Shown piece after piece: positions 1-52,328 of a DNA stretch of 52,328 nucleotides. The stretch is from a virus (Duplodnaviria; Caudoviricetes): the IMG/VR virus record IMGVR_UViG_3300010048_000016, positions 1 to 52,328 of that record. One strand, given 5' to 3'. The notes beneath the pieces are model-generated. The model saw only the letters and a program-made list of their open reading frames with translations, did no database searches and had not been told where the DNA came from. Within the stretch, counting starts at the first letter, position 1; every line of letters begins with the position of its first letter. A program made the translations under genes and the position numbers.

Positions 1-197
1 TCGGTGACGCGCATTATCTCGGCTGTATCGCTTGTGGCGATCGTTCCAATAGGCCAGCAGGTTGCGTTGAATGGTGGCGTCGGGAACTTCGCGCCATCGC
101 CCAGGCGTACGCGCAGAGAAGTGCCAGAAGCAGGAGGGTTAGGAGCAGTCCCTACGTAGCTGATTCCGAAGTTGACGTGGGCATCGAACTCCGACAT
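1..197 (-). CDS. Putative virion structural protein, N-terminal part (truncated by window edge); paralog of 12903..13517
   Basis: Not in the ORF track. Read manually on the minus strand: MSEFDAHVNFGISYVGTAPNPPASGTSLRVRLGDGAKFPTPPFNATCWPIGTIATSDTAEIMRVT. GGAG RBS upstream. Shares GAKFPTPPFNAT and AEI.RVT with 12903..13517. Confidence 0.8.
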   Translation of the reverse strand, partial: MSEFDAHVNFGISYVGTAPNPPASGTSLRVRLGDGAKFPTPPFNATCWPIGTIATSDTAEIMRVT

Positions 198-206
198 AGC
201 TGCTCC

Positions 207-419
207 TTACTCTGGTGGTGGTGTGGCTAGGCCTCCGCCGATTGGCTGGGAGGCAAACAGGCTAGGCGTGCCAACGCCGAAGCTACGAGTCTGTGTTGCT
301 GGTGCTTGCCCCTGTCCCTGACCGGGTAATGTGGGTGCGGCCAGAACGACTTGCTTTCCGCCCATTGAGCCGGGCTTGATCGTATTGGCGGGTAAACCAA
401 AGCTGCGGACCGAAGGCAT
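207..419 (-). CDS. Hypothetical protein (70 aa, G/P-rich)
   Basis: ATG start. The stop codon is immediately followed by the RBS of the 1..197 gene, suggesting a minus-strand operon. Confidence 0.55.
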   Translation of the reverse strand: MPSVRSFGLPANTIKPGSMGGKQVVLAAPTLPGQGQGQAPATQTRSFGVGTPSLFASQPIGGGLATPPPE

Positions 420-447
420 GGCGGAAGCATAAGCCCCGGAGCGGATC

Positions 448-463
448 GTGCCAACGTTGGCAC
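448..463. promoter_or_regulatory. 16-bp palindrome GTGCCAACGTTGGCAC, copy 1 (between divergent genes)
   Basis: Perfect palindrome. Identical copies at 10143, 22615, 39672 and 45774; one-mismatch copy at 3245. Confidence 0.75.
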
Positions 464-491
464 AAATTGCCCCTGGAGGTACGCTTTGCGT

Positions 492-728
492 ATGGCACTT
501 TCACTCAGCTCCATCCAACGTTTTCCGGCTTCGGTGCCCGCAAACACCGACAACATCACCGCAGTTCCAACCGGCGAGCACGGCGATACCGAAGGGAATA
601 TCCGGCCACCCACATCGCCCACCTCAGCTGAGGTTGCTGCTCTCCCCAAGGCTCAACCAACCGCGACGCAGAATCTCGGAGCGCCCGACGCGCAGGGGAT
701 GCCGCCTACCGGGATCGGCAATGGCTAG
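492..728 (+). CDS. Hypothetical protein
   Basis: ATG at 492 preceded by GGAGGT; overlaps the next ATG at 721. Confidence 0.55.
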   Translation: MALSLSSIQRFPASVPANTDNITAVPTGEHGDTEGNIRPPTSPTSAEVAALPKAQPTATQNLGAPDAQGMPPTGIGNG

Positions 729-891
729 TCGAGGCAAGTCAACGAGGGTCAAGGTCTGGCCGTTACCCAACGGTGTCAAGCGGCCTAACGAGAACAGTCA
801 GCCGCCATCGCGCGGGCTTCAGGTTGTGCTGGCCGTACCGGCACAGGGGTCGGGCAAGGGTGGCGGCCAGAAGGATTCGCACGCGGCCTAG
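721..891 (+). CDS. Small basic hypothetical protein
   Basis: ATG at 721 coupled to the upstream stop; MASRGKSTRVKVWPLPNG... Confidence 0.45.
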   Translation: MASRGKSTRVKVWPLPNGVKRPNENSQPPSRGLQVVLAVPAQGSGKGGGQKDSHAA

Positions 892-893
892 TT

Positions 894-916
894 CTGTCCG
901 ATCCCCCCGTTATGGT
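894..916 (+). promoter_or_regulatory. Putative phage promoter motif CTGTCCG.TCCC-N5-TATGGT (copy 1)
   Basis: 17/23 identity with 43426..43448 at identical spacing; both are intergenic and upstream of a gene; TANNNT-type -10. Confidence 0.4.
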
Positions 917-943
917 CTAGAGAACCGTGGAAAGGGGAAGCTG

Positions 944-1192
944 ATGGCAGATCGAATCCGTGTTTGCGGAATGGATACAAATGTCGTATTGCCGGAAAAC
1001 TGGATGCCCGTCGAAGGGGTCGCAATCCTCAAGTGTCTCGATGCCCAGGGAGATCCGCGTCTGCTGCTAGTTGCTACGCAGACCCTTTCCCAGTGGGAGG
1101 CCGTAGGCATGTTGACGGCAGCGCTTGACGAGATACGAGACAGCATGCAGAAGACCTTTGTGCCACCCGATCAAGTAGACGAGGATGGCTAG
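944..1192 (+). CDS. Hypothetical phage protein
   Basis: ATG at 944 after AAAGGGG; globular-looking sequence (..SQWEAVGML..) reminiscent of small actinophage proteins. Confidence 0.7.
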   Translation: MADRIRVCGMDTNVVLPENWMPVEGVAILKCLDAQGDPRLLLVATQTLSQWEAVGMLTAALDEIRDSMQKTFVPPDQVDEDG

Positions 1193-1352
1193 CCTGGTTC
1201 TGCGCCAGGAAGTGCGCAACGAGGCAGAGGAAGCGGGTCTCGAGGCGGCTTTCAAGGCCAACGATGAGCGGGAGATCTCCTATCACGCAGAGGAACTCGT
1301 GCTGGCAGCGATCAGAGCGGCGCTGCATGTGATCGAGGCACGTCTGGGATGA
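1185..1352 (+). CDS. Small hypothetical protein (55 aa)
   Basis: Read manually: MASLVLRQEVRNEAEEAGLEAAFKAND...; overlaps both neighbours as in translational coupling. Confidence 0.5.
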   Translation: MASLVLRQEVRNEAEEAGLEAAFKANDEREISYHAEELVLAAIRAALHVIEARLG

Positions 1353-1570
1353 CTCAGCCAAAACGCAAGCCACCAGTGCCGACAGCGCCACCTGTACCAT
1401 CTCATCCGATTGCCAGAGATCACAAGCGGCTCGCTTACGTCTGTTACAAGTGCGAAATTCCGCAGAGGGTGTTTGTCACCGATCCAAGTAAACCCCCGCC
1501 ACGGTGTGGAACACATGGAGCAATGGTTAGGCAAGGCAATCGTCCCTACTTCGGAAAGCCCACAGACTAG
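1349..1570 (+). CDS. Small zinc-ribbon protein
   Basis: ATGA overlap; CYKC ... CGTH metal-ligand pattern. Confidence 0.55.
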   Translation: MTQPKRKPPVPTAPPVPSHPIARDHKRLAYVCYKCEIPQRVFVTDPSKPPPRCGTHGAMVRQGNRPYFGKPTD

Positions 1571-2000
1571 ACCAGGCGTCTGTCCTAGTTGTGCGGGACC
1601 GACTCCCCTAGGTAAGAACGGCAAGCCACTGAAGTGGTGCTCGGATGAGTGTCGACGAGCTTTCTATGCTCAGCCATGTCCAAGCTGCGGCAAGCCGATG
1701 AGCGGCTCTGATGGGCATGGGCCCAATGCTCCGAAGCTGTGCCTGTCCTGCAACGGTGAGAGGTCGGGAGAGCTCGAGCGCCAGCGCTGGGCCGACTACA
1801 GCCAAGAGCGTGACAAAGCGATCATTCATCTGATGAGCTTGAACTGGACCAACCGAGAGATTGGTGAGGCGATGGGTTACACGGTGGCAAGCGTTGGACA
1901 GCTCATCGTCAGATTGCGCAGAAGGGGCGTTGCACTGCCTGAGCGTGTCAGAACTAAACCCGGCCAAAATGGAACACTTTCTAATTTTGGCCAGGTTTGA
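1515..2000 (+). CDS. Zinc-finger + C-terminal helix-turn-helix protein (putative transcription regulator)
   Basis: Four Cys pairs (CPSC, CSDEC, CPSC, CLSC) followed by an HTH-like segment WTNREIGEAMGYTVASVGQLIVRLRRRG. Start uncertain. Confidence 0.7.
   Translation: MEQWLGKAIVPTSESPQTRPGVCPSCAGPTPLGKNGKPLKWCSDECRRAFYAQPCPSCGKPMSGSDGHGPNAPKLCLSCNGERSGELERQRWADYSQERDKAIIHLMSLNWTNREIGEAMGYTVASVGQLIVRLRRRGVALPERVRTKPGQNGTLSNFGQV
1956..1998. repeat. 43-bp inverted-repeat site, copy 1
   Basis: AAACCCGGCCAAAAT-GGAACACTTTCTA-ATTTTGGCCAGGTTT; near-identical copy at 47496..47538. Confidence 0.85.
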
Positions 2001-2071
2001 GCGTATGAGACTCATAGTCATCATCTACGATCGTAGAAAGTCCCAAAGTGCGGGATGGGCCCGAGCAGCTC

Positions 2072-2115
2072 TGGACACCCTTTTTGCATTCAGGTAGAAT
2101 GATTTTATACCTGAA
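2072..2115 (+). promoter_or_regulatory. Sigma70-like promoter overlapped by an inverted repeat (operator-like)
   Basis: TGGACA(2072)-N17-TAGAAT(2095); TTCAGGTA(2089)...TACCTGAA(2108) inverted repeat; GGAGG RBS follows. Confidence 0.6.
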
Positions 2116-2127
2116 CTAATCGGAGGT

Positions 2128-2913
2128 GTGCCGATGGGTGACAGCACAGCGATTGCGTGGACGGATAAGACGTGGAACCCGTGGATGGGTTGCTTCAAGG
2201 TCTCACAGGGATGTACGCATTGCTATGCAGATACATTGACTTCGAACAAGATGGGCTTGGACGTTTTCGGGCATGACACGGCCAAGCGTAAGCGGACCGG
2301 ACAGAGTGTCTGGAACAGGCCCTACCGCTGGCACCGTGAGGCCATCATTGCTGGACAGCCCTCCCGTGTCTTCACCATGAGCCTGGGGGACTTCTTCGAG
2401 GATGCGCCGCAGCTGAACCAGTGGCGGGAGGAAGCCTGGGGGATCATCGAAGCCTGCTACTGGCTTGATTTCCAGATTCTGACCAAGCGGCCCGAGAACA
2501 TCCAGCGGATGCTTCCCGATACCTGGGACCAGCATCGCTCCGGCTATCCCTACTGGCCTAATGTATGGCTGGGAACCTCGATCGAAGATAATCGGGTAGC
2601 CGAGCGGTCGCCAATCCTGACCGGGGTTCCCGCTCACATCCACTTCATCAGCTACGAGCCCGCCATCGGTCCCGGTGATGAGATCGAGCTCGAGGGTGTC
2701 GAGTGGATGATCGTGGGCGGAGAGTCCGGTAGGGGCTATCGCCATATGGATCTGGACTGGGCTCGTGATATGCAGAGGCGCTGCAGGGCTGAGGCCGTGC
2801 ACTTCTTCTTCAAGCAGGACAGTGCATACCGGACCGAGATGCGCCCGGATGCTTTAGGACAGATTTATCGTGACTATCCCTGGAGCTGGGATCGAAAGGT
2901 GCTGGTGTTCTGA
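2128..2913 (+). CDS. DUF5131 / phage Gp37-Gp68 family protein (radical-SAM-like three-Cys motif)
   Basis: Characteristic motifs TAIAWTDKTWNPWMGCFKVSQGCTHCYA, FQILTKRPEN, NVWLGTSIE, ISYEP, WMIVGGESG, FFFKQ. Confidence 0.93.
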   Translation: MPMGDSTAIAWTDKTWNPWMGCFKVSQGCTHCYADTLTSNKMGLDVFGHDTAKRKRTGQSVWNRPYRWHREAIIAGQPSRVFTMSLGDFFEDAPQLNQWREEAWGIIEACYWLDFQILTKRPENIQRMLPDTWDQHRSGYPYWPNVWLGTSIEDNRVAERSPILTGVPAHIHFISYEPAIGPGDEIELEGVEWMIVGGESGRGYRHMDLDWARDMQRRCRAEAVHFFFKQDSAYRTEMRPDALGQIYRDYPWSWDRKVLVF

Positions 2914-3062
2914 TGGCTGAGCCCGCCTCAACCTGGAGCATTCGTCCATGCGAAGGTTGTGGTGCGGGCGTCAAATGCGCACCCGGCTATCCGGTAGACG
3001 TTCGGGTCTACTGCTGGCCGTGTATCCGCGAGCTACCTCCGCACCCTAAAGGCAAAGGCTGA
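2913..3062 (+). CDS. Small zinc-finger protein (49 aa)
   Basis: TGATG overlap; CEGC ... CWPC. Confidence 0.55.
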   Translation: MAEPASTWSIRPCEGCGAGVKCAPGYPVDVRVYCWPCIRELPPHPKGKG

Positions 3063-3064
3063 TT

Positions 3065-3289
3065 ATGACTCCTGAAGAAGAGCTAGCTGTGATGGTGCCT
3101 GGCTTTGAGTACAAGGGCGTTCCGTTCTCGCTACCCAAGCCAGTCGTGGACTACATCCACGAGCTCAAGGAGGATCGGGCTCGAGCGCTTCGGTCCGTAG
3201 ATGGACTTCATGCGCAGTTAGTTGCTCAACTAACTGCTAAGGAGGTGCCAACATTGGCACAAGACTCCCCCTGGCAGTGCTGGTCGTGA
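3065..3289 (+). CDS. Hypothetical protein
   Basis: ATG after the upstream stop; its 3' end runs into the palindrome and the start of the repeat array. Confidence 0.6.
   Translation: MTPEEELAVMVPGFEYKGVPFSLPKPVVDYIHELKEDRARALRSVDGLHAQLVAQLTAKEVPTLAQDSPWQCWS
3245..3260. promoter_or_regulatory. 16-bp palindrome, one-mismatch copy (GTGCCAACATTGGCAC), immediately upstream of the GGY array
   Basis: 15/16 match to GTGCCAACGTTGGCAC. Confidence 0.6.
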
Positions 3290-3693
3290 CAGGGCAAGGC
3301 ACGATGCGGTAGTGGGGCTCGGCTTGGTCCGGTTCCCCAAGGCACGGCATGTTGTGCTGGGCTTGGTTCGCGTGACGTGGTACGGGCGGTAAGGCTCAGG
3401 TTCGGTTCGTTCGGGCTTGGCGAGGCTCCCCGGGGCAAGGCAATGCATGTCATGGCTTGGCGAGGTAGTTCGCGTTAAGGTGAGGCTCCCTCCGGTTCCG
3501 TATGGTCCGGCAAGATCCGGTTCGGCAGGATGAGGGCTCGGTTGGGTGTGATAAGGCTCCCCAAGGCTCGGTGAGGTACGGTGCGTTCCGGTGCCGTGTG
3601 GTCGGGTGCGGAGCGGCAGGGCAAGGCAAGGCTCCCCATGTCCTGGCTGGTCTTGGAATGGGTCAGGTAGGCCACGGTAAGGTTTGGCTCGAC
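3262..3693 (+). repeat. Structured non-coding NN-GGY pentamer array, ~6 units delimited by (AG)GCTCCCC; candidate non-contiguous guide-RNA (VIPR-like) array
   Basis: Example 3563-3637: aa-ggc tc-ggt ga-ggt ac-ggt gc-gtt cc-ggt gc-cgt gt-ggt cg-ggt gc-gga gc-ggc ag-ggc aa-ggc aa-ggc TCCCC. Delimiters at ~3262, 3331, 3423, 3483, 3554 and 3629. The 5-nt period is out of register with codons. Confidence 0.85.
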
Positions 3694-3694
3694 T

Positions 3695-4432
3695 ATGCCT
3701 ACCAACGCACAGCGCCAGCACGTACTGCTGTTCCGCAAGGAGCTCCAGCGCAAGCGAATGCTGCGCTGGGCTCTCCCAGGGCCGATCTACGTGCCCTTCA
3801 TCGGGGACGGTGATCTGGCGGTCAAGCTCTATACGGATCGTCAGATCTACGGCGCTGACCTCGACCCACAGCGGGTGGCTACAGCCCAATCACGTCTCAA
3901 AGGCGACATCCGTGAGGGGGATTGCGACACCTGGCTTTTTGGCGATGTTAAGACCAAGTTCGCAGCTGCTGACTTCGATGCCTACGATCACCCCTACCCG
4001 GCGTTCGAGGCTTTCTGGGAGAACGCACAGAAGCTAGACCGGTTGGTGATGTTCTTCACCGATGGCCACCGCCAGGCGATCCTGCGGCTCGGCATCCACG
4101 TATGGCCGGACGGTCATACCACCTATCCGGCGAACATGTACGAGAAGCAAGCGCCGAACTATTTCTACCTGAGCCGCTACGTGTGGCCGTGGTTTGAGGA
4201 CTACATCGGCAACCGCTGGCGGGTGCTCGAGCGAATGCGCTATACCCGCCAGACGATCACCTACTGGGCCTGTGCAGTCGAGAAGCTCAAGACTCCTGCC
4301 AAACCCAGATTGCGCCCCGACGTGCCTTATCGAGGATCGCCAAAGATGGTACCCAAGGGAGCCAAGCGCCGCGTAGCTGTTTCAGCCACCGAGCGCAAAG
4401 CCAGGGCCAGACGTGAGAAGAATGAGGCCTAA
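3695..4432 (+). CDS. Putative SAM-dependent methyltransferase-like protein
   Basis: Rossmann-like motifs YVPFIGDGDL (motif I), YGADLD, EGDCD, AADFDAYDHPY (DxDxYxxP). DUF5131 genes are commonly partnered with methyltransferase-like genes. Confidence 0.6.
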   Translation: MPTNAQRQHVLLFRKELQRKRMLRWALPGPIYVPFIGDGDLAVKLYTDRQIYGADLDPQRVATAQSRLKGDIREGDCDTWLFGDVKTKFAAADFDAYDHPYPAFEAFWENAQKLDRLVMFFTDGHRQAILRLGIHVWPDGHTTYPANMYEKQAPNYFYLSRYVWPWFEDYIGNRWRVLERMRYTRQTITYWACAVEKLKTPAKPRLRPDVPYRGSPKMVPKGAKRRVAVSATERKARARREKNEA

Positions 4433-5006
4433 GGTTCCCTATCTCGAAGGCATGCTTGCGCCCGAGACGTTGCTGTGGGCGCTGGCCAATAACGCCGAGC
4501 TCTGTGCGCTGCCTCCTGGTGACGAGAGCTATTACTGGACCTTCCGTAAATGGTGGCTTGACTCAGAGCCTGGCGATCTGGTGATCGTGGAGCAGGACAT
4601 CGTGCCGCCACCTGACATTCTCTTTTCTTTCGCGGGCTGCCCGGCGCACTGGTGCGTCTGTTCGTATGACCTGCATCCCACCACCGAGAACGGCAAGGAC
4701 TACTCGCAGGCAATTCCGTTCGGCTGGGGCCTGGGCTGCACGCGCTTTTCGGGTGGATTGCGCCGAGGCTATCCCGAGCTTGCTGATAGAGCTGGTGAGC
4801 CACTGGTCTTTGGACCAGAGCCCGATCCCGACCCGCCTCGTGCCTGGTGGGTGATGGACATGCGATTGACCATGCACGTCAACCGGCTGGGCTATCTGCC
4901 CCACGATCATGGCCAGGCTCAGCATGTATCCTGTGCCGGTGGCCACCGAGACACTCAAGGGCTTCGGGCCCACGATTCAGCAGATCTACCTCGAGCACAT
5001 CCGTAA
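4422..5006 (+). CDS. Glycosyltransferase-like (GT-A fold) protein
   Basis: LVIVEQDIVP (DxD-like) and GLGCTRFS, matching the GMGCTLIH motif of 20763..21548. Confidence 0.6.
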   Translation: MRPKVPYLEGMLAPETLLWALANNAELCALPPGDESYYWTFRKWWLDSEPGDLVIVEQDIVPPPDILFSFAGCPAHWCVCSYDLHPTTENGKDYSQAIPFGWGLGCTRFSGGLRRGYPELADRAGEPLVFGPEPDPDPPRAWWVMDMRLTMHVNRLGYLPHDHGQAQHVSCAGGHRDTQGLRAHDSADLPRAHP

Positions 5007-5334
5007 CGGGATGCAACGCGGTGCAGCGGCCGAGGCGCTGGGGCTGAGCCGCCGTAAGGTCAGAGAGTGGATTCTCACCCATCCCGCCTTCGAGGCCTCC
5101 GTACAGGACGCGGAGACCGATGCGATTGAGCATGTCCAGGAGGCGCTCTACCAGGCTGCGATCAACGGATCGGTGTCCGCTGCCAGGACCTGGCTCGAAA
5201 TCAAGGGCGCTGTGGCCGGGCCCGACCGCCAGACAGGCCCTGTGAGGCCACCTGCGGCTCCTGGAGGCGATCCCTTCGCCGACTTGGACAATGTCTCGCC
5301 CCTGGACCACGCGAGGGCTAAGAAGCGCTTCTAG
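4909..5334 (+). CDS. Terminase small subunit-like HTH protein
   Basis: HTH (RGAAAEALGLSRRKVREW), ALYQAAINGSVSAARTWL; directly upstream of the large terminase. Confidence 0.7.
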   Translation: MARLSMYPVPVATETLKGFGPTIQQIYLEHIRNGMQRGAAAEALGLSRRKVREWILTHPAFEASVQDAETDAIEHVQEALYQAAINGSVSAARTWLEIKGAVAGPDRQTGPVRPPAAPGGDPFADLDNVSPLDHARAKKRF

Positions 5335-5360
5335 CTTCCCAGCGGGTCTAGAGTTCTGGC

Positions 5361-6809
5361 ATGGTCGTAGCCACCAGAGCGGACCCTTTCACCCTCGATC
5401 ACTTCGTCTCTTACGGTTCGCGCCTGGTGCTCGACACGGGTGAGCACTGGGAACCTGAAGACTTCCAGCTCGAGATAGTCGACCCAATCCTGCGGGGGAT
5501 CCGAGAGGTGTGGGTCCTCCTTCCTCAAGGGAATGCCAAGACCACCTTGATGGCGATCATGGCTCTCTACCACGCTGACTACACACCCAGTCCCTGGGTG
5601 CCTATCGGTGCGTCCTCACGCGACCAGGCCGAGATCATGTTCATGCAGGCTGCGGAGATCGTGCGTGCTAGTCCAGGCATGCTCAAGCGCTTTCGGGTTT
5701 ACGAGGGCTACCGCAAGATCGTTTCGCTGCGCAACGGTGGTCGAGGGATCAGGGTATATGCTGCTGATGCAAGCACGGGTGACGGTGTCATCCCCACGCT
5801 CGCCCTCCTAGACGAGGGTCACCGTCACCCGGACCTCTCGCTCTACCGGCTGTGGAAGGGCAAGCTCAACAAGCGCCGAGGTCAGATTGTGATGATCTCG
5901 ACGGCTGGCGAACCAGGCTCTGAGTTCGAAGAAACCCGAGACCTGATTCGCTCCAAAGTCGAGAAGAAACTCACCGAGGGCGCGCACATCATCTCCGAGG
6001 GTCGCAACATCACCATGCATGAGTGGCAGGTGCGCGACCCTCGCTTCATTGACCAGATGGACGAGGTCAAGGAAGCCAACCCATTGTCGATCATCACTGA
6101 GGACACACTGCGCGATGAGTTCGAATCACCAACGACCGATCTTGGCGACTGGAAGCGTCTTGTCTGCAACATTCCTTCACGTACCAACCGCGCCGCGATC
6201 ACCGATGCTGAGTGGGAAGACGCCAAAGAGGCCCGTCAGCTACCGGGCGGCGAACACATCGATGTGGGTGTGGACGTTGCCTGGAAGCACGATACCTTCG
6301 CGATTGCCCCGCTCTGGCGTGGACCTGAGTATCGACTACTAGGAGCTCCGCAAATCCTGGTGCCACCGCGTGACGGGTCGACCATGCATCCTGACGAGGT
6401 CAAGCAGGCCTTCTACGAAATGCATGCAGAGAACACGATCGATGCAGCTGTGATGGATATGGAGCGCGCGGAAGACATTGCCGCCTGGCTTGAGGATGAG
6501 CTGGACATCATGGTGATCGACCGGCCTCAGGGCAACGCCAACGCGATCGAGGACTACGACGCTTTCATGCAGGCTCTGCGAAACGGTACCCTCAAGCACA
6601 CGGGCGACCGAGGTCTGCGCAACCACGTGATGAATGCCATCGTCAGATCGATGCCAGCCGACAAGAAGCGGTTTGACCGCCCATCCCAGTCTCGAGCCAA
6701 GAAGCGCCAGAACGTTCGGGTCATCGATGCGCTTACAGCAGCTGCGATGGTCAACCACTACGCAGCCAGCTCTGCTGGCATGGGTGAGCCGCTGGTGGCC
6801 TGGAGATAG
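5361..6809 (+). CDS. terL: Terminase large subunit
   Basis: Walker A PQGNAKTT, ASSRDQA, Walker B LALLDEGH, coupling motif ISTAG, nuclease GVDVAWKHD and VIDALTA. Confidence 0.95.
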   Translation: MVVATRADPFTLDHFVSYGSRLVLDTGEHWEPEDFQLEIVDPILRGIREVWVLLPQGNAKTTLMAIMALYHADYTPSPWVPIGASSRDQAEIMFMQAAEIVRASPGMLKRFRVYEGYRKIVSLRNGGRGIRVYAADASTGDGVIPTLALLDEGHRHPDLSLYRLWKGKLNKRRGQIVMISTAGEPGSEFEETRDLIRSKVEKKLTEGAHIISEGRNITMHEWQVRDPRFIDQMDEVKEANPLSIITEDTLRDEFESPTTDLGDWKRLVCNIPSRTNRAAITDAEWEDAKEARQLPGGEHIDVGVDVAWKHDTFAIAPLWRGPEYRLLGAPQILVPPRDGSTMHPDEVKQAFYEMHAENTIDAAVMDMERAEDIAAWLEDELDIMVIDRPQGNANAIEDYDAFMQALRNGTLKHTGDRGLRNHVMNAIVRSMPADKKRFDRPSQSRAKKRQNVRVIDALTAAAMVNHYAASSAGMGEPLVAWR

Positions 6810-6810
6810 C

Positions 6811-6993
6811 GTGCCTGTCTCTCGCTACTACAAGGGCCACGGTCGTAAGGTCATGCGGTCGATGAAGAGCCGCTATGGCTCAAAGCAGGGCAGGAGCGTT
6901 TTCTACGCCACCGTCAACAAGTGGCGCACTCACGGAACGAAGGCCCAGAAGGCCGCTCAACCCAAGCGAGCACCTGGAGCCAAGAGGAGGTAG
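6811..6993 (+). CDS. Small basic protein
   Basis: GTG at 6811 after GGAG; MPVSRYYKGHGRKVMRSMKSRYGSKQGRSVFYATVNK. Confidence 0.6.
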   Translation: MPVSRYYKGHGRKVMRSMKSRYGSKQGRSVFYATVNKWRTHGTKAQKAAQPKRAPGAKRR

Positions 6994-6995
6994 TC

Positions 6996-7214
6996 GTGGC
7001 CAGAGGCAGAAGGGGCTCAAGGCCGATCAAACCCCTGAACCCGGCGAACAAAGGAAAGTTGCGCAAAGCCGCAGGCAAAGGTAAGAAGGGTAAGAAGCTG
7101 ACCGTGGCAGAGCTCAACCGGCTCAAGCGCTCACCCAACCCGCTAACGAGGAAGCGAGCTACGTTCGCGCTAAATGCACGAAAGTGGAGTAACAAGCCAC
7201 GTAAGAGCCGATGA
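6996..7214 (+). CDS. Small highly basic protein
   Basis: GTG at 6996 after GAGGAGG; K/R-rich with NPANKGKL...KRATFALNARKW. Confidence 0.7.
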   Translation: MARGRRGSRPIKPLNPANKGKLRKAAGKGKKGKKLTVAELNRLKRSPNPLTRKRATFALNARKWSNKPRKSR

Positions 7215-7441
7215 AGCGCGTTGCGATCGTTATCACGCTGTTCATCGTAGGGTTAGGGCTGTTCGTGACCGGGGTCTGGTTTATCTTCTGGCCTGCAGCG
7301 CTGTGCGTTGCCGGGGTCGGCATTCTGTTCGGAGCTGCAACGATCGATATTCCAGATCGCTTGCCTGGAGGCGAGGCAGTCAATATTGTTGATGAAACCT
7401 CGGAGGAGCCGATAGCCACCATCGCCAGAGTGCGTGGGTAG
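7211..7441 (+). CDS. Small membrane protein
   Basis: Two hydrophobic segments; located directly upstream of the portal. Confidence 0.7.
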   Translation: MKRVAIVITLFIVGLGLFVTGVWFIFWPAALCVAGVGILFGAATIDIPDRLPGGEAVNIVDETSEEPIATIARVRG

Positions 7442-7461
7442 CGCCGGAAGATCGATAGCCA

Positions 7462-9072
7462 GTGTCGAATCTCGTACAGCGGGCGCGACGGTCCGTAAGC
7501 CGGTCGGGTAGCCCCTGGCCGCTGCTGACGCTCGATCAACTGCCTGCGTGGATGGGGCAGTTCGGCTACCAGGGCCTTGGCTACGGGCCCGCTCTGATCC
7601 AGACCTACCAGCAGAAGACCGAGACGATTCAGTCGGACTTCGTTGGTTATATCAATGGGGCCTACAAGACCAACGGACCGGTCTTTGCCTGCGTCCTGAT
7701 GCGGATGCTGCTGTTCAGCGAGATGACCTTCCAGTTCCGAGGCTCCAACAACGGTCGTCCAGGCAAGCTCTACGGCACCAAGGCTCTGAGACTCCTCGAG
7801 GAACCCTGGCAGAACGCCACAACCGGTGACCTTCTGACGCGGATGGAGGTCGACCTCAGCCTATCTGGCAATTTCTATGCGACCACTGTGCCTGACAAGA
7901 CGATGGCCAGCGGCCAGCGTGTCTGCCGGATGCGACCAGACTGGGTGACGATCATTCTCGGCTCGCTCGAGGATCACACAGTCGATGCCTTCGATCCCAC
8001 CGCTGTGAAGATCGGCTACCTGTACACGCCGGGAGGCCCTGGCTCTGGTCTACCGCCGAAGCTCTACCAGCCCGACAGGGTCTGCCACTACGCGGTGGTG
8101 CCAGACCCGATGGCGCACTTCCGGGGCATGTCGTGGCTGCAGCCGGTGCTGGCAGACATCATGGGCGACCGCTCAATGACCACCCATAAGCTGATGTTCT
8201 TCGAGAACGGAGCTACGCCCAACCTGGTGGTCTCGATGGACACCAACTTCAAGGATCGTAAGACCTTCACCGACTGGGTCAACACCTTCCGCGCAGAGCA
8301 CGAAGGCTCATTCAATGCCTATAAGACTCTGTACCTGGGTCACGGGTCGACGGCTCAGGTGATTGGCTCGACCATCAAGGACCTGGACTATCGGGTGGTC
8401 CAGAGCCACGGTGAAGCTCGTATCGCTTCGGCAGCCGGTCTACCACCGATCATCATGGGCTTTCAGGCCGGGTTGGAGGCCTCCACTTACTCCAACTACG
8501 GTCAGGCCCGTAGAGCTGCCGCAGACCAGTTGCTCCGACCGCTCTGGCGCAACGCTGCTGGGTCACTTGCACCGTTGGTTGAGGTGCCGGGCGGCTCGGA
8601 GCTCTGGTACGACGACCGGGACATTTCGTTCCTACAGGCAGACCTTTCTGACCAGGCGGATGTGCAGCTCACCAAAGCGACTGCCATCCGCCTTCTTGTT
8701 GATTCAGGCTACGAGCCAGACAGTGTGGTCGACGCAGTCGAGGCTGATGACTACACGCTCTTGAAGCACTCGGGTCTGTACTCGGTACAGCTGCAAGCAC
8801 CGAGTACGACGCTGCTACCAGCCGTAGGCGCAGGCTGGGAACCGGGTCCAGGGACACCACCTCCCACCCCTGGTCAAGGACCTCCGAGTCAGGGCAACGG
8901 CTCCAACGGCAAGCCGACTGGCACCCAGCCTGCGCCGGGAGCCTTGCCTGCTGGCAAGCGGAGCGCCACAATAGCCGGAAACGTCAGTAATGTTCCACAA
9001 CTCGCGCAGGCGCTTATTGCGGCACGGCGAGGCGAGAAAAGCAATAAGCGAGGCGAGAATGGCCATCTCTGA
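7462..9072 (+). CDS. Portal protein (HK97 family)
   Basis: VFACV, LSGNFY, MRPDWV, GMSWL, FFENGATP, IASAAGLPPIIMG, TYSN; position after terminase. Confidence 0.93.
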   Translation: MSNLVQRARRSVSRSGSPWPLLTLDQLPAWMGQFGYQGLGYGPALIQTYQQKTETIQSDFVGYINGAYKTNGPVFACVLMRMLLFSEMTFQFRGSNNGRPGKLYGTKALRLLEEPWQNATTGDLLTRMEVDLSLSGNFYATTVPDKTMASGQRVCRMRPDWVTIILGSLEDHTVDAFDPTAVKIGYLYTPGGPGSGLPPKLYQPDRVCHYAVVPDPMAHFRGMSWLQPVLADIMGDRSMTTHKLMFFENGATPNLVVSMDTNFKDRKTFTDWVNTFRAEHEGSFNAYKTLYLGHGSTAQVIGSTIKDLDYRVVQSHGEARIASAAGLPPIIMGFQAGLEASTYSNYGQARRAAADQLLRPLWRNAAGSLAPLVEVPGGSELWYDDRDISFLQADLSDQADVQLTKATAIRLLVDSGYEPDSVVDAVEADDYTLLKHSGLYSVQLQAPSTTLLPAVGAGWEPGPGTPPPTPGQGPPSQGNGSNGKPTGTQPAPGALPAGKRSATIAGNVSNVPQLAQALIAARRGEKSNKRGENGHL

Positions 9073-10630
9073 CAAAGAGCGGATCTCCGAAGACAAGTGG
9101 GACGGCTCCGCTGGTCGCTTCACCGACGAACAGTATGAGAGCTCCTGCGTGCTGGACCGAAAGGTGTGTGGCGAGGAGTGGGCTGACAAGCCTCCCAAGA
9201 CGCGCTGCTCACTGCCGATCAAGGAGCCTGGCGGGGAGCTGTCTCGTGCTGGCGTACACGCTGCCGCAGCTCGGATCAATCAGGTGGAGAATGCCTGCCC
9301 GGAGGCGCTCGCTTCGGCCAAGGCAAAGCTTCGTAGCGCATACAAGACACTCGGTGAAGATCCACCCGACTCGCTGAGCTCGAGCAAGTCAGACCAGGCC
9401 TCAACGGTCTACCGTGACCGGGCGCTGGCCTCGCTTGAGCATGAGTGGGAGCTCCGTGAGAAGCCTGAGCCTGGCTATCTGGGAACACTCGCCGGACACT
9501 TCGCCGTGTTTGACCGCTGGACGGAAATCGACTCTCCACTGGAGGGTCACTTCATGGAGCGTCTGGCTCCAGGAGCATTCACCAAGACCTTCTCTGAGAA
9601 CCGCAAGAACATGCGCGTGCTGCTCAATCACGGCAAGGATCCCAGTGTCGGCATGAAGCCGCTGGGGCCGATCCGCGAGCTCGGTGAGGACTCAAGCGGA
9701 GCCTTCTATGAGGTGGCACTGCTCGACACCTCCTATAACCGCGACCTGGTGCCAGGGCTCAAGGAGGGCTTGTTCGGGGCGAGCTTCCGTTTCCAGATCA
9801 GGCGCGAGGACTTCGACCAGTTCCCCGATCGCTCAGACCACAACCCCGAGGGGATCCCGGAATCAACGATTCGCGAATGCAAGGTCAAGGAGTTCGGGCC
9901 TGTCACCTTCGGCCAGTACGAGACAGCTACGGCCGGGTTGCGCTCGCTCAACGATGACCTTGTGGGCCTCGAGCTCAATCTGATGGCACGCTCAGACCCG
10001 GGGGCCGTGGCGCGGTTTGCTCGTGCCATCGCTGAGGAGCATGAGCTTCAGGAGACCGGCTTTCAATCCAATCGTCTGATGGTGCCCTTCGTTCAGAGCG
10101 CCTCGCCCAACTTCACGGTGTCCGTGACCACGGATAACCCCGGTGCCAACGTTGGCACAGGAGCAGAAGAGCGCACAAAGCCGGATCAGGAGCGCAACGA
10201 TCCCACCAATGTGGACGGCTCAATCCTCTGGGCGCTGCAGGACCTCAAAGCCCACGTTGCCCAGGTCAAGGGCATGCAACTCACGGATCCAGATGACGAT
10301 GACTCAGACGACGACGCGGTTATGTCTGCTCTGGATGACGTTGAGGATGCAGTGGATGCCGCCATCAAAGCCCAGGCTGCCGATTGTCGCCCAGACGATA
10401 ACGGCGATGACGGTGATGATGACAGCGGACCAATGGGCATGTTCTCCGAAGCAGAATCGGAGGACGACAAAGCCCGAGAGGACGAAGAGACTTCACCCGT
10501 AAAACCAGCACCAAGCGCACTCGCAGACCGAGCGCCGGTCCGGGGCCCAACGCCACCGGGAGCCACCCTCAAGAAGCGTGCAGCGCTCCTCACCCATCGC
10601 ACCGATAAGGAGCCGACATGGAGGTTGTAG
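9059..10630 (+). CDS. HK97-family prohead protease with N-terminal extension and acidic scaffold-like C-terminus
   Basis: GHFAVFD, FMERLAPGAF, LLNHG, GASFRF, EFGPVTF; D/E-rich tail. Confidence 0.9.
   Translation: MAISDKERISEDKWDGSAGRFTDEQYESSCVLDRKVCGEEWADKPPKTRCSLPIKEPGGELSRAGVHAAAARINQVENACPEALASAKAKLRSAYKTLGEDPPDSLSSSKSDQASTVYRDRALASLEHEWELREKPEPGYLGTLAGHFAVFDRWTEIDSPLEGHFMERLAPGAFTKTFSENRKNMRVLLNHGKDPSVGMKPLGPIRELGEDSSGAFYEVALLDTSYNRDLVPGLKEGLFGASFRFQIRREDFDQFPDRSDHNPEGIPESTIRECKVKEFGPVTFGQYETATAGLRSLNDDLVGLELNLMARSDPGAVARFARAIAEEHELQETGFQSNRLMVPFVQSASPNFTVSVTTDNPGANVGTGAEERTKPDQERNDPTNVDGSILWALQDLKAHVAQVKGMQLTDPDDDDSDDDAVMSALDDVEDAVDAAIKAQAADCRPDDNGDDGDDDSGPMGMFSEAESEDDKAREDEETSPVKPAPSALADRAPVRGPTPPGATLKKRAALLTHRTDKEPTWRL
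10143..10158. promoter_or_regulatory. 16-bp palindrome copy (intragenic, protease linker)
   Basis: Exact GTGCCAACGTTGGCAC; encodes GANVGT. Confidence 0.7.
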
Positions 10631-12150
10631 TCAATGGCCGTGTCTGTCCGCCAATCGCGGGCGGGGCACCGACCATCGAGGAGCTCAAGCATCGCAATGA
10701 CGAGATCAAAGCTCGTCTGCTTGAGATGAACCAGCAGGCTCAGGGACGTCAGTTCTCTGATCAAGAGCGTGACGAGTGGAATCAGCTCTCCACCGAGCAC
10801 ACCAACAACGAAGAGGCGATTGACGAGGGCTCCAAGCGCGACGCTTGGCTCACAGAGCTCTCGCAGCGCGACGCCAACCGGGAGGCAGGGACGAGCTTCA
10901 ACATCCCTACGGCACGGTCCCAGACAGCCCGCGAGGACCTCTGGGACATGACGACCATCCGGTCGGCCTTCGCTTCTCCAGAGGCGCAGCTGGCCGAAGC
11001 CCGGGATCGCTGTAAGCGGGCGATCGATGAGTTCGTCTTCCCGCATCCGGATGTGCAGGCAGGCAGGATGCAGCGTAGCTTCATCCAGAACCATCTCAAC
11101 ACCCTGCTCGAGACCGCCGACACCTCGCGCGGCGACCTCTCGATGTACATGCTGCGTGCCGGTTCGCCGCTGTACAAGCGGGCCTTCTCGAAGACCGCTA
11201 TGGGTCAGTCACTGACCACGGATGAGACTCGAGCGCTGGCGGAGTCGACAGGCTCGACGGGTGGCTATGCCATCCCGATCACCCTGGACCCAACGCTGAT
11301 CCCGATCTCGAACGGCGTGGTCAACCCGATGCGCCGGGTGGCTCGAATCGAGACCATCGTAGGCCTCGAGTACCGTGGTCTGACGGCTGGCGCGGTGACT
11401 GCCTCCTACGCCCAGGAAGGTACTGAGGCGTCGGACAACTCACCGACGATCGCTCAGCCGGACGTGTTTGTGGAGCGGGCGCAGACCTTCGTCCCATACT
11501 CGATCGAAATCGGGATGGACTGGACGGGGCTGCAGGCCAACCTGGCACGTCTGATCACGGACGCCAAGGATGTGCTGGAGGGCAACAAGTTCACGCTTGG
11601 TGCCGGGCACAGCTCATTCGAGCCCTCAGGTCTGCTGACCGGAGCCACGACCACAACGGCTACGGGCAGCGCCGCATCGTTCGCGATCGGTGATCTGTAC
11701 GCGCTCGAGGAAGCGCTTCCTCCGCGCTTCCGTCCACTGGGGCAGTTCTTCGGGAACCGCCACGTCTACAACCTGATCCGTCAGTTTGGCGCGAACGCCA
11801 ACCAGAACCTGTGGATGAGCTTCGCTCTGACGAGTGGTGGTCCACTTGCTCAGGGACTGGAGAATCGTCCATTCGGTGAGGGCGGTGCGCTCGGGCAGCT
11901 GCTGCTGGGCTACCCGACCAACGAAGTGTCGGACATGGTGACGACGCTCACTACCGGCTCGAAGATCCTGGCGCTGGGTGATCCCGACTACTACCTGATC
12001 GTGGACCGGATCGGGATGCAAGTCGAGTTCGTCCCGCATCTATTCGGGTCCAACCGGCGACCGACCGGCCAGCGCGGCCTGTTTGCGTATTGGCGCAATA
12101 CCGGTGTGGTGGTGGATCCAGCTGCTTGGAGGGTGCTCACCACGGCCTGA
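10618..12150 (+). CDS. Major capsid protein (HK97 fold) with N-terminal coiled-coil delta domain
   Basis: STGGYAIP, AQEG, LLGYP, LGDPDYYLIVDRIG, GQRGLFAYWR, PAAWRVL. Confidence 0.95.
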   Translation: MEVVVNGRVCPPIAGGAPTIEELKHRNDEIKARLLEMNQQAQGRQFSDQERDEWNQLSTEHTNNEEAIDEGSKRDAWLTELSQRDANREAGTSFNIPTARSQTAREDLWDMTTIRSAFASPEAQLAEARDRCKRAIDEFVFPHPDVQAGRMQRSFIQNHLNTLLETADTSRGDLSMYMLRAGSPLYKRAFSKTAMGQSLTTDETRALAESTGSTGGYAIPITLDPTLIPISNGVVNPMRRVARIETIVGLEYRGLTAGAVTASYAQEGTEASDNSPTIAQPDVFVERAQTFVPYSIEIGMDWTGLQANLARLITDAKDVLEGNKFTLGAGHSSFEPSGLLTGATTTTATGSAASFAIGDLYALEEALPPRFRPLGQFFGNRHVYNLIRQFGANANQNLWMSFALTSGGPLAQGLENRPFGEGGALGQLLLGYPTNEVSDMVTTLTTGSKILALGDPDYYLIVDRIGMQVEFVPHLFGSNRRPTGQRGLFAYWRNTGVVVDPAAWRVLTTA

Positions 12151-12151
12151 T

Positions 12152-12204
12152 TCTTGGACGTAAGATGGGACGTCATAAGACTTATGACGTCCCACCGTCC
12201 GAGA
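12152..12204 (+). terminator. Long stem-loop immediately after the capsid gene (mRNA stabiliser/terminator or operator)
   Basis: TGGGACGTCATAAG-A-CTTATGACGTCCCA perfect 14-bp arms (12166-12194), extendable by TCTTGGACG/CGTCCGAGA; no U-tract. Confidence 0.6.
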
Positions 12205-12213
12205 GGAGATCGT

Positions 12214-12531
12214 ATGCCCAATAACCCCGACCAGATCCTCGAGGCCACCGAAGGATTTGTCTGCGATCTAGACGGAGAGCGCTTCGTCGTGCAGACCATG
12301 ATCACGAGGGTCCACGCATCGCACAAGCTGGCCAAGGCGTATCCCACGCGCTTTCGCCCGATTGAGGATGACCTGTCCTATGTCGACGATGCGACTACAA
12401 CCAACGAGCCCGGCCAGGTGGCTGGACGGTCTCGTATCACCCGGCAGAAGGCCGTTCATCATGACCCTGAGGCTGAGACCGTCAGGGAACCCACCAAGGC
12501 AACAGCCAAGGCGACAGCTACTAAGGAGTAA
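12214..12531 (+). CDS. Hypothetical protein (head-associated position)
   Basis: ATG at 12214 after GAGGAG. Confidence 0.75.
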   Translation: MPNNPDQILEATEGFVCDLDGERFVVQTMITRVHASHKLAKAYPTRFRPIEDDLSYVDDATTTNEPGQVAGRSRITRQKAVHHDPEAETVREPTKATAKATATKE

Positions 12532-12534
12532 CGA

Positions 12535-12873
12535 ATGGAAGGTTCGTCCTCACCGCCTCCGAGCTCACCGCCGCCAGCCCCGAAGCCACCCGAGCAACCA
12601 GCCCAAGCACAGGAGGAACCAAAGATGGCAGGTAACGGAGGCGCAGCAGCTGCCGAGGCTGCACGTGCCAAGAAGTACAACGAAGATGCTGAGGCTGCGG
12701 CAGTCGCGGCTGTCGAGGCTTCGGCTGCGGCTACTCAGGCTGCCCGGGAGGAGTTCGAGGCTTCAGAGCGCCAGCTGGTCCACGATCAGATCAGGGAAGC
12801 GGAAGCTGCCATGCGCGGTCCCAATCAGGAGATCGGCACTCCAGGAGATCCCACCAAGGGCCCATCGAGCTAA
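12535..12873 (+). CDS. Hypothetical P/A/E-rich protein
   Basis: AAGGAG RBS; alternative start at MAGNGG after GGAGG. Confidence 0.65.
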   Translation: MEGSSSPPPSSPPPAPKPPEQPAQAQEEPKMAGNGGAAAAEAARAKKYNEDAEAAAVAAVEASAAATQAAREEFEASERQLVHDQIREAEAAMRGPNQEIGTPGDPTKGPSS

Positions 12874-12902
12874 CCACCTAAGAACTAGCGGGGGAGGACG
12901 TC

Positions 12903-13517
12903 ATGCCAGACGCACATGCGAACTTCGCGATCAGTGCAGTGGTCACCGCGCCCTCTCCTGCTACTTCCGGGACATCTCTGACGGTCAGTTCCGGGGAGGG
13001 TGCGAAGTTCCCTACGCCTCCGTTCAACGCAACGGTATGGGCCACCGGAACAACGCCCATCACCACCAACGCCGAGATCATCCGGGTCACGGCTCGGGCC
13101 ACTGACACTTTTACGATCGTCAGAGCTCAGGAGGGCAGCTCCGCTCGCACGATCATCTCAACGGATCAGATCATGGCTGCGATCACGGCCAAGACGCTGA
13201 CCGACCTCGAGCGCGCTGCTTCCACTACGCAGGCCACTAGCTATACCTTTGCGTTGGGCGATGCCAACACTGTGGTTGAGAGCACCAGCGCTACGGCGAT
13301 CAACTTCACGATCCCGCCCAACTCCTCGGTGGCCTTTCCGATCGGCACAGTCATCGAAATCCTTCAGTACGGGGCGGGCACTGTCACGATCGTTGCCGGT
13401 TCGGGTGTGACGCTGCGATCCAACGGCTCCAAGGTCAACACCTCTGCGCAGTATGCGACGGCTGGCATCCGCCAGCGTGCCGCCAACGAGTGGGTTCTGA
13501 GTGGAGACCTTGCATGA
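12903..13517 (+). CDS. Putative virion structural protein
   Basis: GGAGG RBS; N-terminal domain with EIIRVTAR..DTFTIVRAQEG; C-terminal beta domain (FPIGTVIEILQYGAGTVTIVAGSGVTL ... WVLSGDL) typical of phage fiber/spike proteins. Confidence 0.75.
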   Translation: MPDAHANFAISAVVTAPSPATSGTSLTVSSGEGAKFPTPPFNATVWATGTTPITTNAEIIRVTARATDTFTIVRAQEGSSARTIISTDQIMAAITAKTLTDLERAASTTQATSYTFALGDANTVVESTSATAINFTIPPNSSVAFPIGTVIEILQYGAGTVTIVAGSGVTLRSNGSKVNTSAQYATAGIRQRAANEWVLSGDLA

Positions 13518-16500
13518 GTCCAATGCCCACCGTTGCGCGGCTGGCGCATCGTAGCCCTAATGCTGATAATGCAGCGCGAGCTAATGGGCCGCTTACTGGT
13601 GGAGGCTGGGTCGGCTGGGCTACTGCTCTGAACGTCACGAGCAATAAGTTTGTCGGTGGTGGCTCTGGGATGACCGGTAGCTATAGGACCGGCTCCTATC
13701 GAAACGATCAGTTTGCGCAGGCCCTAGTTGCAAGCGCCACGCTGAACACTGCTGACTACATCGGACCGACTGTACGGACTACCAGCGGTTCTAACTGCTA
13801 CTGCCTCGTCTACTTCAACAACAGTGGATCGTACGTCCTGCAGATCTACAAAATCGTCAGCGGGACAGGGACCCAGCTCGGATCCACCTACACAATCGGT
13901 GGGTCGCCCCTGGCCATAGGATCGGTGCTCAAGCTCACGGTCGAGGGAGCGCGTCTGAGAGGTTGGCTGAACGGTACCGCTGTAATCGAGACAGGCGACT
14001 TTACCTACCGGTCCGGTGGTACTCCTGGCCTCACGGCATTTGGGACGAGCGGTCAGGTCAACACCTTCACCTGTGGCAGCACCATCAAGGTGCCAACTGC
14101 CTTCGCTACGCCGGGGACGTTCTACTCGACTCCAAGTCTGGGCACCACCGAGGCGGGTGGGATCCAGGACTGGAACTTCGACACGACCAACAACCCGCAG
14201 GCGGGACATTCCCCAGCCCCTCAGAGCAGCGGTGGAGGGATGCTGCGAATCTTGCCGCCCACGAGTCCAGCTGCCGTACCGCATAACTTCCTGATCATCA
14301 CGCCGGTCGAGTCCGGCTTTCACTCGACTACCAACGGCAACGGTCTGGATGCGATCTCAGCAGCGGGTATGCACAATACGTGGAACCTGACGCTGGTCGA
14401 GGTCTCTTTCGGAAACAATGCCTGGATAGGGGACCACCCCACCGACACAACTCAGCGCAACGAAAGCACCGTTGCCACCGATGTGGTCAACTGGCTTCGA
14501 AGCAGTCCGTTTGCCCAGGGTGGCGAGCAGTTCTGGCACATCGGATTCTCCCGTGGAGGCCTCGGGGGGCTGGGCCTGATCTTCAAGCATCCCTACGTGT
14601 TCCAGAAAGAGGCGGTCTGGGATCACCCCTTCGACATGTGGGACTTCACCACCGCAGGCGCTGGCGGAACATCAGGTCCGTTCGGAACGCAGGACAACTT
14701 CAACCAGAACTACGCGCTGAGCTATCAGTTCTTCGAGGAGCTGATGTCTCCGTTCCTCGTCAATACGCGGCTCTGGTCAGGGGGCTATAGCGCTTTCCAG
14801 ACAGACCTGAACGACCTTCGGACGATGTACGCCGCCAAGGGCATTCAGTACACGGCCGGGACGCTGGCGGCTGCGAGCTCGCATAACTGGGCTCCCTCGC
14901 CCACGGGCGCGTGGGTCGCCAACGCGATCAATGCGATGGGAGCGATGACGGCATCAGCACCGAGCAACTCGGTGGCTCCCAGCTTGAGCGGCACGGTTGC
15001 TGTAGGCCAGGTGCTGACGTGCTCATCGGGCATTTGGTCTGACCCGACCTGCCAGTTCTACTACCAGTGGCAGACTGACGATGCAGTGCCCGGGACTTAT
15101 GCCGTAGTCAGCACTGGCGTCAGTGGTAACCAGTACACGATTCAGTCGGCTGACGGTGGTAACCATGTCCGCTGCGTCGTGACTGCGGTCTCGGTCAACG
15201 GCGGTACCAACTCGGTGACGACAACCGCTGTTCAACCTCCCGGCTCACCAGCCAATACGGTGCTGCCCGCTATCAGTGGTTCGACCGGGCTTGGTGCGAC
15301 GCTCACATGCAGCCAGGGCACATGGACCGGTGCTCCTACGTCCTACGGTTATCAGTGGCTGCGCAACGGAACCAACATCTCGGGTGCCACGGCCAGTACA
15401 TACGTGATCACGAGCACTGATCAGGGAACGTCGCTGACATGCACGGTCACGGCTACCAACTCCTTTGGCTCGAGGTCTGCTACCTCCAGCGCTTTGTCGA
15501 TTCCGCCTGGCCCACCAGTCAACACGACACTGCCGTTGATCTCCGGTTCCACCGGAGTGGGTTCTACTCTCGCTTGCTCGACGGGTGCCTGGACCTTCTC
15601 GCCGTCCTCCTACGCATACCAGTGGAAACGAGATGGCACGAACATCAGCGGTGCTACCTCGTCTGGCTATGTCGTTGTGAGCGCCGATCAGGGACACACA
15701 TTGGCATGTACCGTCACTGCTACCAATGTGACCGGGTCGAACTCTGCCACGGCTGTAGGTGTCTCGATTCCTGCAGGTAGCCCTGCCAATACTGTCCTGC
15801 CCGCAATCACCGGCTCTACATCGGTCGGTTCTACGCTCACATGCAGCCAGGGCACATGGACCAATTCTCCGACCGGATACACCTACCAGTGGTTGCGGGC
15901 CGGTACGAACATCAGTGGTGCTACCTCGAGCACCTATGTGGTCGCATCTGCCGATCAGGGATTCACGCTCACGTGCACGGTTACGGCTTCCAATGCATCC
16001 GGTTCAGGAACTGCTACCAGCTCTGGCGTAAATATTCCTGGAGCTGCACCGATCAACACGGTCCTACCGGCGATCAGCGGCAGCACAACAGTTGGCGCGA
16101 CGCTGACCTGCTCTCAGGGAACCTGGTCGAACTCTCCTACCAGCTACGCCTACCAGTGGTTGCAAGACGGAAGCAATATCAGCGGTGCTCTGTCGAGCAC
16201 CTACGTGATCGCATCGGGCGACCAGGGCCACACACTCAGCTGCACGGTCACGGCTACCAATGTGACTGGGTCTACACCTGCTACTGCCAGCGGCGTATCG
16301 ATTCCAGCTTCTGGTGTGCCTCAGCTTACGCTGACTCAGGTTCTCTCCGATAACTTCAATCGTGCCAACGGTGCGATTGTCGGTGCTAACAACTGGGCAG
16401 GTACCTCGGACAGTGGAATGACAATCGCGTCTAATGAGCTTGTGGGTACGGGTGGCTCGTTTGCCAGCAATTATCGAACTGAGACTGTCGGTAACGATCA

Positions 16501-17503
16501 GTACGGCCAGTTTACTCTCGGCACCGTTCCGAATCAGGTTGGTGGCTATGTCGGCGTTCTGTTGCGGCATAACTCCTCGAGCAACGCCGACTACACCGCT
16601 ATTGCGTACGACGCCGGTACCAACAACGGACAAGTTGGGATCTATCAGCGGACGGCCCCCGGTGGCTATACAGTGATTTCGAGCCAAGGAATCGGAGTCA
16701 ATTTTGCAACTGGAGATCAGTTTACGGCTTGGGTAATAGGAAACGTGCTGGGAGCCCTCATCACCACCACTCCGAACTTCGGTGGCTCATACCCGCACGT
16801 CCAGATAAGCGGTGCGAGCTGTATAGACACGACCATTGGGAGCGGTGGCTTCGTCGGGGTCAATACGTACGGCGGATCGATGACGATAGATAACTTCTCG
16901 GGCGGGAACGCATCGATGGGAGTTGCTCTGGGTGCTGCCATCAGCACCGACAACTTTAACCGGGCAAATGGTGCAGCCTCGAGTGGTCAGCCTTGGACAG
17001 CAATCACTTCCACGTTCAGCGGCACTGCATGTGTTGATGGGCAGATTGTGTCCAATCAGCTTGCCAACACTGGGTCGAACCATATGGGTGCCTACCGAAC
17101 TGAGACCTATAGCAACGATCAGTGGGCGACCATCACAATGGGCACCCCCGCGCTTACGACTAGCTCGAGTCCACCGTTCCTCGGAGCGCTGGTGCGATGG
17201 AACGGCTCTACCGGTTATCTGATCGTCTTCTTCGGATCGACCCCGAATGGTTTTGTTGGAATCTACGAGGCTATTGCCGGATCGGGCTCCGATCTACTTG
17301 CGGTCTCTGCCAGCCCGGGTACGTCGAGTCCATTCCCTACCGGCACTACTTTGACAGCCGTGGCCAAGGGTTCGCGTATCTCGGCTCGGATCAACGGAGT
17401 TGAGATGATATCTATCACCAATACGACCGTGACCAGCGGGCAGCCGGGTTATCTCCTCTTTCCGACCGTGTACGCCGACAACTTCTCTGCTGGAAATGTC
17501 TAG
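13514..17503 (+). CDS. Large multidomain virion/adhesin protein: beta-sandwich + alpha/beta-hydrolase-like + 5 Ig-like repeats + 2 beta-sandwich domains
   Basis: ATGA overlap at 13514; GFSRGG (GxSxG); five repeats PxNTVLPAISG..VG.TLTCSQGTW..PTSY.YQW...TCTVTATN; two DNFNRANG...DNFS domains. Confidence 0.8.
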   Translation: MSPMPTVARLAHRSPNADNAARANGPLTGGGWVGWATALNVTSNKFVGGGSGMTGSYRTGSYRNDQFAQALVASATLNTADYIGPTVRTTSGSNCYCLVYFNNSGSYVLQIYKIVSGTGTQLGSTYTIGGSPLAIGSVLKLTVEGARLRGWLNGTAVIETGDFTYRSGGTPGLTAFGTSGQVNTFTCGSTIKVPTAFATPGTFYSTPSLGTTEAGGIQDWNFDTTNNPQAGHSPAPQSSGGGMLRILPPTSPAAVPHNFLIITPVESGFHSTTNGNGLDAISAAGMHNTWNLTLVEVSFGNNAWIGDHPTDTTQRNESTVATDVVNWLRSSPFAQGGEQFWHIGFSRGGLGGLGLIFKHPYVFQKEAVWDHPFDMWDFTTAGAGGTSGPFGTQDNFNQNYALSYQFFEELMSPFLVNTRLWSGGYSAFQTDLNDLRTMYAAKGIQYTAGTLAAASSHNWAPSPTGAWVANAINAMGAMTASAPSNSVAPSLSGTVAVGQVLTCSSGIWSDPTCQFYYQWQTDDAVPGTYAVVSTGVSGNQYTIQSADGGNHVRCVVTAVSVNGGTNSVTTTAVQPPGSPANTVLPAISGSTGLGATLTCSQGTWTGAPTSYGYQWLRNGTNISGATASTYVITSTDQGTSLTCTVTATNSFGSRSATSSALSIPPGPPVNTTLPLISGSTGVGSTLACSTGAWTFSPSSYAYQWKRDGTNISGATSSGYVVVSADQGHTLACTVTATNVTGSNSATAVGVSIPAGSPANTVLPAITGSTSVGSTLTCSQGTWTNSPTGYTYQWLRAGTNISGATSSTYVVASADQGFTLTCTVTASNASGSGTATSSGVNIPGAAPINTVLPAISGSTTVGATLTCSQGTWSNSPTSYAYQWLQDGSNISGALSSTYVIASGDQGHTLSCTVTATNVTGSTPATASGVSIPASGVPQLTLTQVLSDNFNRANGAIVGANNWAGTSDSGMTIASNELVGTGGSFASNYRTETVGNDQYGQFTLGTVPNQVGGYVGVLLRHNSSSNADYTAIAYDAGTNNGQVGIYQRTAPGGYTVISSQGIGVNFATGDQFTAWVIGNVLGALITTTPNFGGSYPHVQISGASCIDTTIGSGGFVGVNTYGGSMTIDNFSGGNASMGVALGAAISTDNFNRANGAASSGQPWTAITSTFSGTACVDGQIVSNQLANTGSNHMGAYRTETYSNDQWATITMGTPALTTSSSPPFLGALVRWNGSTGYLIVFFGSTPNGFVGIYEAIAGSGSDLLAVSASPGTSSPFPTGTTLTAVAKGSRISARINGVEMISITNTTVTSGQPGYLLFPTVYADNFSAGNV
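14956..16310 (+). repeat. Five tandem ~86-aa Ig-like coding repeats
   Basis: Visible at protein and DNA level (e.g. TGCAGCCAGGGCACATGGACC recurs at ~15308 and ~15842). Confidence 0.85.
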
Positions 17504-17505
17504 TC

Positions 17506-17700
17506 ATGATCGGAGGCGAATATCCCGCCCAGAGCATGTTTGGTGGCATACCTATGTCTCCTGGCATTGCGCCTCCGCCACCTCCACCGACCGGGATCCC
17601 CAAGCTCTCAATGCCAAGCCAGCTTACGGTTGTTGCGTCCTGGGGATTTCGCCAGCTGACGATCGATGAATACGACACTACGCTGAGGATCGTCCAGTAA
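17506..17700 (+). CDS. Small hypothetical protein
   Basis: Fills the gap and is coupled (TAATG) to the next gene. Confidence 0.6.
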   Translation: MIGGEYPAQSMFGGIPMSPGIAPPPPPPTGIPKLSMPSQLTVVASWGFRQLTIDEYDTTLRIVQ

Positions 17701-18245
17701 TGCCGCCCACCATCAAGCAATACGACACATACCCACCTTGGATCTTCGCACTCAACGACGACGAGGGGCCGATTCCTCTCAGCAGTGCGTTCGCGGTACG
17801 GGTTTACATGAAGCAGGTAAGCGGCGGAGCCAGTATCGGGCCGTGCAACTGCTCGATCACGGCGGAAACAACGTTCACCGGTACCACGCAAGCGGGCAGT
17901 ACGACCGTGCAGAGCATCTCCAGTATGAGCAACCTGATCGAGGGTTCGACATTAGTTGCCCCTGGTGTACCGGCTAACGCCACCATCGTTGAGATCGACA
18001 CGACTAATAATGCGCTCACGATCTCCCAGGCAGCTACTACCACGGGCTCAATCAGTTTTGTCGCTAATCGGGGGATGGTTAGCTATACGCCAACAGTGAC
18101 GGATACGACTACGACTGGCGTCTTCAATGTCGAGGCAGCGATCCACTGGGACTCTGGAGGCACGCAGATCACCAAGGTGCCCAACCAGCAGAGCGCCAAT
18201 CCGCAGTTTCAGATCGATCCCGACATGACTGGCTCGACGGAGTAG
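17700..18245 (+). CDS. Structural protein (BppU-N-like with inserted beta domain)
   Basis: IKQYDTYPP...GMVSY....DT...G.F..EA.IHW..G...KVP pattern resembles BppU N-terminal domains. Confidence 0.55.
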   Translation: MPPTIKQYDTYPPWIFALNDDEGPIPLSSAFAVRVYMKQVSGGASIGPCNCSITAETTFTGTTQAGSTTVQSISSMSNLIEGSTLVAPGVPANATIVEIDTTNNALTISQAATTTGSISFVANRGMVSYTPTVTDTTTTGVFNVEAAIHWDSGGTQITKVPNQQSANPQFQIDPDMTGSTE

Positions 18246-18247
18246 AG

Positions 18248-19129
18248 ATGCTGTCAGCTACCGGAACACCCACATCAGTCGACCGGGTCCCAGTGGGGCA
18301 GCCAGTCACGATCTACGCCGAGTGGGAGCAGGGCGGAGATGCAACCGATCCGGGGACGGTCGCAGTTACCGTGGCTTCTGATCGCCAGGCCTCGAACATC
18401 CTGACTGCCGCACCAACGACGGGAGGGCCCGGTCCGGTGCGGGCCGTGTCGCTGACGGCAGCTCAGACTGTCAATCTGGACTGGCTGACGTTGACGTGGA
18501 TAGCAGCTGATGGCTCAGTTCTGACTACCTACGCCGAGGTGGTCGGTGGCTTTCTGTTTCCGCTGGCGCGAGCTCGCAAGATATCTCCGCTTCAGGACAC
18601 GACGGTCTACACCAATGATCAGCTGCTGGAGATGCGGACGCTGGCAGAGGATGCCATCGAGGACATCTGCGGGGTTGCTTTCGTTCCTCGCTACCGACAC
18701 GAGGAGGTCTCGATCGAGAGCTACGGGCTGCTGCACGGATCCCGCCGCAACATCCAGAATGTGATCCAGCTGTCGACGTTTATGACCAGCTCGAGCGGTG
18801 GCAGCCAGGTGCCGTTGCCGAACCTCAATGGACTACAGATCGTTGCAGGCTATGAGGTCTATATGCCAACGCTGTGGAATTGGTTTTCCCGCCCGATCAT
18901 GATGGCCTACGAGCATGGCTATAGGTTCCCTCCGCCTCGAGTCGCAAATGCGGCGCTTCTATTAGCCAGACGTTGGTGTATTGAATCTCCCTGGGACGAG
19001 CGCACGACCGGCTTCCGAACCCGCGACGGTGGCGAGATGTCGATCCTCACTGCTTCTCATATGGATGCCTTCGACCTACCCGAGGTGGTCGCTGTGGCAG
19101 ATGCCTACGGATTCCCATTGGTCGTATGA
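18248..19129 (+). CDS. Head-to-tail adaptor/connector-like protein
   Basis: AEDAIEDICGVAFVPR, YEHGY..PPPRVANAALLLA, LPEVVAV; position. Confidence 0.7.
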   Translation: MLSATGTPTSVDRVPVGQPVTIYAEWEQGGDATDPGTVAVTVASDRQASNILTAAPTTGGPGPVRAVSLTAAQTVNLDWLTLTWIAADGSVLTTYAEVVGGFLFPLARARKISPLQDTTVYTNDQLLEMRTLAEDAIEDICGVAFVPRYRHEEVSIESYGLLHGSRRNIQNVIQLSTFMTSSSGGSQVPLPNLNGLQIVAGYEVYMPTLWNWFSRPIMMAYEHGYRFPPPRVANAALLLARRWCIESPWDERTTGFRTRDGGEMSILTASHMDAFDLPEVVAVADAYGFPLVV

Positions 19130-19470
19130 TCCTCGCAGCCCACAACGCGCATCTTCTATCGATCACTGGCCAGGCTACGGTTCCTGACCCGGTACTCGAT
19201 ATTCCTGGTGGACCAGCTGCGCCCAAGTGGACTGGCGATGCTCAGGCGCTGATGCGTGACCAGACGGTTGAGGAGGTCCGGGGCAATATGCGGATCCTGC
19301 TGCGTGAGGTCAACGTTGAGCTGCCGCTCAACCTGCCCTACGAGCCCCAGAACAACGATCTGCTCACTTTCCACACCAACGATGGTGAAACCCTTACTCT
19401 CGAGGTACGCACGGTCGACCGGCAGTTCTGGGGCTTGGGGCGTGCTCGCTACATCTGCCGGTATCAGTAA
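19126..19470 (+). CDS. Head closure/stopper-like protein
   Basis: Size (114 aa), beta-rich, synteny. Confidence 0.5.
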   Translation: MILAAHNAHLLSITGQATVPDPVLDIPGGPAAPKWTGDAQALMRDQTVEEVRGNMRILLREVNVELPLNLPYEPQNNDLLTFHTNDGETLTLEVRTVDRQFWGLGRARYICRYQ

Positions 19471-19478
19471 GGACTTGC

Positions 19479-20039
19479 ATGGACTTCTCATTCGGAGTGG
19501 GGGCTACCGACGGCGACTACATTGCCAAGGGACGTGGGTGGGCACTGGACTGGCTGGGCGGTCAGGTGACCCACCGAGTAATCGAGGCAGCCAGACTGGC
19601 AATTAATGCTGCCAATGAGGCAGGGGCAGAGGATGCTCGCACCTCCCATCCCTGGGCCGACATCACCTATCAGACTGAAAGCTCTGTGTTTGTGCGCCAG
19701 GCGCATTACAACGTTCGCACCAAGCAGCTCTGGGGGGTCTGGGGCGTCAGCGACATGCCGCGTGTGCCGCTGCGCATCAACATGGGCAACTATCCCCAAT
19801 ACGAGGGCAGGCCACTATCCACCAAGGACGTGGCGCTGATGCTCGAGTTCGGCTTCCATACCCGGATGGGGGAGGCCCGGCGCTATCCGTGGCTGTATCC
19901 GGCTTGGGACCGCGAAAAGCTCACCGTGATGCCTCTGGTCAAGGTCTTCTACGACAGCCTGCCATCCAACTTCCGCTACCGGATGGGTGGCAGCGGAACG
20001 TTCATGAGTCTCGAGCAGGTCTTCGGGCCAGGGCACTAG
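19479..20039 (+). CDS. Neck/tail completion protein (HK97 gp10-like)
   Basis: HPWADITYQTESS, ALMLEFG, YPWLYPAWD motifs; synteny. Confidence 0.65.
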   Translation: MDFSFGVGATDGDYIAKGRGWALDWLGGQVTHRVIEAARLAINAANEAGAEDARTSHPWADITYQTESSVFVRQAHYNVRTKQLWGVWGVSDMPRVPLRINMGNYPQYEGRPLSTKDVALMLEFGFHTRMGEARRYPWLYPAWDREKLTVMPLVKVFYDSLPSNFRYRMGGSGTFMSLEQVFGPGH

Positions 20040-20482
20040 TGGATATCCCGTATGCGATCCAGCAATTCCTCGCAGCCGACCCAGGTGTGCAGGCGTCGGT
20101 GCGTGCAGGCTTTGCGTGGCCTACCACCGGGCCTCACGGAGTCTTCCTACTCGAGCTCGATCAGAGCATCGACAACAACATGCCGATCGAGTGCGTGTTG
20201 GTGCGTGCAGGTGGAGGCCCGGGTGGTTACACCACCCTGCAACTCAACGATCAGAGGGTGGTTACCTTCTGTTATGGCCAGACGCTGCACCTGGCGTGGA
20301 ACCTCGACGGAGCTGTCTACGCCGCGCTCAAGAACATGCAGCCAGGCGTCTGGGCCAAGACGTATCTTCATTACGCCAACCCATCTACACGCGGCACCGA
20401 ACTAATCGAACCCCAACTGCAATGGCCCTACATCCTTTCGATTTGGCAAGTCCGTGCATCAGACCTTACGATTGCGGCCTGA
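20039..20482 (+). CDS. Tail terminator-like protein
   Basis: GTG at 20039 overlapping the upstream stop; MDIPYAIQQFLAADPGVQA...; synteny. Confidence 0.6.
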   Translation: MDIPYAIQQFLAADPGVQASVRAGFAWPTTGPHGVFLLELDQSIDNNMPIECVLVRAGGGPGGYTTLQLNDQRVVTFCYGQTLHLAWNLDGAVYAALKNMQPGVWAKTYLHYANPSTRGTELIEPQLQWPYILSIWQVRASDLTIAA

Positions 20483-20508
20483 GGGGCCGTTGAGACAGGA
20501 GGCCAGCC

Positions 20509-20766
20509 ATGTCTGTGTTTGACCCCAACTTGCCGCCCGAGCCGGTTACGCCAGAGACCGGTACGGCTCAGTACGATCCGAACCTGCCACCAGATCCGGT
20601 CACGCCCGAGACAGGTACGGCGCAGTACGACCCCAACCTGCCCGAGGGGCCAGTCGTGCCGGAACCCCAGGAGCCATCGTTTGATCCCAACCTGCCCGGC
20701 GCTGAGAAAGCCAAGCCAGCAGCATCGGCTTCATCCTCGACGGACGCAGAAGCTGACAAGAAATGA
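20509..20766 (+). CDS. Small acidic proline-rich repeat protein
   Basis: AGGAGG RBS; (Y/F)DPNLP repeats. Confidence 0.75.
   Translation: MSVFDPNLPPEPVTPETGTAQYDPNLPPDPVTPETGTAQYDPNLPEGPVVPEPQEPSFDPNLPGAEKAKPAASASSSTDAEADKK
20521..20697 (+). repeat. 54-bp tandem coding repeat, ~3.3 copies (DPNLPPxPVTPETGTAQY)
   Basis: Units start at 20521, 20575, 20629 and 20683. Confidence 0.85.
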
Positions 20767-21548
20767 TCGACTGCGACCGCGAGAACGATGTGCTGCTGGC
20801 GTTCTGCCACAACGGCAGCGTCATGACCACGTTCATGAACAGCTTCCTGGCAGCGTTTGCCGAGGACGCTAGGCAAAAGCGGCGCAGGCTGATCGAGTAT
20901 CACGATGCACCGGGGCCCTACATCCACGATAACCGCGCTCGCGTCGCCAAATATTTCCTCGAGCACACGGACTATCAGTGGCTGTGGTTCGTGGACAACG
21001 ACATCAAGTTCCCATCGGACTCGCTCTACCGGCTGCTCGATGCAGCCGAGGAGAACGGGATCTACATCCTGGGTGCGGCCTACTGGAACCAGTACGGAGA
21101 CAAGCCTCCATATCTGACCTGGCTGTCGTTCTCAACTGAGGGGATCAGAGCGCTGGCAGCGCTGCCGGAGAATCCGTACCCAATGCCGGTCACGGCCGTG
21201 GGGATGGGTTGCACGCTGATCCATCGTGATGCGCTGCAGGCGGTGGCGAACTTCCAGCACGAGCACTACCCGGACGACACCTGGGACACGTTCGGCTCTG
21301 ATCTGCTGCGCTTTGATGACGGCACCTCTCATCGGATGGGTGAGGATGTGACGTTCTGCGTGCGCGCTCGCCGCCACGGCTTTGAGACTTACGGACTACC
21401 CACCCTGCTGGTCGAACACTTCAAACCGATTTTCTGTCCGCACGGCCAAACCGCGTGGGCGGACGCGCTCCACGATCCGCTGGATGCAGGAGGCGAGGTA
21501 AACGGTGCCCATAACGGGCACGAGGTCAAACCAATTCCTGCTCCGTAG
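20763..21548 (+). CDS. Glycosyltransferase (GT-A / family 2-like)
   Basis: NRARVAKYFL, WLWFVDND (DxD), AVGMGCTLIHR, GEDVTFC.RA, VEHFK. Confidence 0.85.
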   Translation: MIDCDRENDVLLAFCHNGSVMTTFMNSFLAAFAEDARQKRRRLIEYHDAPGPYIHDNRARVAKYFLEHTDYQWLWFVDNDIKFPSDSLYRLLDAAEENGIYILGAAYWNQYGDKPPYLTWLSFSTEGIRALAALPENPYPMPVTAVGMGCTLIHRDALQAVANFQHEHYPDDTWDTFGSDLLRFDDGTSHRMGEDVTFCVRARRHGFETYGLPTLLVEHFKPIFCPHGQTAWADALHDPLDAGGEVNGAHNGHEVKPIPAP

Positions 21549-21560
21549 AGGAGAGTCGAG

Positions 21561-22151
21561 ATGCAACCATTCGAAGTTGTCTGCAGCCCGTACACCGTCT
21601 ATGCAGCGACGGTAGGAACGGCCTTCCCGAACATCGACGCAGTTCCGGTCACCGGTCCCGGTGGCTGGACTCAGGTCGGAACATCGGGCAACAAGAACTA
21701 CACCGACACGGGCATCACCGTCACCCACACGCAGACGGTGTCGACGTTCACCCCGGCCGGTTCCACCACGGTGCGTAAGGCGTGGCGCACAGAGGAAGGC
21801 CTGACGATGGCCTTCGAGCTCGCGGACCTCAGCCCGGCCATGTACGCGCTGATCCTCGACAACATCACGGTCAACACCAACGCTGCAACCACCACCAAGG
21901 GCGGTGACTCGAACTTCCAGCTGATGCGAGGGGTTCAGGTCAATCAGTACGCGCTGCTGTGTCGGGGGATCAGCCCGATCAACGAGGCATACGCGGCGCA
22001 GTATGAAGTGCCTTCGGCGTTCATGATGGGCAACCCGGCACCGCGCTACTCAAAGCAGGGCCCGGCCACGCTGGCGATCGAGTTCCACGCTTATGAGCTG
22101 AACCCGAACCAGCTGGCTGTCTGGCGTGCTCAGAGCAGCACGCACTCGTAG
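21561..22151 (+). CDS. Major tail (tube) protein
   Basis: GAGGAG RBS; WTQVGTSG..NYTDTGITVTH; synteny before the chaperones and tape measure. Confidence 0.8.
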   Translation: MQPFEVVCSPYTVYAATVGTAFPNIDAVPVTGPGGWTQVGTSGNKNYTDTGITVTHTQTVSTFTPAGSTTVRKAWRTEEGLTMAFELADLSPAMYALILDNITVNTNAATTTKGGDSNFQLMRGVQVNQYALLCRGISPINEAYAAQYEVPSAFMMGNPAPRYSKQGPATLAIEFHAYELNPNQLAVWRAQSSTHS

Positions 22152-22156
22152 GACGG

Positions 22157-22459
22157 ATGCCGCAGACCGAGTATCGGCAGTACGCGCTGGAAGAGGCCGA
22201 AAGGTCTCTTCCAGCGGACCGTAAGCTCGAGGAGGCGCAGAGGGCATACGAGCGTGCCAGAGAGCTGCGGCGAGTTGTCAACGAGGCCAAGGCTGAGCAG
22301 CGACGGTTGATGCAGCGTTTCGATCTTTTCAAGGCAGACCTTGAAGCGATGGGGATAGAGGTCATAATCGAACCGGCGAGCTATCCCGTCAGGGTTGAGC
22401 CAAATCAAACAAGTCACACATCCCAAAGGAGGAACAGTGACGACCGAAGTAGCGCCTGA
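22157..22459 (+). CDS. Hypothetical coiled-coil protein
   Basis: Charged helical sequence filling the gap. Confidence 0.55.
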   Translation: MPQTEYRQYALEEAERSLPADRKLEEAQRAYERARELRRVVNEAKAEQRRLMQRFDLFKADLEAMGIEVIIEPASYPVRVEPNQTSHTSQRRNSDDRSSA

Positions 22460-23069
22460 CGCCAGTGCTGTCGCTGCAGAGCCAGAGCCCGTAACAATCC
22501 CGCCGCCAGAACCCTCGATCGAAGACCAGATTGGTCCCGAGCCGCCCGACGAGGACGAGGCAGAAGCTCAGATCACTCCGGAGCCGCAGGCCCCAATCGA
22601 ACTGGCGGAGCCCGGTGCCAACGTTGGCACAGAGGAACCGGATGAGGATGACATCCTCGATCTGACCTCAATCGTGCCGCCTCGCAAGCTGGTCCGTATC
22701 CCGGTCAAGGGCAGCCCCAAGGGCGAGGTTCATGAGCTTCGCCTCCTGGACGATTTTGGGATCGAAGAACAGCAGCAGCTGCTGTCCTGGTCAAAGCGCT
22801 TCGAGGCGCTGTGGAACAAGGACGGCAAGGATCTGACGCCGCGTGAGCGGGTCAAGATGAAGTGGCTCCTGAACGCGATGTTCTTCAAGGTGCTCGATGC
22901 TCCTGACGAGGTCAAGCGCAACGTGGACGACACCGTAAAGAGCCGGGTGGTGACGGCTTTTACGATGGTGCCGCTGCTCGAGCGGCAGAAGCGCGAGGCG
23001 GAGCAGGAGGCACAGCAGGAGGAGGACGACGGGATCCCAACCTCCGACCTCCCGAGTACAGCGAGCTAG
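22437..23069 (+). CDS. Tail assembly chaperone (gpG-like)
   Basis: GTG at 22437 after AGGAGG; between tail tube and tape measure genes. Confidence 0.7.
   Translation: MTTEVAPDASAVAAEPEPVTIPPPEPSIEDQIGPEPPDEDEAEAQITPEPQAPIELAEPGANVGTEEPDEDDILDLTSIVPPRKLVRIPVKGSPKGEVHELRLLDDFGIEEQQQLLSWSKRFEALWNKDGKDLTPRERVKMKWLLNAMFFKVLDAPDEVKRNVDDTVKSRVVTAFTMVPLLERQKREAEQEAQQEEDDGIPTSDLPSTAS
22615..22630. promoter_or_regulatory. 16-bp palindrome copy (intragenic)
   Basis: Exact GTGCCAACGTTGGCAC; encodes GANVGT. Confidence 0.7.
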
Positions 23070-23374
23070 TCCCTCGCCTGCAGCGGTTCTATGGGGGCGA
23101 TCCCAGTGCCTGGTTGCAGATGCCATCCCGACACCTCTGGTGGTTCGTGGAGCAGATGCCCATTCTCCAAGCGCGTGAATCGATCATGCGCATCAACGAG
23201 TTCGCCTACGCCTTCGGGGCCTTCTCCAAAGAAGACGGCAACACGTACTTCAACGATCTCAAGATCCAGGCAGCCGGACCCGATAAGCCGATCAGCGCGG
23301 TGGCCCCACGAGCCTCTTCGATGGAGGAATTTGCCAGAGCGATGGGCCACAAGCAGCAGGTGTCTATGGATTGA
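23033..23374 (+). CDS. Tail assembly chaperone extension (gpT-like), probably reached by -1 frameshift
   Basis: The -1 frame is open from at least 23033: DPNLRPPEYSELVPRLQRFYGGDPSAWLQMPSRHLWWFVEQMP...; no good independent start or RBS. Confidence 0.65.
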   Translation, partial: DPNLRPPEYSELVPRLQRFYGGDPSAWLQMPSRHLWWFVEQMPILQARESIMRINEFAYAFGAFSKEDGNTYFNDLKIQAAGPDKPISAVAPRASSMEEFARAMGHKQQVSMD

Positions 23375-23470
23375 CCCCCAGGAGCTCACAGGAGCCTCAC
23401 AGAGGCTCTCCGAGGCTTCGGTCGACCCTAACCGTGTCCAGGGGCTCAGAGGGGCTTAGAAGGCCGCAGA

Positions 23471-26400
23471 ATGGAAGCTCACGAGACTCTTGGCGATGCA
23501 ATTCTCGAGCTCGGAGCTGACTGGGCTCCGCTACGCCGTGAGCTTGAAACAGCGGGCACCTACACCCGCATCAAGATGGACGAGATGGCCCGCAGCACGG
23601 GCCAGTTCCAGCGCTCGCTGGACCAGCTCGGCAGTGCGATGCGGAACTTCACCGCTGGTGGCCAGCAGTTCGCCACCGTCACCACTGCCACTAGGGAGCT
23701 CACCAATTCCTTCCTGAAGCTGCGAAGTGCCACCGAGGCCTACAAGCTGGCAGCGGGTTCAGCAGCAGCCACTACGGACGACCTCGCGAGAAAGCTGGGT
23801 GATGCCAGACGGCAGCTGGGCCTGACCACTACCCAGGTCGAACTGCTGACCAAGGCGCTCGGTCTGGCGGGTGAGGCGGTCCACGAGTGGAACTCTGAAA
23901 TCGATGATATGGACCAGGGGCTCCGTGACGTCAATGCATCGATGGGTGAGTTCATCACCCTGCATGGGCGAATACGCGCTCTGGGACCGATGCTCACTCC
24001 GGAGCAACGCCGGAGCATTACCACCGAGCCTGCCTACCAGGGCTTGATGCGTTCGCAGACGGAGGCAGCCGGGCCCGGAGGGCCCATCATTGCCCGCGTA
24101 GAGCTGCCACCGGAGATGGGCGATCGCATAGTCGAGGCGATCAACACCGGACGAAGACTCGAGGCACTCCTCGAGCGCCAACTGCAGACCGGCGAATACT
24201 CGATCCTGGGTGGAGGCACTCCTCGCTATACGCGCACCGAGCGTCCAAAGGAGCTTGCCCCAGCGCCGGAGATGGGGCCCGAGTTCTTCGACCGCATGGC
24301 CCAGGAGATGGACAAGGTCATGGCTCCTGTGCGTGCAGCATGGGCGCAGGGCATCAACGTCCAGTCTGCGGCAGCCGAAGCCAGCGCTCAGGCAGCCAAG
24401 GAGGCCAAGGACGAACTCGGTGGCATCAGGTCTCTGCTGGCGCAGATGGGCCGAGAGGCTGCTGAGCCAGAAGCAGCTGGTGGAGAGGACATAGCCAGGC
24501 TCGAGGCGCTCAGGCGAGACATCACCCAGTACATGGCTGAGCCCATCGCCAACGCGGTCGGTGATGCGGTCAAGCAGAACCTGCCCGAGGGGATGCTGAC
24601 ACGTGAGGACATCGACAAGATCGTGCCCTCGCAGCGCTACCTGGACATGATGGAGCGCTTCGCCCGCCAGGGGCTGTCGATGGGCGGCAACAAGCCGGGC
24701 AACGCGGTCGCAATCCTGGGAGGCGCAAAGTCACCCGAGACTCCGGTAAACGCCAACAACCCGTTGCCTACCGCACTCGTGAGCTCGGCCAGATCGGGCC
24801 TCGGTGCAAATGCAGCCAACTACGAAAACGAGCCAGCTCCACAGGTTCAGTCGACTGCAGCCGGAGTCGCACAGGCAGCTCCAACGGCAGGTACTGCCGC
24901 TCAGCCGCAGCAGGTGGTACATGCGCCGACGCAGGCAACCCCGGCGATGACCCAGGAGGACCTGGCGGCGCGACTGCTGGAACGGGAGTCGATCCTGGCA
25001 CGGCTGCCAGCCGGGCGCGTGCCGCGCACCGGACTGACACCTGGTCAGTATGCGAGCCTGGCTGGCCGCGAGCCCTACTACGGACCTCAGCGCCAGCTTC
25101 CTCGGGGCGAGACAATTGGCACCGAGCCTGGCTACGTTCACTTCGAGCCGATGTATGGCACCCGTGGTGGACCGAACATTCGCACGGGCCAGCTCACGCC
25201 TGAGGAATATGACCCATTCTCCGGTCAGGTGGTCACGTTCGGCCACCCGAGACCACAGTTTCAATATCCAGTTCGTGCTCCCATTGAGCCCATTAGATCC
25301 GGCACTACCGGAACCCCTCGAGATGTACTCGCATATATCGACAGTGTCATGGGGGCGATGGCATCTTCGGAGATACGCGCAGCGATTACCAGAGAGATCG
25401 CTTCACAGGCTGATGTGCCGCGTGGCATTGCGGGGGCAGCGCCGATACCGCGACGCCGTCAGCTGAGAGGTGGTCAGTGGGTAGGACCGGAGACTGGGCC
25501 CAGCCGATATCGATGGCCAGAGCAACCTAGTCGGGAGATGGTGCCCTTTGGGCCAGGAGTCCCAATGGGACGCGAGATCACCCCGCATACGCCTGAGACC
25601 GTCATGCGTAACTACGGGAATCTCCTGCACATGTTCCACGCCTACGAGGACATTCATGCGCAGGATCCAGGTGACCCACATCGATTTGCACAGGCAGCAG
25701 CGCACCTCATGGCATGGCTGGAGGCACTCAGGGCAGCCGACGAAGCTATGGGCGCAGCCATACCGGCACTTCCACGAGGAGTACCACCAGGAGTCGGTGG
25801 TGGAGGTAGACAGGCACTCCCGCGTGGTGGACCGCAACGGGCAATCCCGCGTCAGGCGATGCGCGGTGGTAGCCGGTTCCGTCCATTCCAGGAAACGGTC
25901 GTAGAGGATGTCACCAACGTCACAGAGATTGCCCCTGGTGCACCTGGTGGCGGAGATGGCGGTCGGCCTCCGCCGTTCGTATTCCCGGGCCAGGGCGGCT
26001 GGGGTGAATTTGCTCGACGGGCACTCTTCGGTCGTCGTAATCGAGGGATTCCGTTCCTCGGCGCTGTCCCCGGTGCGGGCTTTGGCCTGCTGTCGTTAGC
26101 AGGTCTCGGTCCGGAGCACTTACTCGGGACTGCAGGAGCGATAGGTGCCAGTGCGATAGCTGGCGGTGCAGGTGCAGCGACACTGCTGGCAGGGGCAGCA
26201 GGAACGATGGCCGTGGGTGGTGGCGCTGACCTCGCGGTCCTGAAGTCGACGCTCACCGACACCCAGGCGCTATCAGGGTCCTACACCCAACTGCAGAACG
26301 CCGTTCAGACATACGGCCAGAAATCACGACAGGCAGCGCTGGCACAGGGACAGCTCAACCAGCAGCTGCTGACTCTCAGCGGCGACCCTAAGAGCGGCAA

Positions 26401-29400
26401 GCCTGGCGTCGGTGCGCTGGCCGAGTTGCAGCTTGCCAAGAGCGCTCAGTCACTCGATCAGTTCTGGGATCGCTCGACACAGAAAGCCCGCGTCCAGGCA
26501 GTCAACATCATGCAGCAGGGCGTGACGCTGGGCCGGGACTACACGCCTCGGATAGCCAACGCAGCCAACGAAAACCTGAAGATCATCAACCAGGGCATCA
26601 AGCCGCTGTTTAGCTGGCTCGAGGGTCCGCAGGGAGTGAAGATCTTCAACGACCTCGAGGGCATGTTCAGACGCAACCTGCCCACTGCCGTACATGCATT
26701 CAGCCAGGCAGTCGAGATCCTGTTGCGGTTCGTGGACGCCGCGTCCAAGCACACCGGTCACTTCACCGAGACGCTCGACAAGTTCCTGACCAAGATCAAT
26801 GAGCGCAGTTCGGGTTACTTCACCGGCATAGTCGACAAGCTCGTGGGCGACTTCAAGGTGTGGGAGAAGTTCGCCAAGCTACTGGTTACCGATCTGGACC
26901 TGATCTTCCGCCAAAACGCGGGAGCGGGCAAGGACATCATCACCACGCTCGACGGGATGCTCGGACGCCTGCACACATGGCTTACGACCAGCCGAGGTCA
27001 ACAGCAGTTGCACAGCGTGTTCGAGACACACAAGCAGGAAGTGCTGACATTGCTTGATCAGCTGCCGAAGCTGCTCAAGGCATTCGGCTCCTTCTATCTG
27101 ACCGTCTCACCAGCGCTCACCACAGCGTTCACGGGCTTTATCAAGCTGCTGGCCGATGTACTCGGTCCTCTGGTCACCATGAGCCCACAGATCACCACGT
27201 TCGTGGGCGCGATGATGGCGATGCAGAAGTTCCACATACTGATTCCGACTCTGAAGGCAGTTGCGGGTCTGTTCACCACTATGGCTGTTGGCGAAGAAGA
27301 GATGCTGCTTGCTGGTGGTGCTGGTGGCAAGGGCGCTCCGGGCGCTCTGGAGAAGCTACTCGGGGCCAGTGCCTCGACGGGAACCGGAGGGCTTGGCCTC
27401 GGTGGCATTGCGAAGAAGGAAGAACGGGCGCTGGTTTCCGAGGCCGAGACCGTTGGCAAGACAGGGTTTGCCGCCAGGCTGACCAAGCCGTTTGACAATC
27501 TGATCGGAAACCTGGAGAAGCGCTACTCGGCGTTCCTACCTGAGAACTTTGCGAAGTATGCGGCAAGGGGCACGGTAGTGGCAGGAGGAGGCCTTGCCGG
27601 GTATATGGGCGGTACAGCGATCCAGGGAGCTACGGGCCTGCGTAGAGGCGGCACAGCATCGGCGCTGGGTGGTCTGGCTGGTACAGGAGCTGGTGTTGCT
27701 GCCGCTGCGGGTATTGGTGCGCTGGCAGGCATCGAGCTGGGGCCAGTCGGAATGCTCATGGGAGCAACGCTGGGCTCGGCTGTTGGAACGACGTTTGGGC
27801 CAACCATTGGTCACTTCTTCTCGAGCATCTTCGGAGGAGCTCCTGCTCGCAACTACGGCAGAGAGTTCGTCAGGGAATTCAACAAGGCGCTACCTGGACT
27901 GAAGATCGCATCTACGGTTGCGATCGGTCCTTCAGGCCAGAAGGAGATGGTCAAGAGGATCCAGGACGACAAGAACGCTGCAGGCAAAGCCTATGCGGAC
28001 TTCCAGTCGGCACAGGACACGTACAGGTCTGCACTAGCTAAGCCGATGATGCTGGGTGGAGTCCAGATCACTCCGAGTACGGAGAGGGCTGATCTGAAGG
28101 CGATGAACACCAGCTACGACAAGTACAAAAAGCTGGCCGACACCAGTGGCACGGACACGGCCAACTACTTCATCTCGGCAATGCAGGCCGTCAAGGTTCC
28201 AAGCGAATTCGCCTTCCAGACCGACATCCTCACTGCTCTGGGAAAGCTCAAAGGCCCGGCTCAGCAGAGCGCACTCGACACGCTGCTCGGGTACGTCCAG
28301 ACCCTGCAGCAGAACAAGGATCTTGCGCCCAATCAGGTCCAGAAAATTCTTACTGCGATCGAGGCACAGTTCCCGGCATTGAAGGTCTATATGCAGCAGC
28401 AGGGCGAGCAGGACGATGCTGCATTGGCAGAGAAGATGAAGCTGAAACAGACCCAGACTCAGCTACAGACCACGATGACGACGATCGAGACTCAGTTCGG
28501 TCTGGCGTGGCTGAACCCTGACATCTCAGGTGCCAACTGGGCCAAGAACGTCGGCAAGAACGCTTCAGCGCTTCAAACGATCATCAAGAACTCGAGCGGT
28601 ACGACACGCACTCAAGCAGTGACTGCCTACGAAGGACTGCAGACCGACACTGGAAAGCACTTCCAGGCGATGGTCGACCACACGCGGACCCGTATGAGCA
28701 CGATGAAGTCGCTGATCGAGGGTCACTCCAAGGACGCTGCGGCAACAGCCAAGAAGCACTTCGGAGACCTGGCCACAAGTATCGACACCGCATGGAAGGG
28801 CGGAGCGATCTCGACCACCCGGGGTGCCCAGCTGATCAGCCAGGCGACCAACACCATCCTCAAGGAGTTCGGTGCCAAGTCGCTCTCTCAGATAGGGCTG
28901 GGGAACGTCCAGAAGCTGGTGGAGCAGTTTCAATCACAGAGCTATGGACAGGTCCATCTTCATCAGGCTGGTGGTCTCGTTCAGGTAGGCGCGGCCGGAC
29001 AGCGTGGCCAGGACACCATCCCGATGCAGGTTGGTGGACAGCCGATCATGGTCGGTGCGGGCGAACAGGTTGCAGTCTTCAATGCTCATCAGCAGGCCGT
29101 TATGAACACGCGCCTGGCCGACTACGGTGGACTGCCTGGTTTCTTCAGTTCCGTCAATACGCCACACGCCAAGTTCCAGGAAGGCGGCTTCGTACCCGGC
29201 TTCCAGCAGGGCGGGCAGGTCTTTCGTCCAGGTGCCAGCGGAAGATTCTCCTACGGCCAGCTCGAGGGTCTCTGGGAGCGTGCCGGAGGGGCTTCCAAGA
29301 TGGCCCCGATCATGGCGGCGATTGCCCTGGCCGAGTCCACGGGCAGTCCCACTGCGCACAATCCATCTGGGGCCAGTGGTCTGTGGCAGATTCTTGGATT

Positions 29401-32161
29401 GCCGTTCCCAGGAGACGTATGGGATCCACTGACGAACGCCAAAATGGCCGTGTCCAAGTTGCGCAGTCAGGGGCTCGGTGCTTGGGCTACCTACACGAAT
29501 CACGCCTATCTGCAGTACCTGCACGGTGGCGTGCCAGCGATCCTTGCCGGGGGAATGGGAGCCGCAGCGCCGCCCACGGTCCGTGCTCCACAGGTCACAG
29601 GTCAGGGTGCTATCCACGGCATTACCCAGGGCGCGCTTGACAAGATAGCCAAACAGGCGAACACCTACATCCTCAGCGCATCTGCCCGGTCGATGATGGC
29701 GCAGCTGCCTCCAGGGGCGCTGCCTCACTTCGCGATCCAAGCAGGGCCCGTACCGGCTCAGGTACAGCTTGCGCTGGCGGCAGCCAAGAGTCAGCTTGGC
29801 AAGCCGTACATCTCGGGTGGCTACGGCCTGACTGCCTCAGGCGAGGACTGCTCGGGCTACGTGTCAACGGTGCTCAATGCAGCCGGGCTTGATCCGCAAG
29901 GCCACCTGTTGACGGGTGGTTTGAAGACCTGGGGCGAGCCCGGTCCCGGCAAGTACATCACCGTGGGCGTCTGGGGCGCAGACTCCGGGCCTCACGGTCA
30001 CACGATGATGGAGATCAACGGTCAGTTCTTCGAGTCTGGAGGTGGTGGGGGCGGACCTCACATAGACAAGAACTGGTCGATGGGCTTCACCTGGTGGCGA
30101 CATCCGAAAGGCTTTGCTCGAGGAGGCATTGTTGGTGAGCCGGGTTATCAGCTGACTGCCAGCGAGTTCGCCCAGTTGCAGAGAGGTGATAAGTCCGTTC
30201 TGCAGAAATACAAGGAGCGCGGTGGCCTTCTCTTTGAGGAGGGCGGCCTCGTTCCCGGGTTCCAGGGTGGTGGTGGGTTTAATCCGCATGCGACAGCTGC
30301 GTCCGTTCATCCACCCACTGAGACAGGTGGAGGCAGTCACAAGGGGATAACGACCAAGAAGCTTCACGGTGGTGGGTCGCGTAATAACCCGAAGAAGTCC
30401 GTTGGACACAAGCCTACGCGCTATCCGCACCCGAAGGGTCTGAAGCCGATCAAAATCATTCCGCAGATGCCAGCCAGCGTTGCTGGGCCACTGGCAACAA
30501 TCAATGCTGACGACTCACTGGTTACCAAGTGGCAGCAGGAGCTGTCGATCGTCCAGGGACGAGAGGCGCTGTGGCCTGTCACCGCGATCATCTCACCGAT
30601 CGATCCCTCCAACAATCTTCCCGAGCCAGCGATTGTCAACTGGGGCAATGTGAAGGGCATGGCTCCCATTACTGCGCCTCCCTATACGTCGATACCTGCC
30701 GGTCCGATACTTCAGTTCCCTCCGGGTGGTGTGGGCACTCCTAACTGGGGCATGACTGATCCGAGCACGGGACAGTGGGCATACGGCCTGGATGTGCGCC
30801 TGGGCGAGATCGGTCCTCATCTGGCATTGGGTAGCCGGGCTGTCACCGACGAAACTACTGAGCTCGGACTCAACAACCTGATCTTGGCCAAGTGGTGGGA
30901 ACAGGTCGCACAAGCGCCGATCGTCAAGAAAGCTTCTCAGGCAGAGATGAACCAGCTGGTGCAGACAATCGGCTGGTATGACGACCAGAGCAACTTTCAT
31001 CCCGGCCTCGTCCAGCAGTGGATTGATCGGATGAAGCAGCAGCGGGCATTGATCGCTCCTAACAAGAGCGACATCGCTACCAAGCTGAAGGATCGCTATC
31101 AGAAGCTCAAGAACAAAGTGCGTCAGGAGTCCCGCAACAAGCGGCTGAAGGGTCAGTTACTGCGTGCAATCACTGTGGACGATCTGACCAAGCTGCAGGC
31201 CAACATGGATGCTGCAATCCCTGGCAAGGCACCTTATAACTGGGTGGCGGCTGGTATGGGCAACCCGAAGACGGGTCAGGCCAATGCTGACTATCTGTGG
31301 GGAACCCAAGAGCGCCCGAAGGAGATCGCTGGCGTTACCGACTACATCACCACTCTGCGTGATCAGGCCAACACTGCGGCAATGAAGCTGTACTACACGA
31401 TCACTCTGGATACCGAGACAGCCGTACAGGCACTGCAGTACCAGGAGGACCAAGCTCGCCAAGAGCTATACGACAAGGCTGCACACAAGCGCATCGACCT
31501 CGACCAGCTGATCACCACCAAGACGCAGCTGGTGACCAAGAACAAGAAGATCCTCGATGCTCTGTCTGGTCAGACTGCCTACTCAAAGCAGGAGACAGTC
31601 GGCGGCATTATCGGACAGATGAACCAGATCATCGATCCGGCAGGTCAGCTACAAGCGGTCAACATCGACACGATGCGCTACATCACGATCCCGACGCTGA
31701 CCAACGAGATCAATCAGATTCTGCAGACGCAGCCGACGCAGAACACATCGGGCGATCAGAGCGCACTGGCCGATGCGCAGAACCTGATGAATCTGCAGTC
31801 ACAGCGAATGGTCATCCAGGCCGAGGCGTTGGCATCGCAGGCCTCGGGCTTCAAGATCCTGACCGATGCTCTGAGGACCATGCCTCCGTTTGCCGGATCG
31901 TTCCAGGAGGGCGGTGTCGTACCAGGGCCGCTCGGTGAGGCTCGAACGATCATTGCTCACGGTGGCGAGACGGTGACGCCAGCGGCACAGCCATCCCAGT
32001 CCCAGCAGCCGATGCGAATGTTGATCCGGATGGAGGACAACACCACCCGGGTATGGCTCGATGATGTCGAGCAGCAGGTACAGATGTCTACCAGTACCGC
32101 AGCACGACACGCACGTCGAGGACTACCAGGACGAGCAGGAGGATTGGTAAGCCAGAGATGA
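23471..32161 (+). CDS. Tape measure protein (2896 aa) with lytic transglycosylase and NlpC/P60 peptidase domains
   Basis: N-terminal LGDAILELGAD; long helical A/G-rich body; AIALAESTG...GASGLWQI (SLT-like); LGKPYISGG...DCSGYVS...GHTMM (NlpC/P60); C-terminal FQEGGVVPG...IIAHGGETV. Confidence 0.93.
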   Translation: MEAHETLGDAILELGADWAPLRRELETAGTYTRIKMDEMARSTGQFQRSLDQLGSAMRNFTAGGQQFATVTTATRELTNSFLKLRSATEAYKLAAGSAAATTDDLARKLGDARRQLGLTTTQVELLTKALGLAGEAVHEWNSEIDDMDQGLRDVNASMGEFITLHGRIRALGPMLTPEQRRSITTEPAYQGLMRSQTEAAGPGGPIIARVELPPEMGDRIVEAINTGRRLEALLERQLQTGEYSILGGGTPRYTRTERPKELAPAPEMGPEFFDRMAQEMDKVMAPVRAAWAQGINVQSAAAEASAQAAKEAKDELGGIRSLLAQMGREAAEPEAAGGEDIARLEALRRDITQYMAEPIANAVGDAVKQNLPEGMLTREDIDKIVPSQRYLDMMERFARQGLSMGGNKPGNAVAILGGAKSPETPVNANNPLPTALVSSARSGLGANAANYENEPAPQVQSTAAGVAQAAPTAGTAAQPQQVVHAPTQATPAMTQEDLAARLLERESILARLPAGRVPRTGLTPGQYASLAGREPYYGPQRQLPRGETIGTEPGYVHFEPMYGTRGGPNIRTGQLTPEEYDPFSGQVVTFGHPRPQFQYPVRAPIEPIRSGTTGTPRDVLAYIDSVMGAMASSEIRAAITREIASQADVPRGIAGAAPIPRRRQLRGGQWVGPETGPSRYRWPEQPSREMVPFGPGVPMGREITPHTPETVMRNYGNLLHMFHAYEDIHAQDPGDPHRFAQAAAHLMAWLEALRAADEAMGAAIPALPRGVPPGVGGGGRQALPRGGPQRAIPRQAMRGGSRFRPFQETVVEDVTNVTEIAPGAPGGGDGGRPPPFVFPGQGGWGEFARRALFGRRNRGIPFLGAVPGAGFGLLSLAGLGPEHLLGTAGAIGASAIAGGAGAATLLAGAAGTMAVGGGADLAVLKSTLTDTQALSGSYTQLQNAVQTYGQKSRQAALAQGQLNQQLLTLSGDPKSGKPGVGALAELQLAKSAQSLDQFWDRSTQKARVQAVNIMQQGVTLGRDYTPRIANAANENLKIINQGIKPLFSWLEGPQGVKIFNDLEGMFRRNLPTAVHAFSQAVEILLRFVDAASKHTGHFTETLDKFLTKINERSSGYFTGIVDKLVGDFKVWEKFAKLLVTDLDLIFRQNAGAGKDIITTLDGMLGRLHTWLTTSRGQQQLHSVFETHKQEVLTLLDQLPKLLKAFGSFYLTVSPALTTAFTGFIKLLADVLGPLVTMSPQITTFVGAMMAMQKFHILIPTLKAVAGLFTTMAVGEEEMLLAGGAGGKGAPGALEKLLGASASTGTGGLGLGGIAKKEERALVSEAETVGKTGFAARLTKPFDNLIGNLEKRYSAFLPENFAKYAARGTVVAGGGLAGYMGGTAIQGATGLRRGGTASALGGLAGTGAGVAAAAGIGALAGIELGPVGMLMGATLGSAVGTTFGPTIGHFFSSIFGGAPARNYGREFVREFNKALPGLKIASTVAIGPSGQKEMVKRIQDDKNAAGKAYADFQSAQDTYRSALAKPMMLGGVQITPSTERADLKAMNTSYDKYKKLADTSGTDTANYFISAMQAVKVPSEFAFQTDILTALGKLKGPAQQSALDTLLGYVQTLQQNKDLAPNQVQKILTAIEAQFPALKVYMQQQGEQDDAALAEKMKLKQTQTQLQTTMTTIETQFGLAWLNPDISGANWAKNVGKNASALQTIIKNSSGTTRTQAVTAYEGLQTDTGKHFQAMVDHTRTRMSTMKSLIEGHSKDAAATAKKHFGDLATSIDTAWKGGAISTTRGAQLISQATNTILKEFGAKSLSQIGLGNVQKLVEQFQSQSYGQVHLHQAGGLVQVGAAGQRGQDTIPMQVGGQPIMVGAGEQVAVFNAHQQAVMNTRLADYGGLPGFFSSVNTPHAKFQEGGFVPGFQQGGQVFRPGASGRFSYGQLEGLWERAGGASKMAPIMAAIALAESTGSPTAHNPSGASGLWQILGLPFPGDVWDPLTNAKMAVSKLRSQGLGAWATYTNHAYLQYLHGGVPAILAGGMGAAAPPTVRAPQVTGQGAIHGITQGALDKIAKQANTYILSASARSMMAQLPPGALPHFAIQAGPVPAQVQLALAAAKSQLGKPYISGGYGLTASGEDCSGYVSTVLNAAGLDPQGHLLTGGLKTWGEPGPGKYITVGVWGADSGPHGHTMMEINGQFFESGGGGGGPHIDKNWSMGFTWWRHPKGFARGGIVGEPGYQLTASEFAQLQRGDKSVLQKYKERGGLLFEEGGLVPGFQGGGGFNPHATAASVHPPTETGGGSHKGITTKKLHGGGSRNNPKKSVGHKPTRYPHPKGLKPIKIIPQMPASVAGPLATINADDSLVTKWQQELSIVQGREALWPVTAIISPIDPSNNLPEPAIVNWGNVKGMAPITAPPYTSIPAGPILQFPPGGVGTPNWGMTDPSTGQWAYGLDVRLGEIGPHLALGSRAVTDETTELGLNNLILAKWWEQVAQAPIVKKASQAEMNQLVQTIGWYDDQSNFHPGLVQQWIDRMKQQRALIAPNKSDIATKLKDRYQKLKNKVRQESRNKRLKGQLLRAITVDDLTKLQANMDAAIPGKAPYNWVAAGMGNPKTGQANADYLWGTQERPKEIAGVTDYITTLRDQANTAAMKLYYTITLDTETAVQALQYQEDQARQELYDKAAHKRIDLDQLITTKTQLVTKNKKILDALSGQTAYSKQETVGGIIGQMNQIIDPAGQLQAVNIDTMRYITIPTLTNEINQILQTQPTQNTSGDQSALADAQNLMNLQSQRMVIQAEALASQASGFKILTDALRTMPPFAGSFQEGGVVPGPLGEARTIIAHGGETVTPAAQPSQSQQPMRMLIRMEDNTTRVWLDDVEQQVQMSTSTAARHARRGLPGRAGGLVSQR

Positions 32162-32174
32162 CTAGGGCGAGACT

Positions 32175-34241
32175 ATGAGCTGGACCGTGATGATCGATCC
32201 TCCGGCCATTGCCGGATCGCCACCGGCCAACCGTACTGCGCTGTCGCTCAACAGTGGTGGCATCCTGATTGACCAGAAGGGCATCGACTGGGGCGACTCA
32301 CAGATTCAGACCTACCTGGCTGACAGGCGCGTGGGTTCGATCAAGATCGACTTTCGGATGCCCAACCGCAAGGTCACGATTCCGTTGTTCTTGATGGACG
32401 ATCCCAGCGGTAGTCTGACTGAGGAGCAGGTTCGGGCAATGCTCCAGCAGAAGGTCGGAACGATCCAGATGAGCGGCGGCTGGCTGATGCGCCAGCGAGC
32501 GGGAGGGCCCGCCACCTATGCCGACATCGTCGATGCTGTCTTGACTCTGCCGGATATCTGGGGTGAAACGGGAGGGATCGAGCCATCCGTCAATCTGATC
32601 CTCGAGTGCTCACCGGACTTCTACGGAGATGAGCTCACCCTGGACGTGGCAACCGTCTCGGGCGGTGCGCTTACGGGAGCTCTGCAACTGAGCGGCTCCA
32701 ACGCAGTGATCCAGGGCGATCATATGGGGCGGGCAAACATCATCGTCACAGATACCAGCGGCTTTGACCAGACAAGTCTTATCTGGGCCTTCCGTCAGAC
32801 CTATTACGACCCATCGTCCACGGCTCACCTGGTCTATAGCGCCAGCGCGCTGAACCCGATCAGTCCGGCTACGACGGGTACAACAGCAGGACGAACCACG
32901 GTCATAAGCCCGGCGCTACCAGCTTCGCCTAGCTGGACTCCGATTGTGCAGACTGACGTGGGCGGCAGTAGTCCAATGACGCATCTGGGTTCCTATCGCA
33001 TCCGGGCCCGGGTGTATACGGCATCCACTACCAACGTCTGGTTGCGTCTGGTCTGGGGAGTGGGTGCAGCCATTGGCATCACTGCCAACGACCTGGTTCT
33101 GATCCCGGGCTCTTCCAGCTTCTACATCATCGATCTGGGTGAGATTCGAGTGGACTTCCCGCCAATCGGGACACTGCGTTGGGAAGGGCAGATTCAAGGA
33201 CAGGGACAGAACGGCGGTGAGACAGTTGCGATCGACCAGATCTATCTGCAGCCCTTGGATGATTCTGCTGGCTATGCGACGGCAAGCAAGAGCGTGTCGT
33301 CACTCGCCAGTCCGGCTGCGCGCGATGGTTTCAACCAGACCGGAAGTCCGAACCTCTCAGGCGGCACCGTAGCTGCTGACCTGGGTGGTAACTGGACGCA
33401 GACGAACATCGGGACCAGCAGCGGCAACTTCGGGTATGACACAACTAATCACAATATCTTCAAGACAGCCATCCTGAGCTACCCAGGGCCCTCCTATCTG
33501 ACGCTGGGCGGAGTCAGTCATACCGATGTTGACGTCTCAGCTGATATTGGCTTTGCAAGTTTCGCCTTGACCAGTACGGGACAGGCCCTCACCTTCGGTG
33601 TGCTGGGCCGATGGGTGGATGGACTGCACTGGTTCGGTGCAGCGATCACTTACCTTGCCACGAGCAATACCTTCGGTACGACATTTGTGCAACTACTCAA
33701 GGTCAACTCGGCAAGCTCGTATACGGCCACGGTCATGTCATCGGTCGTTGTCAATAAGCTGCCGGTGCTGCCAGCTACCAATCGCCTGGAGCTCTCGATC
33801 ACCTCTGCAGGGATAGCCAGGGCTTATCTCAACGGTACGGCTGCCGGGCTTGTCAATGACAGCGATCTGGCCAGCGGTGGTGTCTTGGCGTCGGGTCAGG
33901 CAGGGCTGTTTGAGTATCAGGCAGATGCGGGAATCAGGCGGCAGTACGACAACTTCCTGGTGTACCCAACTGCTCCCAACGATGCGGTCTGCTATGCGCA
34001 CTCGAGCGCCAGTCTGCGCTACGACGGTATGTATCGGTCGGATACGACCAATACATACTTTGGTCCAATGGCCAATGTGGTGGGAGACCTTCCGAGGCTA
34101 CCGCCCTCCGGAGTCGAGAACCGACCGGTTGAGCTCTTTCTGATGATGAGCCGAGGGGATCTGGCACAGCAGGCAGATATCGGTCTGGGCAGCTTCACGG
34201 CACAGGTTCGTTATCGGCCCGTTCATATTCACCGAGCATGA
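32175..34241 (+). CDS. Minor tail protein (distal tail-like with inserted carbohydrate-binding-like domains)
   Basis: First gene after the tape measure; beta-rich. Confidence 0.7.
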   Translation: MSWTVMIDPPAIAGSPPANRTALSLNSGGILIDQKGIDWGDSQIQTYLADRRVGSIKIDFRMPNRKVTIPLFLMDDPSGSLTEEQVRAMLQQKVGTIQMSGGWLMRQRAGGPATYADIVDAVLTLPDIWGETGGIEPSVNLILECSPDFYGDELTLDVATVSGGALTGALQLSGSNAVIQGDHMGRANIIVTDTSGFDQTSLIWAFRQTYYDPSSTAHLVYSASALNPISPATTGTTAGRTTVISPALPASPSWTPIVQTDVGGSSPMTHLGSYRIRARVYTASTTNVWLRLVWGVGAAIGITANDLVLIPGSSSFYIIDLGEIRVDFPPIGTLRWEGQIQGQGQNGGETVAIDQIYLQPLDDSAGYATASKSVSSLASPAARDGFNQTGSPNLSGGTVAADLGGNWTQTNIGTSSGNFGYDTTNHNIFKTAILSYPGPSYLTLGGVSHTDVDVSADIGFASFALTSTGQALTFGVLGRWVDGLHWFGAAITYLATSNTFGTTFVQLLKVNSASSYTATVMSSVVVNKLPVLPATNRLELSITSAGIARAYLNGTAAGLVNDSDLASGGVLASGQAGLFEYQADAGIRRQYDNFLVYPTAPNDAVCYAHSSASLRYDGMYRSDTTNTYFGPMANVVGDLPRLPPSGVENRPVELFLMMSRGDLAQQADIGLGSFTAQVRYRPVHIHRA

Positions 34242-34633
34242 GCCGTCTTTACTCCACAGCCCGGCAGAGCTTCCTCACGGGGGCCATCAACTGGAACACC
34301 GATACGTTCGGGGTGCTTCTTTGCACCAATACCTACGTTCCCAGCCTCAACACTGACCAGTTCGTCAGCATTATCCCGAGCGGCGCAATCACCGCTCGAG
34401 CTGCGCTGTCCAGTCTGTCATCGACGGCAGGTCAGGCGCACGCGGCCAATGTGAATTTTGCCAGCGTCTCCGGGTCGGCCATCGTGTTCCTGATCGTCTA
34501 CAAGAACACAGGCAGCGATGCTACTTCGCCGCTGATCTGCATGATCGACGCAGCCAGTGGGCTTCCAGTATTCCCTAGCGGTACGCCGGTCGCGATAGCG
34601 TGGGACTCAACTAACGGCATCTTCATCCTGTAA
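34238..34633 (+). CDS. Minor tail protein
   Basis: LYSTARQSFLTGAINWNTD...SPLICMID...GLPV.P.G....IAWD..GIF.L, a conserved small phage tail family pattern. Confidence 0.8.
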   Translation: MSRLYSTARQSFLTGAINWNTDTFGVLLCTNTYVPSLNTDQFVSIIPSGAITARAALSSLSSTAGQAHAANVNFASVSGSAIVFLIVYKNTGSDATSPLICMIDAASGLPVFPSGTPVAIAWDSTNGIFIL

Positions 34634-34646
34634 GGAGGGGTGAGCT

Positions 34647-35771
34647 ATGGCCAGGCTCAGGTACAACAATGCAGCAGGTACGTTGGGCTCGCCAGCGCTC
34701 ACCAACACGGCCACAACGATTACGTTCGCCAGTGCTCCGCCTTTCGCTACGCTCGTCTCTCCGAACTACATCCCGCTGGCACTCGATCCCCCACAGGGCC
34801 CTTCGCCCAGCCCAAGCTTCGAGATCGTTTGGCTAACTGCCTATACCGCAGGAGCTACGACGGGCACGATCCTCCGTGGCCAGGAGGGCACTACTGCGAT
34901 TGCGCATAATGTCGGTGCTGTCTGGGCTCAGGCTGTGACGCTGGTCGACATTCAGACCTCGCCGGTCGGCTCGATCATTCCGTACGCGGGCACAGGTGAT
35001 CCTCCGGAGAGCAACTGGGTAATAGCTGATGGGCGGTTGATCGGTCCTCGTACAACCACCTATGCAGATTTCTTCGCACGTGTAGGGCATGCTTACAACG
35101 GCGGTGTAGATCCTGGTTCTGGCAATGTACGCATCCCCGATAAGCGTGGTAGACATTCGATCGGTGCGATCAACATGGGATCTGCCGCAGGCGCTGGGGC
35201 CAACGATAATGCTCACGCTCAGCTAGCGGTCGGAGCTAAGGCGGGAGAGGTCAACCACACGCTGGCTACTACCGAAGGGCCCGTGCATAACCACTGGAAT
35301 GCTTTGTCGCAGACCGACCTCAATCACAAGCACTACGTACCTGCCAGTGCTAGCTCTAGCTCAAGCTCGTCTTCGTCATCGTCTGACGGTGGCCATACGC
35401 ATGGATTGGGTCCGGGACAGGGCATTACAGGTGTCTGGGCAAGTAATCCGCAGAGCGGCACTATCGGAGGCGGAACAGCGATCGGTGTTCACTGGTATCT
35501 ACAAGGCTCGGATGTCGGTTATGCGTCTATCTCCACCTCTACCTCCACCTCGACCTCTACCTCGGTGACCATCGGTGATGGCTACTCCGGTAATCCTTAT
35601 GACTATGACGTTAGTGGAACGTACGGTCTGGGTGGTCATTGGTACCACGGGCATACGATCCCTTGGGATCTGGGGACGACACCATCGGGTGGCGCATCGG
35701 CTGGTTCGACGCAGGCTCACAATAATCTGCCTCCATACGAATGTGATTCCTACATCGTGAGGATTGCTTAA
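34647..35771 (+). CDS. Tail fiber protein with tail-collar domain
   Basis: PVGSIIPYAG...W..ADG...YADFF...IPDKRGR..IG, GEVNHTL...E.PVHNH, AHNNLPPY...YIVR. Confidence 0.88.
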   Translation: MARLRYNNAAGTLGSPALTNTATTITFASAPPFATLVSPNYIPLALDPPQGPSPSPSFEIVWLTAYTAGATTGTILRGQEGTTAIAHNVGAVWAQAVTLVDIQTSPVGSIIPYAGTGDPPESNWVIADGRLIGPRTTTYADFFARVGHAYNGGVDPGSGNVRIPDKRGRHSIGAINMGSAAGAGANDNAHAQLAVGAKAGEVNHTLATTEGPVHNHWNALSQTDLNHKHYVPASASSSSSSSSSSSDGGHTHGLGPGQGITGVWASNPQSGTIGGGTAIGVHWYLQGSDVGYASISTSTSTSTSTSVTIGDGYSGNPYDYDVSGTYGLGGHWYHGHTIPWDLGTTPSGGASAGSTQAHNNLPPYECDSYIVRIA

Positions 35772-36211
35772 TGGCTAAGCGCGTCGTCACTCATCATGCT
35801 CATCATCCCGGCGAGGGTGTCTATCGGCTGATTCATGCGCAGACAGAAGAAGTCGTCCAGCACGTGGAGGTCGAGAACCCCAACTACGACCCCGTGATGG
35901 CAGCGCTGGAGATACCAGAAGGCTACGATCCTGTCGCTCATACCAGCAATGGCAATGGCCGGGTCAATGCCTTCAATGCTGAGCCACCTACCCTGCTTCA
36001 AGAGCGCAAGGTCACGATCTACTCGGACCACCAGGACATCATCTGGGCTGACGACGACGAGCAATGGCAAGGGCTGAGCGACGATGAGATCGCTGCCAAG
36101 CAACGACAACAGGTCAAGGAAGCATTCGACGCTCGGAGGCAGGAGGCCCTGAAGGCAGAGCAGGCGGCGCGAGACTTTCGCGACATCGGCCAGACCGAAG
36201 TGGAGCTCTAG
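35771..36211 (+). CDS. Hypothetical protein (possible fiber assembly factor)
   Basis: TAATG coupling after the fiber gene. Confidence 0.65.
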   Translation: MAKRVVTHHAHHPGEGVYRLIHAQTEEVVQHVEVENPNYDPVMAALEIPEGYDPVAHTSNGNGRVNAFNAEPPTLLQERKVTIYSDHQDIIWADDDEQWQGLSDDEIAAKQRQQVKEAFDARRQEALKAEQAARDFRDIGQTEVEL

Positions 36212-38194
36212 TTGTTCGGGGCGACTCTCTATGGAGGGGTCTATGGATCGAGCGGAAGTATCGTTGGCTTCACTGCCTTCCTGACGGCAATTCCAGCTGA
36301 CGATGTTGTAGGAATTCCAACCGTATATGCGCCAGCGAACCTGCGCCTCACCGCAGAGTTCGCACCGCTACGTCTCAGCATGAACATCCTGACGCCGGAC
36401 GGCTACCAGACACGATGGTCGTCAGCCGAGACCAATCCGCTGAAGACCCATCAGGGGCTCACGTTCTCTACGACGCTGCCCGGAGGGTTTGAACATTGCG
36501 ATGTGACTTTGATACGCGATCCTCGGCGCTTCTACCACGATTTGAAAGAGCTGCAGCGGGTCACCATTTATGGTGTGGGCGGACACACGGCGTGGCAAGG
36601 AAGGCTCGAGACCATCCCTAGCGTGTCGGGTGATCAGCTGTCGTTCACGCCGGGTGCGGCTGGCTATCAGAGTGTTCTGACGGATGACAACTCAGCTCGC
36701 GAGCTCTATATCGAGAACGATATGACCAAGTGGCAGAGCCCGACGCTGAACCGGATGACCTACATTGCGACGATCCCCTATGACCTCGAGGGGAGCATCG
36801 TTACGCCCAATCCATACGATGCGGTCAATCCCTTCATTCCGGCGTTGGCTTGTCAGTTTCAGGGTCCTTGGACCCGAGAGCATATATCTGAAGGCTGGTA
36901 CGACGCTCAGGGGCTGCCGATCGGATATATCCTCTACCAAGCCAATACAGCATCCACGGGCACGCTGGCTACGGGCGATTCGCCTGCGACATTACCAGGC
37001 AGCTGGGTTGCCAATGTGGGCCTGTCTGCCGATGATGCACTCGCGATCACAAACAACGGTGGTGCTACTTGGATTGCCGATGCTTCGGGCTTTCGGTATG
37101 ACACCAACTCCCTTGTATCTTCGCTGGTATCAAGTCAGTCGATCAGCGGGCAACTGAATGCTGGCGTGCTGACCGGTAGCAATGCTCGTGTCTTTGCCTT
37201 CGTGCAGCTTTACAACACTGCTGCCACCGGTAATGATGGCGTCATGTACTCGCTCTACTTTCGAGTTCTGACCATCGTTGGTCAGCAAGGCTTGCCGCTC
37301 TATCAATCCGATCTGAGTGCTTCAGGTCCAGGTGGTACCGGTCCGATGCACGCAGTGGTGATGGGTGTGTTGGGGAGCGATGTACTCAAGCATGCGATAC
37401 CGAAGTACGCGCCCGAGCTCACTATCACTAAGCAGGGCATCAGCACCATCCAACCATCGAGCTTCGTGATTCCAGAGGTTGTCTTTCTGACGCCAGGCAC
37501 GGTGAACGACATGATCCACGCAGTCAGTGCTTACGAGCTCAACGACTGGGGTGTGTATGAAGGCGATCACGATAATCCATGCTTCTTTTGGGCTCCACGA
37601 AATTCGATCGGCAGAAGGTGGCGGAGTCGAATGGGTCCTGCCAAGCTTCAGTCCACCGGACCGCAGATCGATCGCCTGTTCAACGGTGTGGTCGTCAGTT
37701 TCACGGACTTTGCTGGTATCTCGCGCACAGTTGGCCCGGGTGGTGATGGCGTACCGCAGTGGGCACAGACAACCTGTTCCTATACAGATCCATCGCTTGT
37801 TGATCTCGATCCGCTGAATCCGATCAACCAGTGGAACCAGGGGCTGCGTAAATATGCGCCGCTCAGTATGCAATCGACGAGTACGCTACCTCAGGCTGTT
37901 GCTATCGGCGCAGCGTTCCTTGCGGAGCAGAAGCAACGCAACTCGGCTGGGTCTGCGCAGCTCAGTGGATACGTCGAGGATGATACGGGTGTGATTTGGC
38001 CTGCCTACATGGTTAGAGCGGGAGACCAGATTGCTTTTGTCGATGCAGCGATTCCGGCCTATCGCCGTATCGTTTCCACCAACTACAACGATGATACGCG
38101 CATTAATGCTCTCACTCTTGACGCACCACCTGATTCACTCCAGGCTATCCTCAGCCGCCTTCAGGTAGACCTGGTTCCGATATCGGGCGGCTAG
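36212..38194 (+). CDS. Minor tail protein (hub/Tal-like)
   Basis: FSTTLPGGF, AWQGRLE, VRAGDQI motifs; position. Confidence 0.7.
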   Translation: MFGATLYGGVYGSSGSIVGFTAFLTAIPADDVVGIPTVYAPANLRLTAEFAPLRLSMNILTPDGYQTRWSSAETNPLKTHQGLTFSTTLPGGFEHCDVTLIRDPRRFYHDLKELQRVTIYGVGGHTAWQGRLETIPSVSGDQLSFTPGAAGYQSVLTDDNSARELYIENDMTKWQSPTLNRMTYIATIPYDLEGSIVTPNPYDAVNPFIPALACQFQGPWTREHISEGWYDAQGLPIGYILYQANTASTGTLATGDSPATLPGSWVANVGLSADDALAITNNGGATWIADASGFRYDTNSLVSSLVSSQSISGQLNAGVLTGSNARVFAFVQLYNTAATGNDGVMYSLYFRVLTIVGQQGLPLYQSDLSASGPGGTGPMHAVVMGVLGSDVLKHAIPKYAPELTITKQGISTIQPSSFVIPEVVFLTPGTVNDMIHAVSAYELNDWGVYEGDHDNPCFFWAPRNSIGRRWRSRMGPAKLQSTGPQIDRLFNGVVVSFTDFAGISRTVGPGGDGVPQWAQTTCSYTDPSLVDLDPLNPINQWNQGLRKYAPLSMQSTSTLPQAVAIGAAFLAEQKQRNSAGSAQLSGYVEDDTGVIWPAYMVRAGDQIAFVDAAIPAYRRIVSTNYNDDTRINALTLDAPPDSLQAILSRLQVDLVPISGG

Positions 38195-38202
38195 GAGACA
38201 TC

Positions 38203-38541
38203 GTGCCCATTACTCAAATTTTGCCGCCCAATCGTCTGGCTGTAATTGCGACCGTAATCACTAGCCTGGCGGCATTCATCGCTGGCCTGGCTAAGGCCTT
38301 CCCCGGTTCGTGGGAGAGCTATGCGCTGGCCGCTACCGGTCTGCTCGGTCAGGTCGTCGCCACGCTGAAGTTTCTCGAGGGCTCGCAGAAGTTCGATGCG
38401 CTTCAGGCCCGTGAGCGCCTTGAGCATATTCGCCGCCAGGGCGCTGTCGTACCCGCTGGATCGGCTGTAACCACATTCGAACCCCCGTCACTACCGGCTT
38501 CAAGGCGTGGGGCGTACGTCGCACCTTCACAAGACGAGTAA
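38203..38541 (+). CDS. Putative holin
   Basis: Two TM segments, immediately upstream of the endolysin; AGGAG RBS. Confidence 0.7.
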   Translation: MPITQILPPNRLAVIATVITSLAAFIAGLAKAFPGSWESYALAATGLLGQVVATLKFLEGSQKFDALQARERLEHIRRQGAVVPAGSAVTTFEPPSLPASRRGAYVAPSQDE

Positions 38542-38550
38542 GGAAATCCT

Positions 38551-39474
38551 ATGACAACCGAGGCACCTGCACCTACCGACCAGACAGAGCACACCAATGA
38601 CTTCTTCGGCGTGGACGTCGATACCACAGATGCCAAGCCGGAGTCCTACTTCGCAGATCTGATCCCTGAGGCCACGGCTCAGCTTCGCCTCGGTCTCGAT
38701 ACGGTCGACATCACTCAGCTACGCGGCCTGCAGTTCTATTGGTGCGCTGGCTACGTGGGAGGCTGGTGGCCGACCTACAGTCCGCTGTGCAACGCCTATC
38801 CCTCGCTGCACAGTGCAGGCCGGATCTTCAGCTATGCCGTTAACGCCAGCCAGGACGCGGACTGGCTTGACTGCGAGCTGGGAGACGCCACGATCGCTGA
38901 GGTCCCCGGCTGGCTGAGCAGGCAGTTCGCTCGAGGCCACAAGAAGCCCGGCGTATATGCCAACTGGGATTACTGGCACAACCAGGGTCTGCAGGACAAC
39001 CTCGCCCACTACGGTTCGAACATCACCCGGATTGTGGCTCACTATACCTACGTGGCACAGATCAGCCATCCGGGCTTCGATGTCCAGCAGTACACCGATC
39101 GCTACGCCAGCCGCAACCTTGACGGGAACGTGGCGCTCAACAGCCTATTCGGGCCAGAGCCTGCCCCAGAGGTCGTCAACCCGCTGCACTACGACCGCTT
39201 CGCCACCGGGCCGTTCCTGACACGCAAGTGGGGCAAGCTTAACGAGCGCGAGGTGGTTCAGGAATATGACGGAGCTCGCCAGCAGCCAGACAAGTACAAG
39301 AACTATCTGCCTCAGCTCGAGGCCCGGCTCAAGTGGCTGGCGGATCGTGTCTGGACCGTCGCTCACGATCCCAAGAACCAGGATGCCAAGCCCACCTGGG
39401 GCGAGTATCACCGGGGCTGGCGCTGGCAGGAACTGATCCACCGAGCTCACGGCATGCAGTTCGTCAAGTCCTAA
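38551..39474 (+). CDS. Endolysin, GH25/DUF1906-like muramidase
   Basis: AGYVGG.W, WLDCELGDA (DxE), KPGVYAN, IVAHYT, QQYTD, NLD. Confidence 0.75.
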   Translation: MTTEAPAPTDQTEHTNDFFGVDVDTTDAKPESYFADLIPEATAQLRLGLDTVDITQLRGLQFYWCAGYVGGWWPTYSPLCNAYPSLHSAGRIFSYAVNASQDADWLDCELGDATIAEVPGWLSRQFARGHKKPGVYANWDYWHNQGLQDNLAHYGSNITRIVAHYTYVAQISHPGFDVQQYTDRYASRNLDGNVALNSLFGPEPAPEVVNPLHYDRFATGPFLTRKWGKLNEREVVQEYDGARQQPDKYKNYLPQLEARLKWLADRVWTVAHDPKNQDAKPTWGEYHRGWRWQELIHRAHGMQFVKS

Positions 39475-39485
39475 GAGGTGCCCAA

Positions 39486-39668
39486 ATGGCTATCTACCAA
39501 CTGAGTGTGTTGATATCGGCAGACAGCGACGAAGAGGCCTTGACTAAGCTCAAGCTACTCAATATCGATACTGCTAGAGGCGAAGTCGTTCAGGCGCTCC
39601 ATACCGTTCACGGCGTAGAGATCCCTCCCGAACTACTTGTTCCGCAGACTCCGGTGGCTACGCCCTGA
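39486..39668 (+). CDS. Small hypothetical protein
   Basis: ATG at 39486 after GAGGT. Confidence 0.6.
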   Translation: MAIYQLSVLISADSDEEALTKLKLLNIDTARGEVVQALHTVHGVEIPPELLVPQTPVATP

Positions 39669-39671
39669 CTT

Positions 39672-39687
39672 GTGCCAACGTTGGCAC
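39672..39687. promoter_or_regulatory. 16-bp palindrome copy at the late/early junction
   Basis: Exact GTGCCAACGTTGGCAC, intergenic. Confidence 0.75.
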
Positions 39688-39747
39688 CGTCACCGAGGTT
39701 TGCAATACTGGCGTTGAGCGGTTAGCTCACCCCAGCCTAAAATAGAA

Positions 39748-39817
39748 GGCATCCCAAAGGGCCCCGCCGTTCCTCACAAGCTCGAGCAGGGGCCCTTTCT
39801 ACGTCTCGAGGATGCCA
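39748..39817 (+). ncRNA. Candidate small hairpin RNA (also terminator-like) with an antisense loop
   Basis: Promoter-like TTGAGC(39714)-N18-TAAAAT(39738); stem AAAGGGCCCC/GGGGCCCTTT; outer GGCATCC/GGATGCC; loop 39766-39780 is the exact reverse complement of 43453-43467. Confidence 0.5.
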
Positions 39818-39836
39818 TCCGAGGCGTTCGCAATCC

Positions 39837-39864
39837 TTGACTTGCTTGCCCTTCTGAGTATAAT
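39837..39864 (+). promoter_or_regulatory. Near-consensus sigma70 promoter of the early/replication operon
   Basis: TTGACT-N16-TATAAT in an AT-rich patch; AAGGAGG RBS downstream. Confidence 0.8.
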
Positions 39865-39911
39865 TTTTTTCTACTTGGGAAAGGAGTAGGCCGATCAAAG
39901 GAGGTAGCTAG

Positions 39912-41108
39912 GTGTCAGGTCCAATCAGGGCCGACAAGGTCAAGGTATTGCCAGTCGAATGGCTCTGGCGAGACAGGGTGCCGAGGCGAATGATGACCAT
40001 CTTCGCTGGACAGCCTGACCAGGGCAAGGGTCTCATCATGGCTCACATTGCGGCAGAGGTCAGCCGCATGAAGATCAGGCGAGAGGACGGTACCTACCGT
40101 TGGGGCCGGGTCCTGTACTCGGCTATTGAAGACTCGCATGAGCTGATGACGGCTCCCCGTCTGATGGCGGCTGGCGCAAACATGAAGAACATCCACCTGT
40201 GGCGTTTTCGTCTGGGTGGACAGCAGGATGACTTCGAAGAGCTCGAGTACATCCTCACTCACGAAGAGATAGATCTCTTGGTGATGGATCCGCTCGCGGC
40301 TCACTTGATGGGCGGTGTCTCACGGCACTCCGACAACATCAGGGAGGTGCTCAGCCCGCTTGCTCGTCTGATTGAGCAGACAGGCACCGCAACCTGCATG
40401 GTGGAGCACGTGCTCAAGCATGTCTCGCCCTACGCTCACCCGCTCAAGGCGATTGGCGGTTCGGGTTCGGGGCTGGCGGCAGCAGCGCGCATGGCCTATC
40501 TGTTCGGAGTCGATCCTGGCGATGAGGACCGGCGCATCCTGGCCAACATCAAGTCCAACATCCGGGACATTCCTCCGGCGATTGGATTCGAGCTAGACCA
40601 GGGTGATGTAGAGGATGTGGGGCCAGTGCCCTTCCTGCTCTATGACGATGAGCTTGAGTTTGACCCGCGCAGGCTGATCGTCGCTGACCGGGGTAGGCGC
40701 GGAGTTGGACGGCCACCGGACAAGCGGGCAGCTGCTGCCGAGTGGCTCACCAACTACCTGTGGTTGGTGTGGGACTGTCAGCCGGTTCCGGCTGCCAAGG
40801 TCGAGGAGGATGCCAAGCAGTACGCCTTGTCAACCAGAACGCTGCGCCGTGCAGCCACTGATATCCATGTCGTCAAGACCCCTCCGGGTGGAGGGCCCAA
40901 GGTCACGTGGTCGCTGCCGGATGCTTTCATCAAGCGGCTCAAGGAGTCAAACGGCGAGAGCACTGGCATTGATCAGATGGTTGCTCCCAAGTCCAAGGCC
41001 AAGCCCAAGGCCAAGAAGGCCGGAGATGTCGACATCAGCGATCTGGATGCGGGACTGGCGGCACTTCTCGGAGATGGAAGTGGGGAGGATAAGGATGCCG
41101 ACGTTTAG
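39912..41108 (+). CDS. AAA_25 / RepA-like replicative helicase-type ATPase
   Basis: VEWLW, Walker A AGQPDQGKG, VLY..IEDS, Walker B LLVMDP, GGS...AAAR, KSN; C-terminal wHTH-like segment. Confidence 0.85.
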   Translation: MSGPIRADKVKVLPVEWLWRDRVPRRMMTIFAGQPDQGKGLIMAHIAAEVSRMKIRREDGTYRWGRVLYSAIEDSHELMTAPRLMAAGANMKNIHLWRFRLGGQQDDFEELEYILTHEEIDLLVMDPLAAHLMGGVSRHSDNIREVLSPLARLIEQTGTATCMVEHVLKHVSPYAHPLKAIGGSGSGLAAAARMAYLFGVDPGDEDRRILANIKSNIRDIPPAIGFELDQGDVEDVGPVPFLLYDDELEFDPRRLIVADRGRRGVGRPPDKRAAAAEWLTNYLWLVWDCQPVPAAKVEEDAKQYALSTRTLRRAATDIHVVKTPPGGGPKVTWSLPDAFIKRLKESNGESTGIDQMVAPKSKAKPKAKKAGDVDISDLDAGLAALLGDGSGEDKDADV

Positions 41109-41616
41109 GGATCCGTTTGATGTAGACAAGCTGCCAGACCCGAACTTCAAGGTTCCGGATCTGATCGAAGCCGTGGAGGGTTGGCGGGTCTGGCGGTGCT
41201 CGGCGGAGCTTCCGAAGTTCGGGACTGCTCCGAAGCTGTACTCGGCCACCCACAGTGATTACTACTGGGCACCGAGAAAGGTGTCGCTGGCCGAGTGCGG
41301 CAAGTGCCAAGACAACGTGCCGGGTGAGCACTGCAGCTGCGGGTTCTACTCGGCCAAGCACTTCGAGCACCTGATGTCCATGTCCTACCACTGGTATGAC
41401 ATGGAGTCTGGCTACGTGATGGTGCTTGGACAGATCGCCAACTGGGGCAAGGTGGTCGAAGGGACTCAGGGCTGGCGGGCAGCCAAGGCATATCCCGTTC
41501 AGCTATGGGTTCCCTTTGAAGCCTGGACCTTGGCAGAACCAATCGAACAGGCTTACGGAGTGCCGGTCGGCATCCGTAATTTCCTCAAACCAGGCAAAGC
41601 AGCACTGCCGTTCTAG
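41095..41616 (+). CDS. Conserved hypothetical Cys-rich protein
   Basis: EGWRVW ... PGEHCSCGFYSA ... VLGQIANWGKVVEGTQGWRAAKA ... YGVPV; GGAGG RBS. Confidence 0.8.
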   Translation: MPTFRDPFDVDKLPDPNFKVPDLIEAVEGWRVWRCSAELPKFGTAPKLYSATHSDYYWAPRKVSLAECGKCQDNVPGEHCSCGFYSAKHFEHLMSMSYHWYDMESGYVMVLGQIANWGKVVEGTQGWRAAKAYPVQLWVPFEAWTLAEPIEQAYGVPVGIRNFLKPGKAALPF

Positions 41617-41630
41617 AAAGAGGTGAAGAC

Positions 41631-41804
41631 GTGGATATCGGGAAAGAGATCAGAACGATTGAGATACAACCGGCCGTTGAGCCGGTGCCACAGAGGGAAC
41701 GTACAGCGCCATCGCCAGCCACCAGGCCAGCGATCCCGCGCAAGGAACCGGCCAAGCCAGGCAAGAGCCCGACGCGGAAGCCGGTAAAGTCTCCGTCGCG
41801 ATAA
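41631..41804 (+). CDS. Small proline-rich protein MDIGKEIRTIEIQP... (57 aa)
   Basis: Not in the ORF track; GTG after AGAGGT; fills the gap exactly. Confidence 0.7.
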   Translation: MDIGKEIRTIEIQPAVEPVPQRERTAPSPATRPAIPRKEPAKPGKSPTRKPVKSPSR

Positions 41805-41807
41805 GAC

Positions 41808-42182
41808 ATGACTGACGAGACTGAAACACAGGACACGTCAGAGCCGATCGGGCCCGAGCCACCTGGTGAGGGGCGCAGTCGACGGACTTTCATTCTCGAA
41901 TCAGCACTCGGACCCGGCACACTTGTCGGGTCTTGGGTGCTGGGCATCGAGAAGGGGGAAGTGACCTTCCAGGCGCTGGTCGTCGGGGAGTGCCAGCCGG
42001 GTGTGTATCTTGTCGAGATCTTCGATCAGATTGACTCGGAATCCAAAGATCGAGGCGGACAGTGCCAGCGGCTGATGCAGCTGGAGCAGTTTCTCGAAGG
42101 GGACTTCCGCTTCTTTGACGATGATGTATGGGTACGGCGAGTGCTGGATGCCTACCAAACCCACAACCGAAGTGAGGTCTGA
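41808..42182 (+). CDS. Hypothetical protein
   Basis: Tightly packed ORF with globular composition. Confidence 0.65.
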   Translation: MTDETETQDTSEPIGPEPPGEGRSRRTFILESALGPGTLVGSWVLGIEKGEVTFQALVVGECQPGVYLVEIFDQIDSESKDRGGQCQRLMQLEQFLEGDFRFFDDDVWVRRVLDAYQTHNRSEV

Positions 42183-42184
42183 CG

Positions 42185-42469
42185 ATGGGTGCAACACCCA
42201 TTTCATCCAAGCGCATCCGGCGACAGAAACTCGACTGCTGGATCGAAACACGACCAGACGGCTCACGAGAGCTGCTGATCGAAGGCCGACCCATCATGGG
42301 CCTGGCCGAGGTAGCAGAGGAGCTCGAGGTTCGCGTGCAGAACGTGGACCACGTTCCTGGTGTGCCCGAGACATGTACGAAGATCAGGGCCTCGCGGATC
42401 TGGCTGGGCTCAGAGGTTGACGAGTTCGCTGCCTTCCGACGCGCACGAAAGGCAGCCAGTGGCCGATAA
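42185..42469 (+). CDS. HTH DNA-binding protein (excisionase/AlpA-like)
   Basis: MGLAEVAEELEV...P......ASRIWLGSEVDEFA. Confidence 0.65.
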   Translation: MGATPISSKRIRRQKLDCWIETRPDGSRELLIEGRPIMGLAEVAEELEVRVQNVDHVPGVPETCTKIRASRIWLGSEVDEFAAFRRARKAASGR

Positions 42470-42626
42470 GAGCCTGAGGCAGCAGCGGCTGGAGGCTCAT
42501 CGCGAGCTTCAGCTGCTGCGTGCTCAGGGCTGGAGGGCCAAGCGAGGTCAGGGATGGCGCAAGACTGCCTGGGTCAACGAGCGCGTGCGTAAGCTCGACC
42601 AGGTGCAGCGCCGGAACAAGACGTGA
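42459..42626 (+). CDS. Small basic hypothetical protein
   Basis: GTG at 42459 overlapping the upstream gene; GTGA coupling downstream. Confidence 0.45.
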   Translation: MADKSLRQQRLEAHRELQLLRAQGWRAKRGQGWRKTAWVNERVRKLDQVQRRNKT

Positions 42627-42811
42627 CAATGACGCGCAACGGCTGGATCAGATTAGTGCCGAGGCCGGAGCTCAATCTGATCCATCATGCGCTGCGCATG
42701 CTTGTTGAGCGTTCCAACATCGACGACCAGACACGGGATCAGGCAGTTCTACTGGCCGATCTTTTATGGTCTGAATTAACCACCAGGCGAGAGGAGGCAT
42801 CTACTAGCTAA
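42623..42811 (+). CDS. Small hypothetical protein
   Basis: Coupled start. Confidence 0.5.
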   Translation: MTMTRNGWIRLVPRPELNLIHHALRMLVERSNIDDQTRDQAVLLADLLWSELTTRREEASTS

Positions 42812-42813
42812 CA

Positions 42814-42904
42814 ACGCCGCGCGCCCGAATGTAAACGAGTAGGGAGGTCAACGCGCGACGTCTTTTCTAGGTAAACCGTATCTGTCCAAGGAGGGATTCT
42901 CCTT
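42814..42904 (+). ncRNA. Candidate structured cis-regulatory leader (loop-E motif hairpin + RBS-sequestering hairpin)
   Basis: CGCGCG-CCC-GAA-TG-TAAA-CG-AGTA-GGG-AGGTCAA-CGCGCG followed by CTTTT; AAGGAG(42888)/CTCCTT(42899) hairpin covers the RBS and first base of the start codon. Confidence 0.45.
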
Positions 42905-43374
42905 TGAGACGTTTTCTTACGGCGACGGTTGTGTCAACCGTCGCCTTTGTTTTACCCGCATCCACGACAGCGACCACCACGATGCCCGTAGAGACGGTGG
43001 CAGCGATACCTCCGCTACTCCCGGCCTGCTGTCATCAGCACGCAGACCGGGCGCAGCAGGAGAGGAGGAGGAAGCGTCCGCCGCCAGCATCGACACCGGC
43101 ACCTGCAACCCCGCCGATGTCCTATGCGGTGGCGTCCTGGTACTACGATACGGCAGGCCAGACGGCTTGTGGTTATCACGCTGTGTACGGCGTTGCATCT
43201 CCCTACCTGGCCTGCGGAACCCGCGTGATGTTCTCCTACCATGGGAGGAGCATCACGGCTGTAGTCGATGATCGTGGGCCCTTCGTAGCAGGACGCTCGT
43301 GGGATCTGAATCAGACCCTTGCCCAAGCGCTTGGGTTTTCCGGGGTTGATACCGTCGCATACCACATCGGCTAA
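42904..43374 (+). CDS. Secreted RlpA-like (DPBB) lytic transglycosylase
   Basis: Signal-peptide-like N-terminus; ASWY, TACG, LACGTRV, VDDRGPFVAGRSWDL..LAQALG. Confidence 0.85.
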   Translation: MRRFLTATVVSTVAFVLPASTTATTTMPVETVAAIPPLLPACCHQHADRAQQERRRKRPPPASTPAPATPPMSYAVASWYYDTAGQTACGYHAVYGVASPYLACGTRVMFSYHGRSITAVVDDRGPFVAGRSWDLNQTLAQALGFSGVDTVAYHIG

Positions 43375-43395
43375 ACCCCGCATATAGCGAAGAGC

Positions 43396-43425
43396 AAGGG
43401 CCCGGACGAGACTCGGGCCTTTTTG
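43396..43425 (+). terminator. Rho-independent terminator
   Basis: GGCCCG...CGGGCC followed by TTTTT. Confidence 0.75.
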
Positions 43426-43448
43426 CTGTCCGGTCCCGTTAGTATGGT
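43426..43448 (+). promoter_or_regulatory. Putative phage promoter motif (copy 2)
   Basis: CTGTCCGGTCCCGTTAGTATGGT; matches 894..916. Confidence 0.4.
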
Positions 43449-43483
43449 TGGCCTTGTGAGGAACGGCACTCATAGGCTCGAGC

Positions 43484-44533
43484 ATGTGGCGGAGCATCAG
43501 CTTCAGCGAGATCTCCCGCGCTAGCACCTGCCAGGCCCAGCATGCTTTCGGTTATACCGGACATCTGACCGACGGTTGGACGCTGGAGCGTAGGGAGATT
43601 GCTCCGATTCTCTCCGATGGCCGTGCCTGGGGCGCTGCCGTAGCCGCCTGGCATGCCTCCTATGACCCCCTGGGGCCCGTAGGAGCCTCGCTGAGGGCTT
43701 TCGAGGCGCTCAGCGACTCATATGCCCAGGACAGGGCAGAAATGGCTGAGAATGGCTTCTACGCGCTCGTAGGGGATGCCGTGGAGCGCCGGGCTCGGGT
43801 CGAGAACATCCTTGAGCACTACATCGCCAACACGCCGCCGTTTGAGAACCTTACGCGGCTGGAGGGCGAGATCGAAGTTCCGATCAAGGCCCGCAAGGGC
43901 ACCGGCTACTCGAACAAGTATCGCTTCAAGTGCTTCATCGATGGCTACACGGTCGGTGAGTACGACCACCAGTGGATCGTGGAGTTCAAGCTGCGCCTGA
44001 GCCTGCAGGACGCAGAGCAGGTGGTGCTCAGCCGTCAGCCTCGGTGGATGGGTTGGGCCCTGCGAGAGGTGCAGCGCCAGCAGGGCCTCGATCCCCAGAT
44101 CGTGGGCGTGATTGTGGACGAGCGCTGGAATCAGCCTCCCAAGCCACCACGCATCCTGATGTCGGGCAAGCCCTCGACAGCCAAGGACCAGCTCTGCACG
44201 CCAGAGTCCTACCTGGAGGCCTGCACCGACCTGGGGGTTGAACCCAACTTCTCGACGGTGCTGGCGCTACGTGAGCGCCGCTGGAGTCAGCGCATCCCGA
44301 TCGCCTTCAGGGACGGAGAGCTGGACGAGGCTGGCAAGGAGCTGGTCTCGGCGGCGAAGCTCATCCACGACTTAGATGTGGGAACTCTTTTCCCAATCAG
44401 GAATGCGAAACCAGCGAACTGCAGAAGTTGCGCTTTCCGCAAAATCTGTCCCAACCCAGGCGACCGGATGCTCGTTGATTCCCTCTTCGTTCGCAAGCCG
44501 CCTAAACGACTGAGGACTCCTGATGAAGAATGA
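43484..44533 (+). CDS. PD-(D/E)XK exonuclease, Cas4/RecB-like
   Basis: ISFSEI...C, FIDG...WIVEFK, Q...Y-like segment, C-terminal CRSCAFRKIC Fe-S motif. Confidence 0.85.
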   Translation: MWRSISFSEISRASTCQAQHAFGYTGHLTDGWTLERREIAPILSDGRAWGAAVAAWHASYDPLGPVGASLRAFEALSDSYAQDRAEMAENGFYALVGDAVERRARVENILEHYIANTPPFENLTRLEGEIEVPIKARKGTGYSNKYRFKCFIDGYTVGEYDHQWIVEFKLRLSLQDAEQVVLSRQPRWMGWALREVQRQQGLDPQIVGVIVDERWNQPPKPPRILMSGKPSTAKDQLCTPESYLEACTDLGVEPNFSTVLALRERRWSQRIPIAFRDGELDEAGKELVSAAKLIHDLDVGTLFPIRNAKPANCRSCAFRKICPNPGDRMLVDSLFVRKPPKRLRTPDEE

Positions 44534-45020
44534 AACGGGAAACACCTACGGTCGGCTGACTGTAGTACGACGAGGACCCAACAATCGGTACGGCTGGGCG
44601 CAATGGTGGTGCCAGTGCAGCTGTGGAAACACGACGCTGCTCGATGGGCAGAAGCTACGAAGCGGCAACACTCGCTCCTGTGGCTGTCTCCGACGTGATG
44701 TATCGGCTGCACGGATGACCCTCCACGGGCAGGTGCGTCATCGTCTCTACAGCACTTGGAACAACGAGAAGCAACGATGCATGAATCCGAACAATCCCGA
44801 CTACAAACACTATGGCGGGCGCGGTATCAAGTTTTATGCGGGCTGGCATCAGTTCGATGTATGGCTGGCGTACATCACTCAGCTACCCCATGCCCAGGAA
44901 TCGGGTATGACAATCGACCGGATCAATAACGATGGCAACTACGAGCCAGGCAATGTCCGATGGGTGGCTTGGGAGGATCAGGCAGCCAACCGACGGCAGC
45001 CCAAGAAGGAGAAGTCGTGA
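44523..45020 (+). CDS. HNH-type homing endonuclease-like protein
   Basis: G..YGRLTV, WWCQCSCGN, SCGC, YKHYGGRGI, TIDRINNDGNYEPGNVRW...QAANRR. Confidence 0.85.
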   Translation: MKNETGNTYGRLTVVRRGPNNRYGWAQWWCQCSCGNTTLLDGQKLRSGNTRSCGCLRRDVSAARMTLHGQVRHRLYSTWNNEKQRCMNPNNPDYKHYGGRGIKFYAGWHQFDVWLAYITQLPHAQESGMTIDRINNDGNYEPGNVRWVAWEDQAANRRQPKKEKS

Positions 45021-45901
45021 CAGCACTCAAATTTATCAAGCCTCCGGAGTCTCCGAGGGCCAACATACTGCTTTGCGGCCCGCCAAAATCAGGGAAAACG
45101 ATAGGAGCAGCTTCGGCTCCTCCCGGCGTTCTGCTACTCAACTTCGATCTTCCCAACGCCAGCCGTCAGGCACACCTACGCCATCCTGACGGTTCGATCA
45201 TGGAGCCCGAGATTCCGCAGTTCGTGGAGGGCTCCAGGCCGCTGTTCGCGTTCATGATGACGGTCATGAAGGAGGTCCAGCGGCCCGACCAGACGATGAT
45301 CCAGACGGTGGTGGTGGACAAGGTGGATGAGCTCTACCGCAGACTGCTCGAGGAGTTCTCAAACCGCTCGGTTCGACCCAGCTTGCCCACCTACGGGGAG
45401 GTCTCAGTCCAGGTGGAGCGATTCATCCGGGCGCTATGCATGGCACCCAACGTCAACACGGTGATTGTCTGCACGGACATGGTTATGCAGAACGGCGATG
45501 AGACGGTGTTCATCCCATTCACCGGAACGAAGGCCGGAAGCGCGGACCTCGGAGCCAAGCTGGCCAGCATGGTCGACATCCTCGGCTACACCGCCGTGAT
45601 TGAGCAGGACAATGGCGAGAAGCAGGGAATCGCCCAGCTGATCCCGCTCAAGGGCCGTAACGGCGGGGACCGCTTCGACTGCCTCGGGGACTGGAGGCCG
45701 CTCGATATCTCAGAATGGCTGAACACCATTGAGGCATACGAGCGCGGAGAGCAAGTCAAGCGGTTTGATCGTGGTGCCAACGTTGGCACAGAAGAACCCA
45801 AACCAGAACCGGAGGCGGACCCCAGACCCGATACCACTTCGGTTACTGCTCAGGAGCACAACAAGCGCGTAGCAACGCGCTCACGCAGAAAGGCGGCATA
45901 A
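45017..45901 (+). CDS. Sak4-like AAA ATPase (recombination)
   Basis: Walker A GPPKSGKT, TVVVD, VDILGY; lies between exonuclease and SSB genes. Confidence 0.8.
   Translation: MTALKFIKPPESPRANILLCGPPKSGKTIGAASAPPGVLLLNFDLPNASRQAHLRHPDGSIMEPEIPQFVEGSRPLFAFMMTVMKEVQRPDQTMIQTVVVDKVDELYRRLLEEFSNRSVRPSLPTYGEVSVQVERFIRALCMAPNVNTVIVCTDMVMQNGDETVFIPFTGTKAGSADLGAKLASMVDILGYTAVIEQDNGEKQGIAQLIPLKGRNGGDRFDCLGDWRPLDISEWLNTIEAYERGEQVKRFDRGANVGTEEPKPEPEADPRPDTTSVTAQEHNKRVATRSRRKAA
45774..45789. promoter_or_regulatory. 16-bp palindrome copy (intragenic)
   Basis: Exact GTGCCAACGTTGGCAC; encodes GANVGT. Confidence 0.7.
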
Positions 45902-45902
45902 C

Positions 45903-46079
45903 GTGGCTCTCTCCGAAAGTGGTCTGGCTGCACAGGGAATCATCGCGGGCCCAATGATCTCCGGTCCCGTAGGTTCACGCAGGCCGGTACGTAGCAAGAA
46001 GGGCACCGCACGAGGAAGCATGGCGGTGCGCAAAGGTGGTAAAACGAATTTATACGTGCGCCCCAAAGGGCGGAAGTAA
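45903..46079 (+). CDS. Possible small basic protein
   Basis: Open frame filling the gap (58 aa); weak support. Confidence 0.3.
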   Translation: MALSESGLAAQGIIAGPMISGPVGSRRPVRSKKGTARGSMAVRKGGKTNLYVRPKGRK

Positions 46080-46093
46080 GGAAAGGAGGCAGG

Positions 46094-46585
46094 ATGTCGT
46101 CATTTGATTACGGCGGAGCCGAGGCCTGGAAGGTGCAGGATCAGCTACTGCCGATCGGTGATCATGTGGTCACCATCATCAATCCGATGAGCGGTGACTC
46201 AAGCGGCGGGTTCCCGCAGGTTGAGCTGCGCGTGGAGAATGAGCTTGGGTCCTTGCGAGACTGGCTCGTAATCACGCCCAACACCATCGGCAAGGTGGTG
46301 ATGGTATTCGACGCGGCAGGTGTGGATCGTCCGCAGGACGGTGAGTTCGATCCCGAGACGGGCAAGCTGACAGACGCCTGCGTGGATCGGTTGCACAACC
46401 GCAAGGTCGGTGTGATCGTGCGCGAGGAGCCTGACAACCGGGATCCCACGAAGATGCGTAGGCGCATCATGGGCTATACGGATGTTGCTCAGATCACGTC
46501 AGACATTCCGGCTGACACGGCTGGGCTGCCGACTGCACCCAGCTCCAGTCGACCTGCAGACGAAGATGAGCGGGTGCCATTTTGA
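46094..46585 (+). CDS. Single-stranded DNA-binding protein (DUF669-like)
   Basis: LLPIGDH.VTI, SSGG.P, acidic C-terminus DEDERVPF; AAGGAGG RBS. Confidence 0.8.
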   Translation: MSSFDYGGAEAWKVQDQLLPIGDHVVTIINPMSGDSSGGFPQVELRVENELGSLRDWLVITPNTIGKVVMVFDAAGVDRPQDGEFDPETGKLTDACVDRLHNRKVGVIVREEPDNRDPTKMRRRIMGYTDVAQITSDIPADTAGLPTAPSSSRPADEDERVPF

Positions 46586-46663
46586 CGTTTATGTCCGTGC
46601 AAGCTGGCGCGTAGGTACGCCGCTACCTGTATGGACCATCGAAAGGATCGAAAGGAGTAACTA

Positions 46664-47455
46664 GTGGAAGCCGCTATGGAAGATCTAGAAGAAACGGCTG
46701 TCGTGGTCATGGATGAAGAGGAGCAGCTCTCCGAAGAGGAACTTGAGGTTCGCCGGGAGAACTGCTACCAGCTCGAGGTGTCAATCAAGGACGCCATCGG
46801 ACGTGGACGTGCAGCGATGTGGGAGCTTGCCAAGTCGCTGTATGAGTTCAATGAGGAACACGGCTGGACGGCTCTGGGCTATGACAGCCAGGGCGAGTGG
46901 CTCGCTCAGCCAGAAATTGGCATGTCCAAGCGTCAGTTCCATCGGATGGTTCGGATCTGGAATCAGACGGTGGTACTGCGGGCGATCCCCGAGGAAGATG
47001 TGATTGAGATTGAGCCCTCGAAGATGGAGATCGTGCTCCCTGCCATCGAGGCCAACAAGAAGTCCGTGGTCGAGGCGCTTGAAGATGCTCGCTCGCTCGG
47101 GGTCCGTGATCTGCGCGAGGCCTATATCGGTCCGCAGGGTACGCCTCAGTCAGAACACGAAGCGCAGGAGGATGCCACCGGCACCGATGCCAGCGGCAAG
47201 AAGAAGGAAGGCCCCGCGTTCTTTCACGCAGCTCAGGTGTTTGACAGCTGGGTGACAACGGGTGGTGACAAGCGCAAGGCTTTCCGTAACTGGACGAAGT
47301 TCCTTGACACACATCCACTGTTCTCGTCGGTCCACCTCATCGAGGCGTTCGCTAACGGTGAGGCTCTGAATGGTGAACCGCCGACTCGAGACCAGGTGCG
47401 CGATGCCTGGAATGAGATCGTCGGAGCACTGCGCCTGAAGCTGCCGACGGAGTAA
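46664..47455 (+). CDS. Putative DNA-binding protein (DUF3102/ParB-HTH-like)
   Basis: WELAKSLYE...WTALGYDSQGEWL....GMSKRQFHRMVRIW pattern. Confidence 0.55.
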   Translation: MEAAMEDLEETAVVVMDEEEQLSEEELEVRRENCYQLEVSIKDAIGRGRAAMWELAKSLYEFNEEHGWTALGYDSQGEWLAQPEIGMSKRQFHRMVRIWNQTVVLRAIPEEDVIEIEPSKMEIVLPAIEANKKSVVEALEDARSLGVRDLREAYIGPQGTPQSEHEAQEDATGTDASGKKKEGPAFFHAAQVFDSWVTTGGDKRKAFRNWTKFLDTHPLFSSVHLIEAFANGEALNGEPPTRDQVRDAWNEIVGALRLKLPTE

Positions 47456-47470
47456 ACTCTTATAGGTCGA

Positions 47471-47494
47471 GGGCGACCCCGGCCAGGGTCGCCC
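47471..47494 (+). terminator. GC-rich hairpin
   Basis: GGGCGACCC-CGGCCA-GGGTCGCCC. Confidence 0.5.
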
Positions 47495-47495
47495 G

Positions 47496-47538
47496 AAACC
47501 TGGCCAAAATAGAACACTTTTGAATTTTGGCCAGGTTT
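47496..47538. repeat. 43-bp inverted-repeat site, copy 2
   Basis: AAACCTGGCCAAAAT-AGAACACTTTTGA-ATTTTGGCCAGGTTT with perfect 15-bp arms. Confidence 0.85.
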
Positions 47539-47567
47539 AGTTCCTACACCGTGGAAAGGCGCAACAC

Positions 47568-48965
47568 GTGGATTACAAGGGGGAAAACTCCGCTACGCCG
47601 GGCGCGTGCACTGAGTGTGGCTCTCATGACATCGGTGGTGTATGCCGCTCATGCGGGCAGGTCATTGACAACGCCCGTCTCATCGCAATCATCGAGGAGC
47701 AGAAGGAGCAGTTCGAAGCGCTCTCCTATCTCCTTGCAAACGCGCGCCGGACGATCAAGAAACTCCGCAAGGAAGAGGACCAGAGCATGCGCAAGAGCGA
47801 GCTGTGGCCCGCAGTTCTCCGTGTACTAAAAAAATGGGCAGAGCTCTGCTATCCGGAAGCTCGAGAGCTGCAGGGCGGAGAGCGAGCTCGCAATGTTTTC
47901 GAACGCCTGAGGGCAAAGGACGGATTTGCCGAGGAGCAGCTGATTCGTTGCGCCTACGGATATTCCCAGTTGCCCTACGTAGTGAACGGACGTCGCATGG
48001 CTATCGGCACGCCCGCCCAACGCCGCGTAGACGCGGAACTGATCTACGCGGATCCCAAGCGTGTGGCAGACGGCCTGGCGCTGGCCGATGAGGCCGACCG
48101 GCGCAAACAGGTGCTCACTCCTTCTTCATCCCCAACTTCATCCTCGAATGGCCGTACGCCCAGCTCCCAGAATGGCCACCTTTCCGAGCTGGGCACAGCG
48201 GCCGTGGAGTTCGCCAAGCGCTTCGGCTGGCAGGTCTTTCCAGTACAGCCGCGTGGCAAAAAGCCGGTCACCGAGCACGGTCTCCTTGACGCCACGGTCG
48301 ACGTAGCGCGGATCACAGCCTTCTGGCAGCTGCATCCTGCGCACAATGTGGCTATCCGCTGCGGGATCCAGTCGGGGATCGTGGTGCTGGACGTGGACGG
48401 AGAGGAGGGCACAAGTTCTCTTCGCGCACTGGAGGCCAAGTACGAGAAGCTCCCGAAGACGCTGTCGGTGGTGACGCCTCGAGGCGGCCAGCACTTCTAT
48501 TTCGCCCACCCGGGACAGGGCGAGGTTCACAACACCACCGGCTTTCCAGGGCCTGGACTGGACATCCGTGGGGACGGTGGCTATGTACTCGGACGACCTT
48601 CCGTGGGTGCTAATGATCGCATCTACCAGGTGGACGAGGAGGCCGAGATGGCCAACATTCCGATGTGGCTTCTGACGCTCCTGGTCGAACACGAGAGCCA
48701 GCGCCCGCTGTTCTCCCAGGATTACACGGCAATAGTTGCAGAGGGCGTTAGGCTTGGGGAGCGCAACAGCCAGCTGACGACCCTAGCGGGCCACTGGATT
48801 GCTTTCGGACATAGTGCTGACGAGACACGGGAGATATGTCTGTTGGTCAACGAGAAGCGATGCGCCCCACCCCTTCCTAACCGGGAGGTGGTCAAGCTGG
48901 TCGAGAGCATCGTCAAACGCGAGAAGCGCAAGTCGCAGAACACGCTGCGCGAGATCGTGAGATAA
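47568..48965 (+). CDS. Bifunctional DNA primase/polymerase (Prim-Pol + PriCT-like) with extended N-terminus
   Basis: GWQVFPV..RGKKP, NVAIRCG..SGIVVLDVD, TPRGGQHFYF, GLDIRGDGGYV, GERNSQL..LAG, PPLPNREV. Confidence 0.9.
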   Translation: MDYKGENSATPGACTECGSHDIGGVCRSCGQVIDNARLIAIIEEQKEQFEALSYLLANARRTIKKLRKEEDQSMRKSELWPAVLRVLKKWAELCYPEARELQGGERARNVFERLRAKDGFAEEQLIRCAYGYSQLPYVVNGRRMAIGTPAQRRVDAELIYADPKRVADGLALADEADRRKQVLTPSSSPTSSSNGRTPSSQNGHLSELGTAAVEFAKRFGWQVFPVQPRGKKPVTEHGLLDATVDVARITAFWQLHPAHNVAIRCGIQSGIVVLDVDGEEGTSSLRALEAKYEKLPKTLSVVTPRGGQHFYFAHPGQGEVHNTTGFPGPGLDIRGDGGYVLGRPSVGANDRIYQVDEEAEMANIPMWLLTLLVEHESQRPLFSQDYTAIVAEGVRLGERNSQLTTLAGHWIAFGHSADETREICLLVNEKRCAPPLPNREVVKLVESIVKREKRKSQNTLREIVR

Positions 48966-48976
48966 GTCGTAAGCCT

Positions 48977-49381
48977 GTGCAATGGTTGCTAAACCAATTC
49001 GGCAAGCGCTCGACTGTATTTGGGACCAAGCACTTTGCCGTGCTGATGACTGCCAGCGCACTGATTCGAGTGATCGCCTGGTTCCTGCTGATTGTCGGAT
49101 ATCTCTTCCGAGTCCATTTCGTGGTCACCTGGTTCAGCTCGGTCGCATTCGTGTCGGTCCTGTCGGCCCTGGCTCTGCTGCTGACCGACTGGGCTCAGTT
49201 CGCTGCATCGGCGGTAGGGCTCTCAGTGGTCGAGCGCGCTGAGGCAGCCAGTACGGCTCGCACTGACGTTGCGGCCGATATTGACAAACTTCTCGAGATG
49301 GCTGAAGCCGAGGAGGCTGCGTCCGATGCCCGTGCTATAGCTGATCGCCTGAGAGCCAACATGGCGCACGAGGATGCCTAA
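48977..49381 (+). CDS. Membrane protein
   Basis: Two to three hydrophobic segments followed by a charged helix. Confidence 0.65.
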   Translation: MQWLLNQFGKRSTVFGTKHFAVLMTASALIRVIAWFLLIVGYLFRVHFVVTWFSSVAFVSVLSALALLLTDWAQFAASAVGLSVVERAEAASTARTDVAADIDKLLEMAEAEEAASDARAIADRLRANMAHEDA

Positions 49382-49793
49382 GTACATCATTCATATTCCC
49401 GCAGTGCAGATTGAGGTCGACGTTCTACCCGATACCGCTGCTACAGCAGCGGTCCTACAGATGGGAGCAGTTATGCCAGGTCAGATCACTGTCGATACCA
49501 CCAACGAGGCAGCGACAGTCCAGTTCACCGACGATCACGGTGATGTTGTTCCAGCGCCGGACGGCACGGTCGTGACCTTTGCCTCGGACAACGAGGGTGT
49601 GGTGACGGTCACGCCAGACGAGACCAACCCGCTGTCGGCCAAGGTCACGCCCGTAGCGGAGGGCACCGCCAATGTCTCGGTCGACATCGCGGGAGCCACG
49701 GATCCGGCAGGCAATCCCTTCACCGTAGCCCCAGTAGCGATCACTGTCAGCCCCGGACCGGCAGCCGAGGCAGGCCTGGTCCTGACCGTGTGA
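49374..49793 (+). CDS. Ig-like (Big_2-type) domain protein
   Basis: VVTFASDNEGVVTV...VTPVAEGTANVSV. Confidence 0.7.
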   Translation: MPKYIIHIPAVQIEVDVLPDTAATAAVLQMGAVMPGQITVDTTNEAATVQFTDDHGDVVPAPDGTVVTFASDNEGVVTVTPDETNPLSAKVTPVAEGTANVSVDIAGATDPAGNPFTVAPVAITVSPGPAAEAGLVLTV

Positions 49794-50089
49794 GAAAGCA
49801 GCCTGCATGCTTCCTGGCCAGAGAGGGCATATGGGAGCGCGAGGGCCCGATGCCACCGTGCGGAGGGCCCATGCAGCAGGCGCACCTCATTCCGCAGCAG
49901 CTGCTGCGCCGAGAACACCTACCGCTCTGGGTTCCAGCTGTGTGGGTGTGGTCGTGCGCAGACCATCATGCGGCCTTCGACAAGGCTCGTAGCATCCGGG
50001 TGCCGCGCAAAGCTATCCCGCAGTCGACCAAGCAATTCGCAGAACGTCATGGACTCACCTGGTATCTCGACAAGCATTTCCGAGCCTGA
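49790..50089 (+). CDS. Small HNH-like protein
   Basis: C...CGG...AHLIP...CADHHAAFD. Confidence 0.55.
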   Translation: MRKQPACFLAREGIWEREGPMPPCGGPMQQAHLIPQQLLRREHLPLWVPAVWVWSCADHHAAFDKARSIRVPRKAIPQSTKQFAERHGLTWYLDKHFRA

Positions 50090-50318
50090 GCCGCACATCA
50101 TCGCCACCTGTCCGATCTGTCAGGCGGCACGCCGGGAGATGTGGAAGCAGGGCAAGCCTGACCGAGCCCGTCTGATCCAGGAGGGCAAGGAGGTCGTGGC
50201 CCACCATCAGCAGATCACCTACGACCAGTATCCGGAGCTCTACAAGGCTCTGGCGAGTACGTTCGGAGACCCGGTCCCGGGCGAGGACGAGGATGAGACA
50301 GAAGAAGATGCCTCCTAG
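50049..50318 (+). CDS. Hypothetical protein
   Basis: CPIC motif and acidic tail; start uncertain. Confidence 0.5.
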   Translation: MDSPGISTSISEPEPHIIATCPICQAARREMWKQGKPDRARLIQEGKEVVAHHQQITYDQYPELYKALASTFGDPVPGEDEDETEEDAS

Positions 50319-50487
50319 CGCCTACTACAGCCACGAGGACCGCTGCTGGTATGTGCCGGTGTCTGCAGAGATCTGGATGATGGCCGAGAACAACGAGCTT
50401 GAACCGGTTGAGCCCGCTCGTGTTGAGCTCAGGGACGGGCAGCTGGTCATCACAAGACTGGAAACCGATGCACCGTCAGCCGGGTAG
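50308..50487 (+). CDS. Small hypothetical protein
   Basis: Overlapping start; plausible codon usage. Confidence 0.5.
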   Translation: MPPSAYYSHEDRCWYVPVSAEIWMMAENNELEPVEPARVELRDGQLVITRLETDAPSAG

Positions 50488-50537
50488 GCACGCCGCCCTA
50501 GCAAGCGGCAACTCGGGTTCGACTCCCGGGCGGTGCA
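50470..50537 (+). tRNA. Atypical tRNA-like element (identity unresolved)
   Basis: Acceptor GCACCGT/GCGGTGC+A; D-arm GCC-GGGTA-GGC; anticodon stem GCCGC/GCGGC with 8-nt loop CCTAGCAA; 3-nt variable region; T-arm TCGGG-TTCGACT-CCCGG; no encoded CCA. Confidence 0.6.
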
Positions 50538-50577
50538 CTCGAGGAGCCTCATGAACTGGAAATTCTGGGAGGTCATC

Positions 50578-50844
50578 ATGCGAAAACGTCGTAAGCCCAC
50601 TCCACCGGACCAGACCGATCAGCTCCTTGAGCCCGCATTACCTTCCGAGCCTGAGCCAGAGCCCACTCCTGACGAAGCCGAGGAGACGCTGGCTGTAGCA
50701 GCTGTCCCAGCCGTTATCAATCCTCCGGATATCTGGATGCTCTGGTGCCAGAAGTGTGATCGAGTCGGTCTGCATGCTGCCCCGGACTGTGACGGAGTCC
50801 CGATTGCAGTCAAGTACATGCCCCTACCACCAAAGGCAGCCTGA
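50578..50844 (+). CDS. Hypothetical protein
   Basis: ATG at 50578 after GGAGG; CQKC...H..DC at the C-terminus. Confidence 0.55.
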   Translation: MRKRRKPTPPDQTDQLLEPALPSEPEPEPTPDEAEETLAVAAVPAVINPPDIWMLWCQKCDRVGLHAAPDCDGVPIAVKYMPLPPKAA

Positions 50845-51572
50845 TGCTCACGATCTACGCAGTCAACGAAGTCCAGTCGCTGTCCGAGAAGGACGTGTTC
50901 AACATCTGCTGGGCGGTCAACCACCAGCTCGTCTACCACTACGGCCCGTTCTGGCGCTCGGACGTGCGCTGTGTCTATGTGCCCAAGGCAATCGGAGCTC
51001 CGGATCCACCGATGCTCAAGGGCAAGTGCGTGCTGCACTTCTTGGAGACTTCGGACCAGCAGGGAGCACTGGGCTACCACGACGAGGACGGCAACGAGGT
51101 GCCCAACGCCAAGGTATTCGTCCAGGACGCCATCAACGGTGGGGACAAGCCCTCTGAGGTGGCATCTCATGAGGCGCTCGAGCTCGCCACAGACCCGCAC
51201 ATCAACCTGTCGGCACTGACGGGCGACGGTAGCCGCCTGTATGCGCTGGAGGTCGGGGACCCTGTGCAGGGCACGGGCTACGACATCGGCAACGGCATCA
51301 CCGTGGCTAACTTTGCGCTGCCCGCCTACTTCGATCCCAACACCCCTGTCGGCCATCCGATGGCATTCCCCGGGGCCGTGGGAAATGTCGACTTCAAAGC
51401 CGCGCTGAACGCTCCGTTCACGCTCGCTCCGCAGGGCTACATGTCCTACATCGAGACGGCCAACTTTGCGAATGGATGGCAGCAGGAGTTCGGCCAGGAG
51501 CGTAGCGAGCTGCCTGCGTGGGCTTCGAGGCACGCTCAGCGTTCATCGAACTTCTCCCAACCGGCCACCTGA
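50844..51572 (+). CDS. Putative metallopeptidase-like protein
   Basis: GALGYH, ASHEALELATDP, LEVGDPV, VANFALPAYF conserved-looking motifs. Confidence 0.6.
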   Translation: MLTIYAVNEVQSLSEKDVFNICWAVNHQLVYHYGPFWRSDVRCVYVPKAIGAPDPPMLKGKCVLHFLETSDQQGALGYHDEDGNEVPNAKVFVQDAINGGDKPSEVASHEALELATDPHINLSALTGDGSRLYALEVGDPVQGTGYDIGNGITVANFALPAYFDPNTPVGHPMAFPGAVGNVDFKAALNAPFTLAPQGYMSYIETANFANGWQQEFGQERSELPAWASRHAQRSSNFSQPAT

Positions 51573-51619
51573 ACCCCTCGAAAAACCCTCTCAGACGCCT
51601 TTAGAGGCTCTCTAAGGCC

Positions 51620-52192
51620 ATGCAAGCCCTAACCCCTACCCAGACAGCGGAAAACAATCAGAGGCCCTTAGAAAGCCTCAGAAGGGCTCAGACGCTGATT
51701 GCCATCGACCCAGGGGACGAGGTCAGCGCCTGGTTGATCTACGACTGGGCCGACGGACGACCGCTCGACTGGGCAGACGAGGAGCCAAACGCCTCGCTGC
51801 TCAACATCCTCGGACACTGGTCCGCTACCCGGTGCGTCATCGAGGGCATGCAGTCCTTCGGGATGCCAGTCGGACAGGACGTGCTCGATACCTGTGTGTG
51901 GATCGGACGCTTCATCGAGGCCTGGTATCGCAAGACCCACACAGAGCCGGTGATCGTCTACCGCAAAGAGGTCAAGCACCACCTCTGCAACCAGATCGTG
52001 GCCAAGGACGCACACGTGCGCCAGGCACTGCTCGATCGCTTCGGTCCAGGCAAGCCAAGGGCTGTCGGCACGATCAAGAACAAGGGCCCGCTGTACGGCA
52101 TCTCAGGGCACGTGTGGCAGGCGCTGGCCGTGGCGGTCACGGCTGTGGAGACCGGTCGAGTCCCAGGTAAGAGCGAGCATCACTCCGTTTAG
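51620..52192 (+). CDS. RuvC-like Holliday junction resolvase
   Basis: IAIDPG, VIEGMQSFG, WIGRF, EVKHHLC, AKDAHVRQAL, WQALAVA. Confidence 0.8.
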   Translation: MQALTPTQTAENNQRPLESLRRAQTLIAIDPGDEVSAWLIYDWADGRPLDWADEEPNASLLNILGHWSATRCVIEGMQSFGMPVGQDVLDTCVWIGRFIEAWYRKTHTEPVIVYRKEVKHHLCNQIVAKDAHVRQALLDRFGPGKPRAVGTIKNKGPLYGISGHVWQALAVAVTAVETGRVPGKSEHHSV

Positions 52193-52225
52193 AAGCAGAG
52201 CGGGACTGGACGGGCTCGCCGCCGG

Positions 52226-52328
52226 TTACTGGCCTTCGATGCAGGTGTAGATCTTTGTCTGCCCGCCTGGCGTGTTGAGCACCAGGATGCCGGGGCTGTA
52301 ACCGTTGATGCATTCGATGCCACCCGCA
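52226..52328 (-). CDS. C-terminus of a convergent gene truncated by the window edge
   Basis: Minus-strand frame ...GGIECINGYSPGILVLNTPGGQTKIYTCIEGQ*. Confidence 0.55.
   Translation of the reverse strand, partial: AGGIECINGYSPGILVLNTPGGQTKIYTCIEGQ

What the first reader, a model, noticed from the sequence alone, without database searches (positions are those of the whole stretch)
3262..3693. NN-GGY pentamer array: candidate non-contiguous-code guide RNA array (VIPR-like)
Seen: ~430 bp of non-coding DNA with 5-nt periodicity. A near-constant GGY triplet (variants GTY, GAY, TGC, CGT) alternates with a freely variable dinucleotide. It is organised into ~6 units of ~11-18 pentamers, separated by a conserved (AG)GCTCCCC delimiter, and most units end aa-ggc or ga-ggc. 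The units differ in their NN strings (unit 3432-3486: GG AA AA AT AT TT GA AG GC AA GA; unit 3563-3632: AA TC GA AC GC CC GC GT CG GC GC AG AA AA). This is an interleaved scaffold/information layout, not a slippage microsatellite, which would homogenise NN. Recalled knowledge (not verifiable here): a recently reported phage system, VIPR, uses alternating GGY/NN RNAs bound by a Cas7/RAMP-like protein to recognise a gapped DNA target. Inference: each unit is a processed guide whose NN pairs specify a target NN-x-NN-x..., possibly in competing phages.
Basis: partly seen in the sequence, partly recalled or inferred. Interest (0 to 1): 0.95.

Follow-up and report, generated by a model that had tools for sequence, protein, structure and literature searches.

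The report
Guide-RNA array lacking its protein gene
This soil phage carries six back-to-back guide RNAs of the recently described VIPR family but no gene for the protein that uses them, so it probably borrows that protein from a rival virus.

Summary
Window 3272-3693 (+) is a period-5 NN-GGY tract (parse score 276 against 100 +/- 10 in shuffles). It forms six head-to-tail units of 11-18 pentamers. Five units end in an in-phase tcCCC/tcCCT pentamer.

It is a VIPR vrRNA array, a kind published in 2026. Arrays with the same GGCTCCCC terminator lie within about 260 nt of a Vipr gene in 8 other IMG/VR phage records.

No Vipr gene was found in the window or in the 35-kb sister record. Three HMMs, hhalign and a profile search with a positive control all found nothing. 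The adjacent 245-aa gene has a SAM-methyltransferase fold, not a RAMP fold. I read the array as vipr-less ("solo"), which is also a published concept.

In units shared with the sister phage, NN bases differ at 3 of 79 sites and GGY bases at 26 of 127 (p = 0.0007). There is no codon periodicity. The information-bearing bases are therefore under selection.

One guide (U5) matches an intergenic site in the sister phage at 23 of 28 positions under the 1-nt-skip rule (0 of 3000 shuffles reach this). No other target was found. Expression and processing are untested.

Verdict: a new member of a known kind, of moderate interest.

The parts
2072..2100 (+). Only sigma-70-like promoter match near the array (TGGACA-17-TAGAAT), upstream of the DUF5131 gene. 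It is a candidate start of a transcript that would read through the array.
   Evidence: 1 match, against 1.0 expected in shuffles, so this is weak. No terminator-like site in 1900-4600.
2128..2913 (+). DUF5131 gene (261 aa). It marks the upstream edge of the array slot.
   Evidence: Pfam PF07505, E 9.8e-66. The slot is conserved in L006 and L054.
3065..3289 (+). 74-aa ORF of unknown function. Its last codons overlap the leader and the start of U1.
   Evidence: ORF list. No Pfam, PHROG or NCBIfam match. 80% aa identity over 59 residues to L006.
3245..3260 (.). One copy of a 16-nt palindrome (GTGCCAACATTGGCAC), 11 nt before U1. It is one of six copies in the window.
   Evidence: 6 sites, against 0.07 expected. 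Conserved in L006 and L054.
3265..3271 (+). CTCCCCC motif immediately before U1, resembling the unit terminators.
   Evidence: Sequence.
3272..3338 (+). vrRNA unit U1. NN string: (N) AG TG GT AG AA AC GC (N)(N) TC TT CC. Terminator tcCCC. Orthologous to the first unit of L006.
3339..3431 (+). vrRNA unit U2 (18 pentamers, four of them irregular). Terminator GGCTCCCC. Its 3' two-thirds are orthologous to the third unit of L006.
3432..3491 (+). vrRNA unit U3. NN string: GG AA AA AT AT TT GA AG GC AA GA. Terminator GGCTCCCT. It has an ortholog in L006.
3492..3562 (+). vrRNA unit U4. NN string: CC TC AT CC AA CC TC AG (N) TC TG GT AA. Terminator GGCTCCCC. Absent from L006.
3563..3637 (+). vrRNA unit U5, the cleanest unit. 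NN string: AA TC GA AC GC CC GC GT CG GC GC AG AA AA. Terminator GGCTCCCC. Absent from L006. It has a candidate target in the sister phage.
3638..3693 (+). vrRNA unit U6. It ends GGCTCGAC, not CCCC. Its 3' half is orthologous to the last unit of L006.
3695..4432 (+). 245-aa class I SAM-dependent methyltransferase-fold protein, directly downstream of the array. It is not a Vipr.
   Evidence: AlphaFold2 pLDDT 90.1. Foldseek against PDB: MnmM, Trm1, METTL6 and similar, best E 4e-9. 197 representative homologs.

Best explanation
The tract is an array of six VIPR guide RNAs (vrRNAs). It belongs to a class in which units lie head to tail, and each unit ends in an in-phase pentamer whose GGY is replaced by CCC (GGC-UC-CCC). 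The phage has no vipr gene of its own, so this is a 'solo' array.

Inferred mechanism:
- The array is transcribed on the + strand, probably as part of the operon that runs from the DUF5131 gene into the terminase genes.
- A Vipr protein of the GLGEMRPVYGRF clade coats each run of GGY/NN pentamers. That protein would be made by a co-infecting phage or a resident element in the same host.
- The CCC pentamer cannot be bound. It ends one filament and leaves a short unprotected linker, where the transcript is cut into RNAs of about 55-95 nt.
- Each ribonucleoprotein then reads double-stranded DNA by the published NNx (1-nt-skip) code and silences it.
- The likely targets are competing phages. The one candidate found is an iteron-like intergenic region of the closest known sister phage.

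Shown here: the periodic anatomy; homology of the architecture to Vipr-linked arrays; absence of vipr from the available sequence; selection on the NN bases; and turnover of units between relatives.

Inferred only: transcription, processing, loading in trans, and the target.
For: (1) The anatomy meets the published definition of 9-16 YNNGG repeats, with a calling threshold of at least 4 units (paper 10.64898/2026.04.26.720920, sections 4 and 20). This array has 11-18 pentamers per unit and stands far above chance.

(2) A scan of IMG/VR for three GGYNN repeats followed by GGCTCCCC returned 53 loci. Arrays of the same class occur in L127, L133, L135, L138/L124, L140, L141, L146, L152, L143 and L156. 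Eight of these records have a Vipr (HMM E 2e-41 to 6e-57) within about 260 nt of the array. A ninth record, G005, has a divergent Vipr (E 6.7e-14) 64 nt from its main arrays.

(3) GGY conformity here is 0.66, inside the 0.63-0.81 range of the Vipr-linked arrays.

(4) L146 is a distant relative (portal 50%, TerL 25% identity). It has vipr, then the array, a few kb upstream of TerL, which is the same neighbourhood as here.

(5) No Vipr was found in the window, the whole sister record G001, L054, L007 or L143:
- type-II HMM built from 120 retrieved homologs;
- hhalign against 435 ORFs;
- a G-loop regular expression;
- profile A2, with L146 as positive control at 1.9e-105;
- a combined HMM, all E above 0.5.
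The window plus G001 span about 73 kb of a genome estimated at 72-82 kb.

(6) Orthologous units of the window and L006 differ at 3 of 79 NN sites and at 26 of 127 GGY sites (Fisher p = 0.0007). Third codon positions of the flanking genes differ at 84 of 262 and 73 of 202 sites.

(7) The slot is conserved in three lineages, but the units differ. Two further soil runs hold other variants.

(8) U5 matches the sister record at 23 of 28 positions only with a 1-nt skip (18, 17 and 19 with skips of 0, 2 and 3). None of 3000 NN shuffles and none of 3000 base shuffles reach 23.

(9) No self-target exceeds the null, as published for natural vrRNAs.

(10) Solo vrRNAs on vipr-null phages are described in 10.64898/2026.10.15.759431 (abstract and section 8).
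Against: No expression or processing data exist for this sequence.

The record is only 64% complete, and the window and the sister record do not overlap at their far ends. A gap remains that could hold a vipr gene. Record G005 shows that arrays can lie 20-40 kb from the vipr gene of the same genome.

The tail is 8 nt long, not the roughly 40-nt pseudoknot of the characterised type II systems.

Nine of 85 units are 4 or 6 nt long, which should break a one-protomer-per-5-nt register.

G2 differs between sister phages at 15 of 42 sites, about the neutral rate. That is odd for a contacted base, although G2 is also the least conserved scaffold position in the Vipr-linked arrays (0.67-0.86).

The U5 candidate has its 5 mismatches in the 3' half, whereas published unwinding proceeds 3' to 5'. 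It is intergenic, and it was found after several search sets had been tried.

The other five window guides did not exceed their shuffled controls in any set searched, except the single U3 hit found by pattern. None of 65 guides from Vipr-linked arrays match this phage at 0.8 or better.
Confidence: 0.55

Rival explanations
1. This is a complete VIPR system. The phage does encode a Vipr, but in the part of the genome absent from this 64%-complete record, and the array is simply remote from it.
For: CheckV completeness is 64% for the window and 49% for the sister record. Their far ends share no nucleotide similarity, so a gap remains. In G005 (114 kb) arrays at about 34 kb and 55 kb lie 20-40 kb from the Vipr gene at about 76 kb.
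Against: In 8 of 8 records with the GLGEMRP-clade Vipr, the gene is within about 260 nt of an array. The window plus the sister record cover about 73 kb of an estimated 72-82 kb without a hit. Here the array's immediate neighbours are a DUF5131 gene, two small ORFs and a methyltransferase.
Confidence: 0.2
2. This is an RNA decoy (anti-VIPR sponge). The array is transcribed to soak up a rival's Vipr protomers, or to send them to harmless sites. It does not silence a chosen target. This would resemble the decoy role reported for satellite solo vrRNAs.
For: The array is vipr-less. Six guides in one transcript would bind about 80 protomers. No convincing target was found for five of the six guides. 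The published satellite solo vrRNAs redirect Vipr to host decoy sites (abstract).
Against: A pure sponge needs GGY, not particular NN bases, yet NN is the most conserved part (3 of 79 against 26 of 127). The host genome is unknown, so decoy sites in it could not be searched.
Confidence: 0.13
3. This is a decaying remnant of a VIPR locus whose vipr gene was deleted. It no longer has a function.
For: There is no vipr gene. There are irregular 4- and 6-nt units. G2 diverges at about the neutral rate. In L006 a 61-aa ORF interrupts the array.
Against: NN positions are about as constrained as second codon positions of the neighbouring genes (3.8% against 3.5-7.6%). GGY conformity equals that of Vipr-linked arrays. 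The array persists, with different units, in three lineages that are 74-92% identical in the neighbouring protein.
Confidence: 0.07
4. This is a DNA-level element, not an RNA. For example, it could be a terminase recognition (pac) region or a G-rich structural repeat upstream of the packaging genes.
For: It lies 1.2 kb upstream of the small terminase gene, and in L146 the array also lies upstream of TerL. No transcript evidence exists.
Against: The same repeat class is tied to Vipr genes in nine other records. Unit content turns over between close relatives, which a packaging site would not tolerate. L007, a relative with the same flanking genes, has no array.
Confidence: 0.03

Closest known systems
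Type II VIPR systems of Escherichia phage SUSP1 and the Pseudomonas fulva prophage (bioRxiv 10.64898/2026.04.26.720920 and 10.64898/2026.04.26.720927)
   Same: Alternating GGY/NN pentamers, about 9-18 per guide, with several guides in a row on one strand. The Vipr proteins linked to this array class match the SUSP1-family HMM at E 2e-41 to 6e-57. No self-targets.
   Different: There is no vipr or vap gene here. The invariant 3' element is 8 nt (GGCUCCCC), in phase with the repeats, and not a roughly 40-nt pseudoknot tail. Units abut directly, whereas the SUSP1 vrRNAs read are separated by leaders and tails. In the linked Viprs the G-loop is GLGEMRPVYGRF, against GVGDWRPRFGRF in SUSP1.
Solo (orphan) vrRNAs of F5 satellites and vipr-null SUSP1-like phages (bioRxiv 10.64898/2026.10.15.759431; abstract and sections 8 and 17 read)
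   Same: vrRNAs carried by a mobile element that lacks vipr, presumed to use a rival's Vipr.
   Different: Those cases are 1-2 vrRNAs with pseudoknot tails in Enterobacteriaceae phages, left by a defined 1,114-bp vipr-vap1 deletion. Here there are six guides of another array class in an uncultured soil phage whose TerL is at most 26% identical to that of any isolated phage. The array sits between a DUF5131 gene and a methyltransferase gene. No deletion scar was identified.
Staggered vrRNA arrays (legend of fig. S18 in 10.64898/2026.04.26.720920; only the legend could be read)
   Same: [quoted passage not shown]
   Different: I could not see the figure or data S4, because supplements are closed. 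Whether those arrays use the GGCUCCCC terminator, and which VIPR type they belong to, is unknown to me.
Phage-borne CRISPR mini-arrays and RNA anti-CRISPRs (recalled from memory; no call made)
   Same: A virus carries only the RNA half of an RNA-guided system and exploits, or jams, a protein made elsewhere.
   Different: A different protein family and a contiguous guide code. This is an analogy only.

Membership tests
VIPR vrRNA | Tandem YNNGG (GGY/NN) pentamers: at least 4 units to call one, typically 9-16 per vrRNA | tested here: met
   80 pentamers in six units of 11-18. G1 90%, G2 79%, Y 95%. Parse score 276 against 100 +/- 10 in shuffles.
VIPR vrRNA | An invariant 3' element (tail) capping each repeat tract | tested here: inconclusive
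   Five of six units end in GG[CT]T[CT]CC[CT], 8 nt and in phase. The same terminator recurs in Vipr-linked arrays. There is no 40-nt tail and no significant fold (z -0.3 to +1.2).
VIPR vrRNA | NN positions carry the information: they differ between guides and are selected within a guide | tested here: met
   All six NN strings differ. Between orthologous units NN differs at 3 of 79 sites and GGY at 26 of 127 (p = 0.0007). No 3-nt periodicity of substitutions (p = 0.61).
VIPR vrRNA | Arrays of this architecture are physically linked to Vipr genes elsewhere | tested here: met
   Eight records have a Vipr within about 260 nt of the array, and G005 has a divergent Vipr. L143 has none in its 46%-complete record.
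VIPR vrRNA | Natural targets matching at least 80% of NN positions under the 1-nt-skip rule | tested here: inconclusive
   U5 matches 23 of 28 (0.82) in sister record G001, specific to skip 1, with 0 of 6000 shuffles reaching it. U3 matches 20 of 22 in a 38%-GC phage portal gene, which I judge to be chance. The other four window guides did not exceed their shuffled controls in any set searched. Only exact 10-NN patterns could be scanned in IMG/VR.
VIPR vrRNA | Expressed as discrete small RNAs that co-purify with Vipr | not testable with these tools
   This needs small-RNA sequencing and a pull-down.
Complete VIPR system (vipr + vap + vrRNA) | A vipr (minimal RAMP) gene in the locus | tested here: not met
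   No hit in the window, G001, L054, L007 or L143 with three HMMs, hhalign, a motif search and a profile search. Positive controls: L146 at 1.9e-105 and G005 at 6.7e-14. The adjacent 245-aa protein has a methyltransferase fold.
Complete VIPR system (vipr + vap + vrRNA) | A vap accessory gene next to vipr | not tested
   No vap profiles were available apart from SUSP1 vap1. That sequence was in the phmmer query file, but only Vipr rows were seen in the printed output. Supplements listing vap1-6 are closed.
Solo vrRNA on a vipr-null element | vrRNA present, and vipr absent from the whole element | tested here: inconclusive
   Absent from 52.3 kb plus 21 kb of sister sequence, but a gap remains.
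Solo vrRNA on a vipr-null element | Guides aimed at rival VIPR loci, satellites or host decoy sites | tested here: not met
   No window guide exceeds the null on 11 loci (84 kb) or on the 335 kb of whole records that carry arrays of this class. The host genome is unknown, so decoy sites could not be tested.

The most novel reading that the evidence does not exclude
Multi-guide solo vrRNA arrays are a general weapon of vipr-less soil phages. This phage carries six guides that commandeer the Vipr of a co-infecting rival. At least one guide (U5, absent from the sister's array) is aimed at an origin-like intergenic region of its closest relative. Sister phages would then fight each other with a protein that neither encodes. 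The in-phase CCC pentamer would be a minimal 'stop' codon for Vipr filament growth, replacing the structured tail and allowing guides to be packed head to tail.
Probability: 0.25. Interest if true: 0.65.

Novelty: new member of a known kind. Interest (0 to 1): 0.45.

Why it matters
VIPR was described only in 2026 and has been characterised in two type II systems. This locus extends the vipr-less ("solo") vrRNA idea in three ways: from 1-2 guides in Enterobacteriaceae phages to a six-guide array; to an uncultured soil phage lineage; and to an array class that uses an 8-nt in-phase terminator instead of a pseudoknot tail.

The comparison with the sister phage gives a natural-selection readout of the code. 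NN bases are as constrained as second codon positions. G2 of the scaffold drifts at about the neutral rate.

If the CCC pentamer really ends a Vipr filament, it is a very compact way to delimit guides, and it could be useful for multiplexed VIPR tools.

None of this changes the picture of what VIPR is.

Tried and rejected
The 245-aa gene directly downstream of the array was my first Vipr candidate. A PDB sequence search found nothing. A model built on 59 sequences (pLDDT 90.1) matches class I SAM methyltransferases. Rejected as a RAMP.

The 197-aa ORF 4413-5006 gave only galactose-oxidase noise in PDB and has no family match.

Pfam and PHROGs on 30 further window ORFs found no RAMP.

Megablast of 2000-6000 against isolated phages gave no match. 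TerL is at most 26% identical to that of any isolated phage, so the host is unknown.

A first terminator pattern in IMG/VR returned 41 loci, none of them arrays. Of 57 IMG/VR loci with the methyltransferase family, only the L006 contig has a GGY array.

Profile A2 in genome contigs found one distant hit in a Bacteroidales MAG, which gives no clue to the host. The nearest Viprs in isolated phages are about 40% identical, in Gordonia and Mycobacterium phages. Gordonia phage Trine has no array in the 100-nt gap I read.

Rfam, at E up to 1 over 1-8000, gave no match. The units fold no better than shuffles.

Target searches:
- Self and L006: nothing above the null.
- U5 10-NN exact pattern in IMG/VR: 0 hits.
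- U3 10-NN exact pattern: 1 hit (L058). NN fall on codon positions 1-2 of a portal gene, but the phage is 38% GC, the 11th NN mismatches and no other guide hits it. Judged to be chance.
- 1.05 Mb of session loci, Vipr-linked loci and five whole records: only the U5 hit on G001.
- 65 guides of Vipr-linked arrays against the window and G001: 0 at 0.8 or better.

No RNA holder was listed among the sequencing runs. Three soil DNA runs hold the stretch, and one of them may be its source. This says nothing about expression.

A tblastx step printed nothing and may not have run. Only its blastn part is used.

Supplements of the VIPR papers are closed. Figs S16-S19 and data S3-S4 may already list this array class.

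Complex prediction, the protein-atlas search and the second structure job were not used.
Full report
WHAT IS THERE

Window 3262-3693 has a strong 5-nt period. Self-match is 0.46 at lag 5 and 0.43 at lags 10 and 15, against 0.19-0.32 at the other lags from 1 to 20. On the + strand no other place in the 52,328-base window has 6 or more of 10 in-phase pentamers with GG; the - strand has two isolated windows with 6. The lag-5/10 excess points to the same place.

A dynamic-programming parse into NN-GGY units, with penalised 4- and 6-nt units, scores 276. In 500 shuffles the mean is 100, sd 10, maximum 134.

The parse gives 80 NN-GGY pentamers and 5 terminator pentamers. The units are U1 3272-3338, U2 3339-3431, U3 3432-3491, U4 3492-3562, U5 3563-3637 and U6 3638-3693. 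G1 is G in 90% of pentamers, G2 in 79%, and position 3 is a pyrimidine in 95%.

Units 1-5 end in a pentamer that stays in phase but carries CCC or CCT where GGY should be (tcCCC four times, tcCCT once). U6 ends GGCTCGAC, one base before the ATG at 3695.

The tract is on the same strand as all neighbouring genes. Its first 18 nt overlap the end of a 74-aa ORF.

CONTEXT

The window is an IMG/VR virus record, linear, estimated 64% complete. It is a tailed phage. The gene order around the array is:
- DUF5131 gene, 2128-2913;
- two small ORFs;
- the array;
- a 245-aa gene, 3695-4432;
- a 197-aa ORF;
- small terminase and large terminase;
- portal and capsid genes.

TerL is at most 26% identical to that of any isolated phage, so the host is unknown. 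Three soil metagenome runs hold the stretch.

The only promoter-like match is at 2072-2100. There is no terminator-like site in 1900-4600 and no Rfam match in 1-8000. The units fold no better than shuffles (z -0.3 to +1.2). That fits a protein-coated single strand better than a structured RNA.

WHAT IS KNOWN

VIPR is in print. I read sections 4, 18, 20 and 27 and several passages of bioRxiv 10.64898/2026.04.26.720920. I read passages of the structure paper 10.64898/2026.04.26.720927. I read the outline and sections 8 and 17 of 10.64898/2026.10.15.759431, and passages of 10.64898/2026.10.21.760802. A second literature search found no other VIPR paper.

The published picture is as follows:
- vrRNAs are 9-16 YNNGG repeats followed by an invariant 3' tail.
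- One Vipr protomer (a minimal RAMP of about 195 aa) binds each repeat.
- The NN bases read double-stranded DNA, skipping every third base.
- There are seven types, and array architectures vary. They include 'staggered' arrays in which one vrRNA ends where the next begins.
- Satellites and 346 vipr-null Enterobacteriaceae phages carry 'solo' vrRNAs.

IS THERE A VIPR GENE HERE?

The 245-aa neighbour is not one. Its model (pLDDT 90.1) matches class I SAM methyltransferases (best E 4e-9).

I located SUSP1 vipr between its arrays. A homolog search found 529 proteins and listed 120, which I used to build an HMM. That HMM, hhalign against 435 six-frame ORFs and a G-loop motif search found nothing in the window or in the sister contig.

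The decisive step was a scan of IMG/VR for three GGYNN repeats followed by GGCTCCCC. Of 53 loci, ten hold arrays of the same class, from nine records because L124 and L138 share a contig: head-to-tail NN-GGC units of about 10-25 pentamers ending tcCCC. Eight records carry a Vipr within about 260 nt of the array (E 2e-41 to 6e-57; G-loop GLGEMRPVYGRF).

So the partner protein of this array class is easy to detect. It is nevertheless absent from the window and from the whole 35-kb sister record G001. The positive control, L146, scored 1.9e-105. A broadened HMM also finds nothing (all E above 0.5).

G001 adds about 21 kb upstream of the window. Together the two records span about 73 kb of a genome that CheckV puts at 72-82 kb. 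Their far ends do not overlap, so a gap remains.

One caution. I first took record G005 (114 kb, 92% complete) to be vipr-less. It has a divergent Vipr (E 6.7e-14) beside about 4 kb of arrays, and two further arrays 20-40 kb away. Remote arrays therefore exist in vipr-positive genomes.

L146 is a distant relative of this phage (portal 50% identical). It has vipr and then the array a few kb upstream of TerL, the same neighbourhood as here.

COMPARATIVE EVIDENCE OF FUNCTION

The slot between the DUF5131 gene and the methyltransferase gene holds an array in three lineages. These are the window, L006 (92% aa identity in the methyltransferase) and L054 (74%). The units differ:
- L006 shares U1, part of U2, U3 and part of U6.
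- L006 lacks most of U4 and all of U5.
- L006 has one unit of its own and a 61-aa ORF inserted in the array.
- L054 has three other units with the same terminators.

Contigs from two further soil runs show more variants. L007 (49% identity) has no array.

Within orthologous units, NN bases differ at 3 of 79 sites. GGY bases differ at 26 of 127 sites: G1 4 of 42, G2 15 of 42, Y 7 of 43. Fisher's p is 0.0007.

Substitutions show no 3-nt periodicity (8 of 68, 9 of 69, 12 of 69; p = 0.61). The flanking genes do show it (26, 20 and 84 of 262; 12, 7 and 73 of 202).

NN is thus as constrained as second codon positions, and G2 drifts at about the rate of third positions. This excludes an overlapping ORF and a neutral relic. 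It is what a guide with a fixed target would show. G2 is also the loosest scaffold position in Vipr-linked arrays (0.67-0.86).

One difference from the Vipr-linked arrays is pyrimidine use. Here GGC and GGT are about equally common (28 and 25). The Vipr-linked arrays strongly prefer GGC, for example 66 to 1 and 115 to 8.

TARGETS

With the published scoring there is no self-target above shuffled-NN controls, as reported for natural vrRNAs.

Exact 10-NN scans of IMG/VR gave 0 hits for U5. They gave 1 hit for U3, in a 38%-GC phage, which I judge to be chance.

Across 1.05 Mb of session loci, 84 kb of Vipr-linked loci and 335 kb of whole records, one hit stands out. U5 matches the sister record G001 at 23 of 28 positions (0.82), and only with a 1-nt skip. 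None of 3000 NN shuffles and none of 3000 base shuffles reach 23.

The site is intergenic, between a hairpin and an AT-rich, iteron-like stretch. It lies in a part of the genome that the window lacks, so self and non-self cannot be compared.

The five mismatches are in the 3' half, which is awkward given 3'-to-5' unwinding. I treat this hit as a lead, not a finding.

None of 65 guides from Vipr-linked arrays hit this phage at 0.8 or better.

VERDICT

The tract is a vrRNA array of the VIPR family, in a class with head-to-tail units and an in-phase CCC terminator. Within the sequence available it is vipr-less.

The most likely mechanism is use of a rival's Vipr in trans. The CCC pentamer would end each filament. 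The rivals are a vipr gene in the unsequenced gap, a decoy role, a relic and a DNA-level element.

Because VIPR and solo vrRNAs are already published, this is a new member of a known kind. Its value lies in the six-guide solo array, the minimal terminator and the selection signature on NN.

Noticed in passing
window 448-463, 3245-3260, 10143-10158, 22615-22630, 39672-39687, 45774-45789: A 16-nt perfect palindrome, GTGCCAACGTTGGCAC (one copy has A for G), occurs six times where 0.07 is expected. Three copies sit in frame inside ORFs, coding G-A-N-V-G-T. Others lie in intergenic regions upstream of major genes. Three sites are conserved in L006, and one lies inside the DUF5131 gene of L054. It may be a binding site for a phage regulator or a parS-like site. 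One copy is 11 nt before the array.
   Followed up: partly
L078 5350-6180 (IMG/VR locus; its methyltransferase is 45% identical to the window's): A divergent Vipr gene (5459-6103, 214 aa, HMM E 2.3e-5) is flanked by pentamer arrays whose fixed triplet is NGC rather than GGY. The gLM preprint mentions non-canonical VIPR repeats.
   Followed up: partly
G005 (record of L156): L186 11630-15633 (-), L184 14348-14432 (-), L185 15506-15871 (+): A 114-kb, 92%-complete phage record has about 4 kb of GGCTCCCC-class arrays next to a divergent Vipr (75697-76419, -). It also has two further arrays 20-40 kb away.
   Followed up: partly
window 207-770: This stretch is conserved at the nucleotide level with L006, but the conserved reading frames keep shifting. 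It is probably a non-coding control region between a divergent collagen-like gene (window 3-197, -) and the + strand genes. It contains one copy of the palindrome.
   Followed up: no
window 2128-2913 and 3695-4432: A DUF5131 protein has a weak match to radical-SAM mobile pair protein A (TIGR04471, 37 bits against a cut-off of 355). It and a methyltransferase-fold protein flank the array. The pair also occurs without an array in L007.
   Followed up: partly
L006 9720-9905: A 61-aa ORF with no family match lies inside the sister phage's array, splitting it in two.
   Followed up: no
L009 13650-14060 (record G001): A roughly 400-nt intergenic region has repeated AT-rich motifs and a strong hairpin. 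It is the site of the U5 candidate target and may be an origin or control region.
   Followed up: partly
window 23471-32161: A single 2,896-aa ORF in the tail-gene region, presumably a tape-measure or tail fusion protein. Not examined.
   Followed up: no
window array compared with Vipr-linked arrays: GGC and GGT are used about equally here (28 and 25; L006 10/14 and 7/5). Vipr-linked arrays of the class strongly prefer GGC, for example 66/1, 115/8 and 34/0. Those phages have 64-70% GC, against 60% here.
   Followed up: no
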